Source: Phyllobates terribilis | Taxonomy: Eukaryota | Length of the DNA stretch: 64,000 bases | Reading direction: 5' to 3' | Assembly: GCF_046119375.1 (NCBI RefSeq) | Contig: NW_027362767.1 | Location: 421,290,001-421,354,000, forward strand | Shown: positions 1 through 64,000 of the stretch, in pieces | Numbering within the stretch: the first letter of the stretch is position 1 | Layout of the letters: the number at the start of each line of letters is the position of its first letter | Program-made: the position numbers and the translations under genes | Notes under the pieces: model-generated | Seen by the model: the letters and a program-made list of their open reading frames with translations, nothing else | What the model was told of the DNA's origin: nothing | Databases searched by the model: none

Positions 1-97
1 GGCTCCGGAGGGACCCTTTGAGTGTTTTAGTCTTTCTCATAATGTGATGCCACTCACGTGCCGGATTTAGGTATGACGGTAATTGTGTTATTCCCAG

Positions 98-170
98 GTT
101 GTACAATATCTCGTCAGGGAAGCAGGAGAAGGTTCTGAAGAGTTCACACAGTGGAGGAGCCTTGCTGAAG
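98..170 (+). CDS. WD40 gene exon ([24 protein letters not shown])
   Basis: ttcccag acceptor; AAG|gtaagc donor; WD40 blade sequence of the family. Confidence 0.88.
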
Positions 171-3100
171 GTAAGCGGTTGTCCTTTATCTACAGAAGGT
201 GACTCTACCCTGATAAAAATCATATTTCTGCTTCCCCCATGACGGCATCACGGAAAGAGGGGATCCGCCCTTCAAGGACAGGAAACCTACAGATAAAAGG
301 GTGGTATCTCTCTCCCTCATCAGTTGGTTTCCTGTCTGTGACGGGATCCTACAGTTCCGGAAGGAGGCATACCTGCGGGGTGCCTGAAGACTATCTTCGT
401 GGGATGCCAGGCCCCGCCAGTCCGATCCAGGCAGCGGGGAATCCCCTGCCTCGGCTGGTGCGGTGCCCTGATGCGCCACCGCTGGCATCCGTAGCCTTTA
501 GGGTGTGCGGGAGGGTGTCCAGACGAAGAGGACACGGCCTGTCGGGGCCGCTGAGGTGCTGTGCTGGACCCCCTGGTTGCGGCAGGTGGGAGCGCGGCAC
601 TGCCCGGCGGCGTTATTATGAACTTCCAGGATTGCCGTACGTGCGCGAGCGCGCCGGGCGCCTCCTGACGACCCGGCGCCGCAATGCATGACTGGGTAGC
701 CAGTCTGCGCAGGCGCAAGCATCCTCCCGCAGGTGCGGGGGAGGAGGGGGATGCCGGATCACCGCAGGCACTATGAGAGGTACTCCCAGTGCCTTAAAAG
801 ACAGCGGAGGATGCCAGGAAACTGCTTCTTAAAGCTCTGGCATGATGTCGGTAGGAAAAAAAAATATATATACAGTACAGACCAAAAGTTTGGACACACC
901 TTCTCATTTAAAGATTTTTCTGTATTTTCATGACTATGAAAATTCTACATTCACACTGAAGGCATCAAAACTATGAATTAACACATGTGGAATTATATAC
1001 TTAACAAAAAAGTGTGAAACAGCTGAAAATATGTCTTATATTCTAGGTTCTTCAGAGTAGCCACCTTTTTGCTTTGATGACTGCTTTGCACACTCTTGGC
1101 ATTCTCTTGATGAGCTTCAAGAGGTAGTCACTGGAAATGGTCTTCCAACAATCTTGAAGGAGTTCCCAGAGATGCTTAGCACTTGTTGGCCCTTTTGCCT
1201 TCACTCTGCGGTCCAGCTCACCCCAAACCATCTCGATTGGGTTCAGGTCTTGTGACTGTGGAGGCCAGGTCATCTGGCGTAGCACCCCATCACTCTCCTT
1301 CTTGGTCAAATAGCCCTTACACAGCCTGGAGGTGCGTTTGTGGTCATTGTCCTGTTGAAAAATAAATGATGGGCCAACTAAACGCAAACCGGATGGAATA
1401 GCATGCCGCTGCAAGATGCTGTGGTAGCCATGCTGGTTCAGTATGCCTTCAATTTTGAATAAATCCCCAACAGTGTCACGAGCAAAGAACCCCCACACCA
1501 TCACACCTCCTCCTCCATGCTTCACGGTGGGAACCAGGCATGTAGAGTCCATCCGTTCACCTTTTCTGCGTCGCACAAAGACACGGTGGTTGGAACCAAA
1601 GATCTCAAATTTGGACTCATCAGACCAAAGCACAGATTTCCACTGGTCTAATGTCCATTCCTTGTGTTCTTTATCCCAAACAAGTCTCTTCTGCTTGTTG
1701 CCTGTCCTTAGCAGTGGTTTCCTAGCAGCTATTTTACCATGAAGGCCTGCTGCACAAAGTCTCCTCTTAACAGTTGTTGTAGAGATGTGTCTGCTGCTAG
1801 AACTCTGTGTGGCATTGACCTGGTCTCTAATCTGAGCTGCTGTTAACCTGCGATTTCTGAGGCTGGTGACTCAGATAAACTTATCCTCAGAAGCAGAGGT
1901 GACTCTTGGTCTTCCTATCCTGGGGCGGTCCTCATGTGAGCCAGTTTCTTTGTAGCGCTTGATGGTTTTTGCAACTGCACTTGGGGACACTTTCAAAGTT
2001 TGCCCAATTTTTCAGACTGACTGACCTTCATTTCTTAAAGTAATGATGGCCACTCGTTTTTCTTTACTTAGCTGCTTTTTTTTTGCCATAATACAAATTC
2101 TAACAGTCTGTTCAGTAGGACTATCAGCTGTGTATCCACCTGACTTCTGCACAACACAATGGATGGTCCCAACCCCATTTTTAAGGCAAGAAATCCCACT
2201 TATTAAACCTGGCAGGGCACACCTGTGAAGTGAAAACCATTTCCGGTGACTACCTCTTCAAGCTCATCAAGAGAATGCCAAGAGTGTGCAAAGCAGTCAT
2301 CAAAGCAAAAGGTGGCTACTTTGAAGAACCTAGAATATCAGATATATTTTCAGTTGTTTCATACTTTTTTGTTAAGTATATAATTCCACATGTGTTAATT
2401 CATAGTTTTGATGCCTTCAGTGTGAATGTACAATTTTCATAGTCATCCCAACACAAAAAGAAGCCGGAAGGGTCGGGACACCATGACCGTAACAGTGGAA
2501 GCGGCTGCTCCGGCAGATCAGCGCAGCAAAGACTCCACCTCAGCATCTTCCAGGAGGCCTCGGTCTACAAAGATGGCTCCGCCTCCTGAACCGGTACCCG
2601 CTCTTCCGTCTGGTTGGTAAGTGATCTTCGTGAAAGTCCACTTTGTAACTAGCGGCCTCTCTCTCTCTCTCTCTCTTTTTGTCTCTCATTAGGGAAGAAA
2701 GAGCACGGGGAAAACAAAAAATTGGACCTGTGCACTATGCACAGAAGTCTTACCCACTACTTGGGATAAGAGACTCTGCAGCTCCTGCATTGAGCACACT
2801 ATATGCGAGGAAACCCCGAAATTTGCCTTTGAACTTAGAGACCTAATTAAATCGCAGGTCAAAGATACCATTAAATCCTTTCGGGGGGGGGGGGGGTGGT
2901 AAAAAGCTAAAAAAATCTAAAAACATATCCCCCCGAATAGCAGTTCTGAGAATGGCGTAGATTTGGACACTTCCGTTTCTTCATCTTCCTCTTCTTCGTC
3001 AACAGATAGAGGAGGACGGAGCCGTTTCCCTATCGAGGAAACAGCCTCATTAAGGCCGTCAGATCTACCATGGGGTTACCAGATCCCCGGCCCAAGACGT

Positions 3101-6100
3101 CTATCCAGGACATAATGTTCAGCTGTCTAGAGCAAAAAAAGAGGAGATCTTTTCCACTAAATGAGCAAGTTCATTCTTTAAGAAGGAGTGGAAAAGACCA
3201 GAGAGGAAGGGCCTCCTTTCCCCAAAGTGTAAGTACCAGTTTGATGACCCTGCATGTTCCTTTTGGGAGAAAGCTCCAAAACTGGAGGTTGCCAAAGCCT
3301 CAAAGAAATACTCCCTTCCATTTGAGGACATGGGCGTCTTAAAAGACCCCATGGATAAAAAAGCAGACTCCTTCCTGAAGGGTTCCTGGGAAGCCGCTGG
3401 GGAGGGGGGGGGGGTTAAAACCTGTGGTAGCTGCCACATGTACGGCCAGGTCATTAATGGTCTGGCTAGACCAGCTTGAAACACAACTGCGGCAGAAAAC
3501 ATCTAGAGAGACAATCCTTGAAACTATCCCGGTAATGAAAGGGGCAGCGGCCTTCCTAGCTGACGCCTCGGCGGACTCCGTCAGGTTAGGCGCTAGGGCG
3601 ACAGGGCTTGCTAATGCGGCCAGACGAGCCTTCTGGCTCAGATGTTGGCCCGGGGATCTACAGACAAAATCGAGATTGTGCTCCATCCCCTGTGAGGGCG
3701 AATTTCTATTCGGGCCCACCCTTGATGACATCTTAGAAAAAGCGGGGGACAATAAGAAGCGGTTCCCTATCCTGTCTAACACTACTTACAGAAAACCTTT
3801 TCGGAGCAAAAGGTTTATCCATAGAAAACCCCCTAAAGAGCAGGATAGGTGGGAAGACAGGAGAATAAAGAACAAAGGGTTCCTATTTAACAAACCCCTC
3901 AATGATAGCAGAAAGTCCTCCCAATGAGGATTTGCCCCGGGTGGGGGGAATTCTATCAGGCTTTCTCCCGGCCTGGGAATTAATATCAGACAGCTCATGG
4001 ATTCTGATCATAATACAATCGGGCCTGAAACTCCAATTCCTCACATTCCCTCAGCCAAACTTTTTCGTAACCCCCGAAAGGTCCTCAAACGAGGAGCAGC
4101 TGGCCTTGGAGCAGGAAATCCGGGGACTGGTAGGGAAGGTCCCGTGGGGGGAGGAAGGCAAGGGCTTTTATTCTCCGTTATTCCTAAGAAAAAAAACAGA
4201 TGGGGACGTACAGGACGATTGTAAACCTAAAAAAGCTGAACAAACTTTTGAAGGTGGAAGCCTACTAAATGGAAACCATAAAATCATCAGTAAAAATGCT
4301 GTTTCCCTATTGTTTCATGGCCGTCCTGGATTTAAAAGACTCTTATTATCACGTCCCGATACACAAAGACTACCGGAAGTTCCTCAGAGTAGCAGTTCCT
4401 ATAGGTGGAGTGGTCAAACACTATCAATATACGGCCCTCCCATTCGGCATCGCCATAGCCCCAAGGGTTTTCACCAAAATTATTGCAGACGTAATGGCTC
4501 GTCTAAGGGAACAGAACACCCTTGTCATCCCATACCTAGACGACTTCCTGGTAATAGGCAGCTCCTTCCTAAACTGCAAAACTCATCTTGGGAAGGTCAT
4601 AGATTCTTTGAGACGCTTAGGATGGCTTTTGAATCTGGAAAAATCCAAAACAGCACCGTGCCAGATACAGGAATGCCTAGGCATCATGCTGGATTCGGAA
4701 AGACAGGAGTGTCGTCTCCCCACAGGGAAAATTCACAAAATCATAGACCAGATATTGTGGGCAAAGTCCAACCCGTCTATGTCCCTACGGAAAGCCATGT
4801 CCCTTCTAGGCTCCCTGACAACATGTTTCCCGGCCGTCCAATGGGCTCAGATACATACCAGGATCCTACAGTGGGAAATCCTAGAGGCAGAAAAATCCCT
4901 AAAAGGGCATTTAGAAGGGCAGCTAACGTTATCTGCAGAAACGACACTTTCCCTGGAGTGGTGGGGGAACATAGACAATCTAGCCCGGGGTATTCCTTGG
5001 ACAATCCCTACACCTCAAATTCTGACCACAGATGCAAGTCCTGAGGACTGGGGGTCTCACCTCAACAACCTTGTAGCTCAGGGGGTCTGGACAGAATGCC
5101 TAAAGCTAGTTTCCTCAAACATGAAGGAGCTTCTAGCAGTAGAGCAGGCACTCCGGGAATTCATGCACATACTACAAGGCCACCACGTGAGGGTCTTCTC
5201 AGACAACTGAGTAGTAGTGGCATACCTGAACCACCAGGGGGGTACTCGGTCCCATTCCCTGATGCAGGCGACAGAGGTCATCTTTCACTTAACTGAGGAA
5301 AACTTACATTCCCTGTCAGCTCTACACATAAGAGGGATAGAAAATCTAACCGCAGACTTCCTGAGTCGGACACAGCTAAAGCAGGGCGAATGGGATTTAA
5401 ACCAGTCAGTTTTTCGTCAGATTGTACAAATGTGGGTACGTCCCTCCATAGATCTGTTTGCCAACAATCGAAACAAGAAAACACACACTTTCTGCTCCCT
5501 AGACCCCAAAGGAAACCCCATAGCTGTGGATGCCTTCATGATCCCATGGAGTTACCCTCTAGCTTACGCTTTTCCTCCGACCGCTCTGATTCCAGCTGTT
5601 CTGAGGAAAATCAGGGAAGAGAAAGCGAGAGTAATCTTGATAGCCCCCTTTTGACCAAAGAGGGCATGGTTTTCGTGGCTGAGGATGTTATCAATCTCCG
5701 ACCCATGGGTTCTTCCGGAGCTTCCGGACCTTCTTTCTCAGGGTCCGTTTCTCCATCCTCGGGCTTCAAACTTACACTTGACAGCCTGGAATTTGAGAGG
5801 GCTCTTCTGAAGGACAAGGGTTTCTCCCCAAATCTTATCACCACACTACTTCAAAGTAGGAAACCAGTGACCACCAAACTGTACGTGAAAACCTGGAAGA
5901 AATTCCTTTGTCTCAGGTTCCAGGTTGGGTGGGGAGGTTCCATTGACTGCTATCCTGGAATTTTTACAGAGGGGGTTGGAACAGGGTCTGGCCACAAGTA
6001 CCTTAAAAGTTCAAGTTGCAGCCCTGGGAGCGCTCTACAATTTTGATCTTGCTAGGGATAGATGGGTATCTAGGTTCATTAAAGCGTCATCCAGATCCCA

Positions 6101-9100
6101 ACCCATCCCGAAATACTACACCTTGGGATTTAAACTTGGTCCTTTCAGCTTTAACAGAGGCCCCTTTTGAACCTCTGTCGGAAGCGTCCCTAAAAATTCT
6201 TTCCCTCAAAACAGCGCTCTTAGTAGCTCTCACATCCGCACATAGGGCCTGAATATCACTAATCCTATCGGCAGGCCCCCCCTTCACTCAAATCTTGGAG
6301 GATAGGGTTACTCTGAAAACTGACCCTGCCTACCTGCCAAAAGTGGCGTCAAGATTCCACAGGTCCCAGGAAATCACCCTCCCTTCTTTCTGCCCCAACC
6401 CTAGGAACACGAAAGAGAGAGTCTTGCATACACTAGACGTCAGAAGGTGCCTAATCCGGTACCTAAAGCTTTCAGGGCCCTCGTAAGGGAAAGAAAGCTT
6501 CCAAGGGCACGCTGGCCAGGTGGATACGGGAGGCCATCATACTATCGTACTCCTCACGCGGGGAAGCTGCCCCGGAGAAACTGAAGGCCCACTCAACAAG
6601 AGCGGTAGCAGCCTCCTGGGTGGAGAAGGCCGGTGCTACAATAGAGCAGATATGTAGAGCAGCAACCTGGTCTTCCCCCCTCTACCTTCTTCAATCACTA
6701 CCGGCTAGATTTAACCTCTTCTTCAGACCTTACTTTCGGGAGAAGGGTTCTGGTAGCTGTGCTCCCCCCCCCCCCCTAATGAGTCACTTCTCTGTAATTC
6801 TCTCCGTGGTACCGTCATGAGGGAAGGAGAAAGACATAGTTACTTACCGGTAACAGGATTTCTCTGAGCCCATGATGGCACCCGTACATTCCCTCCCTTC
6901 ACGTGTGGGTGCACACACTTATTAGTTACCCGTTGTAGCCACGTGGTGTTTCTGGAAATTTTGTGTTACTAACCTGGTGGTCCTCTCATGCTCTGTAAAC
7001 AACTGATGCGGGAGAGAGGCGCCGCCCTTTTATCTGTAGGTTTCCTGTCCTTGAAGGGCAGATCCCCTCTCTCAGGTGGTGCCGTCATGGGCTCTGAGAA
7101 ATTCCGTTACCGGTAAGTAACTACATCTTTTTCCACTGTTATTTTCCCAAAATCTTCCTTTGTTACATTGATAATTAGGCTGCACTATGGGTGTGGCCAA
7201 GCCATTTAAGGCTTCTTCCCATATACATGTCTTATGGCCTTCTCTACACGTCTTGTTTGACAGCACCATCTCCACTGAAATCTTACTCCATTCACAAGAG
7301 CTCCGACACCACGCACAACGTCCGTTCTCCTGGAGTCCTGTTGACTGCTGGTACTCTTAAGTACGGAGCAAGATTTCAGTGCAAGCAAGATGGGTGGAGA
7401 CATGTACAAGAGAAGCTGCACTGAATTGCTTGGCCACACCCAAGGTGCACCGAGCACCAAATTGACATTAACCCAGCACTTCTGGACGATTCAATGCCCC
7501 CCCCCACCCCCATCCCTTCTGTGCATTTCCGGATACGGACGATCATTTCCCATCTTTAATCTTCAAGGTACAAATGGATCCATCGGGGAGATTCTTTGCT
7601 ACGAGCTGCTCCAACAAGAACCTCTCCATCTTCGATTTGCAAACCGGGGAATGTGTCGCAACGATGTACGGACACTCGGGTCGGTGTAACTTATCTGTCG
7701 TATGGTCCATTACCCGGTCTGTATCCGTATACAGAGTACAGGCTGCTCTGTGTGTCTGTATTCTGCTGACGGATTCAGAATGGAAAGTAGTTTAATATTC
7801 CCATCAGTGGCCGTTAGAAGTGATCATGGTCTTCTCTTCCAGATATCGTCACTGACATGAAGTTTACCCGCGACTGCAGAAGACTGATCACGGTGTCTGG
7901 AGACAGGTCTGTTGCCATTAATGTGGTCATCGGGAGCCTTTCTCCTTCCTGTTCTAGCAGACACTGCCGGACGAAAGTGGAAACTTGGCAAAGCTATAGT
8001 ATTTAGCACAAGGATTCCCAGGACCCTGGTATTTGGGTCTTAGTGGTAGTCCACGGCTGCTGGAACAAAGCCTTCAGAGCCTCCTGGTTCCCGCAGCATC
8101 CGCTGTTCTGATTAGCATGCATGCATCGCACCACTACTTAATGGTATTGTGGGGCCTGCTAATCAGACGAATTGCTGGGAATCTTGCAGATAGTAGGAAG
8201 TTTGTTGTACTTTGGTCCGGTGGCTGCTCGGTCAGGGTCCTGCAGAACAATTAGTGAAACCACCACTGTCCAGTGTCCCAGTTGGTCTTTAGTATATCTC
8301 TCTATAAAGCCTCTGGGCCCAAAAAGTATGTTTAAAAAAAAAAAAGTTAATAAGGCTGTGTGCCCACTATGCTTTTTTAAAGTGTTTCCGCAGCGGAAAC
8401 ACTTAAAAAACGCTTGGTAGAAGGTCTGCCATGTTCCCCAATGATAATCCGCATGTGCTGTGCACATGCTGCGGAAATTTCCGCTGCAGATTATCATTAC
8501 GGAAAAATCCGCAGCATTACCAATTATTTTGCGGAATCGCGGCATTTTCGCCGCCATTGACTTGCACTGGAACGCATGTCATCCGCATCACTGCATCTGC
8601 AGATGCGGATTCCATGCTTTACAATGTGCAGATGGTACCCGGGTTTGGAGAAGAGGAGACTCTCCTCCAGACCCGNNNNNNNNNNNNNNNNNNNNNNNNN
8701 NNNNNNNNNNNNNNNNNNNNNNNNNNNNNNNNNNNNNNNNNNNNNNNNNNNNNNNNNNNNNNNNNNNNNNNNNNNNNNNNNNNNNNNNNNNNNNNNNNNN
8801 NNNNNNNNNNNNNCCCCCGGTGTCCTTAGCGATGCGTCTTGGCTTGCCGGCAGCTCGCGATGGTCTAAAAAGGACCTGCCATGACATCATTTAGTCATGT
8901 GACGGGTCACGCGACCGCTGACGTCGGCGGTCGCGTGACCCGTCATATGACTAAATGACGTCATGGCAGGTCCTTTCAGTCCACCACGAGCTGCCGATAA
9001 GCCAAGACGCATCAGATATGGACACCGGGGGCCATCAGAAGCTAAGTATAATGTGTATTTTTTATTTTATTCTTTTTTTTTACAGGTACTATGGTACCCG

Positions 9101-12100
9101 GGTCCGGAGGAGAGTCTCCTGTTCTCCAAACCCGGGTACCATTCTTTTACGGTCACACTATATAAATCCATGCCGGTTGCATGGATTTATATAGTGTGAC
9201 CAAGCACTTTCCAAGTGATGCTAAAATCGCTTGTAAACCCACATGCGGAAATGCAAGTGAAGAACGCTTCACATCAGCATGTCCCTGGCAGGAAAAACGC
9301 ATGTACAATCCGCATGCGTTTTTTCTGCCAGGGAAAAATGCCAGGGAAAAATCCAGAGCATTTCTGCATCGTGGGCACATAGCCTAAAAGTACAGGGAGG
9401 AGGGGGGGTATGCAGCTGCAGCTTCTGTATGTCTGATTACATGCTGTGACAGGGCAGTTATGGTGGGAAGACACAAATATTTTCTGGCTTCTTTTTGCTG
9501 CTTGCTGATAGTTTTGGCATTAATATTAAACTTTCAGTAAAATTTTGAGTTATTTTTTGCAGCTGCATCTTCGTCTGGAAGCTGCACCCCGCCATGACCT
9601 CATGTATGAGGCACCAGCTGACGGAGATGGACACGGAGGGGAAGAGCAACGTGGACGTGACCTCTCCTGCTAATACCAGGTGAGATGAGGGCAGCGGCCT
9701 CGCGGCTCTACTCTACATGGTATACGGCCATTGGTGACTTATTCTGATGCTTCCAGGAGAGAGCCCTTCGTGGTCGGCCCCCTGGACGAAAGCTCCCAGG
9801 ATGACCTGTTCTATGAAAAAGACAGTGATGTTGATGAGCCCTCACCTGATACCCCAATAAATGACGGCTTTGAAGCAGGTAATTATCAGTCAGCCTTCCT
9901 GACCCTCCATGGACCTCTCTTGACTGTAACTGTATTTGTTTGGTTTGTTTTGTTGTTTGTTTGTCTTCGTATTATTTATTTTATTATTTAATATCTTGGT
10001 TACTGTTCAGACAGTCCCCAAGTTCTCATAAGAATCCTTCTAGTGTAAAACAGGTGAGAGTAGGGAGAGGAGGGGGATGCAGCTGCAGCTTCTCACTCCT
10101 TCATTCACAGTGTGGGAGGGTCCACATAGTAAATATCTGATTGGTTGAGAGCATATTAGAACCCGCCCACTGAGGAGGGAAAGCGGGAAGGACCCAGTTT
10201 CTGTAGTTCTCACATCTCTGCCACGTTTGGTCTTGCTATCAGTACTCGGAGTTGACCGTCTCGTGTGGCTTTTGTCGCTGACCCCTATATGAAGAAGAAA
10301 GCTGCTGTAGCATTATATACCAGATCTGTATCCACCTTTCTGTCTCGCTCATGGGTGAGAGAACAGTGAAGTCTCCCCGGAGGCCGTGTCCTTTTGGCTA
10401 TATGACTGGCGGTGGCCTCATGTCTGCTGTTCTGCTTATGGGATACGGGGTCTTCTGGGTCAGTGTTACTAATAAGACCCTTTTTTTTTATTCTAGATCC
10501 CACCTTTCTGCATACTAATGGCAAACTCCCAATGTGGGTGAGGAAGCTGGTAAGTCGGGCGATGGTTTGATGTTGTAGACCTGACAGGCGGCACATAACA
10601 TTTTACATAATATGGAGAAAAGACCCAGGAGGATACGAGTCTTCTGTAATTACATGCAGAAGAGGCAATGCTTCCTGGGAAAAGTATGCAAATCAGCTCT
10701 CCTCCAGAGGGAAATACTATTATGGAACTTAAAAGGAAGGGAGGAAATAAAAATGGATCCATCTCCATGGCGTTAATGGCATCTCGATCACCTCTGTGCT
10801 GACGAGGAGCAAAACCCCAGGCATAGTGCTGACAACGGATGGGTTTCAGTGATGTCTCATCATGATTCAAGGCTCCATAATGGGTCCGGTGTTGTCTTAT
10901 AAGATGGCCACCAATAGGTGGCACTGGAGACAGTTTCCTTCCTTGTGGCGGAGAGCTAATTTGCATGCCTGTAAGGCCCGCGCACCAGAATTGACAGTTG
11001 GTCGCCTTTTTGGGGCAGGGTCGATGCCTCTCGTCTGCATTGGGAGGTAAATATAAGTATTGGTTCCACCTGTTCTCCGGGGTTATAGGATAAAGACAAG
11101 AATGAACCCCTGGTCGTCCTCTCCCAAAATCATTACCAGCCTCAGGGACGTTGGAACCAAAGCGACACCGGCGCCATCCTGATCCGAAACTTCTTGAACG
11201 ACAGTGATCTTAGTTACTGCTGTACCCCGGACCACGAGCCGGGAGCGCACTCCTTCCTGGACGACACTACGGACATGGAGGGAGTGGAGCCCAGAAGTCT
11301 GCAGGAACTGCTGGAGGTGAGTGATGAGGCTCCGCTGAGGTGAGTGATGAGGCTCCGCTGAGGTGAGTGATGAGGCCCCGCTGAGGTGAGTGATGAGGCC
11401 CCGCTGAGGTGAGTGATGAGGCCCCGCTGAGGTGAGTGATGAGGCCCCGCTGAGGTGAGTGAGATGCTCCAGGGCAGCACAAGATGATGGTGCAGTCCTG
11501 ACACTGGGGTGACTGAGGCCGTGCAGCCCACCCTGGTATGTCTGTATGGGTCTATCTGAGGCTGTTCCCTGCCCCTCCATATCCCACTCATAGGGGTGCA
11601 CCTGCCTCTGTGCAGATAAGGTATCTTCCTCCATTCCCACCACCTCCATTGGCCGTGTGAGCAAGCTTTTCGCTTAAAGGGGTATTCCCACCTCCAACAT
11701 CCTATCCCAATATGTAGTAGGTATAATAATATTAGTAAATACCTCCAATTAGAAATGTAGTATAGTTCTCCTGATTCACTATGTCGCTTACCCCATGTAC
11801 AGGGCATTGCAGTAGCTTAGGTATCCATGGTTACATCCACTCATATAGCAACATTTAGACAGCTCTTAGTGGTCGTAACCATGGAGGTAACATGGGGTCA
11901 GCGACATAGCAAACCTGAAGAACTGTACTACATTTCTAATTGGAGGTATTTGCTAATATTTTTTATTATTATTCCACCTACTACATATTGGGATAGGATC
12001 TTGGAGATGGGAATACCCTTTTAATGTAGATCGGACCCCTGGCCCAGCAAGGGTTTAACCATTTCAGTTATCGTCTTATCACAACATGGCTTTAAAGGGG

Positions 12101-15100
12101 TTTACCCACAAAATATACAGTATTAACCCCCCTATGCATAAGTGATAAATGTATGAGAGCGGAGGGCCGACCACAGATGATAAGGGCGTAGGGACCCAAA
12201 GTCTCCTGTGTGAATGTAACAGGAGTGTGCGTGCCGGACCACCGCTCTATACGCTTCTATGGTCTGGTAGTGTGCGTGCTGGATCACCTCTATATACACT
12301 TCTATGGACAGGTATTGTGTGTGCCGGACCACCGCTCTATACACTTCTATGGACTGGTATTGTGCGTGCCGGACCACTTCTCTATACACTTCTATGGACT
12401 GGTATTGTGCATGCTGGACCACGCTCTATACACTTCTATGGACTGGTATTGTGCGTGCCGGACCGCTTCTCTATACACTTCTATGGACTGGTATTGTGCG
12501 TGCTGGACCACGCTCTATACACTTCTATGGACTGGTATTGTGCGTGCCGGACCACCGCTCTATACACTTCTATGGACTGGTATTGTGTGTGCCGGACCAC
12601 CGCTCTATACACTTCTATGGACTGGTATTGTGCGTGCCGGACCACTTCTCTATACACTTCTATGGACTGGTATTGTGCATGCTGGACCACGCTCTATACA
12701 CTTCTATGGACTGGTATTGTGCGTGCCGGACCACTTCTCTATACACTTCTATGGACTGGTATTGTGCGTGTCGGACCGCTTCTCTATACACTTCTATGGA
12801 CTGGTATTGTGCGTGCTGGACCACGCTCTATACACTTCTATGGACTGGTATTGTGCGTGCCGGACCACTTCTCTATACACTTCTATGGACTGGTATTGTG
12901 CGTGTCGGACCACCGCTCTATACACTTCTATGGACTGGTATTGTGCGTGCTGGACCACGCTCTATACACTTCAATGGACTGGTATTGTGTGCGCTGGACC
13001 GCTTCTCTATACACTTCTATGGACTGGTATTGTGTGCGCCGGACCGCTTCTCTATACAATTCTATGGACTGGTATTGTGTGTGCCGGACCGCTTGTCTAT
13101 ACACTTCTATGGACTGGTATTGTGTACGCCGGACCGCTTCTCTATACACTTCTATGCACTGGTATTGTGCGTGTCGGACCACCGCTCTATACACTTCTAT
13201 GGACTGGTATTGTGCATGCTGGACCACTGCTCTATACACTTCTATGGACTGGTATTGTGCATGTCGGACCACCGCTCTATACACTTCTATGGACTGGTAT
13301 TGTGCATACTGGACCACCGCTCTATACACTTCTATGGACTGGTATTGTGCGTGCCGGACCACTTCTCTATACACTTCTATGGACTGGTATTGTGCGTGTC
13401 GGACCGCTTCTCTATACACTTCTATGGACTGGTATTGTGCGTGCTGGACCACGCTCTATGGACTGGTATTGTGCGTGCCGGACCACTTCTCTATACACTT
13501 CTATGGACTGGTATTGTGCGTGCTGGACCACGCTCTATACACTTATATGGACTGGTATTGTGTGCGCCGGACCGCTTCTCTATACACTTCTATGGACTGG
13601 TATTGTGTGCGCCGGACCGCTTTTCTATACACTTCTATGGACTGGTATTGTGTGCGCCGGACCGCTTCTCTATACACTTCTATGGACTGGTATTGTGCGT
13701 GTCGGACCACCGCTCTATACACTTCTATGGACTGGTATTGTGCATGCTGGACCACTGCTCTATACACTTCTATGGACTGGTATTGTGCGTGTCGGACCAC
13801 CGCTCTATACACTTCTATGGACTGGTATTGTGCATACTGGACCACCGCTCTATACACTTCTATGGACTGGTATTGTGCGTGCCGGACCACTTCTCTATAC
13901 ACTTCTATGGACTGGTATTGTGCGTGTCGGACCGCTTCTCTATACACTTCTATGGACTGGTATTGTGCGTGCTGGACCACGCTCTATACACTTCTATGGA
14001 CTGGTATTGTGCGTGTCGGACCACTTCTCTATACACTTCTATGGACTGGTATTGTGCGTGCTGGACCACGCTCTATACACTTCTATGGACTGGTATTGTG
14101 TGCGCCGGACCGCTTCTCTATACACTTCTATGGACTGGTATTGTGTGCGCCGGACCGCTTTTCTATACACTTCTATGGACTGGTATTGTGCGTGTCGGAC
14201 CACCGCTCTATACACTTCTATGGACTGGTATTGTGCATGCTGGACCACTGCTCTATACACTTCTATGGACTGGTATTGTGCGTGTCGGACCACCGCTCTA
14301 TACACTTCTATGGACTGGTATTGTGCATGCTGGACCACTGCTCTATACACTTCTATGGACTGGTATTGTGCGTGTCGGACCACCGCTCTATACACTTCTA
14401 TGGACTGGTATTGTGCATACTGGACCACCGCTCTATACACTTCTATGGACTGGTATTGTGCGTGCCGGACCACTTCTCTATACACTTCTATGGACTGGTA
14501 TTGTGCGTGTCGGACCGCTTCTCTATACACTTCTATGGACTGGTATTGTGCGTGCTGGACCACGCTCTATACACTTCTATGGACTGGTATTGTGCGTGCC
14601 GGACCACTTCTCTATACACTTCTATGGACTGGTATTGTGCGTGCTGGACCACGCTCTATACACTTATATGGACTGGTATTGTGTGCGCCGGACCGCTTCT
14701 CTATACACTTCTATGGACTGGTATTGTGTGCGCCGGACCGCTTTTCTATACACTTCTATGGACTGGTATTGTGCGTGTCGGACCACCGCTCTATACACTT
14801 CTATGGACTGGTATTGTGCATGCTGGACCACTGCTCTATACACTTCTATGGACTGGTATTGTGCGTGTCGGACCACCGCTCTATACACTTCTATGGACTG
14901 GTATTGTGCATGCTGGACCACTGCTCTATACACTTCTATGGACTGGTATTGTGCGTGTCGGACCACCGCTCTATACACTTCTATGGACTGGTATTGTGCA
15001 TACTGGACCACCGCTCTATACACTTCTATGGACTGGTATTGTGCGTGCCGGACCACTTCTCTATACACTTCTATGGACTGGTATTGTGCGTGTCGGACCA

Positions 15101-18100
15101 CTTCTCTATACACTTCTATGGACTGGTATTGTGCGTGCTGGACCACGCTCTATACACTTCTATGGACTGGTATTGTGTGCGCCGGACCGCTTCTCTATAC
15201 ACTTCTATGGACTGGTATTGTGTGCGCCGGACCGCTTTTCTATACACTTCTATGGACTGGTATTGTGCGTGTCGGACCACCGCTCTATACACTTCTATGG
15301 ACTGGTATTGTGCATGCTGGACCACTGCTCTATACACTTCTATGGACTGGTATTGTGCGTGTCGGACCACCGCTCTATACACTTCTATGGACTGGTATTG
15401 TGCATGCTGGACCACTGCTCTATACACTTCTATGGACTGGTATTGTGCGTGTCGGACCACCGCTCTATACACTTCTATGGACTGGTATTGTGCATACTGG
15501 ACCACCGCTCTATACACTTCTATGGACTGGTATTGTGCGTGCCGGACCACTTCTCTATACACTTCTATGGACTGGTATTGTGCGTGTCGGACCGCTTCTC
15601 TATACACTTCTATGGACTGGTATTGTGCGTGCTGGACCACGCTCTATACACTTCTATGGACTGGTATTGTGCGTGCCGGACCACTTCTCTATACACTTCT
15701 ATGGACTGGTATTGTGCGTGCTGGACCACGCTCTATACACTTATATGGACTGGTATTGTGTGCGCCGGACCGCTTCTCTATACACTTCTATGGACTGGTA
15801 TTGTGTGCGCCGGACCGCTTTTCTATACACTTCTATGGACTGGTATTGTGTGCGCCGGACCGCTTCTCTATACACTTCTATGGACTGGTATTGTGCGTGT
15901 CGGACCACCGCTCTATACACTTCTATGGACTGGTATTGTGCATGCTGGACCACTGCTCTATACACTTCTATGGACTGGTATTGTGCGTGTCGGACCACCG
16001 CTCTATACACTTCTATGGACTGGTATTGTGCATACTGGACCATCGCTCGATACACTTCTATGGACTGGTATTGTGCGTGTCGGACCACCGCTCTATACAC
16101 TTCTATGGACTGGTATTGTGCGTGTCGGACCGCTTCTCTATACACTTCTGTGGACTGGTATTGTGCGTGCTGGACCACGCTCTATACACTTCTATGTACT
16201 GGTATTGTGCGTGCCGGCCCACTGCTCCGTTCATCTGTCTGCCCCAGCACATAGTGGTGGTTTTGCAGCGATTTCCTACTGTGCATGCGATCACAGCTAG
16301 ACCCCCGATCTTCCGGCTCCCACCTCCTGGTCCCGGCCCCCGTCAGGGTGCGACCCCTGAATACTCCAGTCCGGCTTTGATTCTCAGAACTTTTCTCCTC
16401 TCTTCAGGTCGAGGATGGAAACAACTTTGTGGACAACAGGACGTTCATCACCGAGGCGGCGTCTGCATTAGACGAGACAGACGTTCAGTCCCAGTCCTCA
16501 GAGTCCAACGGTATCTACTACCCGTCGTCTCTGCACGTGACCCTGCAGGAAGAAAGGTAACCGATGAGTATCTGGGCTGTAGTCTGTACTGTGCCCCTCT
16601 GGTATCAAATATTATGTCCCCGTCTTCAAGTAGTCCCGGCGGGCTGTCCCCCTTCCCCTTGCGACCACTCGCTTCCCCCTGCTGTTCATCTACGTGCAGG
16701 CGCAGAGTAAGAGAGGCAGAGACATACAAAAAGTGCTGCTGCTACCTAGTAAGTGTTTATCTTAGCCAAGCAATAGATTCACAGCTACACTTCTCAGTAC
16801 TGCTGTTTGATACTAAAAAATGGCAGCATGTATGGTATCATACAGCAGTACTTATCATTGAATCCAGCACTGCGGTGAGAAATACTCAGTACTAAACAGC
16901 AGCATACCAGGTATAATACAGCAGTACTGAGCAATGTACCTGTGAATCCAGCACTGGGGTGAGAAATGCTTACCTTCTGTGCTGCTGTTTTGTAGTGCGT
17001 ATTTCTCACCCCAGGGATGGATTCACAGCTGCACTGTGATATATTTTCCATGCTGCTATTTTGTAGTATATCATATCACAGTGTAGCTGTGAATCCATCC
17101 CTGGGATGAAAAATACTCACTACGAAACGGCAGCATGGAAGGTAAGCATTTCTCACCCCCAGTGCTGGATTCACAGCTACATTACTTAGTACTGCTGTAT
17201 TATACCTTCCATGCTGCTGTTTTGTAGTCAGTATTTCTCACCCCAGTGCTGGATTCACTGCTAAGTACTGCTGTATGATACTACAAAATGGCAGCATGTA
17301 AGGCATCATACAGCAGTACTGAGCAGTATAGCTGTGAATCCATCCCTGGGGTGATTTAATTCTCGCTACAAAATAGCAGCATGGAAGGTAAGCATTTCTC
17401 ACCCCCAGTGCTGGATTCACAGCTACACTGCTCAGTACTGCTGTATAGTATCCTTCATGTGCTAATTAGAGGCAGGAATCCCTCATGTCTATGTGTGCTG
17501 TGTATGGGAGACACCATAGCAGTTAGTCTCCATCCACCAGCTCAAAGAGACCTGAAAAGTAGAGACGGGAAAAACTGGTGAAAAGTCAAAGATACAAGTC
17601 ATATAATGGCTAGAAATGGTGTTATTCCTCTTGTGCACATAGGACGGCTTATTCTGATCAGTCACCTAAATGGACAGTTACTTTAATGTTATATAATATG
17701 TTGGGTTTTTTTCTTCTATTTTTCAGTTATTTTTCTATTGAAGAACGGACTTTTGACAAGGGCAATGCCGCACTCATGGATGGGCTGTTAATCGGCTGTG
17801 ACCCAGGTAACTGCCGACACTACTGATAACTATTTCCTCTCATCTTGTCTATCTTACACTATATCTGGAGTTATCGCTGAGTATGTACAAGGTACATTTG
17901 TATTCATATTGTGTTATTAACTATGACTAAACAGCTTCTAATCTTAATCAGCCAGACATCTAGATTTGTTAAGCCAAGAGAAATACCCTATTTTTTGTGT
18001 TGACTTGTGAATGTATATGTATTTCTGTGGCTGGTCAAGAAGGACAGACCAGTATTTGTATAACAATGATTGTTGTCTTCTCTTGGTTCTGAAACAATGA

Positions 18101-21100
18101 TGTTTGTTATTATTCTAATTGCATATTATACTAAAGCCATCGTTTTGTAAAAGCCGGAGCCCCGCCCCTTGCATAGTTTCCTATGTGGCGGTCTCTGGGA
18201 AAATGGCCGCCGGAGGCGGTGCATGCGCAATGGAGATCTCAGTGCCGAGATCTCAATCTGCGCATGCACCGCCTCCGGCGGCCATTTTCCCGGACTTTCC
18301 AGCACTACTAGCTGCCTAATGTAAAATAGAAGGCAGGTCAGTTGAACGATCAGTGAGTTGTTAAAAGAGCATACAGATGAATATGTAAGCAGAGCACCAG
18401 ATAGAGCGCCCCCCACAGGCCACCCTGGAGCACGAGCATATCATTATCTCCAAACTGAAAATAAAGATTAAACAAGAACCACAGGACGGATTTCAGCAAC
18501 CAAGGTATCATTTTAATCAGTGTAATGTTGCCCACCTGACAGTGAATGTAGTTTACTGAACACAATCCTGCTGACAGGTGCGCTTTAAGGAAAATATGCT
18601 TCTGTAGCAGGCAGATTTGAAACAGATTTGAAAGAGACTTTACAAGGAGAATCAAAGATCAGACTCTTTTTCAGACCATCAGCTTGGTAGCATGGCTTTA
18701 TCCAAAGAGACACAGATTTGGATTCTACATGATTCCAGCCTAAGGGTATCGGTCCTGACTGGAAAGATGCGTATCTGCTCCATTGACCATCAGAGAGCCC
18801 ATGGATACATTTGGGGAGATCAGGTTGGGACGATGAAGTCACCTGGCCCCATGGATATGTTGTTTGGGGTTGCCAGGTGGGAACCTTCGGTCGCCTGGAA
18901 CCCATGGAGACATTCAGAGAAGCCAGATTGGGACCAACAAGTCATCTGGCCCCATGGAAACTCGGAGAGGTCAGGGGTGGGACTCTCGAGTGTCCTGGCA
19001 TTGTACCTCGATAGACTGTCAGCTTCCTAAGCTTGCCACTACCTTCTCTCTGTGAGGGCCCGCCAAAAGTGGGGGGCCACTGGTTGTGGTAGTTGGCCCT
19101 GGAAGACCTAAAGTCGCAGCTGTTCTATCCCAGGCGGGCGGAGAAGGAAGGGTGAGACTGTGTAATGTTGTACCATCTTGGGTACTTGCTGGAACTGTTC
19201 TATATGTTATTGTCTGTTTGGTGGTTCAATAAAGTATTGCCACAGTTTTACCCGCACCCTGTGTTGTCTGAGTAGTATTACGCCCACGGAAGACCGCTTG
19301 TCTTCGCATTAACCTTCATGCGCTTGTGGCTGTGCCTGGTAATGCAGCCCTGTCCTATTTTAGTGATTGGGTCAATACCAGTCATGGCCACCAGTAGAGG
19401 TATGGAGCTGCACCTTGTAGTTGGTTGAGGTGTCTGAAATCTGATTATTGGAGCGATCTGAGGGCCAGTCATCCCCTGATCAGATTCCTTCAGCTGCAGG
19501 CGGAGTAGTCCCTGAACTAACTGCTGCAAGTGGACTATGAAAGCTGCTTTTCTAATGCTCCGTTTTGTCTCTTCCTATTGGTCACCTTTTTTTGTAGAGA
19601 GAGCCCCTTTATAAGCATTGTCTCCCATCTGTTAGTGTGTGTGATTTGGTCATCAGATACACTCACATTGTCCGGACTTTTCCATAACTTGGATCGTGCA
19701 TTTTATTTTTGCAGATGAAGATTCGCTGATGTCGGAAGCGGAGCTGGATGATGATGATCCTGAGGAGAACCTCCACCCGGAGACCCCAGAACAGGAGAGA
19801 TTTCTGCAGATGCACTTCGACACGTTGGCTGATGATCTGGCTGCAGGTGACCATGGTGTCCTGAAGCATCAGATCTGTATTTTATCGGGCACACTACAGG
19901 AGAGACAGCCTGACCATTTATCCTCACCGAGGTCCTCAAGCTGTGGCTTAAAAAAATACTAAAACTCCCAGCATGGGAATTTGTGACTCTCTCTCCTTTC
20001 ATAGTGTAGAAACCTGGTGAAAGTGTGAAGTGACAGCCGACCTTTCAGCTGTGGTTTGTGGGGTCTGGCACGCACAGCCACACACACTTGTTTTTTTGCA
20101 GAAATCAGGGTGGTCTTCTACCACTTTTGCCTGGTTTCAGGACAGCACCCTCGATGCTTCTGTTAGACCTAGCGATCACATGATCGCTGAGCATCTGCCC
20201 GACATACAAGAGCTTCTGGGTCCTAACACTCTCCAGATCAGCTCTGCCAGTGACTTCTGCAGTCGGCTGGTATCCCCTGGCACTGCCGGTGACTTCTGCA
20301 GTCGGCTGGTATCCCCTGGCACTGCCGGTGACTTCTGCAGTCGGCTGCTATCCCCTGGCACTGCCGGTGACTTCTGCAGTCGGCTGCTGTCCCCTGTCAC
20401 TGGGGCTCCTATGGATGTCAGAGTTACAGTGGGGAAAAAAAAAAAAAATAGAATACATGATTAAAAAAAAAATAAAGAACCAGATGTATCACACCAGCTA
20501 TAAAGAAAGCAAAAATTAAATCTAAAAATATACCCTAGATTATATATATTTTTTTATTAAAATACATTTTAGTAGATAACCTACACAAATTAGGAATTCA
20601 CACAGCAGGTTATTTGGTGTTATAGGTGAACGGTAAAAAAAAAACACAGCTGCTAATTTATTTGCATTGCCAAAAATAGCCAGAACAATGGTGCTAAAAA
20701 ACTATACAACATCTTCCTCTTGAAACAAGACCTCATACAGAAAGAAAATGTCAGATGAAATATGCGCGTGCTTGGGGTCAATTTGACAATTCTGGGAATT
20801 TCACTTTAACCCCTTAATGACTATTGATAGAGCTATCTATTACCGTATATTATTTTTATTGTTTTACTTTTTTTGGACTCTACGTTCCAGCTGCCATACT
20901 TATTTCCCCCCCCCACACACACACACTGACGTGGCTGTGTGGTAGAAATTTGTATTTTTCGGCGCTGTTTTTTTTTTTTTTTTTTTTCCTTTGCCTTGCA
21001 AAAGTAGAATGAAGAAATGTTTTGGGGATTTTTGTATTTTTTTTTTCTTTTTTTTTTTCTTTTTCACCTTTTATGTGGATACTTCATCTGTTTAGGTTTT

Positions 21101-24100
21101 TTTTTTCCCTGTAAGTTCTCTCTAAGGGAACCCCAGCAATCTAGAGGACAGGACGCTACAGAGTCCGATCTTGAGGGCTTGAGCGGAGGTCGAGCATGCG
21201 AAGCGCTGCACTCGACTTTCTCTCGCTCTCATAGAGAATGAATGGAGCGGCGGTCGAGCATGTGGAGCGCTGCACTCTGCTTTTTCCAACCGTGCCATGG
21301 AGATTGAATGGAGCGGCGTCGAGCATGTGGAGTGCTCCACTCTGTCCATCAGTCTCATAGAGAATGAATAGAGCGGCGGTCGAGCATGTGGAGTGCTCCA
21401 CTCTGTCCATCAGTCTCATAGAGAATGAATAGAGCGGCGCTCGAGCATGTGGAGCGCTGCACTCTGCTTTATCCTTCAGTCCCATGGAGAATGAATGGAG
21501 TGAAGGTCGAGCATACGCACCACTGCTCCATACAAGACGGTGTCTCTGCAGCTCCCTGTTTTCGGAGAGACTTAAGATTCTGTAATATAATATTATATTC
21601 CGGTGTTGTCTGTGCAGAGAAGTTTGACAACTCGCTGAAAGATCTGCAGCCGGATGAGGACGATGAGACGCTGAACCCGCGCCTGAGTTTCTCTTCTAGA
21701 TTCTTATCCCGGAGTCTCAGGATGAACGGGTAACTCATCCCATTCTACAGGTCACAGCAGCTGCTTCAGGTTACAACATCTCTTGATAGTGTTCTCCTTT
21801 ATTCTACAGGACAGGATTTGCCTTTGTACCTGGCACCCTCAAGATGGCGACAGCAGTCAGCAGTGATACCAAAGTAGAACCGGAGCGATCACAGAGGACA
21901 CCAGATGTAAGAGGAGGCATTTCAGTCATAAAATCGATGGTTACAGCTGAGTCCACTTCTGTTTTTTTTTTTCTTTTTTACCTTCACAATTACATATTTA
22001 AAATATTGGTGGGGGAAGCGATACACATCTAGTGGGTGCAACACTGCAACCGGTGATTGCCTGCAGCGGTCACATGATATCAGCAGGAAAACTGACAGTA
22101 GCAGAACATGAGTGGGGTGAGTGTTGCTATATTTGCTCAAGCTTAGCCTCTGAGCTCAGTGATTGACTGCAAGACTGTCCATGTGAGGTCACCGCTGCAG
22201 CCAAACATCAGAGACTTAGAGCAACAGCGAAGACTCGGCGATGGTCCGGGGGAGGGTAAGTAAAGCACTTCTTTTTTTTTTTCATCTTTTTTTTGTTCCT
22301 TTTTAACACTAAACAGCCAGTGGACAGCAGACTGATGAAAGCGTCAACGCCTTTAAATCACTAATAAATACGATTTTATAAATATATTATATTACATATA
22401 TTTTTTTAATGTTTTATGGAAGAGGCCTGCAGAAAAGGCACCAGAGAGAACTGAAAGGAGAAAGTCTGAAAAAAACGCAGGTAAGTCCCCCTGGGGGTTT
22501 ATCTGCAGCTTCTTTACATCAGATCCCTTTGTTCTGACGTCGTCAGCCGGACCACCATGCACCCAGGCTGGTGGCGAATTTTAGCATCTAAGGAGAACAG
22601 GAAATAAAAATCATTATTTTAATCGTCTGCTTGGGAAAAAAATATAATCAAGTAATTCTCGGACGATCCTTGCTGGTCTGTGATTCCAGGTCACGTTGTC
22701 GACACACACACCGGTAATGTCCGCCATTCATCGGCTGCAGCGGTGAATCGAATCAGGACTAGGATGCACAGACCAGCAGACCCCGAGTGAGAATACAAAT
22801 TTTGCACATAAAATTATTTATTATTTCCTCCTCATATTTTCCATTTTTAGAGTTGAAGAACAGAGGTTGCGATCTTTGGTGTTCCTGGTTTCATAGAACA
22901 TAGTGGTGGGGGGAGGCTTCTGCTGCAGAGAGTTGTCTTACAGCAGGGATGTCAAACTGAAATACAGAGAGGGCCATAATAAAAAAAAAAAAAACTTGGA
23001 CAAAGTCTCGGGCCAAACTTTATATCTATTAAGAGCCTCCACACAGTATAATGGGCCCCACATATTCCTCCATACAGAATAATGGGCCCCACGTAGTCCT
23101 CCATACAGTATAATGACCCCACATACTCCATACAGTATAATGGGCCCCACATAGTCCTCCATACAGAATAATGGGCCCCACATAGTCCTCCATACAGAAT
23201 AATGGACCCACATGGTCCTCCATACAGTATAGTGGGCCCCACATGGTCCTCCATACAGTATAGTGGGCCCCACATGGTCCTCCATACAGTATAGTGGGCC
23301 CCACATGGTCCTCCATACAGAATAACGTGGGGGAGGGAGCGCTGCCGGTATTGCGGGCCAGATTTGGCGTCCTGGGCTAGAGTTTGACATGTGTCTTACA
23401 GCAAGAGAGCAGTTTGTGTGAAGGAAGAGGGACTGAAAGTGACTGATCTGGGCACGCGTCTAGAATTCTTTATGCATTTCTTTCAGAAATCAAAGAAAAA
23501 GAGCAATATATTGAAAATTTCCGGATACTTTTTATGAATTTCTTGTTTTTTTTTCTTGTTTTTTTTTTTTTTTTCTCTCTGATTTTCGATGTTTTGAGTC
23601 TGCTTTTAATTTGCGCCTTTTTTAAAGTCATTTTATGTCCTTGTCTATCATTTATTTTTTTTTCGATTTACAGTTTGTCCAGAAATCTCAAATTCCACGT
23701 CCAGTGTGCAAAAACTTCAAGTGAGCGAGAAGGCGTCCTCCTCCCGATCTTCGTTCCCCGGCTGTTGGCCGAATAAGAACAAATCCAGTAGGTGCCGATC
23801 TTACATGGAGGCCACTGCTAGTTTCAAGGCAAAAATATTTCGTAGCGTATCGATGGGAGAAAACCTCAATGGCGGCCAAGCAGAGGAGCACCGGCAGCTG
23901 TCTTGCATGTCCCGGCCTCTGTCTAGTATAGACTTACCCTCCCTAGAACAGAACAAGTTTCTTCCCGCTGAGGACGACCCCCATAAGCCTCTCCTCTCCT
24001 CTGTTTCTTACGAGCAGATCTCCTCCTTACACCAAGAGAGAGTAAAGTCTTCAGTCCTCTCCCCCAATCCTGTAAGTGATAAGCTTCTAATGCCGCCGCC

Positions 24101-27100
24101 GTCCTCCTTCGGATTTATCCCTCGCCTGAAGAAAAAGGCCAAATCTGTCAATAACCTATCGAAGATGTCTAAAAAGGAGGAGATGAAGCCCAAAGGTGGA
24201 GATGTCCAAAAGAACGTCCCTGCCCTGGAAATGCAGAAAAGAAGAAACTCCTCATCGGTCGATCGGCCACTGGAGATCCAGGACTTCCCCAGAAGAGCGT
24301 CCATAGCAGAACTTCCAAGCCACGCAAGTGCCAGTCTCCATACAAGCAGCCTTGTCATGGAAGAGGCCAACATCCCAAGAAGTGGCCCGTCCTCCCCAGA
24401 AGCGACTTCATGTAGCTGTCCTGGAGAACCAGGTAAAGAAGGACGACTCCAGTGAAAAACTTTAGAATTTCTCCTCTTCTGTTCCCCTTGTCATGCTCAA
24501 AAGTGTAAAAGCCATCCCACCGCGAAAAGGTGTACCCATCGTGATGGTTCCTAACTCAAGTTACTCACCACGTGATGTGCCTGCAGACCTCAAAATAGAC
24601 TGGGGCAGAACAGGACCTGGGCCCGGCTGTCTCACACCTGCCAATGGAAAGCCATATAGACAAGTTGCAGAACTCAAAAGGGCGGACCACGTCCCTATGG
24701 CCTGCTGGCACATAGGTGAGATAGTAGAGCTGAGACCATCCTGACTGGGTACACCTTGTCGCGGTGGGATGACTTTTTCACTTGATATTTACATGTATTA
24801 TTACTATTTACTTACTGCAGGGTATATATTCATTTGTTTTTATTCTAGATTTCATCTAGTTGAAGGGATAAAATTGCAAAGTGCTTGTAAAAACTAGCAA
24901 CGTTGCAATTCACATCTCCGTTCTTAAGAACAGAAGGATTTTTTCACTTTATAGTTTGATTGTTGCCTTGGTTATCGGCCACCTCTGCGGTTTATTCGTG
25001 GTGGACAGTTTACTAGGCAAGAAGCACGCGTTTGTAAGTGCTGCTCTGGAGCTGCGTGGAGGAGTGGTATGCTCCTAGAGAAAGAAGATGATGATGATAC
25101 TTTTTTTTTTCTCAAACCCCTTTAAAAGAATAATGCATACTAGTTGCACCCGGAGGACCCCTTTTAATGAGGGCTTGAACTTTAGATTAGGTTTATACAA
25201 GTTGATACATGCCATTCAGTGACCTAAACCATAATCTGCCTCTGGCCTTTGTCAGATGTGGAGGTCCTGGCGAGCCGTTGTGAGCAAGTAGTGGAGGAGC
25301 TTCACGACATCTTCCAAAAGACTCTACAGACCTACAAAGAGGTAAGTAATGGAATGTTTCTATGGGAGGACCACCCCGTCTAAAATCCTATTTTTCACTG
25401 CAATTTGAAAGGTTATCTCCAGAGGTTTTCTCTGTCTTATACATTAATATCTTTTAAGAAATTGACTCTGGGTACAGGATGCCGTCACCAAGAGGCTGAC
25501 ACGAAAAATGTAAAAATGTTGTCCCACCTATACAGGCACTGAGCTACGCCAGTTTTCTGCTTTTTTTCTATATTTGTTCTTTGTTGGGGTCTGTATCCAT
25601 GTTATTCCCACTAATGCAGGATGCAAGGTGCCTCCGCTGCTCCTCTGGCACTCAGAAACATAAGGGTCAGCCAGGTTCCCATCTGCTCCCGACCAGTGCC
25701 CCCTCACACTAGAGAGGCACACCGGCTGCTCTCTACTGGGAGCTGACTACAAGGATCCTAGGGAAATAAATGTGACTCCACCAGCTCTCAAGACCCATCC
25801 AAACAGCCCTTAGTAGCCCCTCTTACAAGTGCTTGTGCCTTGTAAAGCCCTCAGCTACATCCATACTCTGGCAATCAATTTGGGTCTTGCTGAATTCTTT
25901 AGCAGCGGACCTGTTCTGCACTTGGACCGTAACACTACGTTCTCTTGTGGTCAGTCTGATCCTCTGTGTAAAGTCCCACACAACTCCTTTTAAGGCCTTT
26001 GCTTCGCATTCTGAGTTTGAGGAGGTCATCCAAAAAGAATGGAAGACCCCAGACAAGACCTCCTTCTCTTGTGATAAACATTCAAACCTCATGTATCCCC
26101 TTCGAGAAGAGATTATTTCTAAGTGTTTCCAAGTCTCCAGCAGTGGTTCCTCTTGGATTTACCCTCCTAGTTTTTCATCTGGCCAAGATGCCTACTAATC
26201 CCATGGTGGATGCAGCCTCCTGTTGAAGACCTGAGAGGTCTTCCTTTGAGACAACAGACTTGGCTTTTGGGCAGACTGGTTCTGCCAACTCCACCATGAT
26301 GGCCTTTCTGCCACAACACAGGAAAAACAGGAGGTCTGTTCTCTTATACTGAGAAGTACTTTTTTTGCCCTTTTCTGCGACTTATCTCCTGCACCTCGGC
26401 TACGGTGGTTGCCATCTGCAGATCTGCCTTCGTCAAACGCCTATCGGCAGTAAAAACTTATAACAGCTCTTTAACAGCTTGGTCTTTTTGAAGGTTCCAT
26501 TCTTTTCTGGCCCAAGTGAATGAGAATATATCTGAAGCCTTAAACTAGAGTTATTCGCCCCAGACCAGGACCCGTTTCGTTGGCCCTTCCGGGAAAAAAC
26601 AAACTCCGGTTCCATTCTCTTCACAACTTTGCAAACCCTCAGTCCTCTCAACATAACGTGCAGCAGGAAGCAAATAAGAAAGATTCCTTCATTTTGTTTC
26701 CTCTCCCATCCATCCATGAAAAGGTGGTCATTCCCTTACCACCAGGCTAAGGATTCATGTTTTTTTAACTGGCCACGGATCATTTCACTCTCCCTTCCTG
26801 ATCCCCCACCAAGATAAGGTGGTGCTTAGTCCAGCTCCATCCTTTCTGTCTATAGTGGTTTTCCCCTTCTACTTAAATGAGGGTACAGTTTTGCCCCAGA
26901 TCTGCCCATCCCCATCTCGTCCTTTTGAACATTCCCTATGCAATCTTGCTGTTTCTTCTGCCTTAAACATATCCCTGTCCCTCAACTCCCCATCTGCCAT
27001 TTGGACTCACTCTTCATTGTTCCAGAACATCCGTGGAATGGTCTTCCTGGGCTATGTGTCATTCAGGCTCTGTTTTCCAAGTGTGCAAGGTGATAGTTGC

Positions 27101-30100
27101 AGGCCGAAGTGGATTAGACAGCCTTAATTGTTCTCTACCTCTTACTCCTTCTTATCTACCCACCCCTTCTTCCTTCTCATCTTCCCAACCCCTCCTCCTC
27201 CTTCTCATCTTCCCAACCCCTCCTCCTTCTCATCTTCCCAACCCCTCCTCCTCCCCCTCCTCCCAACTCGTCCTCCTCCTCCCAACTCGTCCTCCTCCTC
27301 CCAACTCGTCCTCCTCCTCCCAACTCGTCCTCCTCCTCCCAACTCGTCCTCCTCCTCCCAACCCGTCCTCCTCCTCCTCCCAACCCGTCCTCCTCCTCCT
27401 CCCAACCCGTCCTCCTCCTCCTCCCAACCCGTCCTCCTCCTCCTCCTCCCAACCCGTCCTCCTCCTCCTCCTCCCAACCCGTCCTCCTCCTCCTCCTCCC
27501 AACCCGTCCTCCTCCTCCTCCACCCAACCCGTCCTCCTCCTCCTCCTCCCAACCCGTCCTCCTCCTCCTCCTCCTCCCAACCCGTCCTCCTCCTCCTCCT
27601 CCCAACCCGTCCTCCTCCTCCTCCTCCCAACCCGTCCTCCTCCTCCTCCCAACCCGTCCTCCTCCTCCTCCCAACCCGTCCTCCTCCTCCTCCTCCCAAC
27701 CCGTCCTCCTCCTCCTCCTCCTCCCAACCCGTCCTCCTCCTCCCAACCCGTCCTCCTCCTCCTCCTCCCAACCCGTCCTCCTCCTCCTCCTCCTCCCAAC
27801 CCGTCCTCCTCCTCCTCCCAACCCGTCCTCCTCCTCCTCCTCCCAACCCGTCCTCCTCCTCCTCCTCCTCCCAACCCGTCCTCCTCCTCCTCCTCCTCAC
27901 AACCCCCCTCCTCCTCCTCCTAACCCCTCCTCCTCCTCCTCACAACCCCTCCTCCTCACGACCCCTCCTCCTCCTCACGACCCCTCCTCCTCCTCACGAC
28001 CCCTCCTCCTCCTCACGACCCCTCCTCCTCCTCCTCCTCACGACCCCTCCTCCTCCTCCTCCTCACGACCCCTCCGACCCCTCCTCACGACCCCCCCTCC
28101 TCCTCCTCCTCACGACCCCTCCTCCTCCTCCTCACGACCCCTCCTCCTCCTCCTCACGACCCCTCCTCCTCCTCCTCACGACCCCTCCTCCTCCTCCTCA
28201 CGACCCCTCCTCCTCCTCCTCACGACCCCTCCTCCTCACGACCCCTCCTCCTCACGACCCCTCCTCCTCACGACCCCTCCTCCTCACGACCCCTCCTCCT
28301 CACGACCCCGACTCCTCCTCACGACCCCGACTCCTCCTCACGACCCCGACTCCTCCTCCTCCTCCTCACGACCCCGACTCCTCCTCCTCCTCACGACTCC
28401 TCCTCCTCCTCACGACTCCTCCTCCTCCTCACGACCCCTCCTCCTCCTCACGACCCCTCCTCCTCCTCCTCACGACCCCTCCTCCTCCTCACGACCCCTC
28501 CTCCTCCTCCTCCTCACGACCCCTCCTCCTCCTCCTCCTCACGACCCCTCCTCCTCACGACCCCTCCTCCTCACGACCCCTCCTCCTCACGACCCCTCCT
28601 CCTCACGACCCCTCCTCCTCACGACCCCTCCTCCTCACGACCCCTCCTCCTCCTCACGACCCCTCCTCCTCCTCACGACCCCTCCTCCTCCTCACGACCC
28701 CTCCTCCTCCTCACGACCCCTCCTCCTCCTCACGACCCCTCCTCTTCCTCCTCCTCTTCCCAACTCCTCCTCTTCCCAACCCCTCCTCCTCCTCTTCCTC
28801 CTTCTATTCCCAACTCCTCCTCCTCCTCCTCCTCTTCCCAACCCTTCCTCCTCCTCTTCCCAACCCGTCCTCCTCCTCCTCCTCCTCCTCTTCCCAACCC
28901 GTCCTCCTCCTCTTCCCAACCCGTCCTCCTCCTCTTCCCAACCCGTCCTCCTCCTCCTCCTCCTCCTCCTCTTCCCAACCCGTCCTCCTCCTCCTCCTCC
29001 TCTTCCCAACCCGTCCTCCTCCTCCTCCTCCTCTTCCCAACCCGTCCTCCTCCTCCTCCTCTTCCCAACCCGTCCTCCTCCTCCTCCTCCTCTTCCCAAC
29101 CCGTCCTCCTCCTCCTCCTCCTCCTCCTCCTCTTCCCAACCCGTCCTCCTCCTCCNNNNNNNNNNNNNNNNNNNNNNNNNNNNNNNNNNNNNNNNNNNNN
29201 NNNNNNNNNNNNNNNNNNNNNNNNNNNNNNNNNNNNNNNNNNNNNNNNNNNNNNNNNNNNNNNNNNNNNNNNNNNNNNNNNNNNNNNNNNNNNNNNNNNN
29301 NNNNNNNNNNNNNNNNNNNNNNNNNNNNNNNNNNNNNNNNNNNNNNNNNNNNNNNNNNNNNNNNNNNNNNNNNNNNNNNNNNNNNNNNNNNNNNNCCTCC
29401 TCCTCTTCCCAACCCGTCCTCCTCCTCCTCCTCTTCCCAACCCGTCCTCCTCCTCCTCCTCTTCCCAACCCGTCCTCCTCCTCCTCCTCTTCCCAACCCG
29501 TCCTCCTCCTCCTCTTCCCAACCCCTCCTCCTCCTCCTCCTCTTCCCAACCCCTCCTNNNNNNNNNNNNNNNNNNNNNNNNNNNNNNNNNNNNNNNNNNN
29601 NNNNNNNNNNNNNNNNNNNNNNNNNNNNNNNNNNNNNNNNNNNNNNNNNNNNNNNNNNNNNNNNNNNNNNNNNNNNNNNNNNNNNNNNNNNNNNNNNCCT
29701 CCTCTTCCCAACCCCTCCTCCTCCNNNNNNNNNNNNNNNNNNNNNNNNNNNNNNNNNNNNNNNNNNNNNNNNNNNNNNNNNNNNNNNNNNNNNNNNNNNN
29801 NNNNNNNNNNNNNNNNNNNNNNNNNNNNNNNNNNNNNNNNNNNNNNNNNNNNNNNNNNNNNNNTCCTCCAGGTGATTAGAAACACAGACATGTCTTGTAC
29901 ACAAGGATTTCTTCACTGTTTCTAGTTTAGCCTGGTTCACATCTGATGCTTGATTTGATGATTTTCCTCTAGAATCTCATTGTCTTTTTCTCCTACTGGT
30001 CCAATACATAATGATTTAACTTGGTGACTGCTAGAATGGTATAGCATGTTAGGGATGATTTTTTTTTTCCCTGTGTCTGCCTTCTAGTGGCAGCAACCTA

Positions 30101-30716
30101 TACCCAAAATGCCAGTGGGTTATTTTACAATAATGAGAATAGGATTTTATGGCGAGTACTCAAAAGATCCACAAGCTGCTGCTTGTACTGAGCAGTGTGA
30201 GATATCAGTGACCGCAGGGAGGAGGGACCCTGAGGAGCTGTCAGTCAGGCTAAGTGGGTGGAGATTGCGTTAAACTTTTTCAAAGGATTATGAATTATAC
30301 GTGAACTTGATATGTGAATTATACGTTATACAGCCATTCTGACTTAGACCTGATGAGGCTGGAGTATTTACTCTGAAAATATAAGAGCTAAATAACGTAT
30401 GCAGGTTATATTGTGAAATTTGGTGACAGACGTCCTTTAGCCACTACTGTATTTTCTGATTTTTTTTTTTCATTCCATACAGGTTGAAGGCTACGGGGGT
30501 TCCCATGAAGAAAAGTCTCGTCTGAGATCTTTGTTCTTTGATGCCTTTGATCACATTCAAAGTGAAATGGACTTGGTGGGAGTCGGGAGGAGAAACCCTT
30601 CTGTACAAGAGTCCTCCAGCCACGAGAGGAGCTCCTCCACCCCTACCCTGCGATTACTGGAGCACTACTCGGACATGATGCTGCAGCTCATGAGGGAGAA
30701 GATCAGCGGCCAGTAA
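98..30716 (+). CDS. WDR62/MAPKBP1-family WD40 scaffold gene, 3' part (16 coding exons; 5' exons lie outside the window)
   Basis: Exons 98-170, 7568-7679, 7843-7906, 9563-9679, 9757-9878, 10497-10549, 11089-11316, 16408-16556, 17727-17806, 19715-19846, 21618-21729, 21810-21906, 22423-22480, 23674(or 23683)-24432, 25256-25341, 30483-30716. All have AG/GT boundaries and matching phases, with no internal stop. Family motifs: DPSG..ATSCS.K, GECVATM.GHS, LITVSGDSCIFVW, TNGKLP.W, TPEQE.FL..HF.TL, LLEHYS. Symbol withheld because the paralogue is unresolved. Confidence 0.92.
873..2446 (-). mobile_element. Tc1-like DNA transposon inserted in DIRS-A; defective, right TIR truncated
   Basis: TA|CAGTACAGACCAAAAGTTTGGACAC terminus; DD34E-type motifs WSDESKF, QQDND, DLNPIE; ~270-bp TIRs with the outer part of the right TIR missing. 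Confidence 0.93.
2693..3927 (+). pseudogene. DIRS-A gag (CxxC-CxxC finger then LAP2alpha-like region), frameshifted
   Basis: CALC..CSSC frame from 2693; ORF 3424-3927 [17 protein letters not shown]. Confidence 0.8.
3902..5654 (+). pseudogene. DIRS-A reverse transcriptase/RNase H/methyltransferase-like ORF, disrupted
   Basis: [35 protein letters not shown] and AYAFPP motifs; frameshift near 4210 and stop at 5208-5210. Confidence 0.92.
5770..6730 (+). pseudogene. DIRS-A tyrosine recombinase, frameshifted
   Basis: [42 protein letters not shown] and ICRAATWSS motifs spread across several frames. Confidence 0.88.
7189..7441. repeat. Small inverted-repeat (MITE-like) element
   Basis: GGGTGTGGCCAAGC at 7189-7202 inverted at 7428-7441, plus a weaker inner arm; no clear TSD. 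Confidence 0.45.
7568..7679 (+). CDS. WD40 gene exon ([37 protein letters not shown])
   Basis: cttcaag acceptor; G|gtcggt donor; strong family motif. Confidence 0.92.
7843..7906 (+). CDS. WD40 gene exon ([21 protein letters not shown])
   Basis: cttctcttccag acceptor; phases match both neighbours. Confidence 0.92.
8354..9384. mobile_element. PIF/Harbinger-type MITE with internal palindromes
   Basis: TIR GGCT(G/A)TGTGCCCAC; TAA target duplication at 8351-8353 and 9385-9387; palindrome centred at 8922/8923. Confidence 0.82.
9563..9679 (+). CDS. WD40 gene exon ([24 protein letters not shown]...)
   Basis: ttttttgcag acceptor; AG|gtgaga donor; end of the WD40 region. Confidence 0.92.
9757..9878 (+). 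CDS. WD40 gene exon ([17 protein letters not shown]...)
   Basis: ttccag acceptor; AG|gtaatt donor; phases consistent; follows a 77-nt intron. Confidence 0.85.
10497..10549 (+). CDS. WD40 gene exon ([18 protein letters not shown])
   Basis: T-rich tract plus ttctag acceptor; CTG|gtaagt donor; resembles the WDR62 TNGKLPLW motif. Confidence 0.9.
11089..11316 (+). CDS. WD40 gene exon ([22 protein letters not shown]...[10 protein letters not shown]); absent from the ORF track
   Basis: 76 open codons, phase 0 to 0, bridging the exons at 10549 and 16408; YQP.GRW and EP.SL..LL motifs; GAG|gtgagt donor; acceptor ttatag has a weak pyrimidine tract. Confidence 0.85.
11314..11460 (+). repeat. 23-bp tandem repeat, 6 full copies plus a partial, overlapping an exon donor
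   Basis: Unit GAGGTGAGTGATGAGGC(T/C)CCGCT starting at 11314, 11337, 11360, 11383, 11406, 11429; partial at 11452. Confidence 0.95.
11678..12020. mobile_element. TTAA-flanked T2/Kolobok-type MITE
   Basis: TTAA at 11674-11677 and 12021-12024; long imperfect inverted arms beginning A(G/A)GGGTATTCCCA. Confidence 0.85.
12228..16222. repeat. 44/45-bp minisatellite array, ~89 units, with higher-order structure
   Basis: Unit CTCTATACACTTCTATGGACTGGTATTGTGCGTGCCGGACCACCG and variants; degenerate edges. Confidence 0.97.
16408..16556 (+). CDS. WD40 gene exon ([13 protein letters not shown]...[14 protein letters not shown])
   Basis: ttttctcctctcttcag acceptor; AG|gtaacc donor; phases consistent. Confidence 0.85.
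16780..17455. repeat. Mosaic of direct and inverted repeat modules
   Basis: Modules TTTCTCACCCCAGTGCTGGATTCACAGCT, CAGTACTGCTGTAT and CCTTCCATGCTGCTGTTTTGTAG recur in both orientations. Confidence 0.8.
17727..17806 (+). CDS. WD40 gene exon ([26 protein letters not shown])
   Basis: Long pyrimidine tract plus tttcag; AG|gtaact donor; phases consistent. Confidence 0.78.
18197..18291. repeat. GC-rich hairpin, probably the core of a T2-type MITE
   Basis: GGGAAAATGGCCGCCGGAGGCGGTGCATGCGCA is exactly inverted at 18259-18291; a TGACAGGTGCGCT|TTAA-type end lies near 18575-18588. Confidence 0.75.
19715..19846 (+). CDS. WD40 gene exon (DEDSLMSE...[23 protein letters not shown])
   Basis: ttttttgcag acceptor; AG|gtgacc donor; family motif TP.QE.FL..HF.TL. 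Confidence 0.9.
20244..20400. repeat. 39-bp tandem repeat x4
   Basis: CTGCCGGTGACTTCTGCAGTCGGCTGGTATCCCCTGGCA at 20244, 20283, 20322, 20361. Confidence 0.92.
21180..21530. repeat. Degenerate ~60-bp tandem repeat
   Basis: Recurring AGAGAATGAATGGAGCGGCGGTCGAGCATGTGGAGCGCTGCACTCT. Confidence 0.8.
21618..21729 (+). CDS. WD40 gene exon ([12 protein letters not shown]...[14 protein letters not shown])
   Basis: tgtgcag acceptor; GG|gtaact donor; NPRLS.S..FLS motif. Confidence 0.88.
21810..21906 (+). CDS. WD40 gene exon ([32 protein letters not shown])
   Basis: ttctacag acceptor; GAT|gtaaga donor; phases consistent; support is structural only. Confidence 0.75.
22423..22480 (+). CDS. WD40 gene exon ([19 protein letters not shown])
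   Basis: Perfect CAG|gtaagt donor; its phase 0-to-1 is required to join 21906 to 23674; the exact acceptor is less certain. Confidence 0.65.
23040..23325. repeat. ~32-bp tandem repeat
   Basis: Recurring CATACAGTATAATGGGCCCCACATAGTCCTC. Confidence 0.88.
23674..24432 (+). CDS. WD40 gene large exon (contains [22 protein letters not shown])
   Basis: Open frame matches ORF 23706-24455; two in-frame acceptors (23674, 23683); AG|gtaaag donor. Confidence 0.9.
24498..24785. repeat. Inverted-repeat (MITE-like) element, ~70-bp arms
   Basis: ...CATCCCACCGCGAAAAGGTGTACCCA... is inverted at ~24716-24785. Confidence 0.7.
25256..25341 (+). CDS. WD40 gene exon ([29 protein letters not shown])
   Basis: tttgtcag acceptor; GAG|gtaagt donor; CEQ.V.EL helix of the family C-terminal domain. 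Confidence 0.9.
25980..26830 (+). mobile_element. Highly decayed DIRS gag relic
   Basis: [19 protein letters not shown]...LMYPL and P.VDAAS resemble the DIRS gag core; boundaries uncertain. Confidence 0.5.
27170..29870. repeat. (CCT)n-based polypyrimidine minisatellite, three blocks, with N gaps
   Basis: (CCT)n-CCCAACCCGT, then (CCT)n-CACGACCC from ~27900, then (CCT)n-CTTCCCAACCCGT from ~28750. Confidence 0.97.
30483..30716 (+). CDS. WD40 gene last coding exon (...[20 protein letters not shown])
   Basis: T-tract plus tacag acceptor; LLE(H/Q)YS C-terminal motif; TAA at 30714-30716. Confidence 0.92.
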   Translation, partial: VEGYGGSHEEKSRLRSLFFDAFDHIQSEMDLVGVGRRNPSVQESSSHERSSSTPTLRLLEHYSDMMLQLMREKISGQ

Positions 30717-31034
30717 ATCGGCGTCTGGAGGGCAGAAGCCCCTCATCCAGCCTGTCATGGAGTTGCACAAGTTTAACAGTATTTGGTACTTTGGCACTTG
30801 GTTCTGTATATAGTGTATTGGACGACAAACCGAACGTGAAGAAGAAACACAAGCATCGGTTTATCCTCCGTAAGGATGAAGTTTCGAGATAGCAGCTGCT
30901 ACTAACCTACAAAAACATTGCCGGGTCGGACTGACGGTTGACTTCCGATAATCCCTACGTTCTGTACATGTTTTATAACCGCGGCTCGTTCCTCTGTATG
31001 TGTGTAATATATATGACGGGTTTTAGAACCATGT

Positions 31035-31162
31035 AATAAAAAAGTTATAATGTAAATGTTTTATAACTTTCACCCCAGAAGAAAAGACAGGAACTTTGTT
31101 ACAGTGTGAGAATTTTGTATTTTCTCCTCTTTGTATCTGTGTTTGTGCTGTTGATTAATAAA
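31035..31162 (+). promoter_or_regulatory. Candidate polyadenylation signals of the WD40 gene
   Basis: AATAAA at 31035-31040 and 31157-31162, 320-440 nt after the stop codon. Confidence 0.5.
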
Positions 31163-33116
31163 TCACAGGTTAAAAAAGCTGAATTGTCCTATTATTACTG
31201 GATTGCAGAAGTTCTCAGTACCTGCCTGGTATTTTGGAGTTGAAGGTCTTTTTTAAAGGGATTGTCCCCTTTCAACAAACTTCTGCCCCGCAAGCTTGGT
31301 CCCAAATCCAAAATATCAAGTTAGTGTTGCTTCCTAATATTAAGAAATCAAACTTGTATATAAACAATAACTGTTTTGAGGTACACAACAAAAATAAAAA
31401 TGAAAGGTTTAATATAAAGTCAAGAAGCAATGAAAGCAAGTGGAGGTCGATGAGAGACATTAAAATAATGAAGATAAAAAGCCACCAGAATGCAGAATAC
31501 TGCCCAGTACGTATATGCACATTTGTATACCCAGAATTAATTACAATACAATTCTGAAAGTTAGATCTATAGAAATTTTGGTGCAATGTAATACGCACAA
31601 ATAGTGCAATGTAATCCACAAAATGAAATCAATAATAAAGAGATAAAGATGCATTAATAGTCAGACATACCCAAATATAAAAATAAAATGTGTCACCACA
31701 TCAGCCTCCACCTCTGACCCCAATCTATCTCAAGTCCCTTTTGTCACAAGTTTGCAGTTTTTGAAACTTTTGACCACTAGCACAGCTATGTGCCACAATA
31801 ACACACTGTACTTTACTTACCCTCTCCCGGTCTACCACTGCTCCGGTCTCTTGTTTGGCTTCAGCTTTTATAACAGACTAACAGCCATGTAGGTGGATAC
31901 AGTCTTCACTTACAGGTCTAAGCTTCTGCCTGACTCTCTATAACGGCGGTTCCTCTCATCCTGGAGGGCTTATCTCTTCCTCATGGTGCCCACTACAGCA
32001 GCTGTGCTGCAGGATGGAGCTTCTTGCATGCTCCTCCATAGTCCTTTTGGAGAGGCACATTAATTGACAAGTGTTACCATTCTTCTTGCTAGCTTACTAT
32101 TTTGACTTCTTCTGTCTTCAATTACCCTTCTGAGCTCAGGGGGCCCAGGTAGACATGCTATCGCCAACTCCCAATCACAGACTGCAGCGGTCATGTTGGC
32201 TTAAAAATTGAATATACCTCCAGGTGGCCAGTGCTGGATCCACAGGGGTGCTGGAAGGGGAGGATGCCTCGGTTTACTGTTTTAAGACCATCCATGATTT
32301 GAAATACTTCTTTTTTTTTTTTTTTGTCGGACAGCCATTTCCACCAGGCTTATGTTTTTGAGATATTGTGATGGACAAACTTATTTCTATATATGAAATT
32401 AGTTTTAAAATTGACATCAATCACCAGTTGGCCACCATATGGACAGGAAAGGGGTTGTAAAACAAAATATTCACTCCTCACCTATCCCTGTCAGTCCTCC
32501 GCTTGCTCCCTAAGCTCCTGGGCTTCATGTACCAACTAGACCTAGATTCATAGAGACCGTCATTGTCTCATGTGGGGCAATGTGACCACGTAGGGAGATG
32601 CATGTTTTGACGTCATAATGTGCGTCAAGGGTCTTGTTGGTAATGGAAGCCCCAATGAAGAGAAGAATGGCGCTTAGGGATCGATTAGAGGATTAATGGG
32701 GATCTGTGATATTCACAGGTAAGAGACGATGTGAGTTTGAGGTTTTTGTTTTTTAACCCGTGTGGTCAGGAAACATCAGCATCCAAAAAAAATTTTTTAG
32801 GGAAATTGGGTCACTTGATTAGCACTACATAATTTGGATGCAAATCAAGTTTTCCAGCCAAATTTGAGCAAATCTGCCTAATTCAAATTTTGGCAAATTG
32901 ACTCCGCTCCTGTCTAAGGTTAAGTATTAGAGATATTTTTCAAAAAAAAAAACCTAAAGATGATTGGACTTATGACATGAAAAACGAAGACTCATAATGT
33001 GGTTCGTGATCCTACTAAAATCAACAGTCTTCATAATAAATCTCATTAATCTGTTATTTTACAATGGCCTGAAGAACGATCCTGCATCCTCGCTTCGACC
33101 ATGGCTTTCAAAAAGT

Positions 33117-34064
33117 TTAAGTAAAATTTTTTGTTCTTTCACAGAATTTCCACTTTTGTCGTAGGGCTGATTTTACGTCTTTATTTTTTAGGCTGTAGAT
33201 AAGTGGGTTCAACATGGGAGCAATGGCCGTGTTAAACAGAGAGAAGATTAAGTTGGAACCTATGTTCTTCCCGGAAACTGTTACGATATATTGTAAGACG
33301 ATAGAAGAGTAGAAGATCCCAACTACCGTGATGTGCGAGGAACATGTGTAGAAGGCTTTACGTCTGCCGGCATTCGAGCTTATTCTTAAAATGCATGCGA
33401 TGATAAAAACATAGGACATTATAGTCAGGAAGAGTAAAATAAAAATGTTTACATTGCCAAAAATAAGAATGTAAAGGTCCAAAGTTGAAGTGTCACTACA
33501 TGTGATGTCCCGGATGGGCAATACGTCACAAAAATAATGATCGATTTCCTTGGAAATGTAACAAGTGAACCTTGAAATGAACACAAGAGTTGGAACCATC
33601 TCTATGAACCCGAAACCCCAACTGATCGACGCCAGCAGACCACAGAGTCTCCGACTCATGACCGTGTGATAATGTAGAGGCCTACAGATGGCTACGTAGC
33701 GATCAAAACTCATGGCGGCCAAAATTGAGAGCTCGTTACTGGTTAATGAGCAAAAAATATATACCTGGCTCATACAGGCCAAGGTAGAAACCATGTGGTC
33801 TTGCGTTATGAAAATGACGAAAATGTTGTGTAGAGTTGTGGTGGAACTGGATATATCTATCATGGACAAGTTGGAGAGGAAGAAGTACATGGGTGTGTGA
33901 AGGTGAAGATCAAGGCAGACCAGTAGTATAATAGTCAGGTTTCCAATAAGGGAGATAAGATAGATGAGAAGAACCAGAAGGAAGAGGAAAACTTGTAGTT
34001 CAGGTACATCCGAGACTCCTTTAAGTCTAAAGCCTTCTATCGTGGTCTGGTTTATGGAACTCAT
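33117..34064 (-). CDS. Olfactory receptor (class II-like), intact, 315 aa
   Basis: N-terminal NQT sequon; LHTPMYFFLSNLS, MSFDRYVAICRPLHY, KAFYTCSSH, PMLNPLIYSLKN; splice acceptor just upstream at 34086. Confidence 0.96.
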   Translation of the reverse strand: MSSINQTTIEGFRLKGVSDVPELQVFLFLLVLLIYLISLIGNLTIILLVCLDLHLHTPMYFFLSNLSMIDISSSTTTLHNIFVIFITQDHMVSTLACMSQVYIFCSLTSNELSILAAMSFDRYVAICRPLHYHTVMSRRLCGLLASISWGFGFIEMVPTLVFISRFTCYISKEIDHYFCDVLPIRDITCSDTSTLDLYILIFGNVNIFILLFLTIMSYVFIIACILRISSNAGRRKAFYTCSSHITVVGIFYSSIVLQYIVTVSGKNIGSNLIFSLFNTAIAPMLNPLIYSLKNKDVKSALRQKWKFCERTKNFT

Positions 34065-36037
34065 TGATGGACTTGATTTTCTTTACTGTAAAAGTATAAA
34101 TGCCCATATTCAACTCATCTGTATGATTTCATAGTAGAGGTGGGCAATTCGATTTGCGCTGCCCTGCTCTGCCGTCCAGTCCTCTGTCACAGCCGGTTTT
34201 CACTTTTACGCCTGGCATCCTCAGCCCTCTGTCCTTCAGATCCTTTAGCACTTATTAGGTCCTGCAACATCATAATGGGACTAACCTCATAATGGGACGC
34301 AACATCATTCATTCAAAGGACCGAGTAAGTGTAGAAGAAAGTCAAGTTGCTCGGCCTTTGAGGCCAAGCGCAGAAGTGAAATGAAAACCAGCTGCCACAG
34401 AGGATTGGACTAGACGCAGGACCAGGCCAGCGTGATCGAATTGCTCATCTCTAATAGCAACATAACATTTGGACTATAACTTTTTTTTCACAGCTTTGCT
34501 GCTTCTTACTGGCCTTGAGTTGAAAATTTGGACAGACGTAAGATGGCCGTTAGAGATGGGTGAATCTTTTAAAATTTTAATTCGCCATCTTGTCAATTTT
34601 TTCCCAAAAACTCGATTAGCAGCAAATCTAAGTTCAATTGCCATGAAAACACATGTGTAACACTCTGAGGTCTCCTAGGATTGTATTGTAAACTTTTCAG
34701 CTCTTTAACTCAAACACAGCCTTAGTAATGTCCAAGCGACCTCAACATACAATATAAACGGATAGTAGCTGTTTATAACGGTTGTGCTGTCACACACACT
34801 ATTTGTAATGTTCATTCAGTGTTTTAAAGCTTTCTCTCCTTATTGCTATTAGTGAGCTGTGACGTCCACTCACTTTCCAGATTCACTACAAAATATCTGC
34901 TGCATTCCGTCTGCTTTTACACTGGCTATGATAGTCACTCCTGATTGTCTGTGCAATATCATGTGATCTGATAGCTGCCCTGTTCTGCCGATCAGTGCAA
35001 GACCCCCGAGGTCAGTGTGGATAGGTGATAACTTGTTTTTACGGTAAAACCTTTGTGCTACATATGTAAACTGTATAAAATAAATGCAAAAGAATGGTCA
35101 ATGGCAGGGTTTTCTTTAAATGCAAAACAATGGTTAATGGCAGGGGGTTTTTTTTCCAATTCTCCCTTTTCCCTAAAATGACCTTTCTACAACCCACACA
35201 CCCTTATATGGCTATTAAAAAATAAATGTTGGAAAAATGTGTCAATGAAAAGTAAAAAAAAAAACATCTTGGCCATCAATATGGGATAGGGCAGTACTTG
35301 AGAGGTTAAGTGTATTATAACACTTCTCCTTTTTAGGCCGTATAAATCGGACCAAGATCGGAATGCAGTGCGAGGACTGGCCGGCGGCTCTCCCGATCCG
35401 AGTGTGACAGCTGCATAGAAATACATGAAGCTGTCACACTCGGGGAGGGAGAGCTGCCGGCCAGTCCATGGTCTGTGTTCCGATCTTGGTCCCATTTATA
35501 CGGCCGTCTGACTGTGCCCTTACAATTATAATTCAGAAGAAATATTTAATTCCAAGAATGTGCAAAATCCTAGAAAACTGTAATAAATAGGTATAATATG
35601 TGACGGCTACTGGATAATACAAAGTAGTCACTTACCTCCTGTAATATTGTACAGGATGAAATAAAATAATCTAACACAATCATAATAATGTAAGATGTGA
35701 ACGAGAAGTAGTGTAGGATTAAGATGTACACGGGTCGTCCCTGGTGCATCATGGACGGCAGATGCTTCTCTGTCGCTAGATGCCAGCACTTATACATCTC
35801 CTGAGCTGTGGGAAGAAATCTCGAGGGCTCCGAACAAGAAGTGAAACAAAACTTAAGAAGAAGTAAACTTGTAGAGTAATTAAACCAAAAGAAATGAACT
35901 GGAGTATAAGTTGGCATGCATGCAGCTTGTAGGAGCATGTTCACACTGGCCATTAAACAGACAAAAAGCTAAGATAGAAACAAAATGAACATATTTCCTG
36001 CTATAAGTAAAAAGCAATAGTGCATATAAATAACTTA

Positions 36038-37033
36038 TGTAACACCTGCACGGGGAACTGTCAGAGCAGCTACCAGTATACTGGAACTTACAGACACTAA
36101 GAACAGCTTTGTAGCTGCTGTTAAACAGGGACCTACAGACATTAACCGTTTTTCCCCTGAGCTGCAGTGGACTACAATTCCCAGGGACCCTTGTTTCAGT
36201 CAGATGACACAGTTTGGAAGTAATGAAGGAGAGACTTGGGGGAGGGAGCTGGGCAGGAAGTGAAAGTTCAGAGGAGAAGCAGAGTGGCAGCTTGCTGTGA
36301 GAGACGGAGCGGTGTGGATCTGCATTCCTCTACACTGCAGAGTGTGGCGGCCCCCTCTGAGATACCCGTGCTGCTGGAGAGAGCGCGGTCCTGTCACTCT
36401 CTGAAGCAAGTTACATCAAGGACTCGGAGAGTTCTGCCGGCACTCCCACCGTATAAAGGGCTGAATCCTGCTGCCCCCAGCTGGTGTCCAGAGAACCATC
36501 CAACTGTTTGAGACACACAGTGAGTGCCCTTCTGAGACTTGTGGTTCTACCAGTGCTATTTACAGTGAGTACACTACAACCCAGACTATTGACATTAATA
36601 TTCATCTAAGTGCACCAACGGTTCTCATTTGCGCGCCAACATCCGCGGAAACTGAGCCCCAACGTTTGGACTGAGTTAAAGCAAAAAGGGAAAACCTGCT
36701 ATGTTATATTTGCAGGGTCGGGGTAGAAGTAGATTGTGATGTGTATATGACTTTTATAGAGCACCGTTACTTGTATTGTATGTTATTCCTTTAAACCCAC
36801 CTCAATTCTGCTGCATAGCAATAAACCTGTTAAACAGTTTTACTCCTGTTCCCTGTCAGTGTGTACTGAGCTGTGGCAAGGGCTTCCCGAATCAGCCCCT
36901 GGCAGAAGATAACCGTCCTTCTGCAGTCCCAGTGAGAGCTCCAATCAAGATTCGGGTGGAGGCACTGCGCCCTAGAGAGGTGAGACCCCCCATAACACCC
37001 AGTGTAACGTGGTAGCCCTAAAGGGGTGTTACA
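36038..37033 (+). mobile_element. Solo LTR
   Basis: TGTAACACC...GGTGTTACA termini; CTTA target duplication; TATAAA 36452 and AATAAA 36820. Confidence 0.88.
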
Positions 37034-37841
37034 CTTAGGGTAGTTTGTAAACACTGTTTTTGATTTTAAAAAAAAGAGTGAAAGTGATCCCTTTGAGACC
37101 TCAATGTGAATAAGGGCCGAGCAGGACCGGGGCCTGACTGGACACCCAGCTATGGGAAGCTATATAAATGTAATGCCCAGCTCAAAAAAAGGGAAGCCAT
37201 GTCTACCCTTATTCACAATGAGGTCATTTTTGACACATGGTAAGTGTCACGATTCCACCACTCACGGTGTCCTAGGGACTCTGTGACTGACAGCTCTGCC
37301 GCCCTATGGGATCGAGGGCTGGCTGAGCTGTCAGGATTGTGATTGTCCGCTCTACCGTCCAATCTGAGGCTGAGGTGTGAGTATTGTGATTGACAGCTCT
37401 ACCACCCAATCTGAGGGAGAGGTGTGAGTATTGTGATTGACAGCTCAGCCGTCCTATCTGGCTGGGAATGTGAGATCTCCTTCAGGTGTTATCTATTCTG
37501 GGTAATTACAGGGCTATTTAACGCTCTGTCAATTGTCAGACCTTTGCCATTTGTAGCTTTGCTCAAGTGGTGTGGCTCTGTGTTCATCCATTGCTGACCT
37601 TGGATTTACCTTTTGACCATCCGTTTGACTTACCCCTTTGTCTTGATCCGCTACCTTCCTGATATTCTGACCTAGGACCGTTACCTGACTGCGCTTTTGT
37701 CTTTTGCGATTCCTCTTGGTACTGACCCTGGACCTTTTGACTATCCTGCCTCACAGTAAGTCCATGAGTAGTGACTAGCGTCACATTACCATTGGCCCAA
37801 ATACTTTAATACATTTTTTTTTTTCCATTTCTCCCACCAGT

Positions 37842-38312
37842 ATGGAACCTGACAGGATCCGAGTTGCGGAGAAAAAGATTATGACTCTGACACAGGGAAA
37901 CCGCACCGCTGAGGCTTACTGTTCCGAGTTTCGGCGATGGTCCATGGAAGTGCTGTGGAATGATGAACCTCTCAGGTGCTACTTCCACAGAGGCCTCTCA
38001 GATACTCTCAAAGATGCTCTAGCTCTCCTCACTCCACCTTGTTCCTTGGAGAAGGCCATGACCCAGGCTATTCGGTTGGATCGCAGAATTCGGGAGAGGC
38101 GTAATGAGCGACAGGGGGGTTCGGCCTTTTCCAACTATCCTGTCCACTTACCGGAGGCAGAACTGATGGAGGGTGGAGCTGCCGCCTCTCGGGTCGTTGA
38201 GAGGAGACGTCGGCACACTCTTGGACTCTGCTTTTACTGTGGTCTCGCAGGGCATTTTCTTCGGGACTGTACAAAACGCCCTCAAACAAGCAAACCGGAA
38301 GGAAACGCCTAA
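37842..38312 (+). pseudogene. Gypsy gag C-terminal part with CCHC knuckle
   Basis: QG.RT.E.Y..EF, LSD.LKD, AIRLDRR and CFYCGLAGHFLRDC. Confidence 0.85.
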
Positions 38313-38513
38313 GTCTTGGTGACTATTGAGGAGGTCACCCAAACTTCCAGGTACCTTTTTACTCCATAATAATAAGTGCTGTTAAATGTTAACCACATGT
38401 TCAGGAAACATAGTTCATCTGCATTTGCTTTCATTGACTGTGGTTCTGCAGCCAACTTCATTGATTTAGGATTAGGGACAGCCCTAATTGTCATAAGAAA
38501 AGAAATGTCTTAA

Positions 38514-40712
38514 AGGAAAGGTGCCAAAAAAAAAAAAAATTCAGCAATTGAGAAANNNNNNNNNNNNNNNNNNNNNNNNNNNNNNNNNNNNNNNNNNNNN
38601 NNNNNNNNNNNNNNNNNNNNNNNNNNNNNNNNNNNNNNNNNNNNNNNNNNNNNNNNNNNNNNNNNNNNNNNNNNNNNNNNNNNNNNNNNNNNNNNNNNNN
38701 NNNNNNNNNNNNNNNNNNNNACAAAGGTTTGGTATTTCCACTTTTAAACACTAGGGGGAGCAGCTGCTGAAATTTGCCATGAAAGCCTAGTGTACAACTA
38801 GCTCGCATTACGACTGCAGTAAATGTGGGCTGAATCTGGTCACACGTGTGTGACGTCACTCCTCTCCTCCCCTTCTGGGTGTTTTGTACCAGCATAAGAA
38901 AGGATGAAGTTTAGGATCAGTGTGGAGCCATTTTGTTGGTGACTGCCAGTGATACTGACCAGTAGAGTGTGATAGACGGCCGGCAGTGCTGATTCGGTTA
39001 GATGGTGCTGCTCGCTGTATCATAACCTGGGGTTAGATATGCGGATACTCCCGATGGGGAGTCCATTCTACTATATGGCGTGTCTTATATTTTTAGTAAC
39101 AGAGTGGTCATCTGCTGAGGTTCTCCTACATGTACTATTAGGGTGCACCACCGTAGTTGTAATCAGGGTTACCTGGTCAGGGGCCCACTCAGAAGTTTCA
39201 CCATCCCAAACCAAAACCCTAGCTACGCTTCCGGTGACACCACTCCGTCCACTTCTATGGGAGCAGTGGTGTAATGTGTGACCCCCCACGCTCCATACAC
39301 CATATTACTACTCTCATAGAAGTGGACCGAGTGGGGTCACACAGTACACCACTACCCCCTTTGAAATGTGTAACCTTGCTCTGTCCACTTCTAAGGGAGC
39401 AATAGAATAAACGTCCAGTAGATACAGAATTTAATAATACATACTACATATAATAAATTTGTACCCTTTTTATGTGGCACTAAAGGGTGTTTACCCTAAT
39501 AAATGGAAAAAAAAAAAACAGATGTGGGGTTCCTCCTTATTTTTCGTAACCAGGCAAGGTAAAGCAGACAGGTCCCTGGTTATTGGGCCCTTCCCAGCCT
39601 AAAAAATACCAGCCCGCAGCAGCCCTAGAATTGGCGTATCACATTAGATCGCGCTTTGACTGCCCTGAGCGGTGGCAATGGGGGTAATGATCGTTGGGGT
39701 TGATGACAGCTGTGAATTGTTAAAATTTACATCTGGCATCAAGCCCTGTGGTTAGTAATGGAGAGGTGTCTATCAGATACCCCCTAATGAAGAAGAGGGG
39801 AGGAAAAAAAAAAAACTGAAAAAATAAATGATGGTTTTGAATAAAGACTCCCCGACACTTTCCCTGGTTCATCAATTTATTTTTTGGGGGAAAAAAAACA
39901 AGCAGGTCCGACATAGTCCATGGCGTTCCCCAAATCCGACGTCCAAAGGCTATGGAGCCTTGTTCAGAGAATGACGCTCCATAGACTATAGCAGCAGCCA
40001 CTGCGGGGCCCACTGCTCTCCACGAGACCTGGCGGCTGAGATGAGCAGTGACCTCAGTAACTACACCGCTCATCAGTCACTGTGCCCTCTGTATAATGAC
40101 CCCATATAGTGCATCCTGGGTATATGGCCCTCCATATATTCAATGCAAAGAGAGGAGAGAGGAAAAAAAAAAACACTTCTACTCACCTTCCACGCTCCCA
40201 GGCAGTGCTGTCTGTGTTGCCTGAAGATGTCGGCAGTGATAACAACTGAGATCACCGCACCCAGGAGCTGCAGGTACTCATCTGGACCTCTGCTCCCAGG
40301 CACTTCCTCCCCGGCAGCTCCTGCCATGCCACGCCTTCTTGTGCACGTGATAACGGGGGAATGTGCAGCTCGCAGCTTACACTGCGGGCTCCACAAAGAT
40401 GGCCACGATCTCCTCCCACGGCTGTGACCTGGACAGCCCAGGGGGCGTGCCCAGGTCACAGCTAGAGGCAGGAGGAGCGGCCTCTAATATGAGAGATGGG
40501 GGTCGGTGATCGACTACTGTCTCTTATGGCCTGGACTGCCGTAAGTGAGGTGTGTAAGATGCTGCTTAGCTTCTTACACGCCCCCCAAATAAAGATGGCA
40601 GTCCCCAGTGGCCAATTTAAAATAAAAAAAAAAAAAAGTGGTGCATTTAATTTTTTATTAAAATAATTGATTACATAATTAATACAAAATTAAAAACCGT
40701 GGCACCTTCCCT
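38514..40712. mobile_element. TTAA-flanked T2/Kolobok-type non-autonomous element inserted between Gypsy protease and RT
   Basis: TTAA|AGGAAAGGTGCC left end and GGCACCTTCCCT|TTAA right end. Confidence 0.78.
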
Positions 40713-41164
40713 TTAAGTCTGTACAAATTTCCTCTGCTAGTCCTGAAGGGTCAGGTGGGGTGCCTGGAAGACTTCAGACATGCGTTCTCAGAAAGAGGCT
40801 GAGATTTTACCCTCCATCGTCCTTATGTCTGCGCTATTGATCTTATTCCTAATGCCAAATTACTTCAGGCTCACCTGTACAATTTATCAGGTCTGAACGT
40901 ACCGCCATGTAAGAATATGTAACCGTCAGTTTATAGACGGGTCATATCCATCCTTCCTCCTCGCCAGTAGTTGCTGGGTTTTTCTTCGTTAAAAAGAAAG
41001 ATGGTGGCCTCCGTCCCTGCCTCGATTTCCGTGAAATAAACAAGTTAAGAATACATACCCACTTCCACTGATCCCTGCCTGGGGCTAAATGATTTTCTAA
41101 ACTTTACCTTAGGGGGGCTTACAATTTGATAAGTACCCGGAAGGGTGATGAGTGGAAAACAACA

Positions 41165-41205
<41 letters not shown>

Positions 41206-41688
41206 TCTCAGGGTCTTGTTATGCCTTCTGGGTTAATCAAAGCACCAGCAGTCTATCAAAATTTTATGAATGATATATTTTCTGATATTATTGTGGTTTA
41301 CCTTGATAGTGTTTTTTACCTTATCTGGATTCACACTATAAATATGTCTGTTTTGTTTTGCCTAAACTCGGGGAAAATTCTTTGTTTTCTAAATTGGAGA
41401 GTATTTTTTTTTTCTGCTTGAGATATCGTTCCTGGGGTTCATTGTATCTGCTAAAAGGTTTAAGATGGATTCTGGGAAGGGAGGTGCAAGCTGTAACTGA
41501 TTGGGTTCTACCTCGTGACCTTTAAAGCATTGCAACGTTTTTTAGGATCCTCCAATTATAGAAACTTTCCCCTTCTCCCATGACAGCACCACCTGAGAGG
41601 GTATCTGCCCACCAAGGAGAGGAACCTACTGAATAATAAGGCGGTACCTCTCTTCCGTATCAGTTTTGCTTCCTGTTCTTGATGGGAG

Positions 41689-42827
41689 TGACGCGCCCCC
41701 AGGGCCGTGGGGTACACTGCAGCCGGGCCTCTGGTTGCCAGGGGATATCACGGTGGCTGGCCCGGTCCGTGACCCAGGGCGGTCAACAAAAGGGTAATTT
41801 TATATAGGGGATTTGGGAAAGTGTTCGTGACGCCACCTGTGGATTGCGGCTAGAGGGAGCCACCGCTGCGGAGCAGTCCTCTGGAGCTGGTGTTGCGGCA
41901 GCAGGGGTGGTGTGGCTCTCCACAGGTAGAGCAAGCTCCAGGGCAGCGTAGGTAGATGGTGGTTGCGCGGGGCGTTGTAGTGCAGGGGGAAAGATGGCAC
42001 AGACGAAATAATGGACGGTGCGGTGCAGTCATCCGAGTCTTTACTCACAGTTCTTTAGTTCCTCAGGGTGCACTGTCAGCTTACAGCCTCCCGATTCGTG
42101 CTGCGTTCACCAGGCAAGGGTTCGGCTCTTCCTCAGGCAGATTAGGAGCACCTGACAGAACCCCATTTTTCTGTGTTCCTAGCCAGACTGTCTTCACACT
42201 GGGTCTTTCTCTCCTGCCCTGCGCTGCCCACTCTCAATCCTGTTCGGGTGTTCTGAAGTCCCTCCTGTACGTCGGATCCCGGACCTGCTTGACCCTCCTG
42301 GGGATTAGAATGCGGCTTAAGATCCCCCTGTCTTCTGACAGGTGTGGGGCGTATGGGTGCCTTCCTGCACTCGCCGTACCCCCTAGGATCCCTTCTTAGA
42401 ATGGAGCCTACTCCCTGCTCCCCTCCTGGGCCTCCAGACTTGGCCCTACTTGTGGAGCAGAACTCCTAATGAGACTCTGCTCCCAGACTGTTCTTCTGAA
42501 CTGCTCTCCTCTACTCACTTCTCTGCCACCCTAAGATGGCTTCCCTATGTATACTCCTACCAAAGTGCTCCCTTCACCCACACCCACTACTGGTTCCCCC
42601 TACCTTTTGGGTTCTCTTTCTCCCCCCCCCCACTCCAGCCAGGATCAGGGCTCGGCAGAGGAGCAGCACATCTTGCCCTTCCTGCCGGCCTGGAGCAGTG
42701 TAGTGTTGGATGCAGGTGTTTGGGGTTCCGAGCAGCACTCCCTCCTTACCTGAGAGAAGAGAGACACCACACCTCTGGGTGAGGTGCAGTACCTCTGTGG
42801 CGACTGAACCCTCAGGGGTGCCTCGCA
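41689..42827 (+). mobile_element. Solo LTR-like insert 1 in DIRS-B
   Basis: TGACGCGCCCC...CCTCGCA; shares its 5' part with the inserts at 47122-47694 and 48163-49165; no TSD recognised. Confidence 0.72.
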
Positions 42828-44183
42828 TACCTGATCGTGGGGTTGGGATCACGAGATCGGTGCAGCCTGGAGACCGAAGAAGCAGCAGATGGGCCCTCTG
42901 GTTTCAGCCCCATCTTGCTTGTGCCTGGGTCTGTTTGCGGGGGAAGAGAGGGCGCCTTCCCGTGGACCTCTCCCGCGTGCGCCAGGTGCTGGGGCTGCGC
43001 ACACATGGAGGTTCGTGGCTGAGCACGCCGGCAGGCAGGCCTTCCGGGTCTGCACACACACAGGGTCGCGTCGCGCCCTGTGACGTAGCAGCCTGGAAGC
43101 CCGGGTCTGCACATGCGCGGGGTGCGATTCAGTAATCTAACGCATCCCCCTGTATGCAAGCGCGCCGGGGGCCGCTGGGTCTGCGCACGAGTTGCAGATC
43201 TTGCTGCGAAGCACACCAGCCGGCTGTATGTAAAGGGAGGGGGGGGGGGGGGGGTATGCTGCCGTTTAACCCGGAAAGGGGAGAGGCCCAAAGGGGGTGG
43301 AGCCTCCATATGCTCTATAGGGATGGGAAGCTGGCAAGATGGCGGTGTCTGCATCCCCTTCATTATAGGTGAGGAGCTGCTATCACCGCAGCAGCCGCCT
43401 GAGCAATGTAAGCAGATCAAGCAGCATGTAAAACCTGTCCAGCAACGTCGGGAGTCTTCCCATCATCAGAGCCACAGTAGTGGGAGCCGTACAAGCGCCG
43501 GCAGAACCGGTCAGAAGAAATCGGCTCGCGAGTCTACCTCCTCCTGACGGGATTGTTCATGTGAACGGCAACCACCGTCTCCGGTACCCTAGTCTGAACA
43601 GCGGTGTGGTGAGTGATCTTCGTGAAAGTTCACCTTAGTAATGTGCTCCTCTGTTTTCTCTTTTTTCCGTTTCTTTCTGTCTTTGGTAGGAACCTAAAAA
43701 GAGTAGTTCTAAGAACAACAATAAGGAGTGTGCGTTATGTAGAGTTAGCCTTCCCAGCTCCCTTGCTAAAAACCTTTGCTCAGGTTGCATCCAAAAGACT
43801 ATAGCAGAGGAGTCCCCTAGCTTTGCTGTGGATCTGAAAACCTTAATCCATATGGAAGTCAGGGATTCCTTAAAGAACTTGACTTCACGTAAGAAGATAA
43901 AGCATAGACGGGTTACCTCTGACTCAGAAGAATCGCTAGATTCCTGTATCGCAAGAGAATCCCTTTCCCCCTCTGACCTCTCGTCATCGTCTTCATCAGA
44001 ATCTTTAGATGATGGAGGGGTTAGACCATGTTTTTCAGTAGACAATACAGCGAGACTAGTCAAGGCTATTAGAGCGACCATGGGTATTGCCGATGCCAAG
44101 GCCCCCAGAACGGTTCAGGATATCATGTTTGGGGGCTTAGATCAAAAGAAGAGATGCACATTCCCAGTCAATGAGAGGATTAA

Positions 44184-44880
44184 GGCTATGCGCCCACGTA
44201 GCAGATTTTATGCAGAGCGTTTTTGCCTCTCTGGCAGAAAAAAAAAATGCATGCAGATTTAAATGCGTTTTTTTTTTTTTTTTCAAGCACTTTTCCAAGC
44301 GATCTTGAGCAATTGGCATGGACCATCACCTGACCACTGACGTCAGCGGTCGCGTGACCATCAGCTGACTACATGACGTCACTGCAGGTCCTGCCAGTAC
44401 ACCGCGGGACGCCGAAGAGAGACTACGCCGCCGGGAGAAGACCGGGGGCCGCCGGAGAGGTGAATATACAGGTTTTTTTTTTTTGTTGTTGTGTGTGTTT
44501 TGTTTTTATTTATTTTATTTTTTTTTTCACCGCGTGGTAGCCGGGATGAAGAGGAGTTGTAGTCTCCTCTTCATCCCGGGTACCACACGCACCGCAATTA
44601 TGCTGCAAATTTGCGGCCATTGAATTTAATTGAAATGCAGCAAATCCACATACCTGCGGGTTTGCTGCGTTTCAATGTTACTCAATGGCCGTGAATTAGC
44701 AGCGTAATCGCGGTAGAAATGGTCATGCTGCGTATTGCATCTCAATGCGAATTCGGCACGCTAATTAGCGCATCATGTGCACAGCACATCCGAATTCGCA
44801 TTGCTTTGCATGGCAGACTGTTTTACAAGCGATTTCGCGGCCGTAAAAATGCCACAAAAACGCTACGTGGGCACATGGCC
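44184..44880. mobile_element. PIF/Harbinger-type MITE in DIRS-B gag
   Basis: TIR GGC(T/C)ATG(C/T)GCCCACGTAGC; TAA duplication; removing it restores the frame PVNERIKTLIDRERKG. Confidence 0.9.
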
Positions 44881-47121
44881 TAAAACTCTTATAGATAGGG
44901 AAAGGAAGGGCCAGCTGCCTTCATCTTCTAAGCGGAGGTACCTTTTTGAAGAGGAGGACGCAGCTAAGTGGGACAAAACCCCGACAATTGATGTGGCCAT
45001 CTCGAAATCCTCAGATCCCCACTACCATTCGAGGATTTGGGGGCCCTCAAATATCAGCTCGATTAAAAAAGCGGAGTCTTTTCTAAAACAGACCTGGGAG
45101 TCCTCAGCAGGGGCTCTGAAACTGGCAGTGACGGCCACCTGCACCGCCAGGTCAATGATGATCTGGCTGCAGCAATTAGAGGACCAGATTAAGGGGAACG
45201 TCCCTAGACATAAAATTCTGTCGGGTCTTCCTCTTATGCAGGGGGTGGCTGCATTTCTTGCGGCTGCATCGGCAGATTCAGTTAGGCTGGCTGCCAGATC
45301 AGCTAACCTTCCAATGCAGCCCATATGGCGTTATGGCTCAAGAGCTGGCCAGGGGATGTGCAGTCTAAATCAAAACTCTGCTCAATCCCATGTGAAGGGG
45401 ACTTTCTTTTCGGAAAAGCCTTAGATGACATCTTGGATAAGGCCGCAGACTAACATGGCTTTCCTAATGTATCTGTTCCCCCGTTAGAAGACCTCCTTTC
45501 GGAAAAGGAAATATATTCGGAGTAAATTTTTCCCGAGACCAAGGTAGTTGGAGAGACAAGAAGCCGAATAATAGAGGCTTCATATTCAGGGGTCCATCTT
45601 CCGATAGTAAAAAAAGCCCCTAAGTGATGAACCTCCCCAGGTAGGAGGAAGGTTGTCCCACTTCCTTCCCGCCTGGGAGAAGATCTCATCCAGCGCCTGG
45701 ATTTTAGGGATAATCAGGAGAGGGCTGAGATTGGAGTTAAAAACCATTCCCAGAGACATCGTCAGGATTTCAGCCCCCAGAGGCCTGAGAGAGCAAATAG
45801 CCCTACAGCAGGAAGTACTCACTCTGGTCGAGAAGGGGGTTTTAATAGAAAGCCAATACCCAAGCAAGGGAGAGGGTTTTATTCAGCTCTCTTCCTAATA
45901 AAGAAGCCGGATGGCTCCTTCAGAACCATTGTCAACTTGAAGAAGCTAAATGACCACTTAACTTACAGACTATCAAAGATGGAATCGATAAGATCGGCTA
46001 TAAAGATGTTGTTCCCAGAGTTTTATATGTGCGTCCTTGATTGTGAAGGACGCCTACTCCCATGTCCTAATCTTTCCAGGACAACAACAGTATTTGGGAA
46101 TAGCTGTACATATTGACAAGCATATAAAGCATTTTCAGTTTGCAGCTCTTCTCTTTGGCATCTCCATGGCTCCGAGGGTTTTCACAAAGATTATCCTGGA
46201 AGTCACGGCACAAGGGAGAAGGATATTCTAGTCATCCCTTACCTGGACGACTTTTTGGTGGTGGGCAGATCAAAAGAACTCTGCGCACTGGCTCTGGTGG
46301 AGGTCACAGCCAGTCTAAATGGATTGGGATGGATCCTAAATTTAGAAAAATCGAAACTAGAACAGTCGAAGGTTCAGTACTTTTTCTAGACTTGTCTTCT
46401 GCCAGAGGACAAGAAATTGAAGATCAATTCCCTCATCTCACGCGTAATCAGGAATCCATCCATGACTCTGAGGAGTGCAATGTCTCTACTGGGTATGATG
46501 ACATCCTGTATCCCAGTAGTACAGTGGGCCCAGCTTCATTCCAGAGGTCTACAGCAGGAGATTCTGACAGCTGACAAGCAGCTGAGAGGTCACCTGGACG
46601 GAAGAATATCTTTCAAGTTCGGTTATCAGCTCGCTGGATTGGTGGATGAATCCGGATTCATCCAATCTCTGGGGGTTCCTTGGTCATTCCAGGTAACAGA
46701 TACGATTACAACAGACGCAAGCGCAGAAGGTTGGGGAGCTCACTTGAGAGACCATTCAATACAGGGACTCTGGTCAAACAGAGAGACGGGTCTCTCCTCC
46801 AACATGAGGGAGCTGTTGGCAGTCAGAAACGCAGTAGTAGAGTTAAAGTCTCAGCTTTAGGGTCAACACATTAGGATAATGTCAGACAATCGAACAACAG
46901 TCGCCTATATCAATCGTCAGTGGAGAACAAGATCCTTCAGTTTGCGCATCTATTTACGCTCTCGGCGCTGCATATGAGAGGAGAATGTAAGAGCCGATTT
47001 TCTAAGTCGTCACGTTTTGAAATAAGGGGAATGGGAATTGAATCCAGCGATTATTCCAGCAGATTGTTCGCAAACAGATCTATTTGAGGTTGCCCCCATC
47101 GGTAAACAAACGCAATTGGAA

Positions 47122-47694
47122 ATTCTAATCCCCAGGAGGGACTTCAGAGCACCCGAGCGGGATTGAGAGTGGGCGGAGCTGGAGGGAGAGACACAGCGTG
47201 AAGTCGGTCTAGCTAGGAACACAAGAAAGTGGGGTTCTGTCCGGTATTCCTAATCTGCCTGAGGAAGTGCTGAACCCCTGCCTGGTGAACGCAGCGCGAC
47301 GTGGGAGGCTGACACGTGTACAGTGCACCTGTGGAACTGTCATAAAAACTCGGATCACTGCACTGCACTGCCTCCGTCCATTCTTTATCTGCGCCATCTT
47401 TCCCTCACTGCGCAACTACCACCACCGTCCTACACTGCCCTGGAGCTAGCTCTACCTGTGGAGAGCCACACCATCCCTGCTGCCATAACACCAGCTCCAG
47501 AGGACTGCTCCGCATCGGCGGCTCCCTCTAGCCGCGATCCACAGGTGGCGTCACGAACCATCCCCAAAACCCCATATAAAATTATTCCCCTTTTTACTGA
47601 CCTCCCTGGGTCATGGACCGGGCTAGCCACTGTGATATCCCCCGGCAACCAGAGGCCCGGCTGCCGAGTACCCCACGGCCCTGGGGGCGCATCA
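47122..47694 (-). mobile_element. Truncated LTR-like insert 2 in DIRS-B
   Basis: Reverse complement of the first ~600 bp of insert 1; adjoins a deletion in the DIRS pol/YR region. Confidence 0.75.
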
Positions 47695-48162
47695 TAGCCA
47701 CCAGTACTCTTAATTGCGACTTGGCAGCAAATAAATGGATACTAGATTTGTTAAAGCTTGCAATAGATCTAGACCCATTCCTACTCCAAGGATGCCTCCA
47801 TGGGACCTTAATCTGTTTCTGGAGGCACTAACCAAGCCTCCCTTTGAGCCCTTAGAGAAGGTTTCAGAGAAAGTTCTCACCTTTTTAAAACAGTCATGCT
47901 GGTAGCACTTATGTCAGGCTGTAGGATTAGTGATCTGCACGCACTATCGGTAAACCATCCGTTCACATAGGTTTCTACGGACAAAGTAACTTTAAGACCA
48001 GACCTGGTCTTAATCTTCCAAAAGTAGCCTCCAAATTCCACAGGACACAAGTAATTACTCTCCCTTCCTTCTATCCTGACCCTAGAAATTTGAAGGAACA
48101 AAGGCTTCACACGCTAGATGTTAAAAGGGTATTAGTCCAGTACTTGGAGGTGACGCTTTATC

Positions 48163-49165
48163 TGACGCGCCCCCTGGGTCGTGGGGTACTCGGTGCTGGG
48201 CCGGTCGTTGCTAGGGGAGATGTCAGTGGTGGTGACCCGGTCCGTGACCCAGGGCGGTCAGTAAAAAGGGGATATTTACAGGGGAATTAATGTTCTTATA
48301 TACAGTTCGTGACGCCACCTGTAGTATGCGGCTAATGGGATCCGCCGCTGCGGAGCAGGTTCTCTGGAGCTGTTAATGCAGCAGAGTTGGTTTTGCTCTC
48401 CACAGGTAGTTCTTAGCTCCAGGGCAGTGTAGATGTTGCTGTTATGGTTTAGTGCAGAGGATGGCGCAGTTAATAATCAGTCCACAACTTAATGGCGGTT
48501 TCCTCTTATCTTTACTTGCGGTGGTTAGGCAGACCGGGGCACGGGTACTAGCTAGTAGTAGAGGTCCGGGCGGCCTGGAAGCAAGTTGGGGGATCCACCT
48601 AGCCAGGTCGAGTTGGAGGCCTTCCCTTTGCGCTAATCTCTTTGGCCCTGCTGATTATAGCTATGCTGCGGCCCTCGTCCCTGAGTGAAACGTCTTTGTG
48701 CTCACCCGTATGGCAGGCAGCTCGGGCCTTTCTGGAGTGTCGCTCCCACGTGGCGGTGCTGGGCCCTATGTGTTGTTGAGCCTCCGGGCGTCTGATGGGG
48801 CCAGGAGACCTGCAGTCTTCTGCCCTCTGGTTTCTGCTGCTGGGCTTTCGGTGCCCCACAATTTTGGACTCCGGTGTCCGGTTCTTCTGCGCTTTCCTCT
48901 GGGGTGAACTGCCGTGCAACTCCACTCTCTGTCTTTCCTCGTCGACATCCTGACTTCAACCCCTGTCTTTTCTCCTCACACTTACTAACCCTATCTCCTG
49001 ATCCAGTTGCTAAGGGGAGGAGCTCCCCCTGCTGGTCTGGAGCCAGGAACGTGTTGCATGCTAGCAAAACCTGATTAGGGGACCTCTCCTTGCTTCCAGG
49101 CATGGCATCACCCCCTTGTGAGGGAGGCAATGCCACTGTGGCAACCGGACTCCTGGGTTGCCACA
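48163..49165 (+). mobile_element. Solo LTR insert 3 in the DIRS-B recombinase
   Basis: TG...CA ends; TATC/CATC duplication; removal restores the FISFQDARK frame. Confidence 0.8.
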
Positions 49166-50411
49166 CATCTCATTCCAGGATGCTAGGAAAAGGCTTAAGG
49201 TTACGAGGGGGACCATAGCTAGATGGGTCAGCGACACCATTGGTTTAGCGTACTCCTCTAGCCATCTGCCAGTTCCAGAGAACCTGAAGGCCCACTTCAC
49301 CAGGTCTGTAGCTGCTTCCTGGACTGAGAAGGCGGATGTGCCCATCGACATCATATGTAAGGCGGCAACTTGGTCATCCCCCTCTACATTCAACAAGCAT
49401 TACCATCTTGAACTTTCCTCTTCTACTGATCTGTCCTTTGGGAGGAAGGTGTTGCAAGCGGTGATCCCTCCCTCTGGTGTCTGATCTCTAAATCTTTCAG
49501 GTGGTGCTGTCATGGGAGAAGGGGGGATCCTAGTTACTTACCGGTAACTGAATTTTACAGAGCCCATGATAGAACCCTATTAATTCCCTCCCCTTTATCA
49601 CTTATGGTGTGCACTACTATGGGTGTTTTACAAAGGAATGTTTTGGTGGTAGTTATGTACTAACATATTTTTCGGAGGCCCTCTCATGCTCTGAACCTAA
49701 AACTGATGCGGAAGAGAAGTACCGCCTTCTTATTCAGTAGGTTCCTGTCCTTGGTGGGTGGATACCCTCTCTCAGGTGGTGCTGTCATGGGCTCTGTAAA
49801 ATCCCATTACCGGTAAGTAACTAGGATCTCTTAACTTTTTGTTTTTTTTTACAGATCGTTAAACAGTTTTACTGATCTCACAAGTAAGGGGGGCAGATCT
49901 TAACGTTTTGGTCGCCAGATACTATTGGAGCGTTTGGTAAATTGAAAGTATTTCATGGCCGCTCCAGTTTTAATCTAACCTCCTCTCCAGAAACCATTAA
50001 TCATAGAGGTGGATGCCTCTGAGGTCTGGGTGATATGGGCTGTATTATATCAATGTTCCTAAACTTTGACCAACTTGTGGCCATGTGTTTTTTTTCTTTA
50101 GGAAATTTTCTTTTGCTGGGGTTCAACAATTGTTAAGGCTGACGCTTTATCACGCAGTCTTGATTCAGTTTCTCCCCCAGAACCTTCATCCTCCATTGTT
50201 CCTCAGAACATTGTGGTATCCTCGGAGTTGGAAGCAGAGATCTGTGAAGTCCAGTTGTTGGCTCCTTCCGCTTCTCCACGGTCAAAATTATTTGTGCCTG
50301 TGTATCTAAGATTACGTTTGTTGCAGGAGTTTCATGATTCTGTCTTGAGTGGTCATCCTGGGATCACAGCTACGTGGAAATGTATTGATACTCTTTTAGT
50401 GGCCATCCATG

Positions 50412-51393
50412 TGTAGTAGTGGGGGAAGGATGTAGCTTCCCTATAGCACTGAAAGAGTTAAAAAGAGTGTTCCCAATAGTTAGATCTCTCTGGGCTGCCT
50501 TTAGGTCCAGTTAAGGGGTTAGCTGTGATAATCCAGCCCAGTAGAGTAAAAGGGGAACCCATTGCTTTGGCTAGGTATAAGATGTGAATAGATGCCTTGA
50601 TGGCAATATGTCTCCTTGTGAGCTGTAATATTGGTAACCAGCCACAAGATGCCACTGTCCCGAGTGCAGATGACAGTTTGAGTCTGCCAGTAGTGTTACA
50701 GACAGTGAAGGGTTAACTGTGTGTGAGGACAGCCCATAGAGGGCGGGCACTGTAGGCAACAAGTAGTGAGTTTCCAGAAAGATTCAGTGAGAGTTTGGAC
50801 AGTGAACCTTACGGACAGCCTAATATAGTGGCTGCTAGGGTAGATGTGAGCTCAGACAGTAGGATCAACCATGTGAAGATCTCCCTACGCAAGAGTCCTG
50901 TTACCCGCTGGAGAAACTCAACGGAGGTATTGAGGACCCGGGGCACTTTCAGTCTGCAGGCAGCAGAGGAAGATGGGACTCCAGGCTAAGATGTGGAGGA
51001 GATATAAGATCCGGATATACTGTCGCTGGTGAGGAAGAATCTCTTTGGCTAGAGAATAGTGTCATAGAGATGCTTCACTTGAAGAGGGAACCAGGGCTGC
51101 AGATGTTTGCAGCACCTGTGAGGGAGATGACAACCTGTCAGACCTTATCCATTCTATATTCCTCTTCCCCAAGTAAAGTCCCAGTTATGGTTAAGAACCT
51201 CGTGGCCTCTGAATTTATTGCTGCCCTGTTCCCAGACGTGGAATGCCTGGAGACAGCCGCGATCGAATGGTCTGAAGTGGAGAGCACCACATACACTGCC
51301 ACACATAGGAGGGAGGACACGTATTGTCTGTAGGGTGTCAGAGCGAGCAGGGTCTACAGCTCGCCCACGACTTCCTCGCTGAGGCACCTTGCA
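50412..51393. mobile_element. Solo LTR in the Gypsy integrase zinc finger
   Basis: TGTAG...TTGCA ends; CATG duplication; removal restores WPSMLNDIKDFVFTCDVC. Confidence 0.88.
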
Positions 51394-51486
51394 CATGCTT
51401 AATGATATTAAAGATTTTGTATTCACTTGTGATGTTTGCACACGCGCAAAAGTCTTTCTTGGCCGGCCGGCTGAGGAATTGGCTCT

Positions 51487-52564
51487 TGTAGTGCCAGCAT
51501 CCCTGCACGCTGCCCCTCTTCCCCGGCAGGAACGCTGGCTCACTCTCACCGCCGCGACCCCTGTCCTGGACTTCCTCCTTCCTTATCGGTGGCTACCAGG
51601 GGTACGCACACGGCGCGCAGATCACCTAGCACTGTGCTTACTGCGCGCGCTCCCTCTCTTTTAAAGGGGCCGCACATGTCGTCCTAAAGTATCCCAGGCC
51701 AATTGCTGGAGGACACTTACTATTTAAGGCATCTCCAGCATGGAGGTGCCTGAGATAACGTTTGTCTGTTTCTAACACGCTTGCTAGTTCTCAATTTCCA
51801 GTGCTCTTATACTGTATACTAGTCCTGTACATTAGTAAGTAATGTAAAAAAATATATATTTCAGCTCACCTGGGTCATTATAACTGTTTGTTTCTAGGTT
51901 AATATTATGTGACTGATATTTAGCGAGGTATATTTATGGAGTTTGTAATTGTTTGGCAACTTTCCAATTTTTTTTTTTTTTTTTTCCCCTTTTAAATAGA
52001 AACAGTTCATTTAGGGTTAAAACGGAGTTTTCTGAGACTCTGGACTCATGTGTAATTGAGCTTCTGAACAGGTGATGTCGGTGTGCGGCTACTTTCTCCT
52101 TATGCCTTTTTAAAAGTTTTCCCATTTCAACATTGTATTATGCTATGAATAAGGATCTACGTATCCGAAACGCGTAGGCCTCTGTATGCTTTTATTTGCA
52201 CTATAGTCTCATGGTTTTTAATTTTTTCAAAATAAACGCTATTTTTTAAGTCCATTTCACAAGTTGCTGGATAACCACCCTTTCATCACTAGTCCTGTAC
52301 ATTAGTCTTTACCTGCCTACCTCGATACCAGCCCCTGTGCCTATCGTGCTTGCCAAGTCTACCGTTCTTGCCTCGTGTCCCTTGGGGGTAAGTTGCCATC
52401 CACCCGTGGTCAGCGCTGGTGTAGCACCTGGTCTTGCCTCCCTCAGATCGCGGTATCATTAGCCACTATGCATTAGAGGTCTGACTTGGTGAGGCACCTA
52501 GTACACGTCCCTCCAGGCTTTCCTCTGATCATGGCACAGTGGTTCCACCACCCAGTCCGTTATA
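51487..52564 (+). mobile_element. Solo LTR in Gypsy integrase
   Basis: TGTAGTG...CCGTTATA ends; GCTCT/GCTCC duplication; integrase RPA.EL / PLPV.ERP continues across it. Confidence 0.75.
51837..52287 (+). mobile_element. Penelope-like/retrozyme-like short insert
   Basis: Flanked by the exact 19-bp direct repeat ACTAGTCCTGTACATTAGT (51818-51836, 52288-52306); contains GGAT-loop-ATCC-GAAACGCGT. Confidence 0.62.
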
Positions 52565-53192
52565 GCTCCATTGCCAGTTACAGAAAGACCGTAAACTCAT
52601 TTGTCCATGGATTTCAGAACGGATTTGCCTTTGTCTGGAGGGAAGACAGTTATTTGGGTGGTTGACTGATTCCGTAAACCAGCGCATTTTGTTCCTTTAT
52701 CGAGGTTACCGAATGGTGAAACACTTTCCGGGCTATTTATCTATTATGTGATTGCATGGAATCCCTTTGAACATTGTATAGGAAAGGAGGTGCAATTTGT
52801 CTCCAAGTTCTGGAAAGCGTTTTGTAAGAAATTGGTGACTGAATTGCCATTCAAGCCAATCGTTGGAACAAATTTCAAGGTGTTTTGTTGCAGCTCAGCA
52901 GGAGGACTGATCCTCACTTTCACCTCTTGCTGAGTTCGCCTTTAACAGTCAGGTTAACCAGTCTACTGGAACCTCTCCCTCTTCTTTTTTTTTTTTTTTT
53001 TTTTTTTTGCAATTATGGTTTTCATCCCCATTTTAGTGAATTCTCCAGGATGAGTTCTGGGTGTCGTGGTGTAGAGGTAGCTATACTGAAATTTGGGGCT
53101 GTCTGAAGGAAGGTTTAAAAGAATATTGTCGTGGCTCATCTTAGTTCTCAAATAATTGTGATGTTTGATATATATAGATGTATGCATATGTA

Positions 53193-54998
53193 CAGGGTAG
53201 TTCAAAAGTAGGTGGACAGAAAATGTAATGTAATGGAATGTTTCTGTGCTGAGATAATCTTATAAATGTGCCCCTGCTGTGTACTGTGTAATGGCTGTGT
53301 CTGACTGTACAGGAACATGGTCTGATCATACCACAGCTCCTGGGCGGGGGGGAAGCAAAAGAGTATACAGACAGGACAGCAGGGGATCACAGCTGATTGA
53401 AGAAAAACAAAGAAACATTGTTTAAAAACAGGTAGGGAAATGTTTTACCTCACAAAACGAATCAGCTGTGATCCCATGCTGTAATGTCTGTATACTCTTT
53501 TGCTTGCCCCACACCCCACCCAGGAGCTGTGGTATGGTCAGACACAGCCATTACACAGTACACAGCAGGGGCACATTTATAAGACTAGATGGTGGCCCGA
53601 TTCTAACGCATCGGGTATTCTAGATTCTGTATGCGGCCGACCGGGCGCAAGCAGCAGAGCGGTGTTTACATTTGGCGCCAAAATCGCAGATTGGTCACGG
53701 CCGGCAGTCGCGACCCATCAGCAGAGCGGGGTTTAAATTTGCCGCCCATATCGATGATTGGTCGGGGCCAGCGGCCGCAACCAATCAGCGTCGTATTAGT
53801 GAGGACCGGGGAGCGGCGCTGCCTGTGCGGGTACTTCCGCTGCGAGCAGCTGGGAGATGAGCGGCTGCTCGCAGCAAAAGCATCCCGACCGGCGGCGCCG
53901 CTCCTCGGTCCTCCGTTCACACTTGCCGTCGGGAGATCATAGCGCTGTTTAAATTTTGCGCCAATCTTGCTGATTGGTCGCGGTTGGCGTCCGCGACCAA
54001 TCAGCCCAGCAGTGTTTAAATGTGGCGCCCAAATCGGTGATTGGCCGCGGCCAATCAGCAGAGCGGTGTTTAACTTTAGCGCCAAGATCAATGATTGGTC
54101 GCGGGCGGAGAGCGCGACCAATCAGCGAATCATATTGGTGAGGACCGGGGAGCGCCGCTGCCTGTGCGGATACTTCCGCTGCGAGAAGCCGGGACATGAG
54201 CTGGCGCTCGCAGCAGAAGTATCCCGACCCGCACCGCCGCTCCCTTGACACGCTAGCCGCTGATGTCCCCACAGTATCCGCATGGTGTTACAAAGGTCCG
54301 GACATTTGTGTTAAAAATCTCTGGTCGCGGGCAGCGCCAGTGACCAATCACCGATTTTGGCGCCAAATTTAAATAGCGTCATCGACCAATCAGCACAGCG
54401 GTGTTTAAATGTGGAGCCAAGATCGGTGATTGGTCGCGGCCGATATTTAAATTTGGCGCCCAAATCGGTGATTGGTCGCGGGCAGCGTCCGCGACCAATC
54501 AGCACAGCGTTGTTTAACTTTTGCGGTAAGATCAGTGATTGGTCGTGGTCTTCGGACCCGACCAATCATCGAATCGTCTTGGTGAGGACCTGGGAGCGGC
54601 GCTGCCTGTGCGGGTACTTCCGCTGCGAGAACCCGGGACATGAGCGGGCACTCGCAGCAGAAGTATCCCGACCCGCAGCGCCGCTCCCCGGTCCTCCCTT
54701 CCGCATGGAGGTCAGCGACGCCGGCGGTCCTTCCGCTGCTACCGGCCGGGAGATGAGCGCCTCGCGCCGCTCATCTCCTGGCTGCATCGCTGCTGAGCTC
54801 CGTCCCTCAGATGAGCCGCTAACGGCCACCATCTTTTTTTCAGAAATCCTGCGGCGCTGATTGGCCGCTGCCGGACCAATGAGCGACGCGGGATTTCCAG
54901 GACAGACAGACAGAAGACAGACAGACAAAGACTATGATAGATAGATAATCTCAGAGCAGGAACATTTTATTACACTTTCTGTCCACCTACTTTTGGAC

Positions 54999-55003
<5 letters not shown>
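53193..55003. mobile_element. Tc1/mariner-type MITE (composite)
   Basis: Inverted arms ...CAAAAGTAGGTGGACAGAAA at ~53193-53259 and ~54944-55003; TA on the left, (TG)n on the right; inner hairpin 53260-53582. Confidence 0.65.
53585..54945 (-). mobile_element. Non-autonomous Helitron
   Basis: Minus strand starts TCTATC... with a (GTCT)n tract and ends with hairpin CCCGAT-N8-ATCGGG followed by CTAG|T. Confidence 0.75.

Positions 55004-55046
<43 letters not shown>
55002..55046. repeat. (TG)n microsatellite
   Basis: About 22 TG dinucleotides. Confidence 0.95.
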
Positions 55047-55052
<6 letters not shown>

Positions 55053-56657
55053 TAGTACAGACCAAAAGTTTGGACACACCTTCTCATTTAAAGACTTTTC
55101 TGTATTTTCATGACTATGAAAATTGTACATTCACACTGAAGGCATCAAAACTATGAATTAACACATGTGCAATTATATACTTAACAAAAAAGTGTGCAAC
55201 AACTGAAAATATGTCTTATATTCTAGGTTCTTCAAAGTAGCCACCTTTTGCTTTGATGACTGCTTTGCACACTCTTGGCATTCTCTTGATGAGCTTCAAG
55301 AGGTAGTCACCGGAAATGGTCTTCCAACAATCTTGAAGGAGTTCCCAGAGATGCTTAGCACTTGTTGGCCCTTTTGCCTTCACTCTGCGGTCCAGCTCAC
55401 CCCAAACCAGCTCGATTGGGTTCAGGTCTGGTGACTGTGGAGGCCAGGTCATCTGGCGTAGCACCCCATCACTCTCCTTCTTGGTCAAATAGCCCTTACA
55501 CAGCCTGGAGGTGTGTTTGGGGTCATTGTGCTGTTGAAAAATAAATGATGCTCCAACTAAACGCAAACCGGATGGACTAGCATGCCGCTGCAAGATGCTG
55601 TGGTAGCCATGCTGGTTCAGTATGCCTTCAATTTTGAATAAATCCCCAACAGTGTCACCAGCAAAGCACCCCCACACCATCACACCTCCTCCATGCTTCA
55701 CGATGGGAACCAGGCATGTAGAGTCCATCCGTTCACCTTTTCTGCGTTGCACAAAGACACGGTGGTTGGAACCAAAGATCTTAAATTTGGACTGATCAGA
55801 CCAAAGCACAGATTTCACTGGTCTAATGTCCATTCCTTATGTTCTTTAGCCCAAACCAGTCTCTTTTGCTTGTTGCCTGTCCTTAGCAGTGGTTTCCTAA
55901 CAGCTATTTTACCATGAAGGCCTGCTGCACAAAGTCTCCTCTTAACAGTTGTTGAAGAGATGTGTCTGCTGCTAGAACTCCGTGTGGCATTGACCTGGTC
56001 TCTAATCTGAGCTGCTGTTAACCTGCGATTTCTGAGGCTGGTGAATCGGATAAACTTATCCTCTGAAGTAGAGGTGACTCTTGGTCTTCCTTTCCTGGGG
56101 CGGTCCTCATGTGAGCCAGTTTCTTTGTAGCCCTTGATGGTTTTTGCAACTGCACTTGGGGGCACTTTCAAATGTTTCCCAATTTTTCGGACTGACTGAC
56201 CTTCATTTCTTAAAGTAATGATGGCCACGCGTTTTTCTTTACTTAGCTGCTTTTTTTCTTGCCATAATACAAATTCTAACAGTCTATTCAGTAGGACTAT
56301 CAGCTGTGTATCCACCTGACTTCTACACAACTGATGGTCCCAACCCCATTTATAAGGCAAGAAATCCCACTTATTGAACCTGACAGGGCACACCTGTGAA
56401 GTGAAAACCCATTTCCGGTGACTACCTCTTGAAGCTCATCAAAAGAATGCCAAGAGTGTGCAAAGCAGTCATCAAAGCAAAAGGTGGCTACTTTGAAGAA
56501 CCTAGAATATAAGACATATTTTCAATTGTTTCACACTTTTTTGTTAAGTATATAATTCCACATGTGTTAATTCATAGTTTTGATGCCTTCAGTGTGAATG
56601 TACAATTTTCATAGTCATAAAAATACAGAAAAATCTTTAAATGAGAAGGTGTCCAAA
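55053..56657 (-). mobile_element. Tc1-like DNA transposon, same family as 873-2446; frameshifted transposase
   Basis: ORFs 55815-56393 (HTH region) and 55216-55833 (catalytic region); long TIRs; right end runs into the N gap at 56658. Confidence 0.94.
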
Positions 56658-56803
56658 NNNNNNNNNNNNNNNNNNNNNNNNNNNNNNNNNNNNNNNNNNN
56701 NNNNNNNNNNNNNNNNNNNNNNNNNNNNNNNNNNNNNNNNNNNNNNNNNNNNNNNNNNNNNNNNNNNNNNNNNNNNNNNNNNNNNNNNNNNNNNNNNNNN
56801 NNN

Positions 56804-57538
56804 GAATCTTGGGGTAACCATTACCCAGGGCGACCATAGACCATGTGCTGCAGCTTCTCTCAGGCACACAGGGATTATTGACCATCAGGCACAGACACGT
56901 AGGTTGTTTCACTTGCTGACCAGACACGCTTGATGAGTCCTCAAACGGTAGAACAGTAGCATTTAATAAGAAGCCACACAGCCAGTGCAAGTTAAGTCTT
57001 ATGAGCAACAGGCTCCAGTGACAAACAGTACAGTTTCCTTAGCAGTTCAGTCTTCCCAGTAGTACAGGACAGCACAGTTCTAATGCAAAGGCACATTAAT
57101 TTACACAGCATTCTTTACAGCACAGTGAGATGGAGGGGGGGGGGGGAGGGTTTGCTGAGAGAGATGATCCCTGTGACACCATTTCTTCCAGTCCTTATCT
57201 TTCTGCTTGACAACACTCTGCAATGCTAGTTCAGGAACTCTACCTGACCTGTGCTTAGGTTCACTCCTGACTTGAATACTTTTCACTTGCAGGGGCTCTT
57301 CTGTCAGATGCAGAGCACACGCACCAACTTTCTCTTTGGCTCCAGCCAGACAGTAAACAACTTGCCCACAATCCCCCTGGGGCTCTGCTAAAGCACTCCT
57401 TCTCCTGTGACTGTGTTAACCCCTCTAGTTGCTGGATGCTTCTGGAGCACAACACTTCCTGTCTCCTGTGCTTCTGTTACTGCTAATAGTTGCTGAATGC
57501 TTTTTAAAGCAACAGCACTACTTCTGCATGTCACAACA
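56804..57538 (-). mobile_element. LTR-like fragment
   Basis: Minus strand begins TGTTGTGACA and carries ATTAAA; other end lost in the gap. Confidence 0.4.
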
Positions 57539-58099
57539 TATTTTATATTGAATGTGCCGTCAGTGAACTTGGATCCTAAGTTTATTGGCCCATATGAGAC
57601 TTTGGAGGTAGTTTAATACACAGACCTTTTAGAGTAAAACTCCCTCTGTTTCTTCATATCCCGAAAATGTTCCATAGATCACTGCTAAAGGAGTTAGTCC
57701 CTTTTGGTTTTGTCTCCCTCATCCTCCCCTCGCCTCCTCTGGTTTCTATCAATGACAGTTTAGAGTATGAGGTACACAAGATTGATTCTCTGAATCTCCA
57801 TAATTCCCTCCAGTATATCATCCTTTGGAAGGGATACGGACTGGAGGAGAGATCCTGGGTGCTAGCTCGAGCTGTGAAGGCTGATCACCTGGTCAGGGCA
57901 TTCAACTGTAGGTTCCCCCCAACCTCTAGAAAAGGGGTTCTGTCACTGTTCCACCACTTAGTGTCTTAGGGACGCTGTGACTGACAGCTCTACCTCCCAA
58001 TCTGAGGCAGAGGTGAGTATTGTGAGAGAATGGCTGAGCAGTCAATCTGGCTGGGTCTGTGGGATCTCCTCCAGGTTTCATCTATTCTATTAACATTTC

Positions 58100-58640
58100 T
58101 TTGAGCGCTTTTGCAGGTGGGATCTAAAGGGTATCCACCTGAAAAAGACATCGTAGGGAACATATCTTTAAACTGATGGGAGGAGTGACATTTGAATCAT
58201 ATTCGATATAAGAATTGGTGATCAGACTTGATAAAGAACTGCTACTCGAAACGCGTTGGATGAAAGCAGTCAAGTGTCTTTCTGGCTTTTATTGTATCGC
58301 TGCACATCTGAAAAAAAAAAATACATAATTTTTCACCGAACAGATGTGCTGATTATACATGAATGTCTACATGAATTGGTGAAATATATAAATTTTTCCA
58401 TATTTGTGATATGAATAATATAAGATCTTTCATAATTTTTACTATTTGTTGTAGTTTTCGACATGATTGCTTGGTGTTTCTTTTAAATGTTTTACTGGGA
58501 TACCTTGTAATACTCTATGGTTAGGAGTGACAGCAATGCTAGAAACGCGCGACGAGGTCTATGCCTAAATAGCGTCTTATTTTTAGACATTTTGAAGCAA
58601 AGAATCTTGGTTGATAAGTGTGCCTATATAGCCCTTGTTG
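58100..58640 (+). mobile_element. Penelope-like relic
   Basis: CGAAACGCGT at 58247-58256 and GAAACGCG at 58542-58549; degenerate, boundaries approximate. Confidence 0.45.
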
Positions 58641-59407
58641 TTTTTTTTCACTTTACATGATGGAACAATGGTTTTACCCCCACATGTGGTATATCAGATT
58701 ACTCAGGAGAAATTGCACAACACATTTTGTGGTCCATTTTCTCCTGTTACCCTTGGGGAAAAAAAATTAAAAAAATTGGGGTCTAAAGTTAAATTTGTGT
58801 TTTTTAAAGTTAAATGTTCATTATTTTTTTTTTTTTTTTTTTTTTTCTTCCACATTGCTTCTGTTCCTGTGGAGGGTTAACAAACTTCTTCTTGAATGCT
58901 GTTTTGAGTTCCTTGAGGGGTGCATTGTTTAGAATGGTGTCACTTTTGGGTGTTTTCTGTCATAAAGGCCCCTCAAAGTCACTTCAAATGTGATGTGGTC
59001 CCTAAAACAAAAAAAATTTTTTTTTTTGGAAAAATGAAAAATCACTGGTCAACTTTTAACACTTAACAAAAAAAAAAGTTAGGAAGTTGTTGCAAAAAAT
59101 TGTGCTGATGTAAAGTAGACATGTGGGAAATGTTAGTTATTAACTATTTTGTGACATGTCTCTGATTTAAGGGCATAAAAATACAAAGTTTGAAAATTGT
59201 GAAATAAATAAATGGCGAAAATTTAGCAAACAGAAGTGATATCGAATAAATTTTACCACTATCATGGTACAATGTCATGATAAAACAATCTCCGAATCAG
59301 TGGGATCCGCTGAAGCGTTCCAGAGTTATTACCTCATAGTGACAATGGTCAGAATTGTAACATTTGGCCTGGTCATTAAGGGCATAATTGGCTCCGTCAC
59401 GAAGGGG
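58640..59407. mobile_element. piggyBac-like non-autonomous fragment
   Basis: Right terminus GTCACGAAGGGG|TTAA; left end not found. Confidence 0.5.
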
Positions 59408-59686
59408 TTAAAGTTGGTGTCATCAGAAAATTACTCATTGTTTAAATAAGTTTTTCGTGTTACATGTATTTTAAAAGAAGAGAAAATTGTCAATTTATTT
59501 TTCATATTACAATCTTTATTAAACTACTAAATTAATCTTGCAACTGACACACTGGACATGGGGGCTCTTTTTGACTTGTACTTCCTGTTCTTTTAGTAAG
59601 AGTTTACAGCAGTTTTCTTATCAGAGGCAGGATTATAATGACAGCTAACACCTCAATGCACAGCTCATACCACAGGATCCACTAAT

Positions 59687-60921
59687 TGTCAGGGAAATAT
59701 TGAAAATATCTTTTCTCCCGCTGAAGCCCCTCTCACCTCTTCCTTATCCACCCTTTTGTCACAAAAGAGCTGAGCGCTCTGTCTCTATACAACTTGACTC
59801 ACACCTGAAAAGAGCAAATGCTGGCACGTTAGGTGCTACAGACCCATTTAGCAGGCGCGTGTGTTTTCCTCCGACAGAGGAGGGTGCAGCTCGTTAAGAT
59901 CAAACGCACTCAAATAATCAGAACAATTCCCAGCCACAAGTTCCCAGGACATCCGGCACCGATACGGAATAGCTCAAGTTCCATAATACTGATAACGGGA
60001 ACTATATTTTTAGTGGCAGAGTCAGCTAAGGAACAAGAGGCTTACTTTTGCGCCACAGCCCCCCGGAGGGGCTTATGGCTATGGAAAAAAATAACAAAAT
60101 AGCAGATAACAACTACGCCATGTGTGGTCTCGAAATGAAGGTAACATCATAATGGAAAATATATGGTATCGCTTCTGGGATCAACTAGTGATAAGTTATC
60201 CCAAAAAATGGGTGTCTTAAATAAAATGTGAAGGGCAGACTGGAGACCAGCCCTGTGCTGACATCACAGGGGGTGTGTGGGCAGATCTTCCCTTAGGCAT
60301 AAAAGAGCCAACTGAAGATTGATCTATATTCTTTGCCAAGGGGGTATAAATACTATAAGCAACGGTCGCGTTCGATAACGCTCAGATCAAATTGGGAAGC
60401 CGCTCCTCCACCTCTGCTGATTCATCCCTGTGAACTCTATAGAGTAAGTTTCTTTTTTTAATCCTTATTAATTTATGTAACTGTCTATTCTGTATTGTAA
60501 ATGTCCATTTGTAAAATCTTGTATATTTCTAACACTGCCTCCCTTTTGGATTAAATATAAAATTTAATAGTTCTGTTTCTTTTGTCCTGTAATCATTCCC
60601 TCTCCCGAAGCCATATACGCTACCAGAAAGCAGGCGTTCGCCCAGGCCTGTATTATAATTCAAATCTGGACGGTGGTGGCAGAGAATAATAATTGGGCTA
60701 TCGTGAAGCTGACAGTAACCGTATGGGGAGCGTATAAACATATTCCATGCGTTGGAAATCGGAGGTATGATGCCATACGCTCACTGGTCGCTTGCTGATA
60801 CCTACATGGGGAGTAGTCTGGATCGTGTGCTCGCGTATCCCTGACGAAATCCTGACAGAGTGATGGTAACGGTGAAACATTGCGTGATCGCCCTGGTGTC
60901 ATCTCTATGGAATACCTGACA
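59687..60921 (+). mobile_element. Solo LTR
   Basis: TGTCAGG...CCTGACA termini; CTAAT 5-bp duplication; TATAAATA near 60345. Confidence 0.87.
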
Positions 60922-61526
60922 CTAATCAGAATAGTCAATGTTGCAGTTCACCTCCTCCTCCACCTGTGCAATGTCTGATAACAACTCTACCAATCATTCA
61001 AAATGCTCCCTCTGACTTCACAATGAACTTTGCACACGCTCGATAGATGCTTCAATTCGAAAGATAGGGTCTGTCTGATCATTACTACTACACGTGCATT
61101 TTTTGACACAGGAAGTTAGTGTATAAAAAAAAAAAAAAAAAAAATTAAAAAAAATCCCAGTGGCCAATGTGAAAATTGCAAAATTTCTAATTTTTCATTT
61201 AATTACCTTTTGATAAGACAAAATCATTGCTAAAGATTTAAAACAAAAATCTGATGCAATATGTCATTTTCTGATTTGCATATTCCCTGTAAAATTAAAC
61301 AGGTTCTAGTATGTCCTGCTGCTGAGATCAGTGATCAGGTGTAAGCCACGGAAGAAGTCTAGATTATAGATATTATTTGCTCTAACTAATGAGAGCTTGA
61401 ATCCTCAACCCCAATATCAAATTCACAACATAACATATTTAGAAAAGTTTTTTTCCCAATCTTAGCACGCCACTTTTAATACGTTTTCCAGTTGAAGGTG
61501 TTGACCGCCAAAATCTTCAAATGAGT

Positions 61527-62450
61527 TTACCAAGACCTTTGGAACTTTTTCAAAGCCCTTTTCACGTCTTTATTCTTCAAGCTGTAGATCACTGGATTGA
61601 GCAGAGGGACAGCGGCTGTATTAAAGAGAGCAAAAAGTTTCTTGGATTCCAAAGTGCTACTTAGGTTCGGGGTCAGATATTGTCCAAAAAGTGTCGTGTA
61701 CAGCAATATGACCACCGTTAGGTGTGAGGAACACGTGTAGAAGGCCTTCAGTCTTCCAGAGCTGGTACGAATCCTTAGTATGGCATGTATGATAAATATG
61801 TAAGACACAAACGTTAGGAGAAATGGTGTCAGGATTATGGGAAATAGTCCTTCTATGAAGAAGAGCATTTCAACAAATGTGGTGTCTTCACACGAAATTC
61901 TGATCACAGGGATTATATCACAGAAGAAGTGATTGATCTCAATGGAGAAATAGCAAGAAAAACTATAAACCGTCCCAATTGGAGGAAGAACTTGCAAAAA
62001 TCCCAAAATCCAACAGACCGCAGCCAATATTCCGCACGTCTTAGTGCTCATCATCAGGTGATATTGTAAAGGTTTACAGATGGCCACATAGCGGTCATAA
62101 CTCATGGCTGTCAAGATTGCCAGCTCAAGACCTTCTAATGACCCAAACATGTACATCTGAGCCATGCAGGCAAAAAAAGAAACCCTTTTATCCCCAACGA
62201 TGAAATTTGTAAGGATCTTATGCAAGGAAACCGTAGAACAACAGATATCTACTATGGACAAGTTTCCCAGGAAGAAGTACATGGGAGTATGGAGATGAGG
62301 GTCTCTGCAAGCAATGAGAATGGTCAAGTTCCCAGATATAGTGCTGAAATAAATCAGGAGAACCAGTAAGAAGATCAGAAGCTCCAAGTGCGGGTCATCC
62401 GATATGCCCTTAATGATGAAATATATGACTGATGTCTGGTTTGTTTGCAT
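61527..62450 (-). CDS. Olfactory receptor (class II-like), intact, 307 aa from the first in-frame ATG
   Basis: MQTNQTS start (the ORF track begins at a TTG at 62465); LHTPMYFFLGNLS, MSYDRYVAICKPLQY, KAFYTCSSH, PLLNPVIYSLKN. Confidence 0.95.
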   Translation of the reverse strand: MQTNQTSVIYFIIKGISDDPHLELLIFLLVLLIYFSTISGNLTILIACRDPHLHTPMYFFLGNLSIVDICCSTVSLHKILTNFIVGDKRVSFFACMAQMYMFGSLEGLELAILTAMSYDRYVAICKPLQYHLMMSTKTCGILAAVCWILGFLQVLPPIGTVYSFSCYFSIEINHFFCDIIPVIRISCEDTTFVEMLFFIEGLFPIILTPFLLTFVSYIFIIHAILRIRTSSGRLKAFYTCSSHLTVVILLYTTLFGQYLTPNLSSTLESKKLFALFNTAAVPLLNPVIYSLKNKDVKRALKKFQRSW

Positions 62451-62880
62451 TGTGGCCAAGTTCAAGCATCTGAAAGAGAGGTCAAATCAATGTCTGGTTT
62501 TTCTTCTTGGATAGTGCTGTTAGACCATGGCATTAGAATATCTTCTGTTAATGATGTTACCAAAGTACTTTTCATTTAATTCCTCTTCTGCCCATGTAAT
62601 TATATTACCGCAAACGTCTATTTTTACTAAACTTACTGCTAACTTAGTAATCGCCAGTAACCACCTAGATTAGTACCTTCCAGCAAGGACGAAGCACATC
62701 CTCTAATTATATCTGTCCAATCTCCCTTTTTTTTTTTCCTTACAATTAGATATAGAGATATTTTGACTTCTGCGGCGCCCCCTGTAGCCTGCTCTCTTCT
62801 GTAGTTGCAGCGGCTGATAATATAACCCAGATGCTTATAAATATCTGCCAGCACTTATAGCTTTTACTTTGTGGTCATCA

Positions 62881-62934
62881 ATCCCTGGAGTTTACTCATG
62901 ATTAACCTTACACTAAGTCCTTAATTGGCAATTA
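62881..62934 (-). promoter_or_regulatory. Candidate OR promoter motif cluster (O/E-like plus homeodomain sites)
   Basis: ATCCCTGGAG at 62881-62890; TAATTG at 62922-62927 and its inverse CAATTA at 62929-62934. Confidence 0.45.
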
Positions 62935-63404
62935 GGGAATAGTTACATTAATTTTAGATACGTCTTCATAATAAATATTCAGGCGTCTGTTCTCTTGGGT
63001 CTGTAATACTGCAGCTAAGAAAACCATCAGTAAATTCCGACTGAAGTCGTAAAAAAAAAGTTGACTGTTATTTTTCTAATGTGAATAGGTGAAATATTCT
63101 GTGCTGATCAATATATTCTTGTTGGGTTCGGAGATCTAGTTTTCTGATATCCAACTCCAAATTCTGTTGAGTTAACAGCACACTCTGCGAGGTTCTAAAT
63201 GCAGATGAGCGAATATTTCAATGATTGGATTACGATCGCCGATTTTGCAATATTTGCCGAACATATCCGAACGCCATTGGATTCAATGGGAGGCAAAACC
63301 AAACGCGCACACACCTTCAAACGGGCCCAAAAGCTGCCAAAACACATCAAATTAGGGGCAGACACCAGGAAAGTGCCATCAATTGACCCAGAGTACAAGT
63401 AGTA

Positions 63405-64000
63405 GTATAATATTTATTATAGCACCATTTATTCCATGACGCTTTACATGTGAAAAGGGGTCACCGACTGGTACAAGAGGAGAGGGGACCCTGCCCGCGA
63501 GGGCGCACAAACAATCTATAAGGGATGGGCGAGGATACAGTAGGTGAGGGTAGAGCTGGTTGTGCAGCGGTATGCTGGAGTGAGGGTTACTGCAAATTGT
63601 ACGCTTGTCAGAAGGGGATCTTCAGCTTCCTTTTGAAGGTTTCTATGGTAGGCGAGAGTCTGTGTTGGAGTACAGAATTCCATAGTATGGGAGATGCACG
63701 GGACTAAGGGGGAAGTAGAGAAGGAGATCTTGTAAGGATGGGAGATTGCGCACAGGTAATTACAGGGAGACTAGGTCACAGATGTATGGAGGAGACAGGT
63801 TTTGGATGGCTTGGTATGCCAAGGTTGGGCTTTTCAACTGGAGTCTCTGGGTAACGGGGAGCCAGCGCAGGGATTGACTGAGGGGAGAAGCCAGGGAATA
63901 GCGGGGGGACAGGTGGATTAGTCGGCCAGCACAGTTTAGGATAGATTGGAGGGGTGCAAGAGTGTTAGAAGGGAGGCCACAGAGCAGGAGGCGGGAGATG
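63405..64000 (-). mobile_element. L2-type LINE 3' end
   Basis: Minus strand reads LLCGLPSNTLAPLQSILNC.ARLIHLSPRYS...WLPVTQRLQ; AT-rich tail near 63405. Confidence 0.82.

Follow-up and report, generated by a model that had tools for sequence, protein, structure and literature searches.

DIRS1-like retrotransposons of Xenopus have terminal inverted repeats, an internal complementary region, an ORF1 with a LAP2alpha domain, a reverse transcriptase (RT)/RNase H and a tyrosine recombinase, as described in parts of PMC9210276, PMC3266345 and PMC4495291. A full-text keyword search of PMC9210276 and PMC3266345 returned neither 'intron' nor 'splic'. Penelope-like elements keep introns after retrotransposition; the best described of these, in the relevant passages of PMC8557442, lie in the 5' UTR over the promoter, and the elements encode a GIY-YIG nuclease. 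For the Ty1/Copia element EVD, excerpts of PMC5580714 report that spliced RNA makes Gag while full-length unspliced RNA dominates, that Gag ends through splicing, which is linked to early termination, and that U1 binding has a second role. The Rous sarcoma virus (RSV) regulator lets unspliced RNA accumulate by means of a structured decoy 5' splice site, which represses the true donor (PMC3082916, in part). No natural DIRS gag intron was found in the literature searched, which comprised literature searches and keyword look-ups in PMC7192593, PMC9210276, PMC3266345, PMC3783388, PMC6681497, PMC4157794, PMC5718144, PMC9341512, PMC12477816 and the Chlamydomonas v6 preprint.

The elements analysed here share the architecture of the Xenopus elements, including an ORF1 with LAP2alpha. 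Unlike the Xenopus elements as described in those excerpts, their gag has two exons, and the intron between them contains a weak true donor, D1, and a strong unused donor, D2. It differs from the Penelope introns in that it interrupts gag coding sequence, in an element with a recombinase. The elements resemble EVD in the presumed production of Gag from spliced RNA and in the dominance of unspliced RNA. In contrast to EVD, splicing joins two Gag exons, and the spliced RNA is full-length and is copied about 5% of the time. The conserved motif at D2 differs from the RSV regulator in its size and spacing, being about 26 nt long, 20–29 nt from the true donor and 29–35 nt from the predicted branch. 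The presence of a strong unused 5' splice site suggests that D2 could act like the RSV decoy, with inhibition as its putative effect and any SR-protein-binding part as hypothetical. To our knowledge, DIRS gene expression and template choice have been little studied outside Dictyostelium.

The window, a stretch of 64,000 nt from the Phyllobates terribilis genome, contains two such elements, copies A and B. An inverted-arm search of the window identified both terminal inverted repeats and an internal complementary region in each. Positions 4269–5207 of copy A match the Pfam domains RVT_1 (9e-17) and RT_RNaseH, both of which are also found in a young relative. The latter has a LAP2alpha domain in ORF1 (E 3.8e-20) and a Phage_integrase match (E 5.6e-5) that is weaker than the curated cut-off; the one short copy A fragment scanned gave no Pfam match to a tyrosine recombinase. 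No methyltransferase was matched after RNase H at E 0.05 on the 687-aa pol frame, the C-terminal motifs of which presumably resemble such a domain. Three long frames matched only LAP2alpha, RT/RNase H and integrase in Pfam, with no GIY-YIG endonuclease joined to RT in one frame as in Penelope-like elements. Copies A and B are DIRS1-like retrotransposons, about 71–73% alike where they can be aligned, and the closest named homologues of Gag come from dendrobatid and other frogs. Copy A lies in sense orientation within an intron of a MABP1/WDR62-type WD40 gene (window positions 97–170 and 2693), and host transcripts might use its acceptor. The features of both copies are collected in the table.

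Table. Features of the two DIRS1-like copies in the window (window coordinates).
Feature	Position	Strand	Details
Copy A, left inverted terminal repeat	224..345 (approximate)	+	arms 253-329 / 6997-7073, 90% complementary
Copy A, Tc1 transposon inserted in the element	875..2459	-	arms 917-1145 / 2232-2459; Pfam HTH_Tnp_Tc3_2, DDE_3
Copy A, gag exon 1 remnant	2460..2593	+	exon start missing at Tc1 right edge
Copy A, true gag intron	2594..2692	+	99 nt, GTACCC...TTAG; weak donor D1; relatives L048, L051, L060 and L091 joined exactly here
Copy A, strong unused donor D2 and 26-nt hairpin motif	2617..2645	+	0 joins
Copy A, predicted branch motif	2646..2649	+	A at 2648; 32 nt from D2, 55 nt from D1; motif search
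Copy A, gag exon 2	2693..3927	+	CxxC-CxxC, LAP2alpha-type (domain match in relatives); frameshifted
Copy A, RT-RNase H region, decayed	3869..5817	+	Pfam
Copy A, tyrosine recombinase core region, decayed	5790..6780 (approximate)	+	alignment to relatives
Copy A, internal complementary region and right terminal repeat	6826..7134	+	arms 6826-6882 / 7078-7134
Copy B, left terminal repeat	41565..41670	+	arms 41595-41667 / 49699-49771 and 41569-41599 / 49494-49524
Copy B, gag exon 1	43340..43583	+	no start codon left; one in-frame stop
Copy B, true gag intron	43584..43689	+	106 nt; intron-less relatives joined exactly here
Copy B, strong unused donor D2 and hairpin motif	43609..43635	+	predicted branch A at 43641, 33 nt away
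Copy B, gag exon 2	43690..45627	+	insertion at ~44190-44880
Copy B, internal complementary region and right terminal repeat	49494..49830	+	arms 49526-49576 / 49778-49828

Also in the window are a third DIRS gag-like fragment (25776–26740), which is more decayed and lacks the intron region, a second Tc1 copy (55216–56600) related to the one in copy A (875–2459), and long tandem arrays at about 12150–16300 and 27100–29900. Another repeat is inserted three times in copy B, in both orientations (41680–42820, 47122–47703 and 48163–49160). Two open frames, 33117–34082 on the minus strand and 61527–62486 on the plus strand, we take from their motifs to be olfactory receptor-like. The right termini of A (7106–7120) and B (49806–49820) carry a perfect donor-like CCG/GTAAGT on the sense strand, within the repeat that pairs with the internal complementary region.

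The preliminary description had placed the gag intron at 2617–2692 (76 nt) in copy A and 43609–43689 (81 nt) in copy B, with GTRAGT, here D2, as its donor. The sequences, lengths and coordinates of these segments were given correctly, and in both copies the CxxC-CxxC gag frame opens at the first base past the AG. Use of the proposed donors, however, was not confirmed: in every copy that has lost the intron precisely, the joint lies 23 nt (A) or 25 nt (B) upstream of them, at D1. A frame survey of 30 motif-matched loci and both window copies showed that a Q/S-rich exon-1 frame, starting with MSDQE, MSEQE or MSEEP in most, ends at a conserved CCG/GTAC, which is D1. GTAY occupies the D1 position in 74 of 76 copies, and the intron has the GT...AG ends and pyrimidine tract of a U2-type spliceosomal intron. 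Across copies, D1 lies 20–29 nt upstream of D2 (23 nt in A, 25 nt in B). Relative to the exon-1 frame, D1 is in phase 0 in the window copies and their subfamilies, and the phase of D2 is not constant. B-type copies close exon 1 ahead of D2 by a TAG six bases after D1, a stop that copy B itself retains.

The preliminary description had ascribed a phase mismatch in copy A, and the 1-nt indel needed to repair it, to decay; D1 is met in phase 0, and the mismatch is a family-wide trait of D2. ATG 2573 is an internal methionine in copy A, from which the frame reads MAPPPEP to D1 with no indel, and the true start codon was lost at the edge of the Tc1 insertion. Exon 1 of its relatives starts further upstream, with MSDQE. 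The upstream frame of copy B does lack an ATG, as had been noted, its start codon having been lost. Removal of the D1 intron yields a single continuous, ATG-started gag frame in natural intron-less copies, and these precise losses uphold the proposal that a spliceosomal intron interrupts gag. We hold with very high confidence that this coding intron, with its corrected boundaries, is real.

D2 as the gag donor is refuted at the DNA level. The idea that the intron starts at GTRAGT (2617 and 43609) and that the frame mismatch reflects decay draws on the better match of D2 to U1, and it retains next to no credibility, given that D2 is used by none of the 21 pattern-matched joined copies, that the 20–29 nt offset from D1 leaves the phase of D2 inconstant and that exon 1 of B-type copies stops before reaching it. 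The junctions expected from it, 2616–2693 and 43608–43690, are likewise absent from those 21 copies and from the RNA joints listed. Splicing at D2 to create a start codon, as the ATG/G of some subfamilies might indicate, was also rejected; the triplet is mostly TTG, GTG, GCG, CTG or GGG, and no D2 join was found.

The search for intron-less genomic copies that the preliminary description had proposed was productive. The genome patterns allowed a gap of 0–30 nt at the joint, hence D2 joins were also detectable. Joined and intron-retaining copies numbered 3 and 73 for A, 4 and 64 for B, and 14 and 272 for the young subfamily B2, whose retaining copies were counted with an acceptor-side pattern. 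Pooled, 21 of 430 copies are intron-less (4.9%, 95% interval 3.1–7.2%), all with gap 0 at D1, and the loss rate is alike in the three subfamilies (A 3.9%, B 5.9%, B2 4.9%). When exon 2 of each copy was used as the query, the segment was missing from 3/30 of the best matches for A and 3/30 for B (counting the window copy itself), always with the joint at D1. B and B2 together have 25 copies in which D1+2 is not T; 24 of these join precisely to the gag acceptor, and the remaining one carries a point mutation. No A-type copy with a base other than T at D2+2 was found by genome pattern, a search that an acceptor with T as its second base would escape.

Of 722 copies selected through their left terminal repeat, the first 100 were classified: 76 copies retain the intron, 19 are without the region, one has a partial deletion, three are precise losses (one of subfamily C, two of B2) and one joins D1 to a downstream AG. 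Altogether, the exact D1 join occurs in 31 distinct loci from four subfamilies. The possibility that these copies arose by reverse transcriptase jumps or DNA deletions at a short GG microhomology, and not by splicing, is very improbable. Although the joint overlaps by 1–2 nt and template-jump-like deletions are frequent in these copies, an identical GT-AG boundary recurs at all 31 loci despite differing intron lengths and acceptors, and the joins are always in frame. The other 10 deletion junctions examined in the left-repeat sample are not recurrent, and several lie at homopolymers or short overlaps. At one locus (L152:940), D1 is joined about 850 nt downstream, after CAGCAG and off by about one base; this is possibly a copy of a cryptically spliced RNA. 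Use of one donor with several acceptors was rejected, as 24 of the 25 non-GT D1 copies use the gag acceptor and none uses another, with L152 as the sole, imprecise exception.

Intron-less copies were made through the DIRS cycle. Of 12 intron-less copies retrieved at length, 5 show recognisable DIRS termini on both sides, the left repeat is kept in 12 of 14 B2 intron-less copies, and one natural intron-less copy has a 546-codon open frame across the joint. Where the end motif was seen, right ends are T-rich like those of intron-bearing copies. An origin as LINE-type processed copies was discarded on the grounds that DIRS ends are present and that the right ends are T-rich, not poly(A).

Trees of intron-less versus intron-bearing copies were built for A (4 vs 27), B (5 vs 27, with L095 excluded for less than 200 nt of homology) and B2 (14 vs 26). 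A separate subfamily tree, which includes three copies without a called acceptor and six long branches that are mis-anchored or decayed, was used for subfamilies only. A single clade of intron-less copies was rejected in each case (p-AU A 2.5e-32, B 1.8e-8, B2 1e-110). As the intron-less copies are scattered through the trees, the losses are recurrent and independent. The B2 tree is poorly resolved, its well-supported branches forcing only 2 changes, and small intron-less B2 lineages may exist. No wholly intron-less subfamily was found among those sampled.

About 95% of the genomic copies derive from unspliced RNA, which bears out the earlier proposal that this RNA is the replication template. 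As the only template it was too strong a claim, because spliced RNA too gives rise to full-ended copies, in about 5% of cases; the template is usually unspliced RNA. By calculation, at a loss of 5% per round, only 8% of lineages would still carry a neutral intron after 50 rounds. This low expected survival, together with the intron in every subfamily sampled, points to a function maintained by selection, under an assumed number of rounds. The star-like trees count against this, since they mean that most intron-bearing copies are dead ends as well.

RNA data came from assembled contigs of four runs of one study. Their RNA nature is presumed, and it is supported by a host GT..AG joint at 7678–7842 in all four runs. 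Contigs are strandless, lose rare forms and may represent passengers of host pre-mRNA. For the young B2 subfamily, contigs with depths of 128–268 continue without a break across D1 and D2 and on into the intron in 4/4 runs, and no D1 or D2 joint was listed in the four runs with a full-length young copy as reference. In these samples, element RNA is therefore predominantly unspliced. A single contig, of depth 3.2 and from 1/4 runs, joins 2594 to 2709 of copy A (among 15 of 29 joints listed); the 15 letters in between resemble the start of exon 2, which makes this a D1 join. This contig could stem from an intron-less genomic copy.

Around the unused donor, conservation is pronounced. The preliminary description had found the donor side better conserved than its flanks, and this holds: over the 26 nt from D2, A and B are 0.88 identical, compared with 0.47 in exon 1 and 0.53 in exon 2. 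In 11 representatives picked by terminal repeat and not by motif, mean identity over these 26 nt is 0.85, against 0.52–0.61 in the exon ends and the rest of the intron; a set partly picked by the motif gave 0.92. The window contains the shared motif twice, where 100 shuffles predict 0.00 occurrences, and its exact form has 212 matches in the 10.6-Gb genome, compared with 0 for the reversed control.

Predicted U1 pairing is far stronger at D2 (about -10 kcal/mol) than at D1 (about -4.3 kcal/mol). D2 lies in a predicted hairpin in 20 of 20 representatives, in 18 of which D1 is the more accessible donor. The hairpin is weak, with z-scores from -0.2 to -3.4, and 15 or fewer of 300 shuffles fold as well in only 4 of 14 cases; the whole intron folds no better than shuffles. 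A longer outer stem, considered for A, is absent from other subfamilies and was dropped. The predicted branch, taken as the first TNAY after the hairpin, lies 29–35 nt from D2 and 52–60 nt from D1, with one degenerate family as an exception and no such motif in 2 of the 20 representatives. A donor-to-branch minimum of about 50 nt is reported in the available part of PMC6692369, where a distance of 35 nt abolished assembly on E1A. With D2 below this minimum, its position would explain why the stronger site is not used, and we infer that D2 is too close to the branch point to splice. The loop is conserved like the stem; one alignment of this motif disregarded row L199. A U1 decoy alone leaves this loop conservation unexplained, which points to a protein-binding role too and would be compatible with a packaging function.

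L124, L192 and L198 form a degenerate family that keeps D2, the hairpin and the acceptor, with D1 altered and no CxxC frame, and that is likely non-autonomous. The unspliced frame stops 1–11 codons past D1 in most subfamilies, and it extends far into or through the intron in three representatives, L187, L016 and L124. B2 copies (L218–L225) have an intronic ATG in frame with exon 2 via a CAG acceptor, if the length of the CT repeat fits. The annotated protein P0070 starts at this ATG, and most other subfamilies have a TAG at the acceptor.

Taken as a whole, a gag intron spliced from the weak D1, retained in about 95% of copies and likely restrained by the D2 hairpin as a decoy, is the reading we consider probable. 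Removal of the D1 intron joins gag into one frame, and the spliced RNA would serve as the Gag mRNA, because unspliced RNA stops soon after D1 in most subfamilies. U1 bound at D2, at its short distance from the predicted branch, could not splice and would hinder the loading of U2. By restraining splicing at D1, the D2 decoy would keep most RNA unspliced and available as the replication template. Selection would then keep the intron, as elements that lose it appear to have founded no lasting subfamilies.

The chief competitor, which is compatible with a decoy and to which we give a minor but real chance, assigns the 26-nt motif, just inside the intron, mainly a role in packaging or Gag binding, by which unspliced RNA would be selected for copying instead of making up most of the RNA. 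Stem and loop are equally conserved, with an identity of 0.85 that extends past the donor hexamer, exon 2 codes for the CxxC-CxxC motif, and the signal would sit just 3' of a used donor, the position that packaging signals have in retroviruses. It has to contend with copies that are without the motif and are still made with both ends, and with RNA contigs so largely unspliced in appearance that little selection would be needed. D2 might instead be a working donor for another downstream acceptor, that of pol or the recombinase, in RNAs that are rarely copied. This would account for a near-perfect donor kept in all subfamilies, and the recombinase frame has its first methionine far downstream, with acceptor-like AGs ahead of the core. 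We regard it as unlikely, since none of the A-type copies has lost the T at D2+2 (a count that covers A only and passes over acceptors with T as second base), no D2 join occurs among the 100 terminal-repeat copies and no D2 joint was listed in the four runs for the full-length young copy.

Slightly less probable again is a DNA-level element, such as an internal promoter or a protein site in the form of an imperfect palindrome, with incidental donor letters. The motif is indeed an imperfect inverted repeat with weak folding energies, and a Penelope intron overlaps an internal promoter (PMC8557442, in the passages on that intron). Retention of GTRAGT with either A or G at +3, a B2 insertion that extends the stem over the donor, and the narrow range of spacings from D2 to D1 and to the branch motif all speak against it. 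Beyond the decoy reading that we prefer, we tentatively consider a retrovirus-style switch within about 100 nt, in which a hairpin-masked decoy would throttle the weak gag donor and Gag would bind the hairpin; this is a speculation that we think more likely wrong than right. If true, one motif would both limit Gag synthesis and mark unspliced RNA for copying, and the constant 5% of intron-less copies would be a fossil record of a splicing leak.

Further splice-like sites lie downstream of gag. A donor-like site follows the gag stop (3920–3945 and 45625–45650), and an acceptor-like TCTCAG/G (5730–5745) precedes the recombinase core in A and C types; no joint between the two was listed in the RNA contigs. 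In young copies, gag and the long recombinase frame that comes after its stop share one reading frame, and pol opens within the 3' end of gag.

Annotated proteins of other frogs show the same join before CxxC, with PPPEP-GKKS, NPQP-GRKS and HQP-AKRT as examples. Two contig-derived proteins read through an intron-like stretch at this place (P/V...L/VS...LSLFFPQ). Contig-derived Gag proteins from other sources (P0021, P0022 and P0042) read through, or start in, an intron-like pyrimidine stretch before CxxC. A metagenome scan returned no related locus. We treat an intron outside this genome as a lead only. The annotated models may represent intron-less copies or may have been spliced in annotation. 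These DIRS elements account for many frog genes annotated as 'LAP2 alpha-like', and descriptions of frog DIRS gag based on ORF finders overlook the Q/S-rich first exon. The elements offer exact boundaries for a DIRS coding intron, a measurement of how often it is lost, and a candidate control element of 26 nt.

What the first reader, a model, noticed from the sequence alone, without database searches (positions are those of the whole stretch)
11314..11460. A tandem repeat that multiplies a real splice donor seven times
The 23-bp unit begins with the last codon of the exon, so identical GAG|GTGAGT donors occur at 11317, 11340, 11363, 11386, 11409, 11432 and 11455. Only the first is productive. 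Donor 2 adds 23 nt and frameshifts to a TAG in the next exon; donors 3-7 include the in-frame TGA at 11341-11343. Six equally strong decoys could divert transcripts to nonsense-mediated decay, making copy number a dosage control, or the U1-site array could act as a splicing enhancer (inference). WDR62 is a known spindle/microcephaly gene, so dosage could matter if function is shared.
Basis: partly seen in the sequence, partly recalled or inferred. Interest (0 to 1): 0.72.

Follow-up and report, generated by a model that had tools for sequence, protein, structure and literature searches.

The report
Splice-donor minisatellite in frog WDR62 intron
A short tandem repeat at the start of an intron of a poison frog's WDR62 gene copies the splice signal seven times, but assembled RNA shows the first copy in use, as in a repeat type already known from human genes such as F7, so it is real but ordinary.

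Summary
A 23-bp unit is repeated 6.5 times at 11314-11462 and places the identical donor GAG|GTGAGT at seven positions. The gene is the WDR62 orthologue of a dendrobatid frog. Only the first donor keeps the frame: donor 2 leads to TAG at 16469-16471, and donors 3-7 include TGA at 11341-11343.

In four RNA samples from two studies, the long spliced contig leaves the genome at 11316/11318, which is donor 1. No contig lies on the rest of the array. Orthologous proteins of nine other frogs join the same two exons.

The array is lineage-specific. Dendropsophus and Engystomops have a 75-nt intron with one donor at this position. Hymenochirus and Ascaphus also have one donor and no repeat. Minisatellites fill about a quarter of this gene's sequence in the window, so one overlapping a donor is not surprising.

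The kind is known. The human F7 IVS7 minisatellite and similar arrays in IFI6, CBS, LMNB2 and PDGFA reiterate a donor, and the upstream copy is used. Earlier notes of this scan report the same arrangement at five other genes of this genome.

Dosage control by decoy donors is unsupported but not excluded, because only contigs were available, not raw reads. Verdict: a new member of a known kind, of low interest.

The parts
11089..11316 (+). WDR62 coding exon (228 nt, 76 aa, phase 0 to 0) ending in ...CTGCTGGAG
   Evidence: tblastn of frog WDR62 proteins. Spliced RNA contigs cover 11088-11318 with 0 mismatches in 4 runs and join 10548 to 11088/9.
11314..11462 (+). 23-bp minisatellite of 6.5 units whose first unit spans the exon-intron junction
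   Evidence: TRF score 284, 99% matches; the repeat finder register.
11317..11318 (+). GT of the authentic, most upstream donor (GAG|GTGAGT); the one used in RNA
   Evidence: Contigs of X3, X4, X15 and X16 end their match at 11318. The 2-nt overhang is explained by the next exon starting with GT. Orthologues read LLE|xEDGNNF.
11340..11456 (+). Six reiterated pseudo-donors with GT at 11340, 11363, 11386, 11409, 11432 and 11455, each with the identical 9-mer
   Evidence: No RNA contig lies on 11319-11655 (tables 2 and 8).
11341..11343 (+). In-frame TGA that any transcript spliced at donors 3-7 would include
   Evidence: Frame arithmetic.
16469..16471 (+). TAG reached in the +2 frame if donor 2 were used
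   Evidence: Frame arithmetic.
11317..16407 (+). Intron of 5,091 nt; the orthologous intron is 75 nt in two other hyloid frogs
12226..16227 (+). 45-bp (134-bp higher-order) satellite of about 89.5 copies that makes up most of the intron
   Evidence: TRF.
16343..16407 (+). Remnant of the 3' part of the ancestral short intron, with polypyrimidine tract and acceptor
   Evidence: Local alignment to the Dendropsophus and Engystomops 75-nt introns.
16408..16556 (+). Next WDR62 exon ([13 protein letters not shown]...), phase 0 start
   Evidence: tblastn; sequence at the acceptor and at the donor.

Best explanation
This is a young, lineage-specific minisatellite. It arose by slipped-strand or unequal duplication of the first ~23 nt at the exon-intron junction of an intron of WDR62 in a dendrobatid poison frog. 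Because the unit contains the donor, the splice signal GAG|GTGAGT is present seven times. The splicing machinery uses the most upstream copy, the ancestral in-frame one, to make the stable mRNA. The six downstream copies behave as largely silent pseudo-donors, as in the human F7 IVS7 minisatellite. The array is most likely a tolerated by-product of a repeat-prone genome, not a regulatory device. Shown here: the anatomy, the frames, use of donor 1 in assembled RNA, and absence of the array in other frogs. Inferred: the origin by slippage, neutrality, and the reason the upstream copy wins. That reason could be 5'-to-3' oriented selection or exon definition, as proposed for F7, or capture of the first emerging 5' splice site by U1 travelling with the polymerase.
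For: - Array and donors.
- Frames.
- RNA: in 4 runs (2 studies), one long spliced contig (2.6-4.3 kb, depth 17-29) matches 11088-11318 with no mismatch and then continues off the stretch. Depth in bin 11280-11373 equals that single contig's contribution, and depth is 0 over 11374-11655.
- Orthologue proteins of Ranitomeya, Anomaloglossus, Bufo, Dendropsophus, Engystomops, Leptodactylus, Pelodytes, Rhinophrynus and Ascaphus join the same two exons.
- There is a single donor and no tandem repeat at the orthologous junction in Dendropsophus, Engystomops, Hymenochirus and Ascaphus. The intron is 75 nt in the first two.
- Unit 1 aligns to the start of that ancestral intron, and 16343-16407 aligns to its end.
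- Units are 99% identical, which indicates a recent origin.
- Six separate minisatellite arrays cover roughly 7 kb of the ~31 kb of this gene in the window.
- Literature: donor-spanning minisatellites in F7, IFI6/6-16, CBS, LMNB2 and PDGFA. In F7 the most upstream of identical sites is used exclusively, also for sites raised to CV 91 (PMC1557585).
Against: - Only Logan contigs were available. They drop rare variants, and NMD would remove decoy products, so low or moderate use of donors 2-7 is not excluded.
- Work on duplicated strong 5' splice sites in globin and adenovirus substrates finds nearly exclusive use of the intron-proximal (downstream) site at separations of 45 nt or more (PMC3413131). 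That rule predicts the opposite choice here.
- In IFI6 and CBS, the two pseudo-sites nearest the authentic donor are used (PMC1557585).
- This donor (8 of 9 consensus positions) is stronger than any identical-site series tested in F7.
- Copy number was not verified in DNA reads.
Confidence: 0.75

Rival explanations
1. The decoy donors are used by a sizeable fraction of pre-mRNAs. The products carry premature stops and are degraded by NMD, so the array lowers WDR62 output in proportion to copy number.
For: - All seven 9-mers are identical and strong.
- No RNA structure masks the downstream copies (fold z +1.3).
- In vitro and HeLa work favours the intron-proximal site among strong duplicates at 45 nt or more (PMC3413131).
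- IFI6 and CBS use their two nearest pseudo-sites (PMC1557585).
- NMD would hide such products from contigs.
Against: - No contig with any part of 11319-11373 appears in four samples, although the gene is covered at depth 17-29.
- The F7 minisatellite shows exclusive upstream use in several cell types.
- The array is not conserved.
- A dosage function would need selection on copy number, for which there is no evidence.
Confidence: 0.14
2. The array of U1-binding sites acts positively. It either enhances recognition of the upstream exon and donor, or suppresses premature cleavage and polyadenylation in an intron that has grown from 75 nt to 5.1 kb.
For: - A downstream 5' splice site bound by U1 stimulates definition of the upstream exon (PMC8724738).
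- The intron expanded about 70-fold in this lineage.
Against: - This is pure inference; no test was possible.
- The array is young and not conserved.
- Other introns of the gene that carry large repeats have no such array.
- One consensus-like donor should suffice for both effects.
Confidence: 0.06
3. The copy number, or the array itself, is an assembly artefact.
For: No DNA reads could be laid on it, and RNA contigs do not cover it.
Against: - The array is short (149 bp).
- It has an ordered internal variant pattern, two T-units then C-units, and clean unique flanks.
- Flanking exon sequence matches RNA contigs without mismatch.
- Earlier notes report similar arrays elsewhere in this genome.
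Confidence: 0.03

Closest known systems
Human F7 (coagulation factor VII) IVS7 37-bp VNTR minisatellite (Borensztajn et al. 2006, PMC1557585)
   Same: In both, the first monomer spans the exon-intron junction. In both, the authentic donor is followed by several pseudo-donors identical in sequence (4-8 in F7, 6 here). In both, mature RNA uses the most upstream copy, and use of most downstream copies would disrupt the frame.
   Different: - The unit is 23 bp, not 37 bp.
- It contains 3 exonic nt, not 4.
- The donor is much closer to consensus (GAG/gugagu against UGG/gugggu, CV 74).
- The intron is 5.1 kb and mostly satellite.
- Polymorphism and activation of pseudo-sites after loss of the first donor are shown for F7 and untested here.
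- The host is a frog gene of the spindle-pole/centrosome pathway.
Human IFI6 (6-16) intron 2 and CBS IVS13 donor-containing minisatellites (as summarised in PMC1557585)
   Same: A minisatellite reiterates the donor at an exon-intron border.
   Different: In those genes the two pseudo-sites nearest the authentic donor are constitutively used. Here no such isoform was seen in contigs, and any such product would carry a premature stop.
Duplicated strong 5' splice sites in model pre-mRNAs (Hodson et al. 2012, PMC3413131, citing Cunningham et al. 1991)
   Same: Several identical, U1-complementary 5' splice sites compete for one 3' splice site.
   Different: In those substrates the intron-proximal (downstream) site wins once sites are 45 nt or more apart. 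Here the stable mRNA uses the most distal (upstream) site, although donors 3-7 lie 46-138 nt downstream.
Donor-spanning arrays noted by this scan in the same genome (NKAP, NDUFA1, BSPRY, EMC1, MRPS18C)
   Same: They show the same arrangement in the same genome, with first-copy use reported for three of them.
   Different: Those arrays are mostly longer (15-107 copies) and several sit at first exons. They are AI notes that I did not re-test.

Membership tests
Donor-spanning minisatellite (F7 IVS7 type) | Tandem array whose first monomer spans an exon-intron boundary | tested here: met
   The array at 11314-11462 starts 3 nt before the exon end at 11316.
Donor-spanning minisatellite (F7 IVS7 type) | [quoted passage not shown] | tested here: met
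   The 9-mer GAGGTGAGT is identical at all seven positions.
Donor-spanning minisatellite (F7 IVS7 type) | Only the most upstream donor is used physiologically | tested here: inconclusive
   Assembled RNA contigs of 4 samples use donor 1 and none covers the array. Contigs cannot exclude minor or NMD-degraded isoforms.
Donor-spanning minisatellite (F7 IVS7 type) | Copy number polymorphic between individuals (VNTR) | not testable with these tools
   No DNA run or raw reads were offered, and k=31 contigs cannot resolve 23-bp units.
Donor-spanning minisatellite (F7 IVS7 type) | Pseudo-donors become active when the upstream copy is inactivated | not testable with these tools
   This needs minigene mutagenesis.
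WDR62 (MABP1/WDR62 family) | Orthology to proteins named WDR62, with the family's WD40 domain | tested here: met
   - Exons in the window align at 84% identity to a Ranitomeya protein and 75% to Anomaloglossus WDR62-like.
- They align at 66-69% to Bufo, Dendropsophus, Engystomops and Leptodactylus WDR62; the names come.
- Exon 7559-7678 matches PF24782, the MABP1/WDR62 second WD40 domain, at E 8e-17.
- The window holds only the C-terminal half of the gene.
- The paralogue MAPKBP1 was not compared directly.

The most novel reading that the evidence does not exclude
Because these donors are near-consensus and up to 138 nt apart, a substantial share of WDR62 pre-mRNA may be spliced at downstream copies and destroyed by NMD. 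Repeat number would then set the output of a spindle-pole gene. This natural array, with the other such arrays in this genome, would settle in vivo which rule governs choice among identical 5' splice sites, upstream scanning or intron-proximal preference.
Probability: 0.08. Interest if true: 0.6.

Novelty: new member of a known kind. Interest (0 to 1): 0.22.

Why it matters
The finding changes little by itself. It is one more case of a minisatellite that reiterates a splice donor, an arrangement described in human F7, IFI6, CBS, LMNB2 and PDGFA.

Its modest value is as a natural test case. The donors are stronger than in F7, are spaced 23 nt apart and feed a 5-kb intron, yet the stable mRNA still uses the first one. 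That agrees with the upstream-wins rule and not with the intron-proximal rule from model substrates.

Earlier notes of this scan report the same arrangement at five other genes of this genome. If they hold, the genome offers a series of such natural experiments that raw RNA reads could exploit. The locus also documents a roughly 70-fold growth of an ancestrally 75-nt intron.

Tried and rejected
- **Short protein fragments.** The search for homologous proteins with the exon plus read-through ORF (11089-11340) was meant to fish short fragments from DNA or RNA contigs of the same or related species. It found no candidate.
- **Ranitomeya protein as query.** The same tool with residues 1-200 of that protein returned only the query itself.
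- **DNA of the closest relatives.** This was not obtainable. For Ranitomeya imitator the file is too large. For Anomaloglossus the gene range exceeds 100 kb. The Bufo and Leptodactylus proteins are not on record. The array therefore cannot be dated within Dendrobatoidea.
- **Sequencing runs.** The look-up of sequencing runs returned only Logan contigs, with no raw reads and no DNA runs. Minor isoforms and copy number stayed untested.
- **Laid stretch.** I laid 9400-12200, not 11000-16900, to avoid the 4-kb satellite, which the tool says it turns away.
- **RNA folding.** Folding of 11260-11520 showed no structure beyond shuffles (z +1.3). Masking of the decoys by structure is rejected.
- **Rfam.** The search gave only sub-threshold archaeal C/D-box sRNA matches (24 bits against a gathering score of 41). 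They arise because each unit holds UGAUGA and CUGA. A snoRNA reading is rejected: the box spacing is too short, the score is below threshold and no RNA covers the array.
- **Papers not held.** Roca/Krainer/Eperon 2013, Eperon 1993 and 2000, and Turri 1995 are not in the library.
- **Joined model.** Frames across the junction were computed by arithmetic only.

Full report
**Observation**

The sequence at 11314-11462 is a clean tandem repeat. TRF reports period 23, 6.5 copies, 99% matches, no indels and score 284.
- The 9-mer GAGGTGAGT starts at 11314 and then every 23 nt up to 11452, so a GT follows GAG at 11317, 11340, 11363, 11386, 11409, 11432 and 11455.
- All seven copies share GAGGTGAGTGA.
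- The first two units read GGCTCCG and the later ones GGCCCCG. This ordered pattern fits stepwise expansion.

**The gene**

An exhaustive protein search with the exon translation found four relatives.
- The best hit is a 645-aa Ranitomeya imitator protein at 86% identity.
- A more distant hit is Ascaphus truei XP_075464840.1, named WD repeat-containing protein 62 isoform X1.
- A word-index search added WDR62 of Anomaloglossus, Bufo, Dendropsophus, Engystomops, Leptodactylus, Pelodytes and Rhinophrynus.
- tblastn of these proteins on the window gives 84% identity to Ranitomeya, 75% to Anomaloglossus and 66-69% to the other hyloids. The window is therefore from a dendrobatid frog other than R. 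imitator.
- The mapped exons include 9560-9675, 9753-9876, 10495-10548, 11089-11316, 16408-16556, about 17725-17805, 19714-19845, 23673-24440, 25255-25344 and 30480-30713.
- Exon 7559-7678 matches Pfam PF24782, the MABP1/WDR62 second WD40 domain.

**Frames**

The exon ends with a complete codon (GAG, Glu) at 11316, and the next exon begins in phase 0 at 16408 (VEDGNNF...).
- All frog orthologues read ...LLE followed by S/V/C/T-E-D-G at this junction.
- Without building a joined sequence, frame arithmetic shows that donor 2 adds 23 nt and meets TAG at 16469-16471.
- Donors 3-7 include TGA at 11341-11343.

**RNA evidence**

It returned only Logan contig sets, eight of which hold the exon almost completely.

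I laid four of them (X3 and X4 of study P1, X15 and X16 of study P6) on 9400-12200.
- In each run, one long contig (2,197-4,337 nt, depth 17-29) shows GT..AG joints 9675>9753, 9876>10495 and 10548>11088. These runs are therefore RNA.
- Each contig matches 11088-11318 without a mismatch and then continues with sequence that is not in the stretch (tables 5 and 8).
- The match ends at 11318 and not 11316 because the next exon also begins with GT.
- Depth in bin 11280-11373 equals exactly the share contributed by that single contig, and depth is zero from 11374 to 11655 in all four runs.
- The assembled WDR62 mRNA therefore uses donor 1 in four samples of two studies.

Two limits apply. Contigs drop rare variants, and products of donors 2-7 would be NMD targets, so minor use is not excluded.

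**Origin and age**

I fetched the orthologous loci of four frogs.

| Species | Junction | Intron length | Tandem repeat |
|---|---|---|---|
| Dendropsophus ebraccatus | GAG\|GTGAGTGAC | 75 nt | none seen in the 75-nt intron (read directly) |
| Engystomops pustulosus | GAG\|GTAAGTGAC | 75 nt | none seen in the 75-nt intron (read directly) |
| Hymenochirus | GAG\|GTAAGA | not determined | none |
| Ascaphus | GCG\|GTTAGT | 1,641 nt | none |

- The first unit of the array (11317-11338) aligns to the first ~24 nt of the 75-nt intron.
- 16343-16407 aligns to the remainder of that intron, up to the acceptor.
- The ancestral short intron was therefore split by about 5 kb of inserted and amplified repeat, and its 5' end was multiplied.
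- The near-identity of the units indicates that this multiplication is recent.
- DNA of the closest relatives could not be obtained, so the age within dendrobatids is open.

**Base rate**

Between 11 kb and 30 kb, the introns of this gene hold six separate minisatellite arrays:
- 23 bp x 6.5
- 45 bp x 89.5
- 39 bp x 4.1
- 61 bp x 5.3
- 31 bp x 9.5
- a CT-rich array of ~22-25 bp spanning about 2.4 kb

Together they cover roughly 7 kb of about 31 kb. In such sequence, an array that happens to include one of the roughly twelve donors is not improbable.

**What is known**

Borensztajn et al. 2006 (PMC1557585) describe exactly this arrangement.
- In human F7 the first 37-bp monomer of the IVS7 VNTR holds the last 4 bp of exon 7 and the donor.
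- Four to eight identical pseudo-sites follow, and only the most upstream site is used.
- The pseudo-sites are functional when the upstream ones are inactivated.
- Identical sites raised to a consensus value of 91 still do not compete.
- The authors list further cases. In IFI6/6-16 there are 25 pseudo-sites and the two nearest are used. In CBS IVS13 two pseudo-sites are used. In LMNB2 and PDGFA only the authentic site is used.
- The frog donor GAG/gugagu differs from CAG/gugagu (value 100 in that paper) only at position -3 and is better than UGG/gugagu (91). It therefore lies, by inference, above the range tested for identical sites.

Hodson et al. 2012 (PMC3413131) give the opposite rule. [quoted passage not shown] The frog mRNA follows the F7 rule. 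This could reflect 5'-to-3' selection or exon definition, or capture of the first emerging site by the transcription machinery (the title of PMC8316553, seen, points that way). These mechanisms are inference.

**Alternatives examined**
- Folding gives no structure that would hide the downstream donors (z +1.3).
- Rfam returns only sub-threshold archaeal C/D-box matches, caused by UGAUGA and CUGA in each unit. I do not take them as a gene.

**Earlier notes of this scan**

Notes retrieved report donor-spanning arrays at NKAP, NDUFA1, BSPRY, EMC1 and MRPS18C in the same genome, with first-copy use in RNA for three of them. They pointed me to F7, IFI6 and CBS, and I checked that literature claim in PMC1557585. 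I did not re-test the loci themselves. This kind of feature has therefore been found before by the scan, on other DNA of this genome.

**Verdict**

This is a new member of a known kind: a tolerated, young donor-spanning minisatellite. Interest is low.

Noticed in passing
window 11317-16407; L003 23510-23584; L004 17868-17942: The orthologous intron is only 75 nt in Dendropsophus and Engystomops but 5,091 nt here. The two ends of the ancestral intron are still recognisable at 11317-11338 and 16343-16407, so about 5 kb was inserted or amplified in the middle.
   Followed up: partly
window 12226-16227: A 45-bp satellite of 89.5 copies, with a 134-bp higher-order period, makes up most of the intron. 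It keeps long stop-free reading frames in several frames only because of its composition.
   Followed up: partly
window 11656-12031: This intronic stretch has enormous summed contig depth (10^3 to 10^5) in all four RNA runs, made of many short contigs at 95-99% identity. It is evidently a very abundant, transcribed interspersed repeat. Its only Rfam match is a meaningless sub-threshold one.
   Followed up: no
window 11340-11455: Each 23-nt unit contains UGAUGA and CUGA, the C and D box motifs. This gives sub-threshold Rfam matches to archaeal C/D sRNAs (sR3, 24 bits against a gathering score of 41). It is most likely coincidence.
   Followed up: partly
window 20244-20402, 21181-21514, 23036-23325, 27159-29557: Four more minisatellites lie in later WDR62 introns: 39 bp x 4, 61 bp x 5, 31 bp x 9.5, and a CT-rich array of ~22-25 bp spanning about 2.4 kb. 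N runs interrupt and follow the CT-rich array. None spans an exon boundary.
   Followed up: no
window 61530-62486 (-): An intact 319-aa ORF matches Pfam 7tm_4 (olfactory receptor) at E 3e-46, downstream of WDR62.
   Followed up: partly
window 1055-1870 (-), 55219-56435 (-), 4269-5207 (+), 45600-49500 (+): There are Tc1/mariner-type transposase ORFs (HTH_Tnp_Tc3_2 and DDE_3) and retroelement ORFs with reverse transcriptase and RNase H. The 55219-56435 and 45600-49500 elements were judged from their ORF translations only, not scanned against Pfam.
   Followed up: partly
window 9676-9752: RNA contigs of all four runs remove a 77-nt intron (GT..AG) between 9675 and 9753. Short introns of the ancestral size therefore persist next to the expanded one.
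   Followed up: no
P0012 (Leptodactylus fuscus WDR62), residues about 886-900: The annotated protein reads LLE-VSDGRDPPPPATD at this junction, with six extra residues compared with other frogs. Its first three residues equal the translation of GTGAGTGAT. This could be an annotation that reads into the intron or a real difference. No DNA was on record to check.
   Followed up: no
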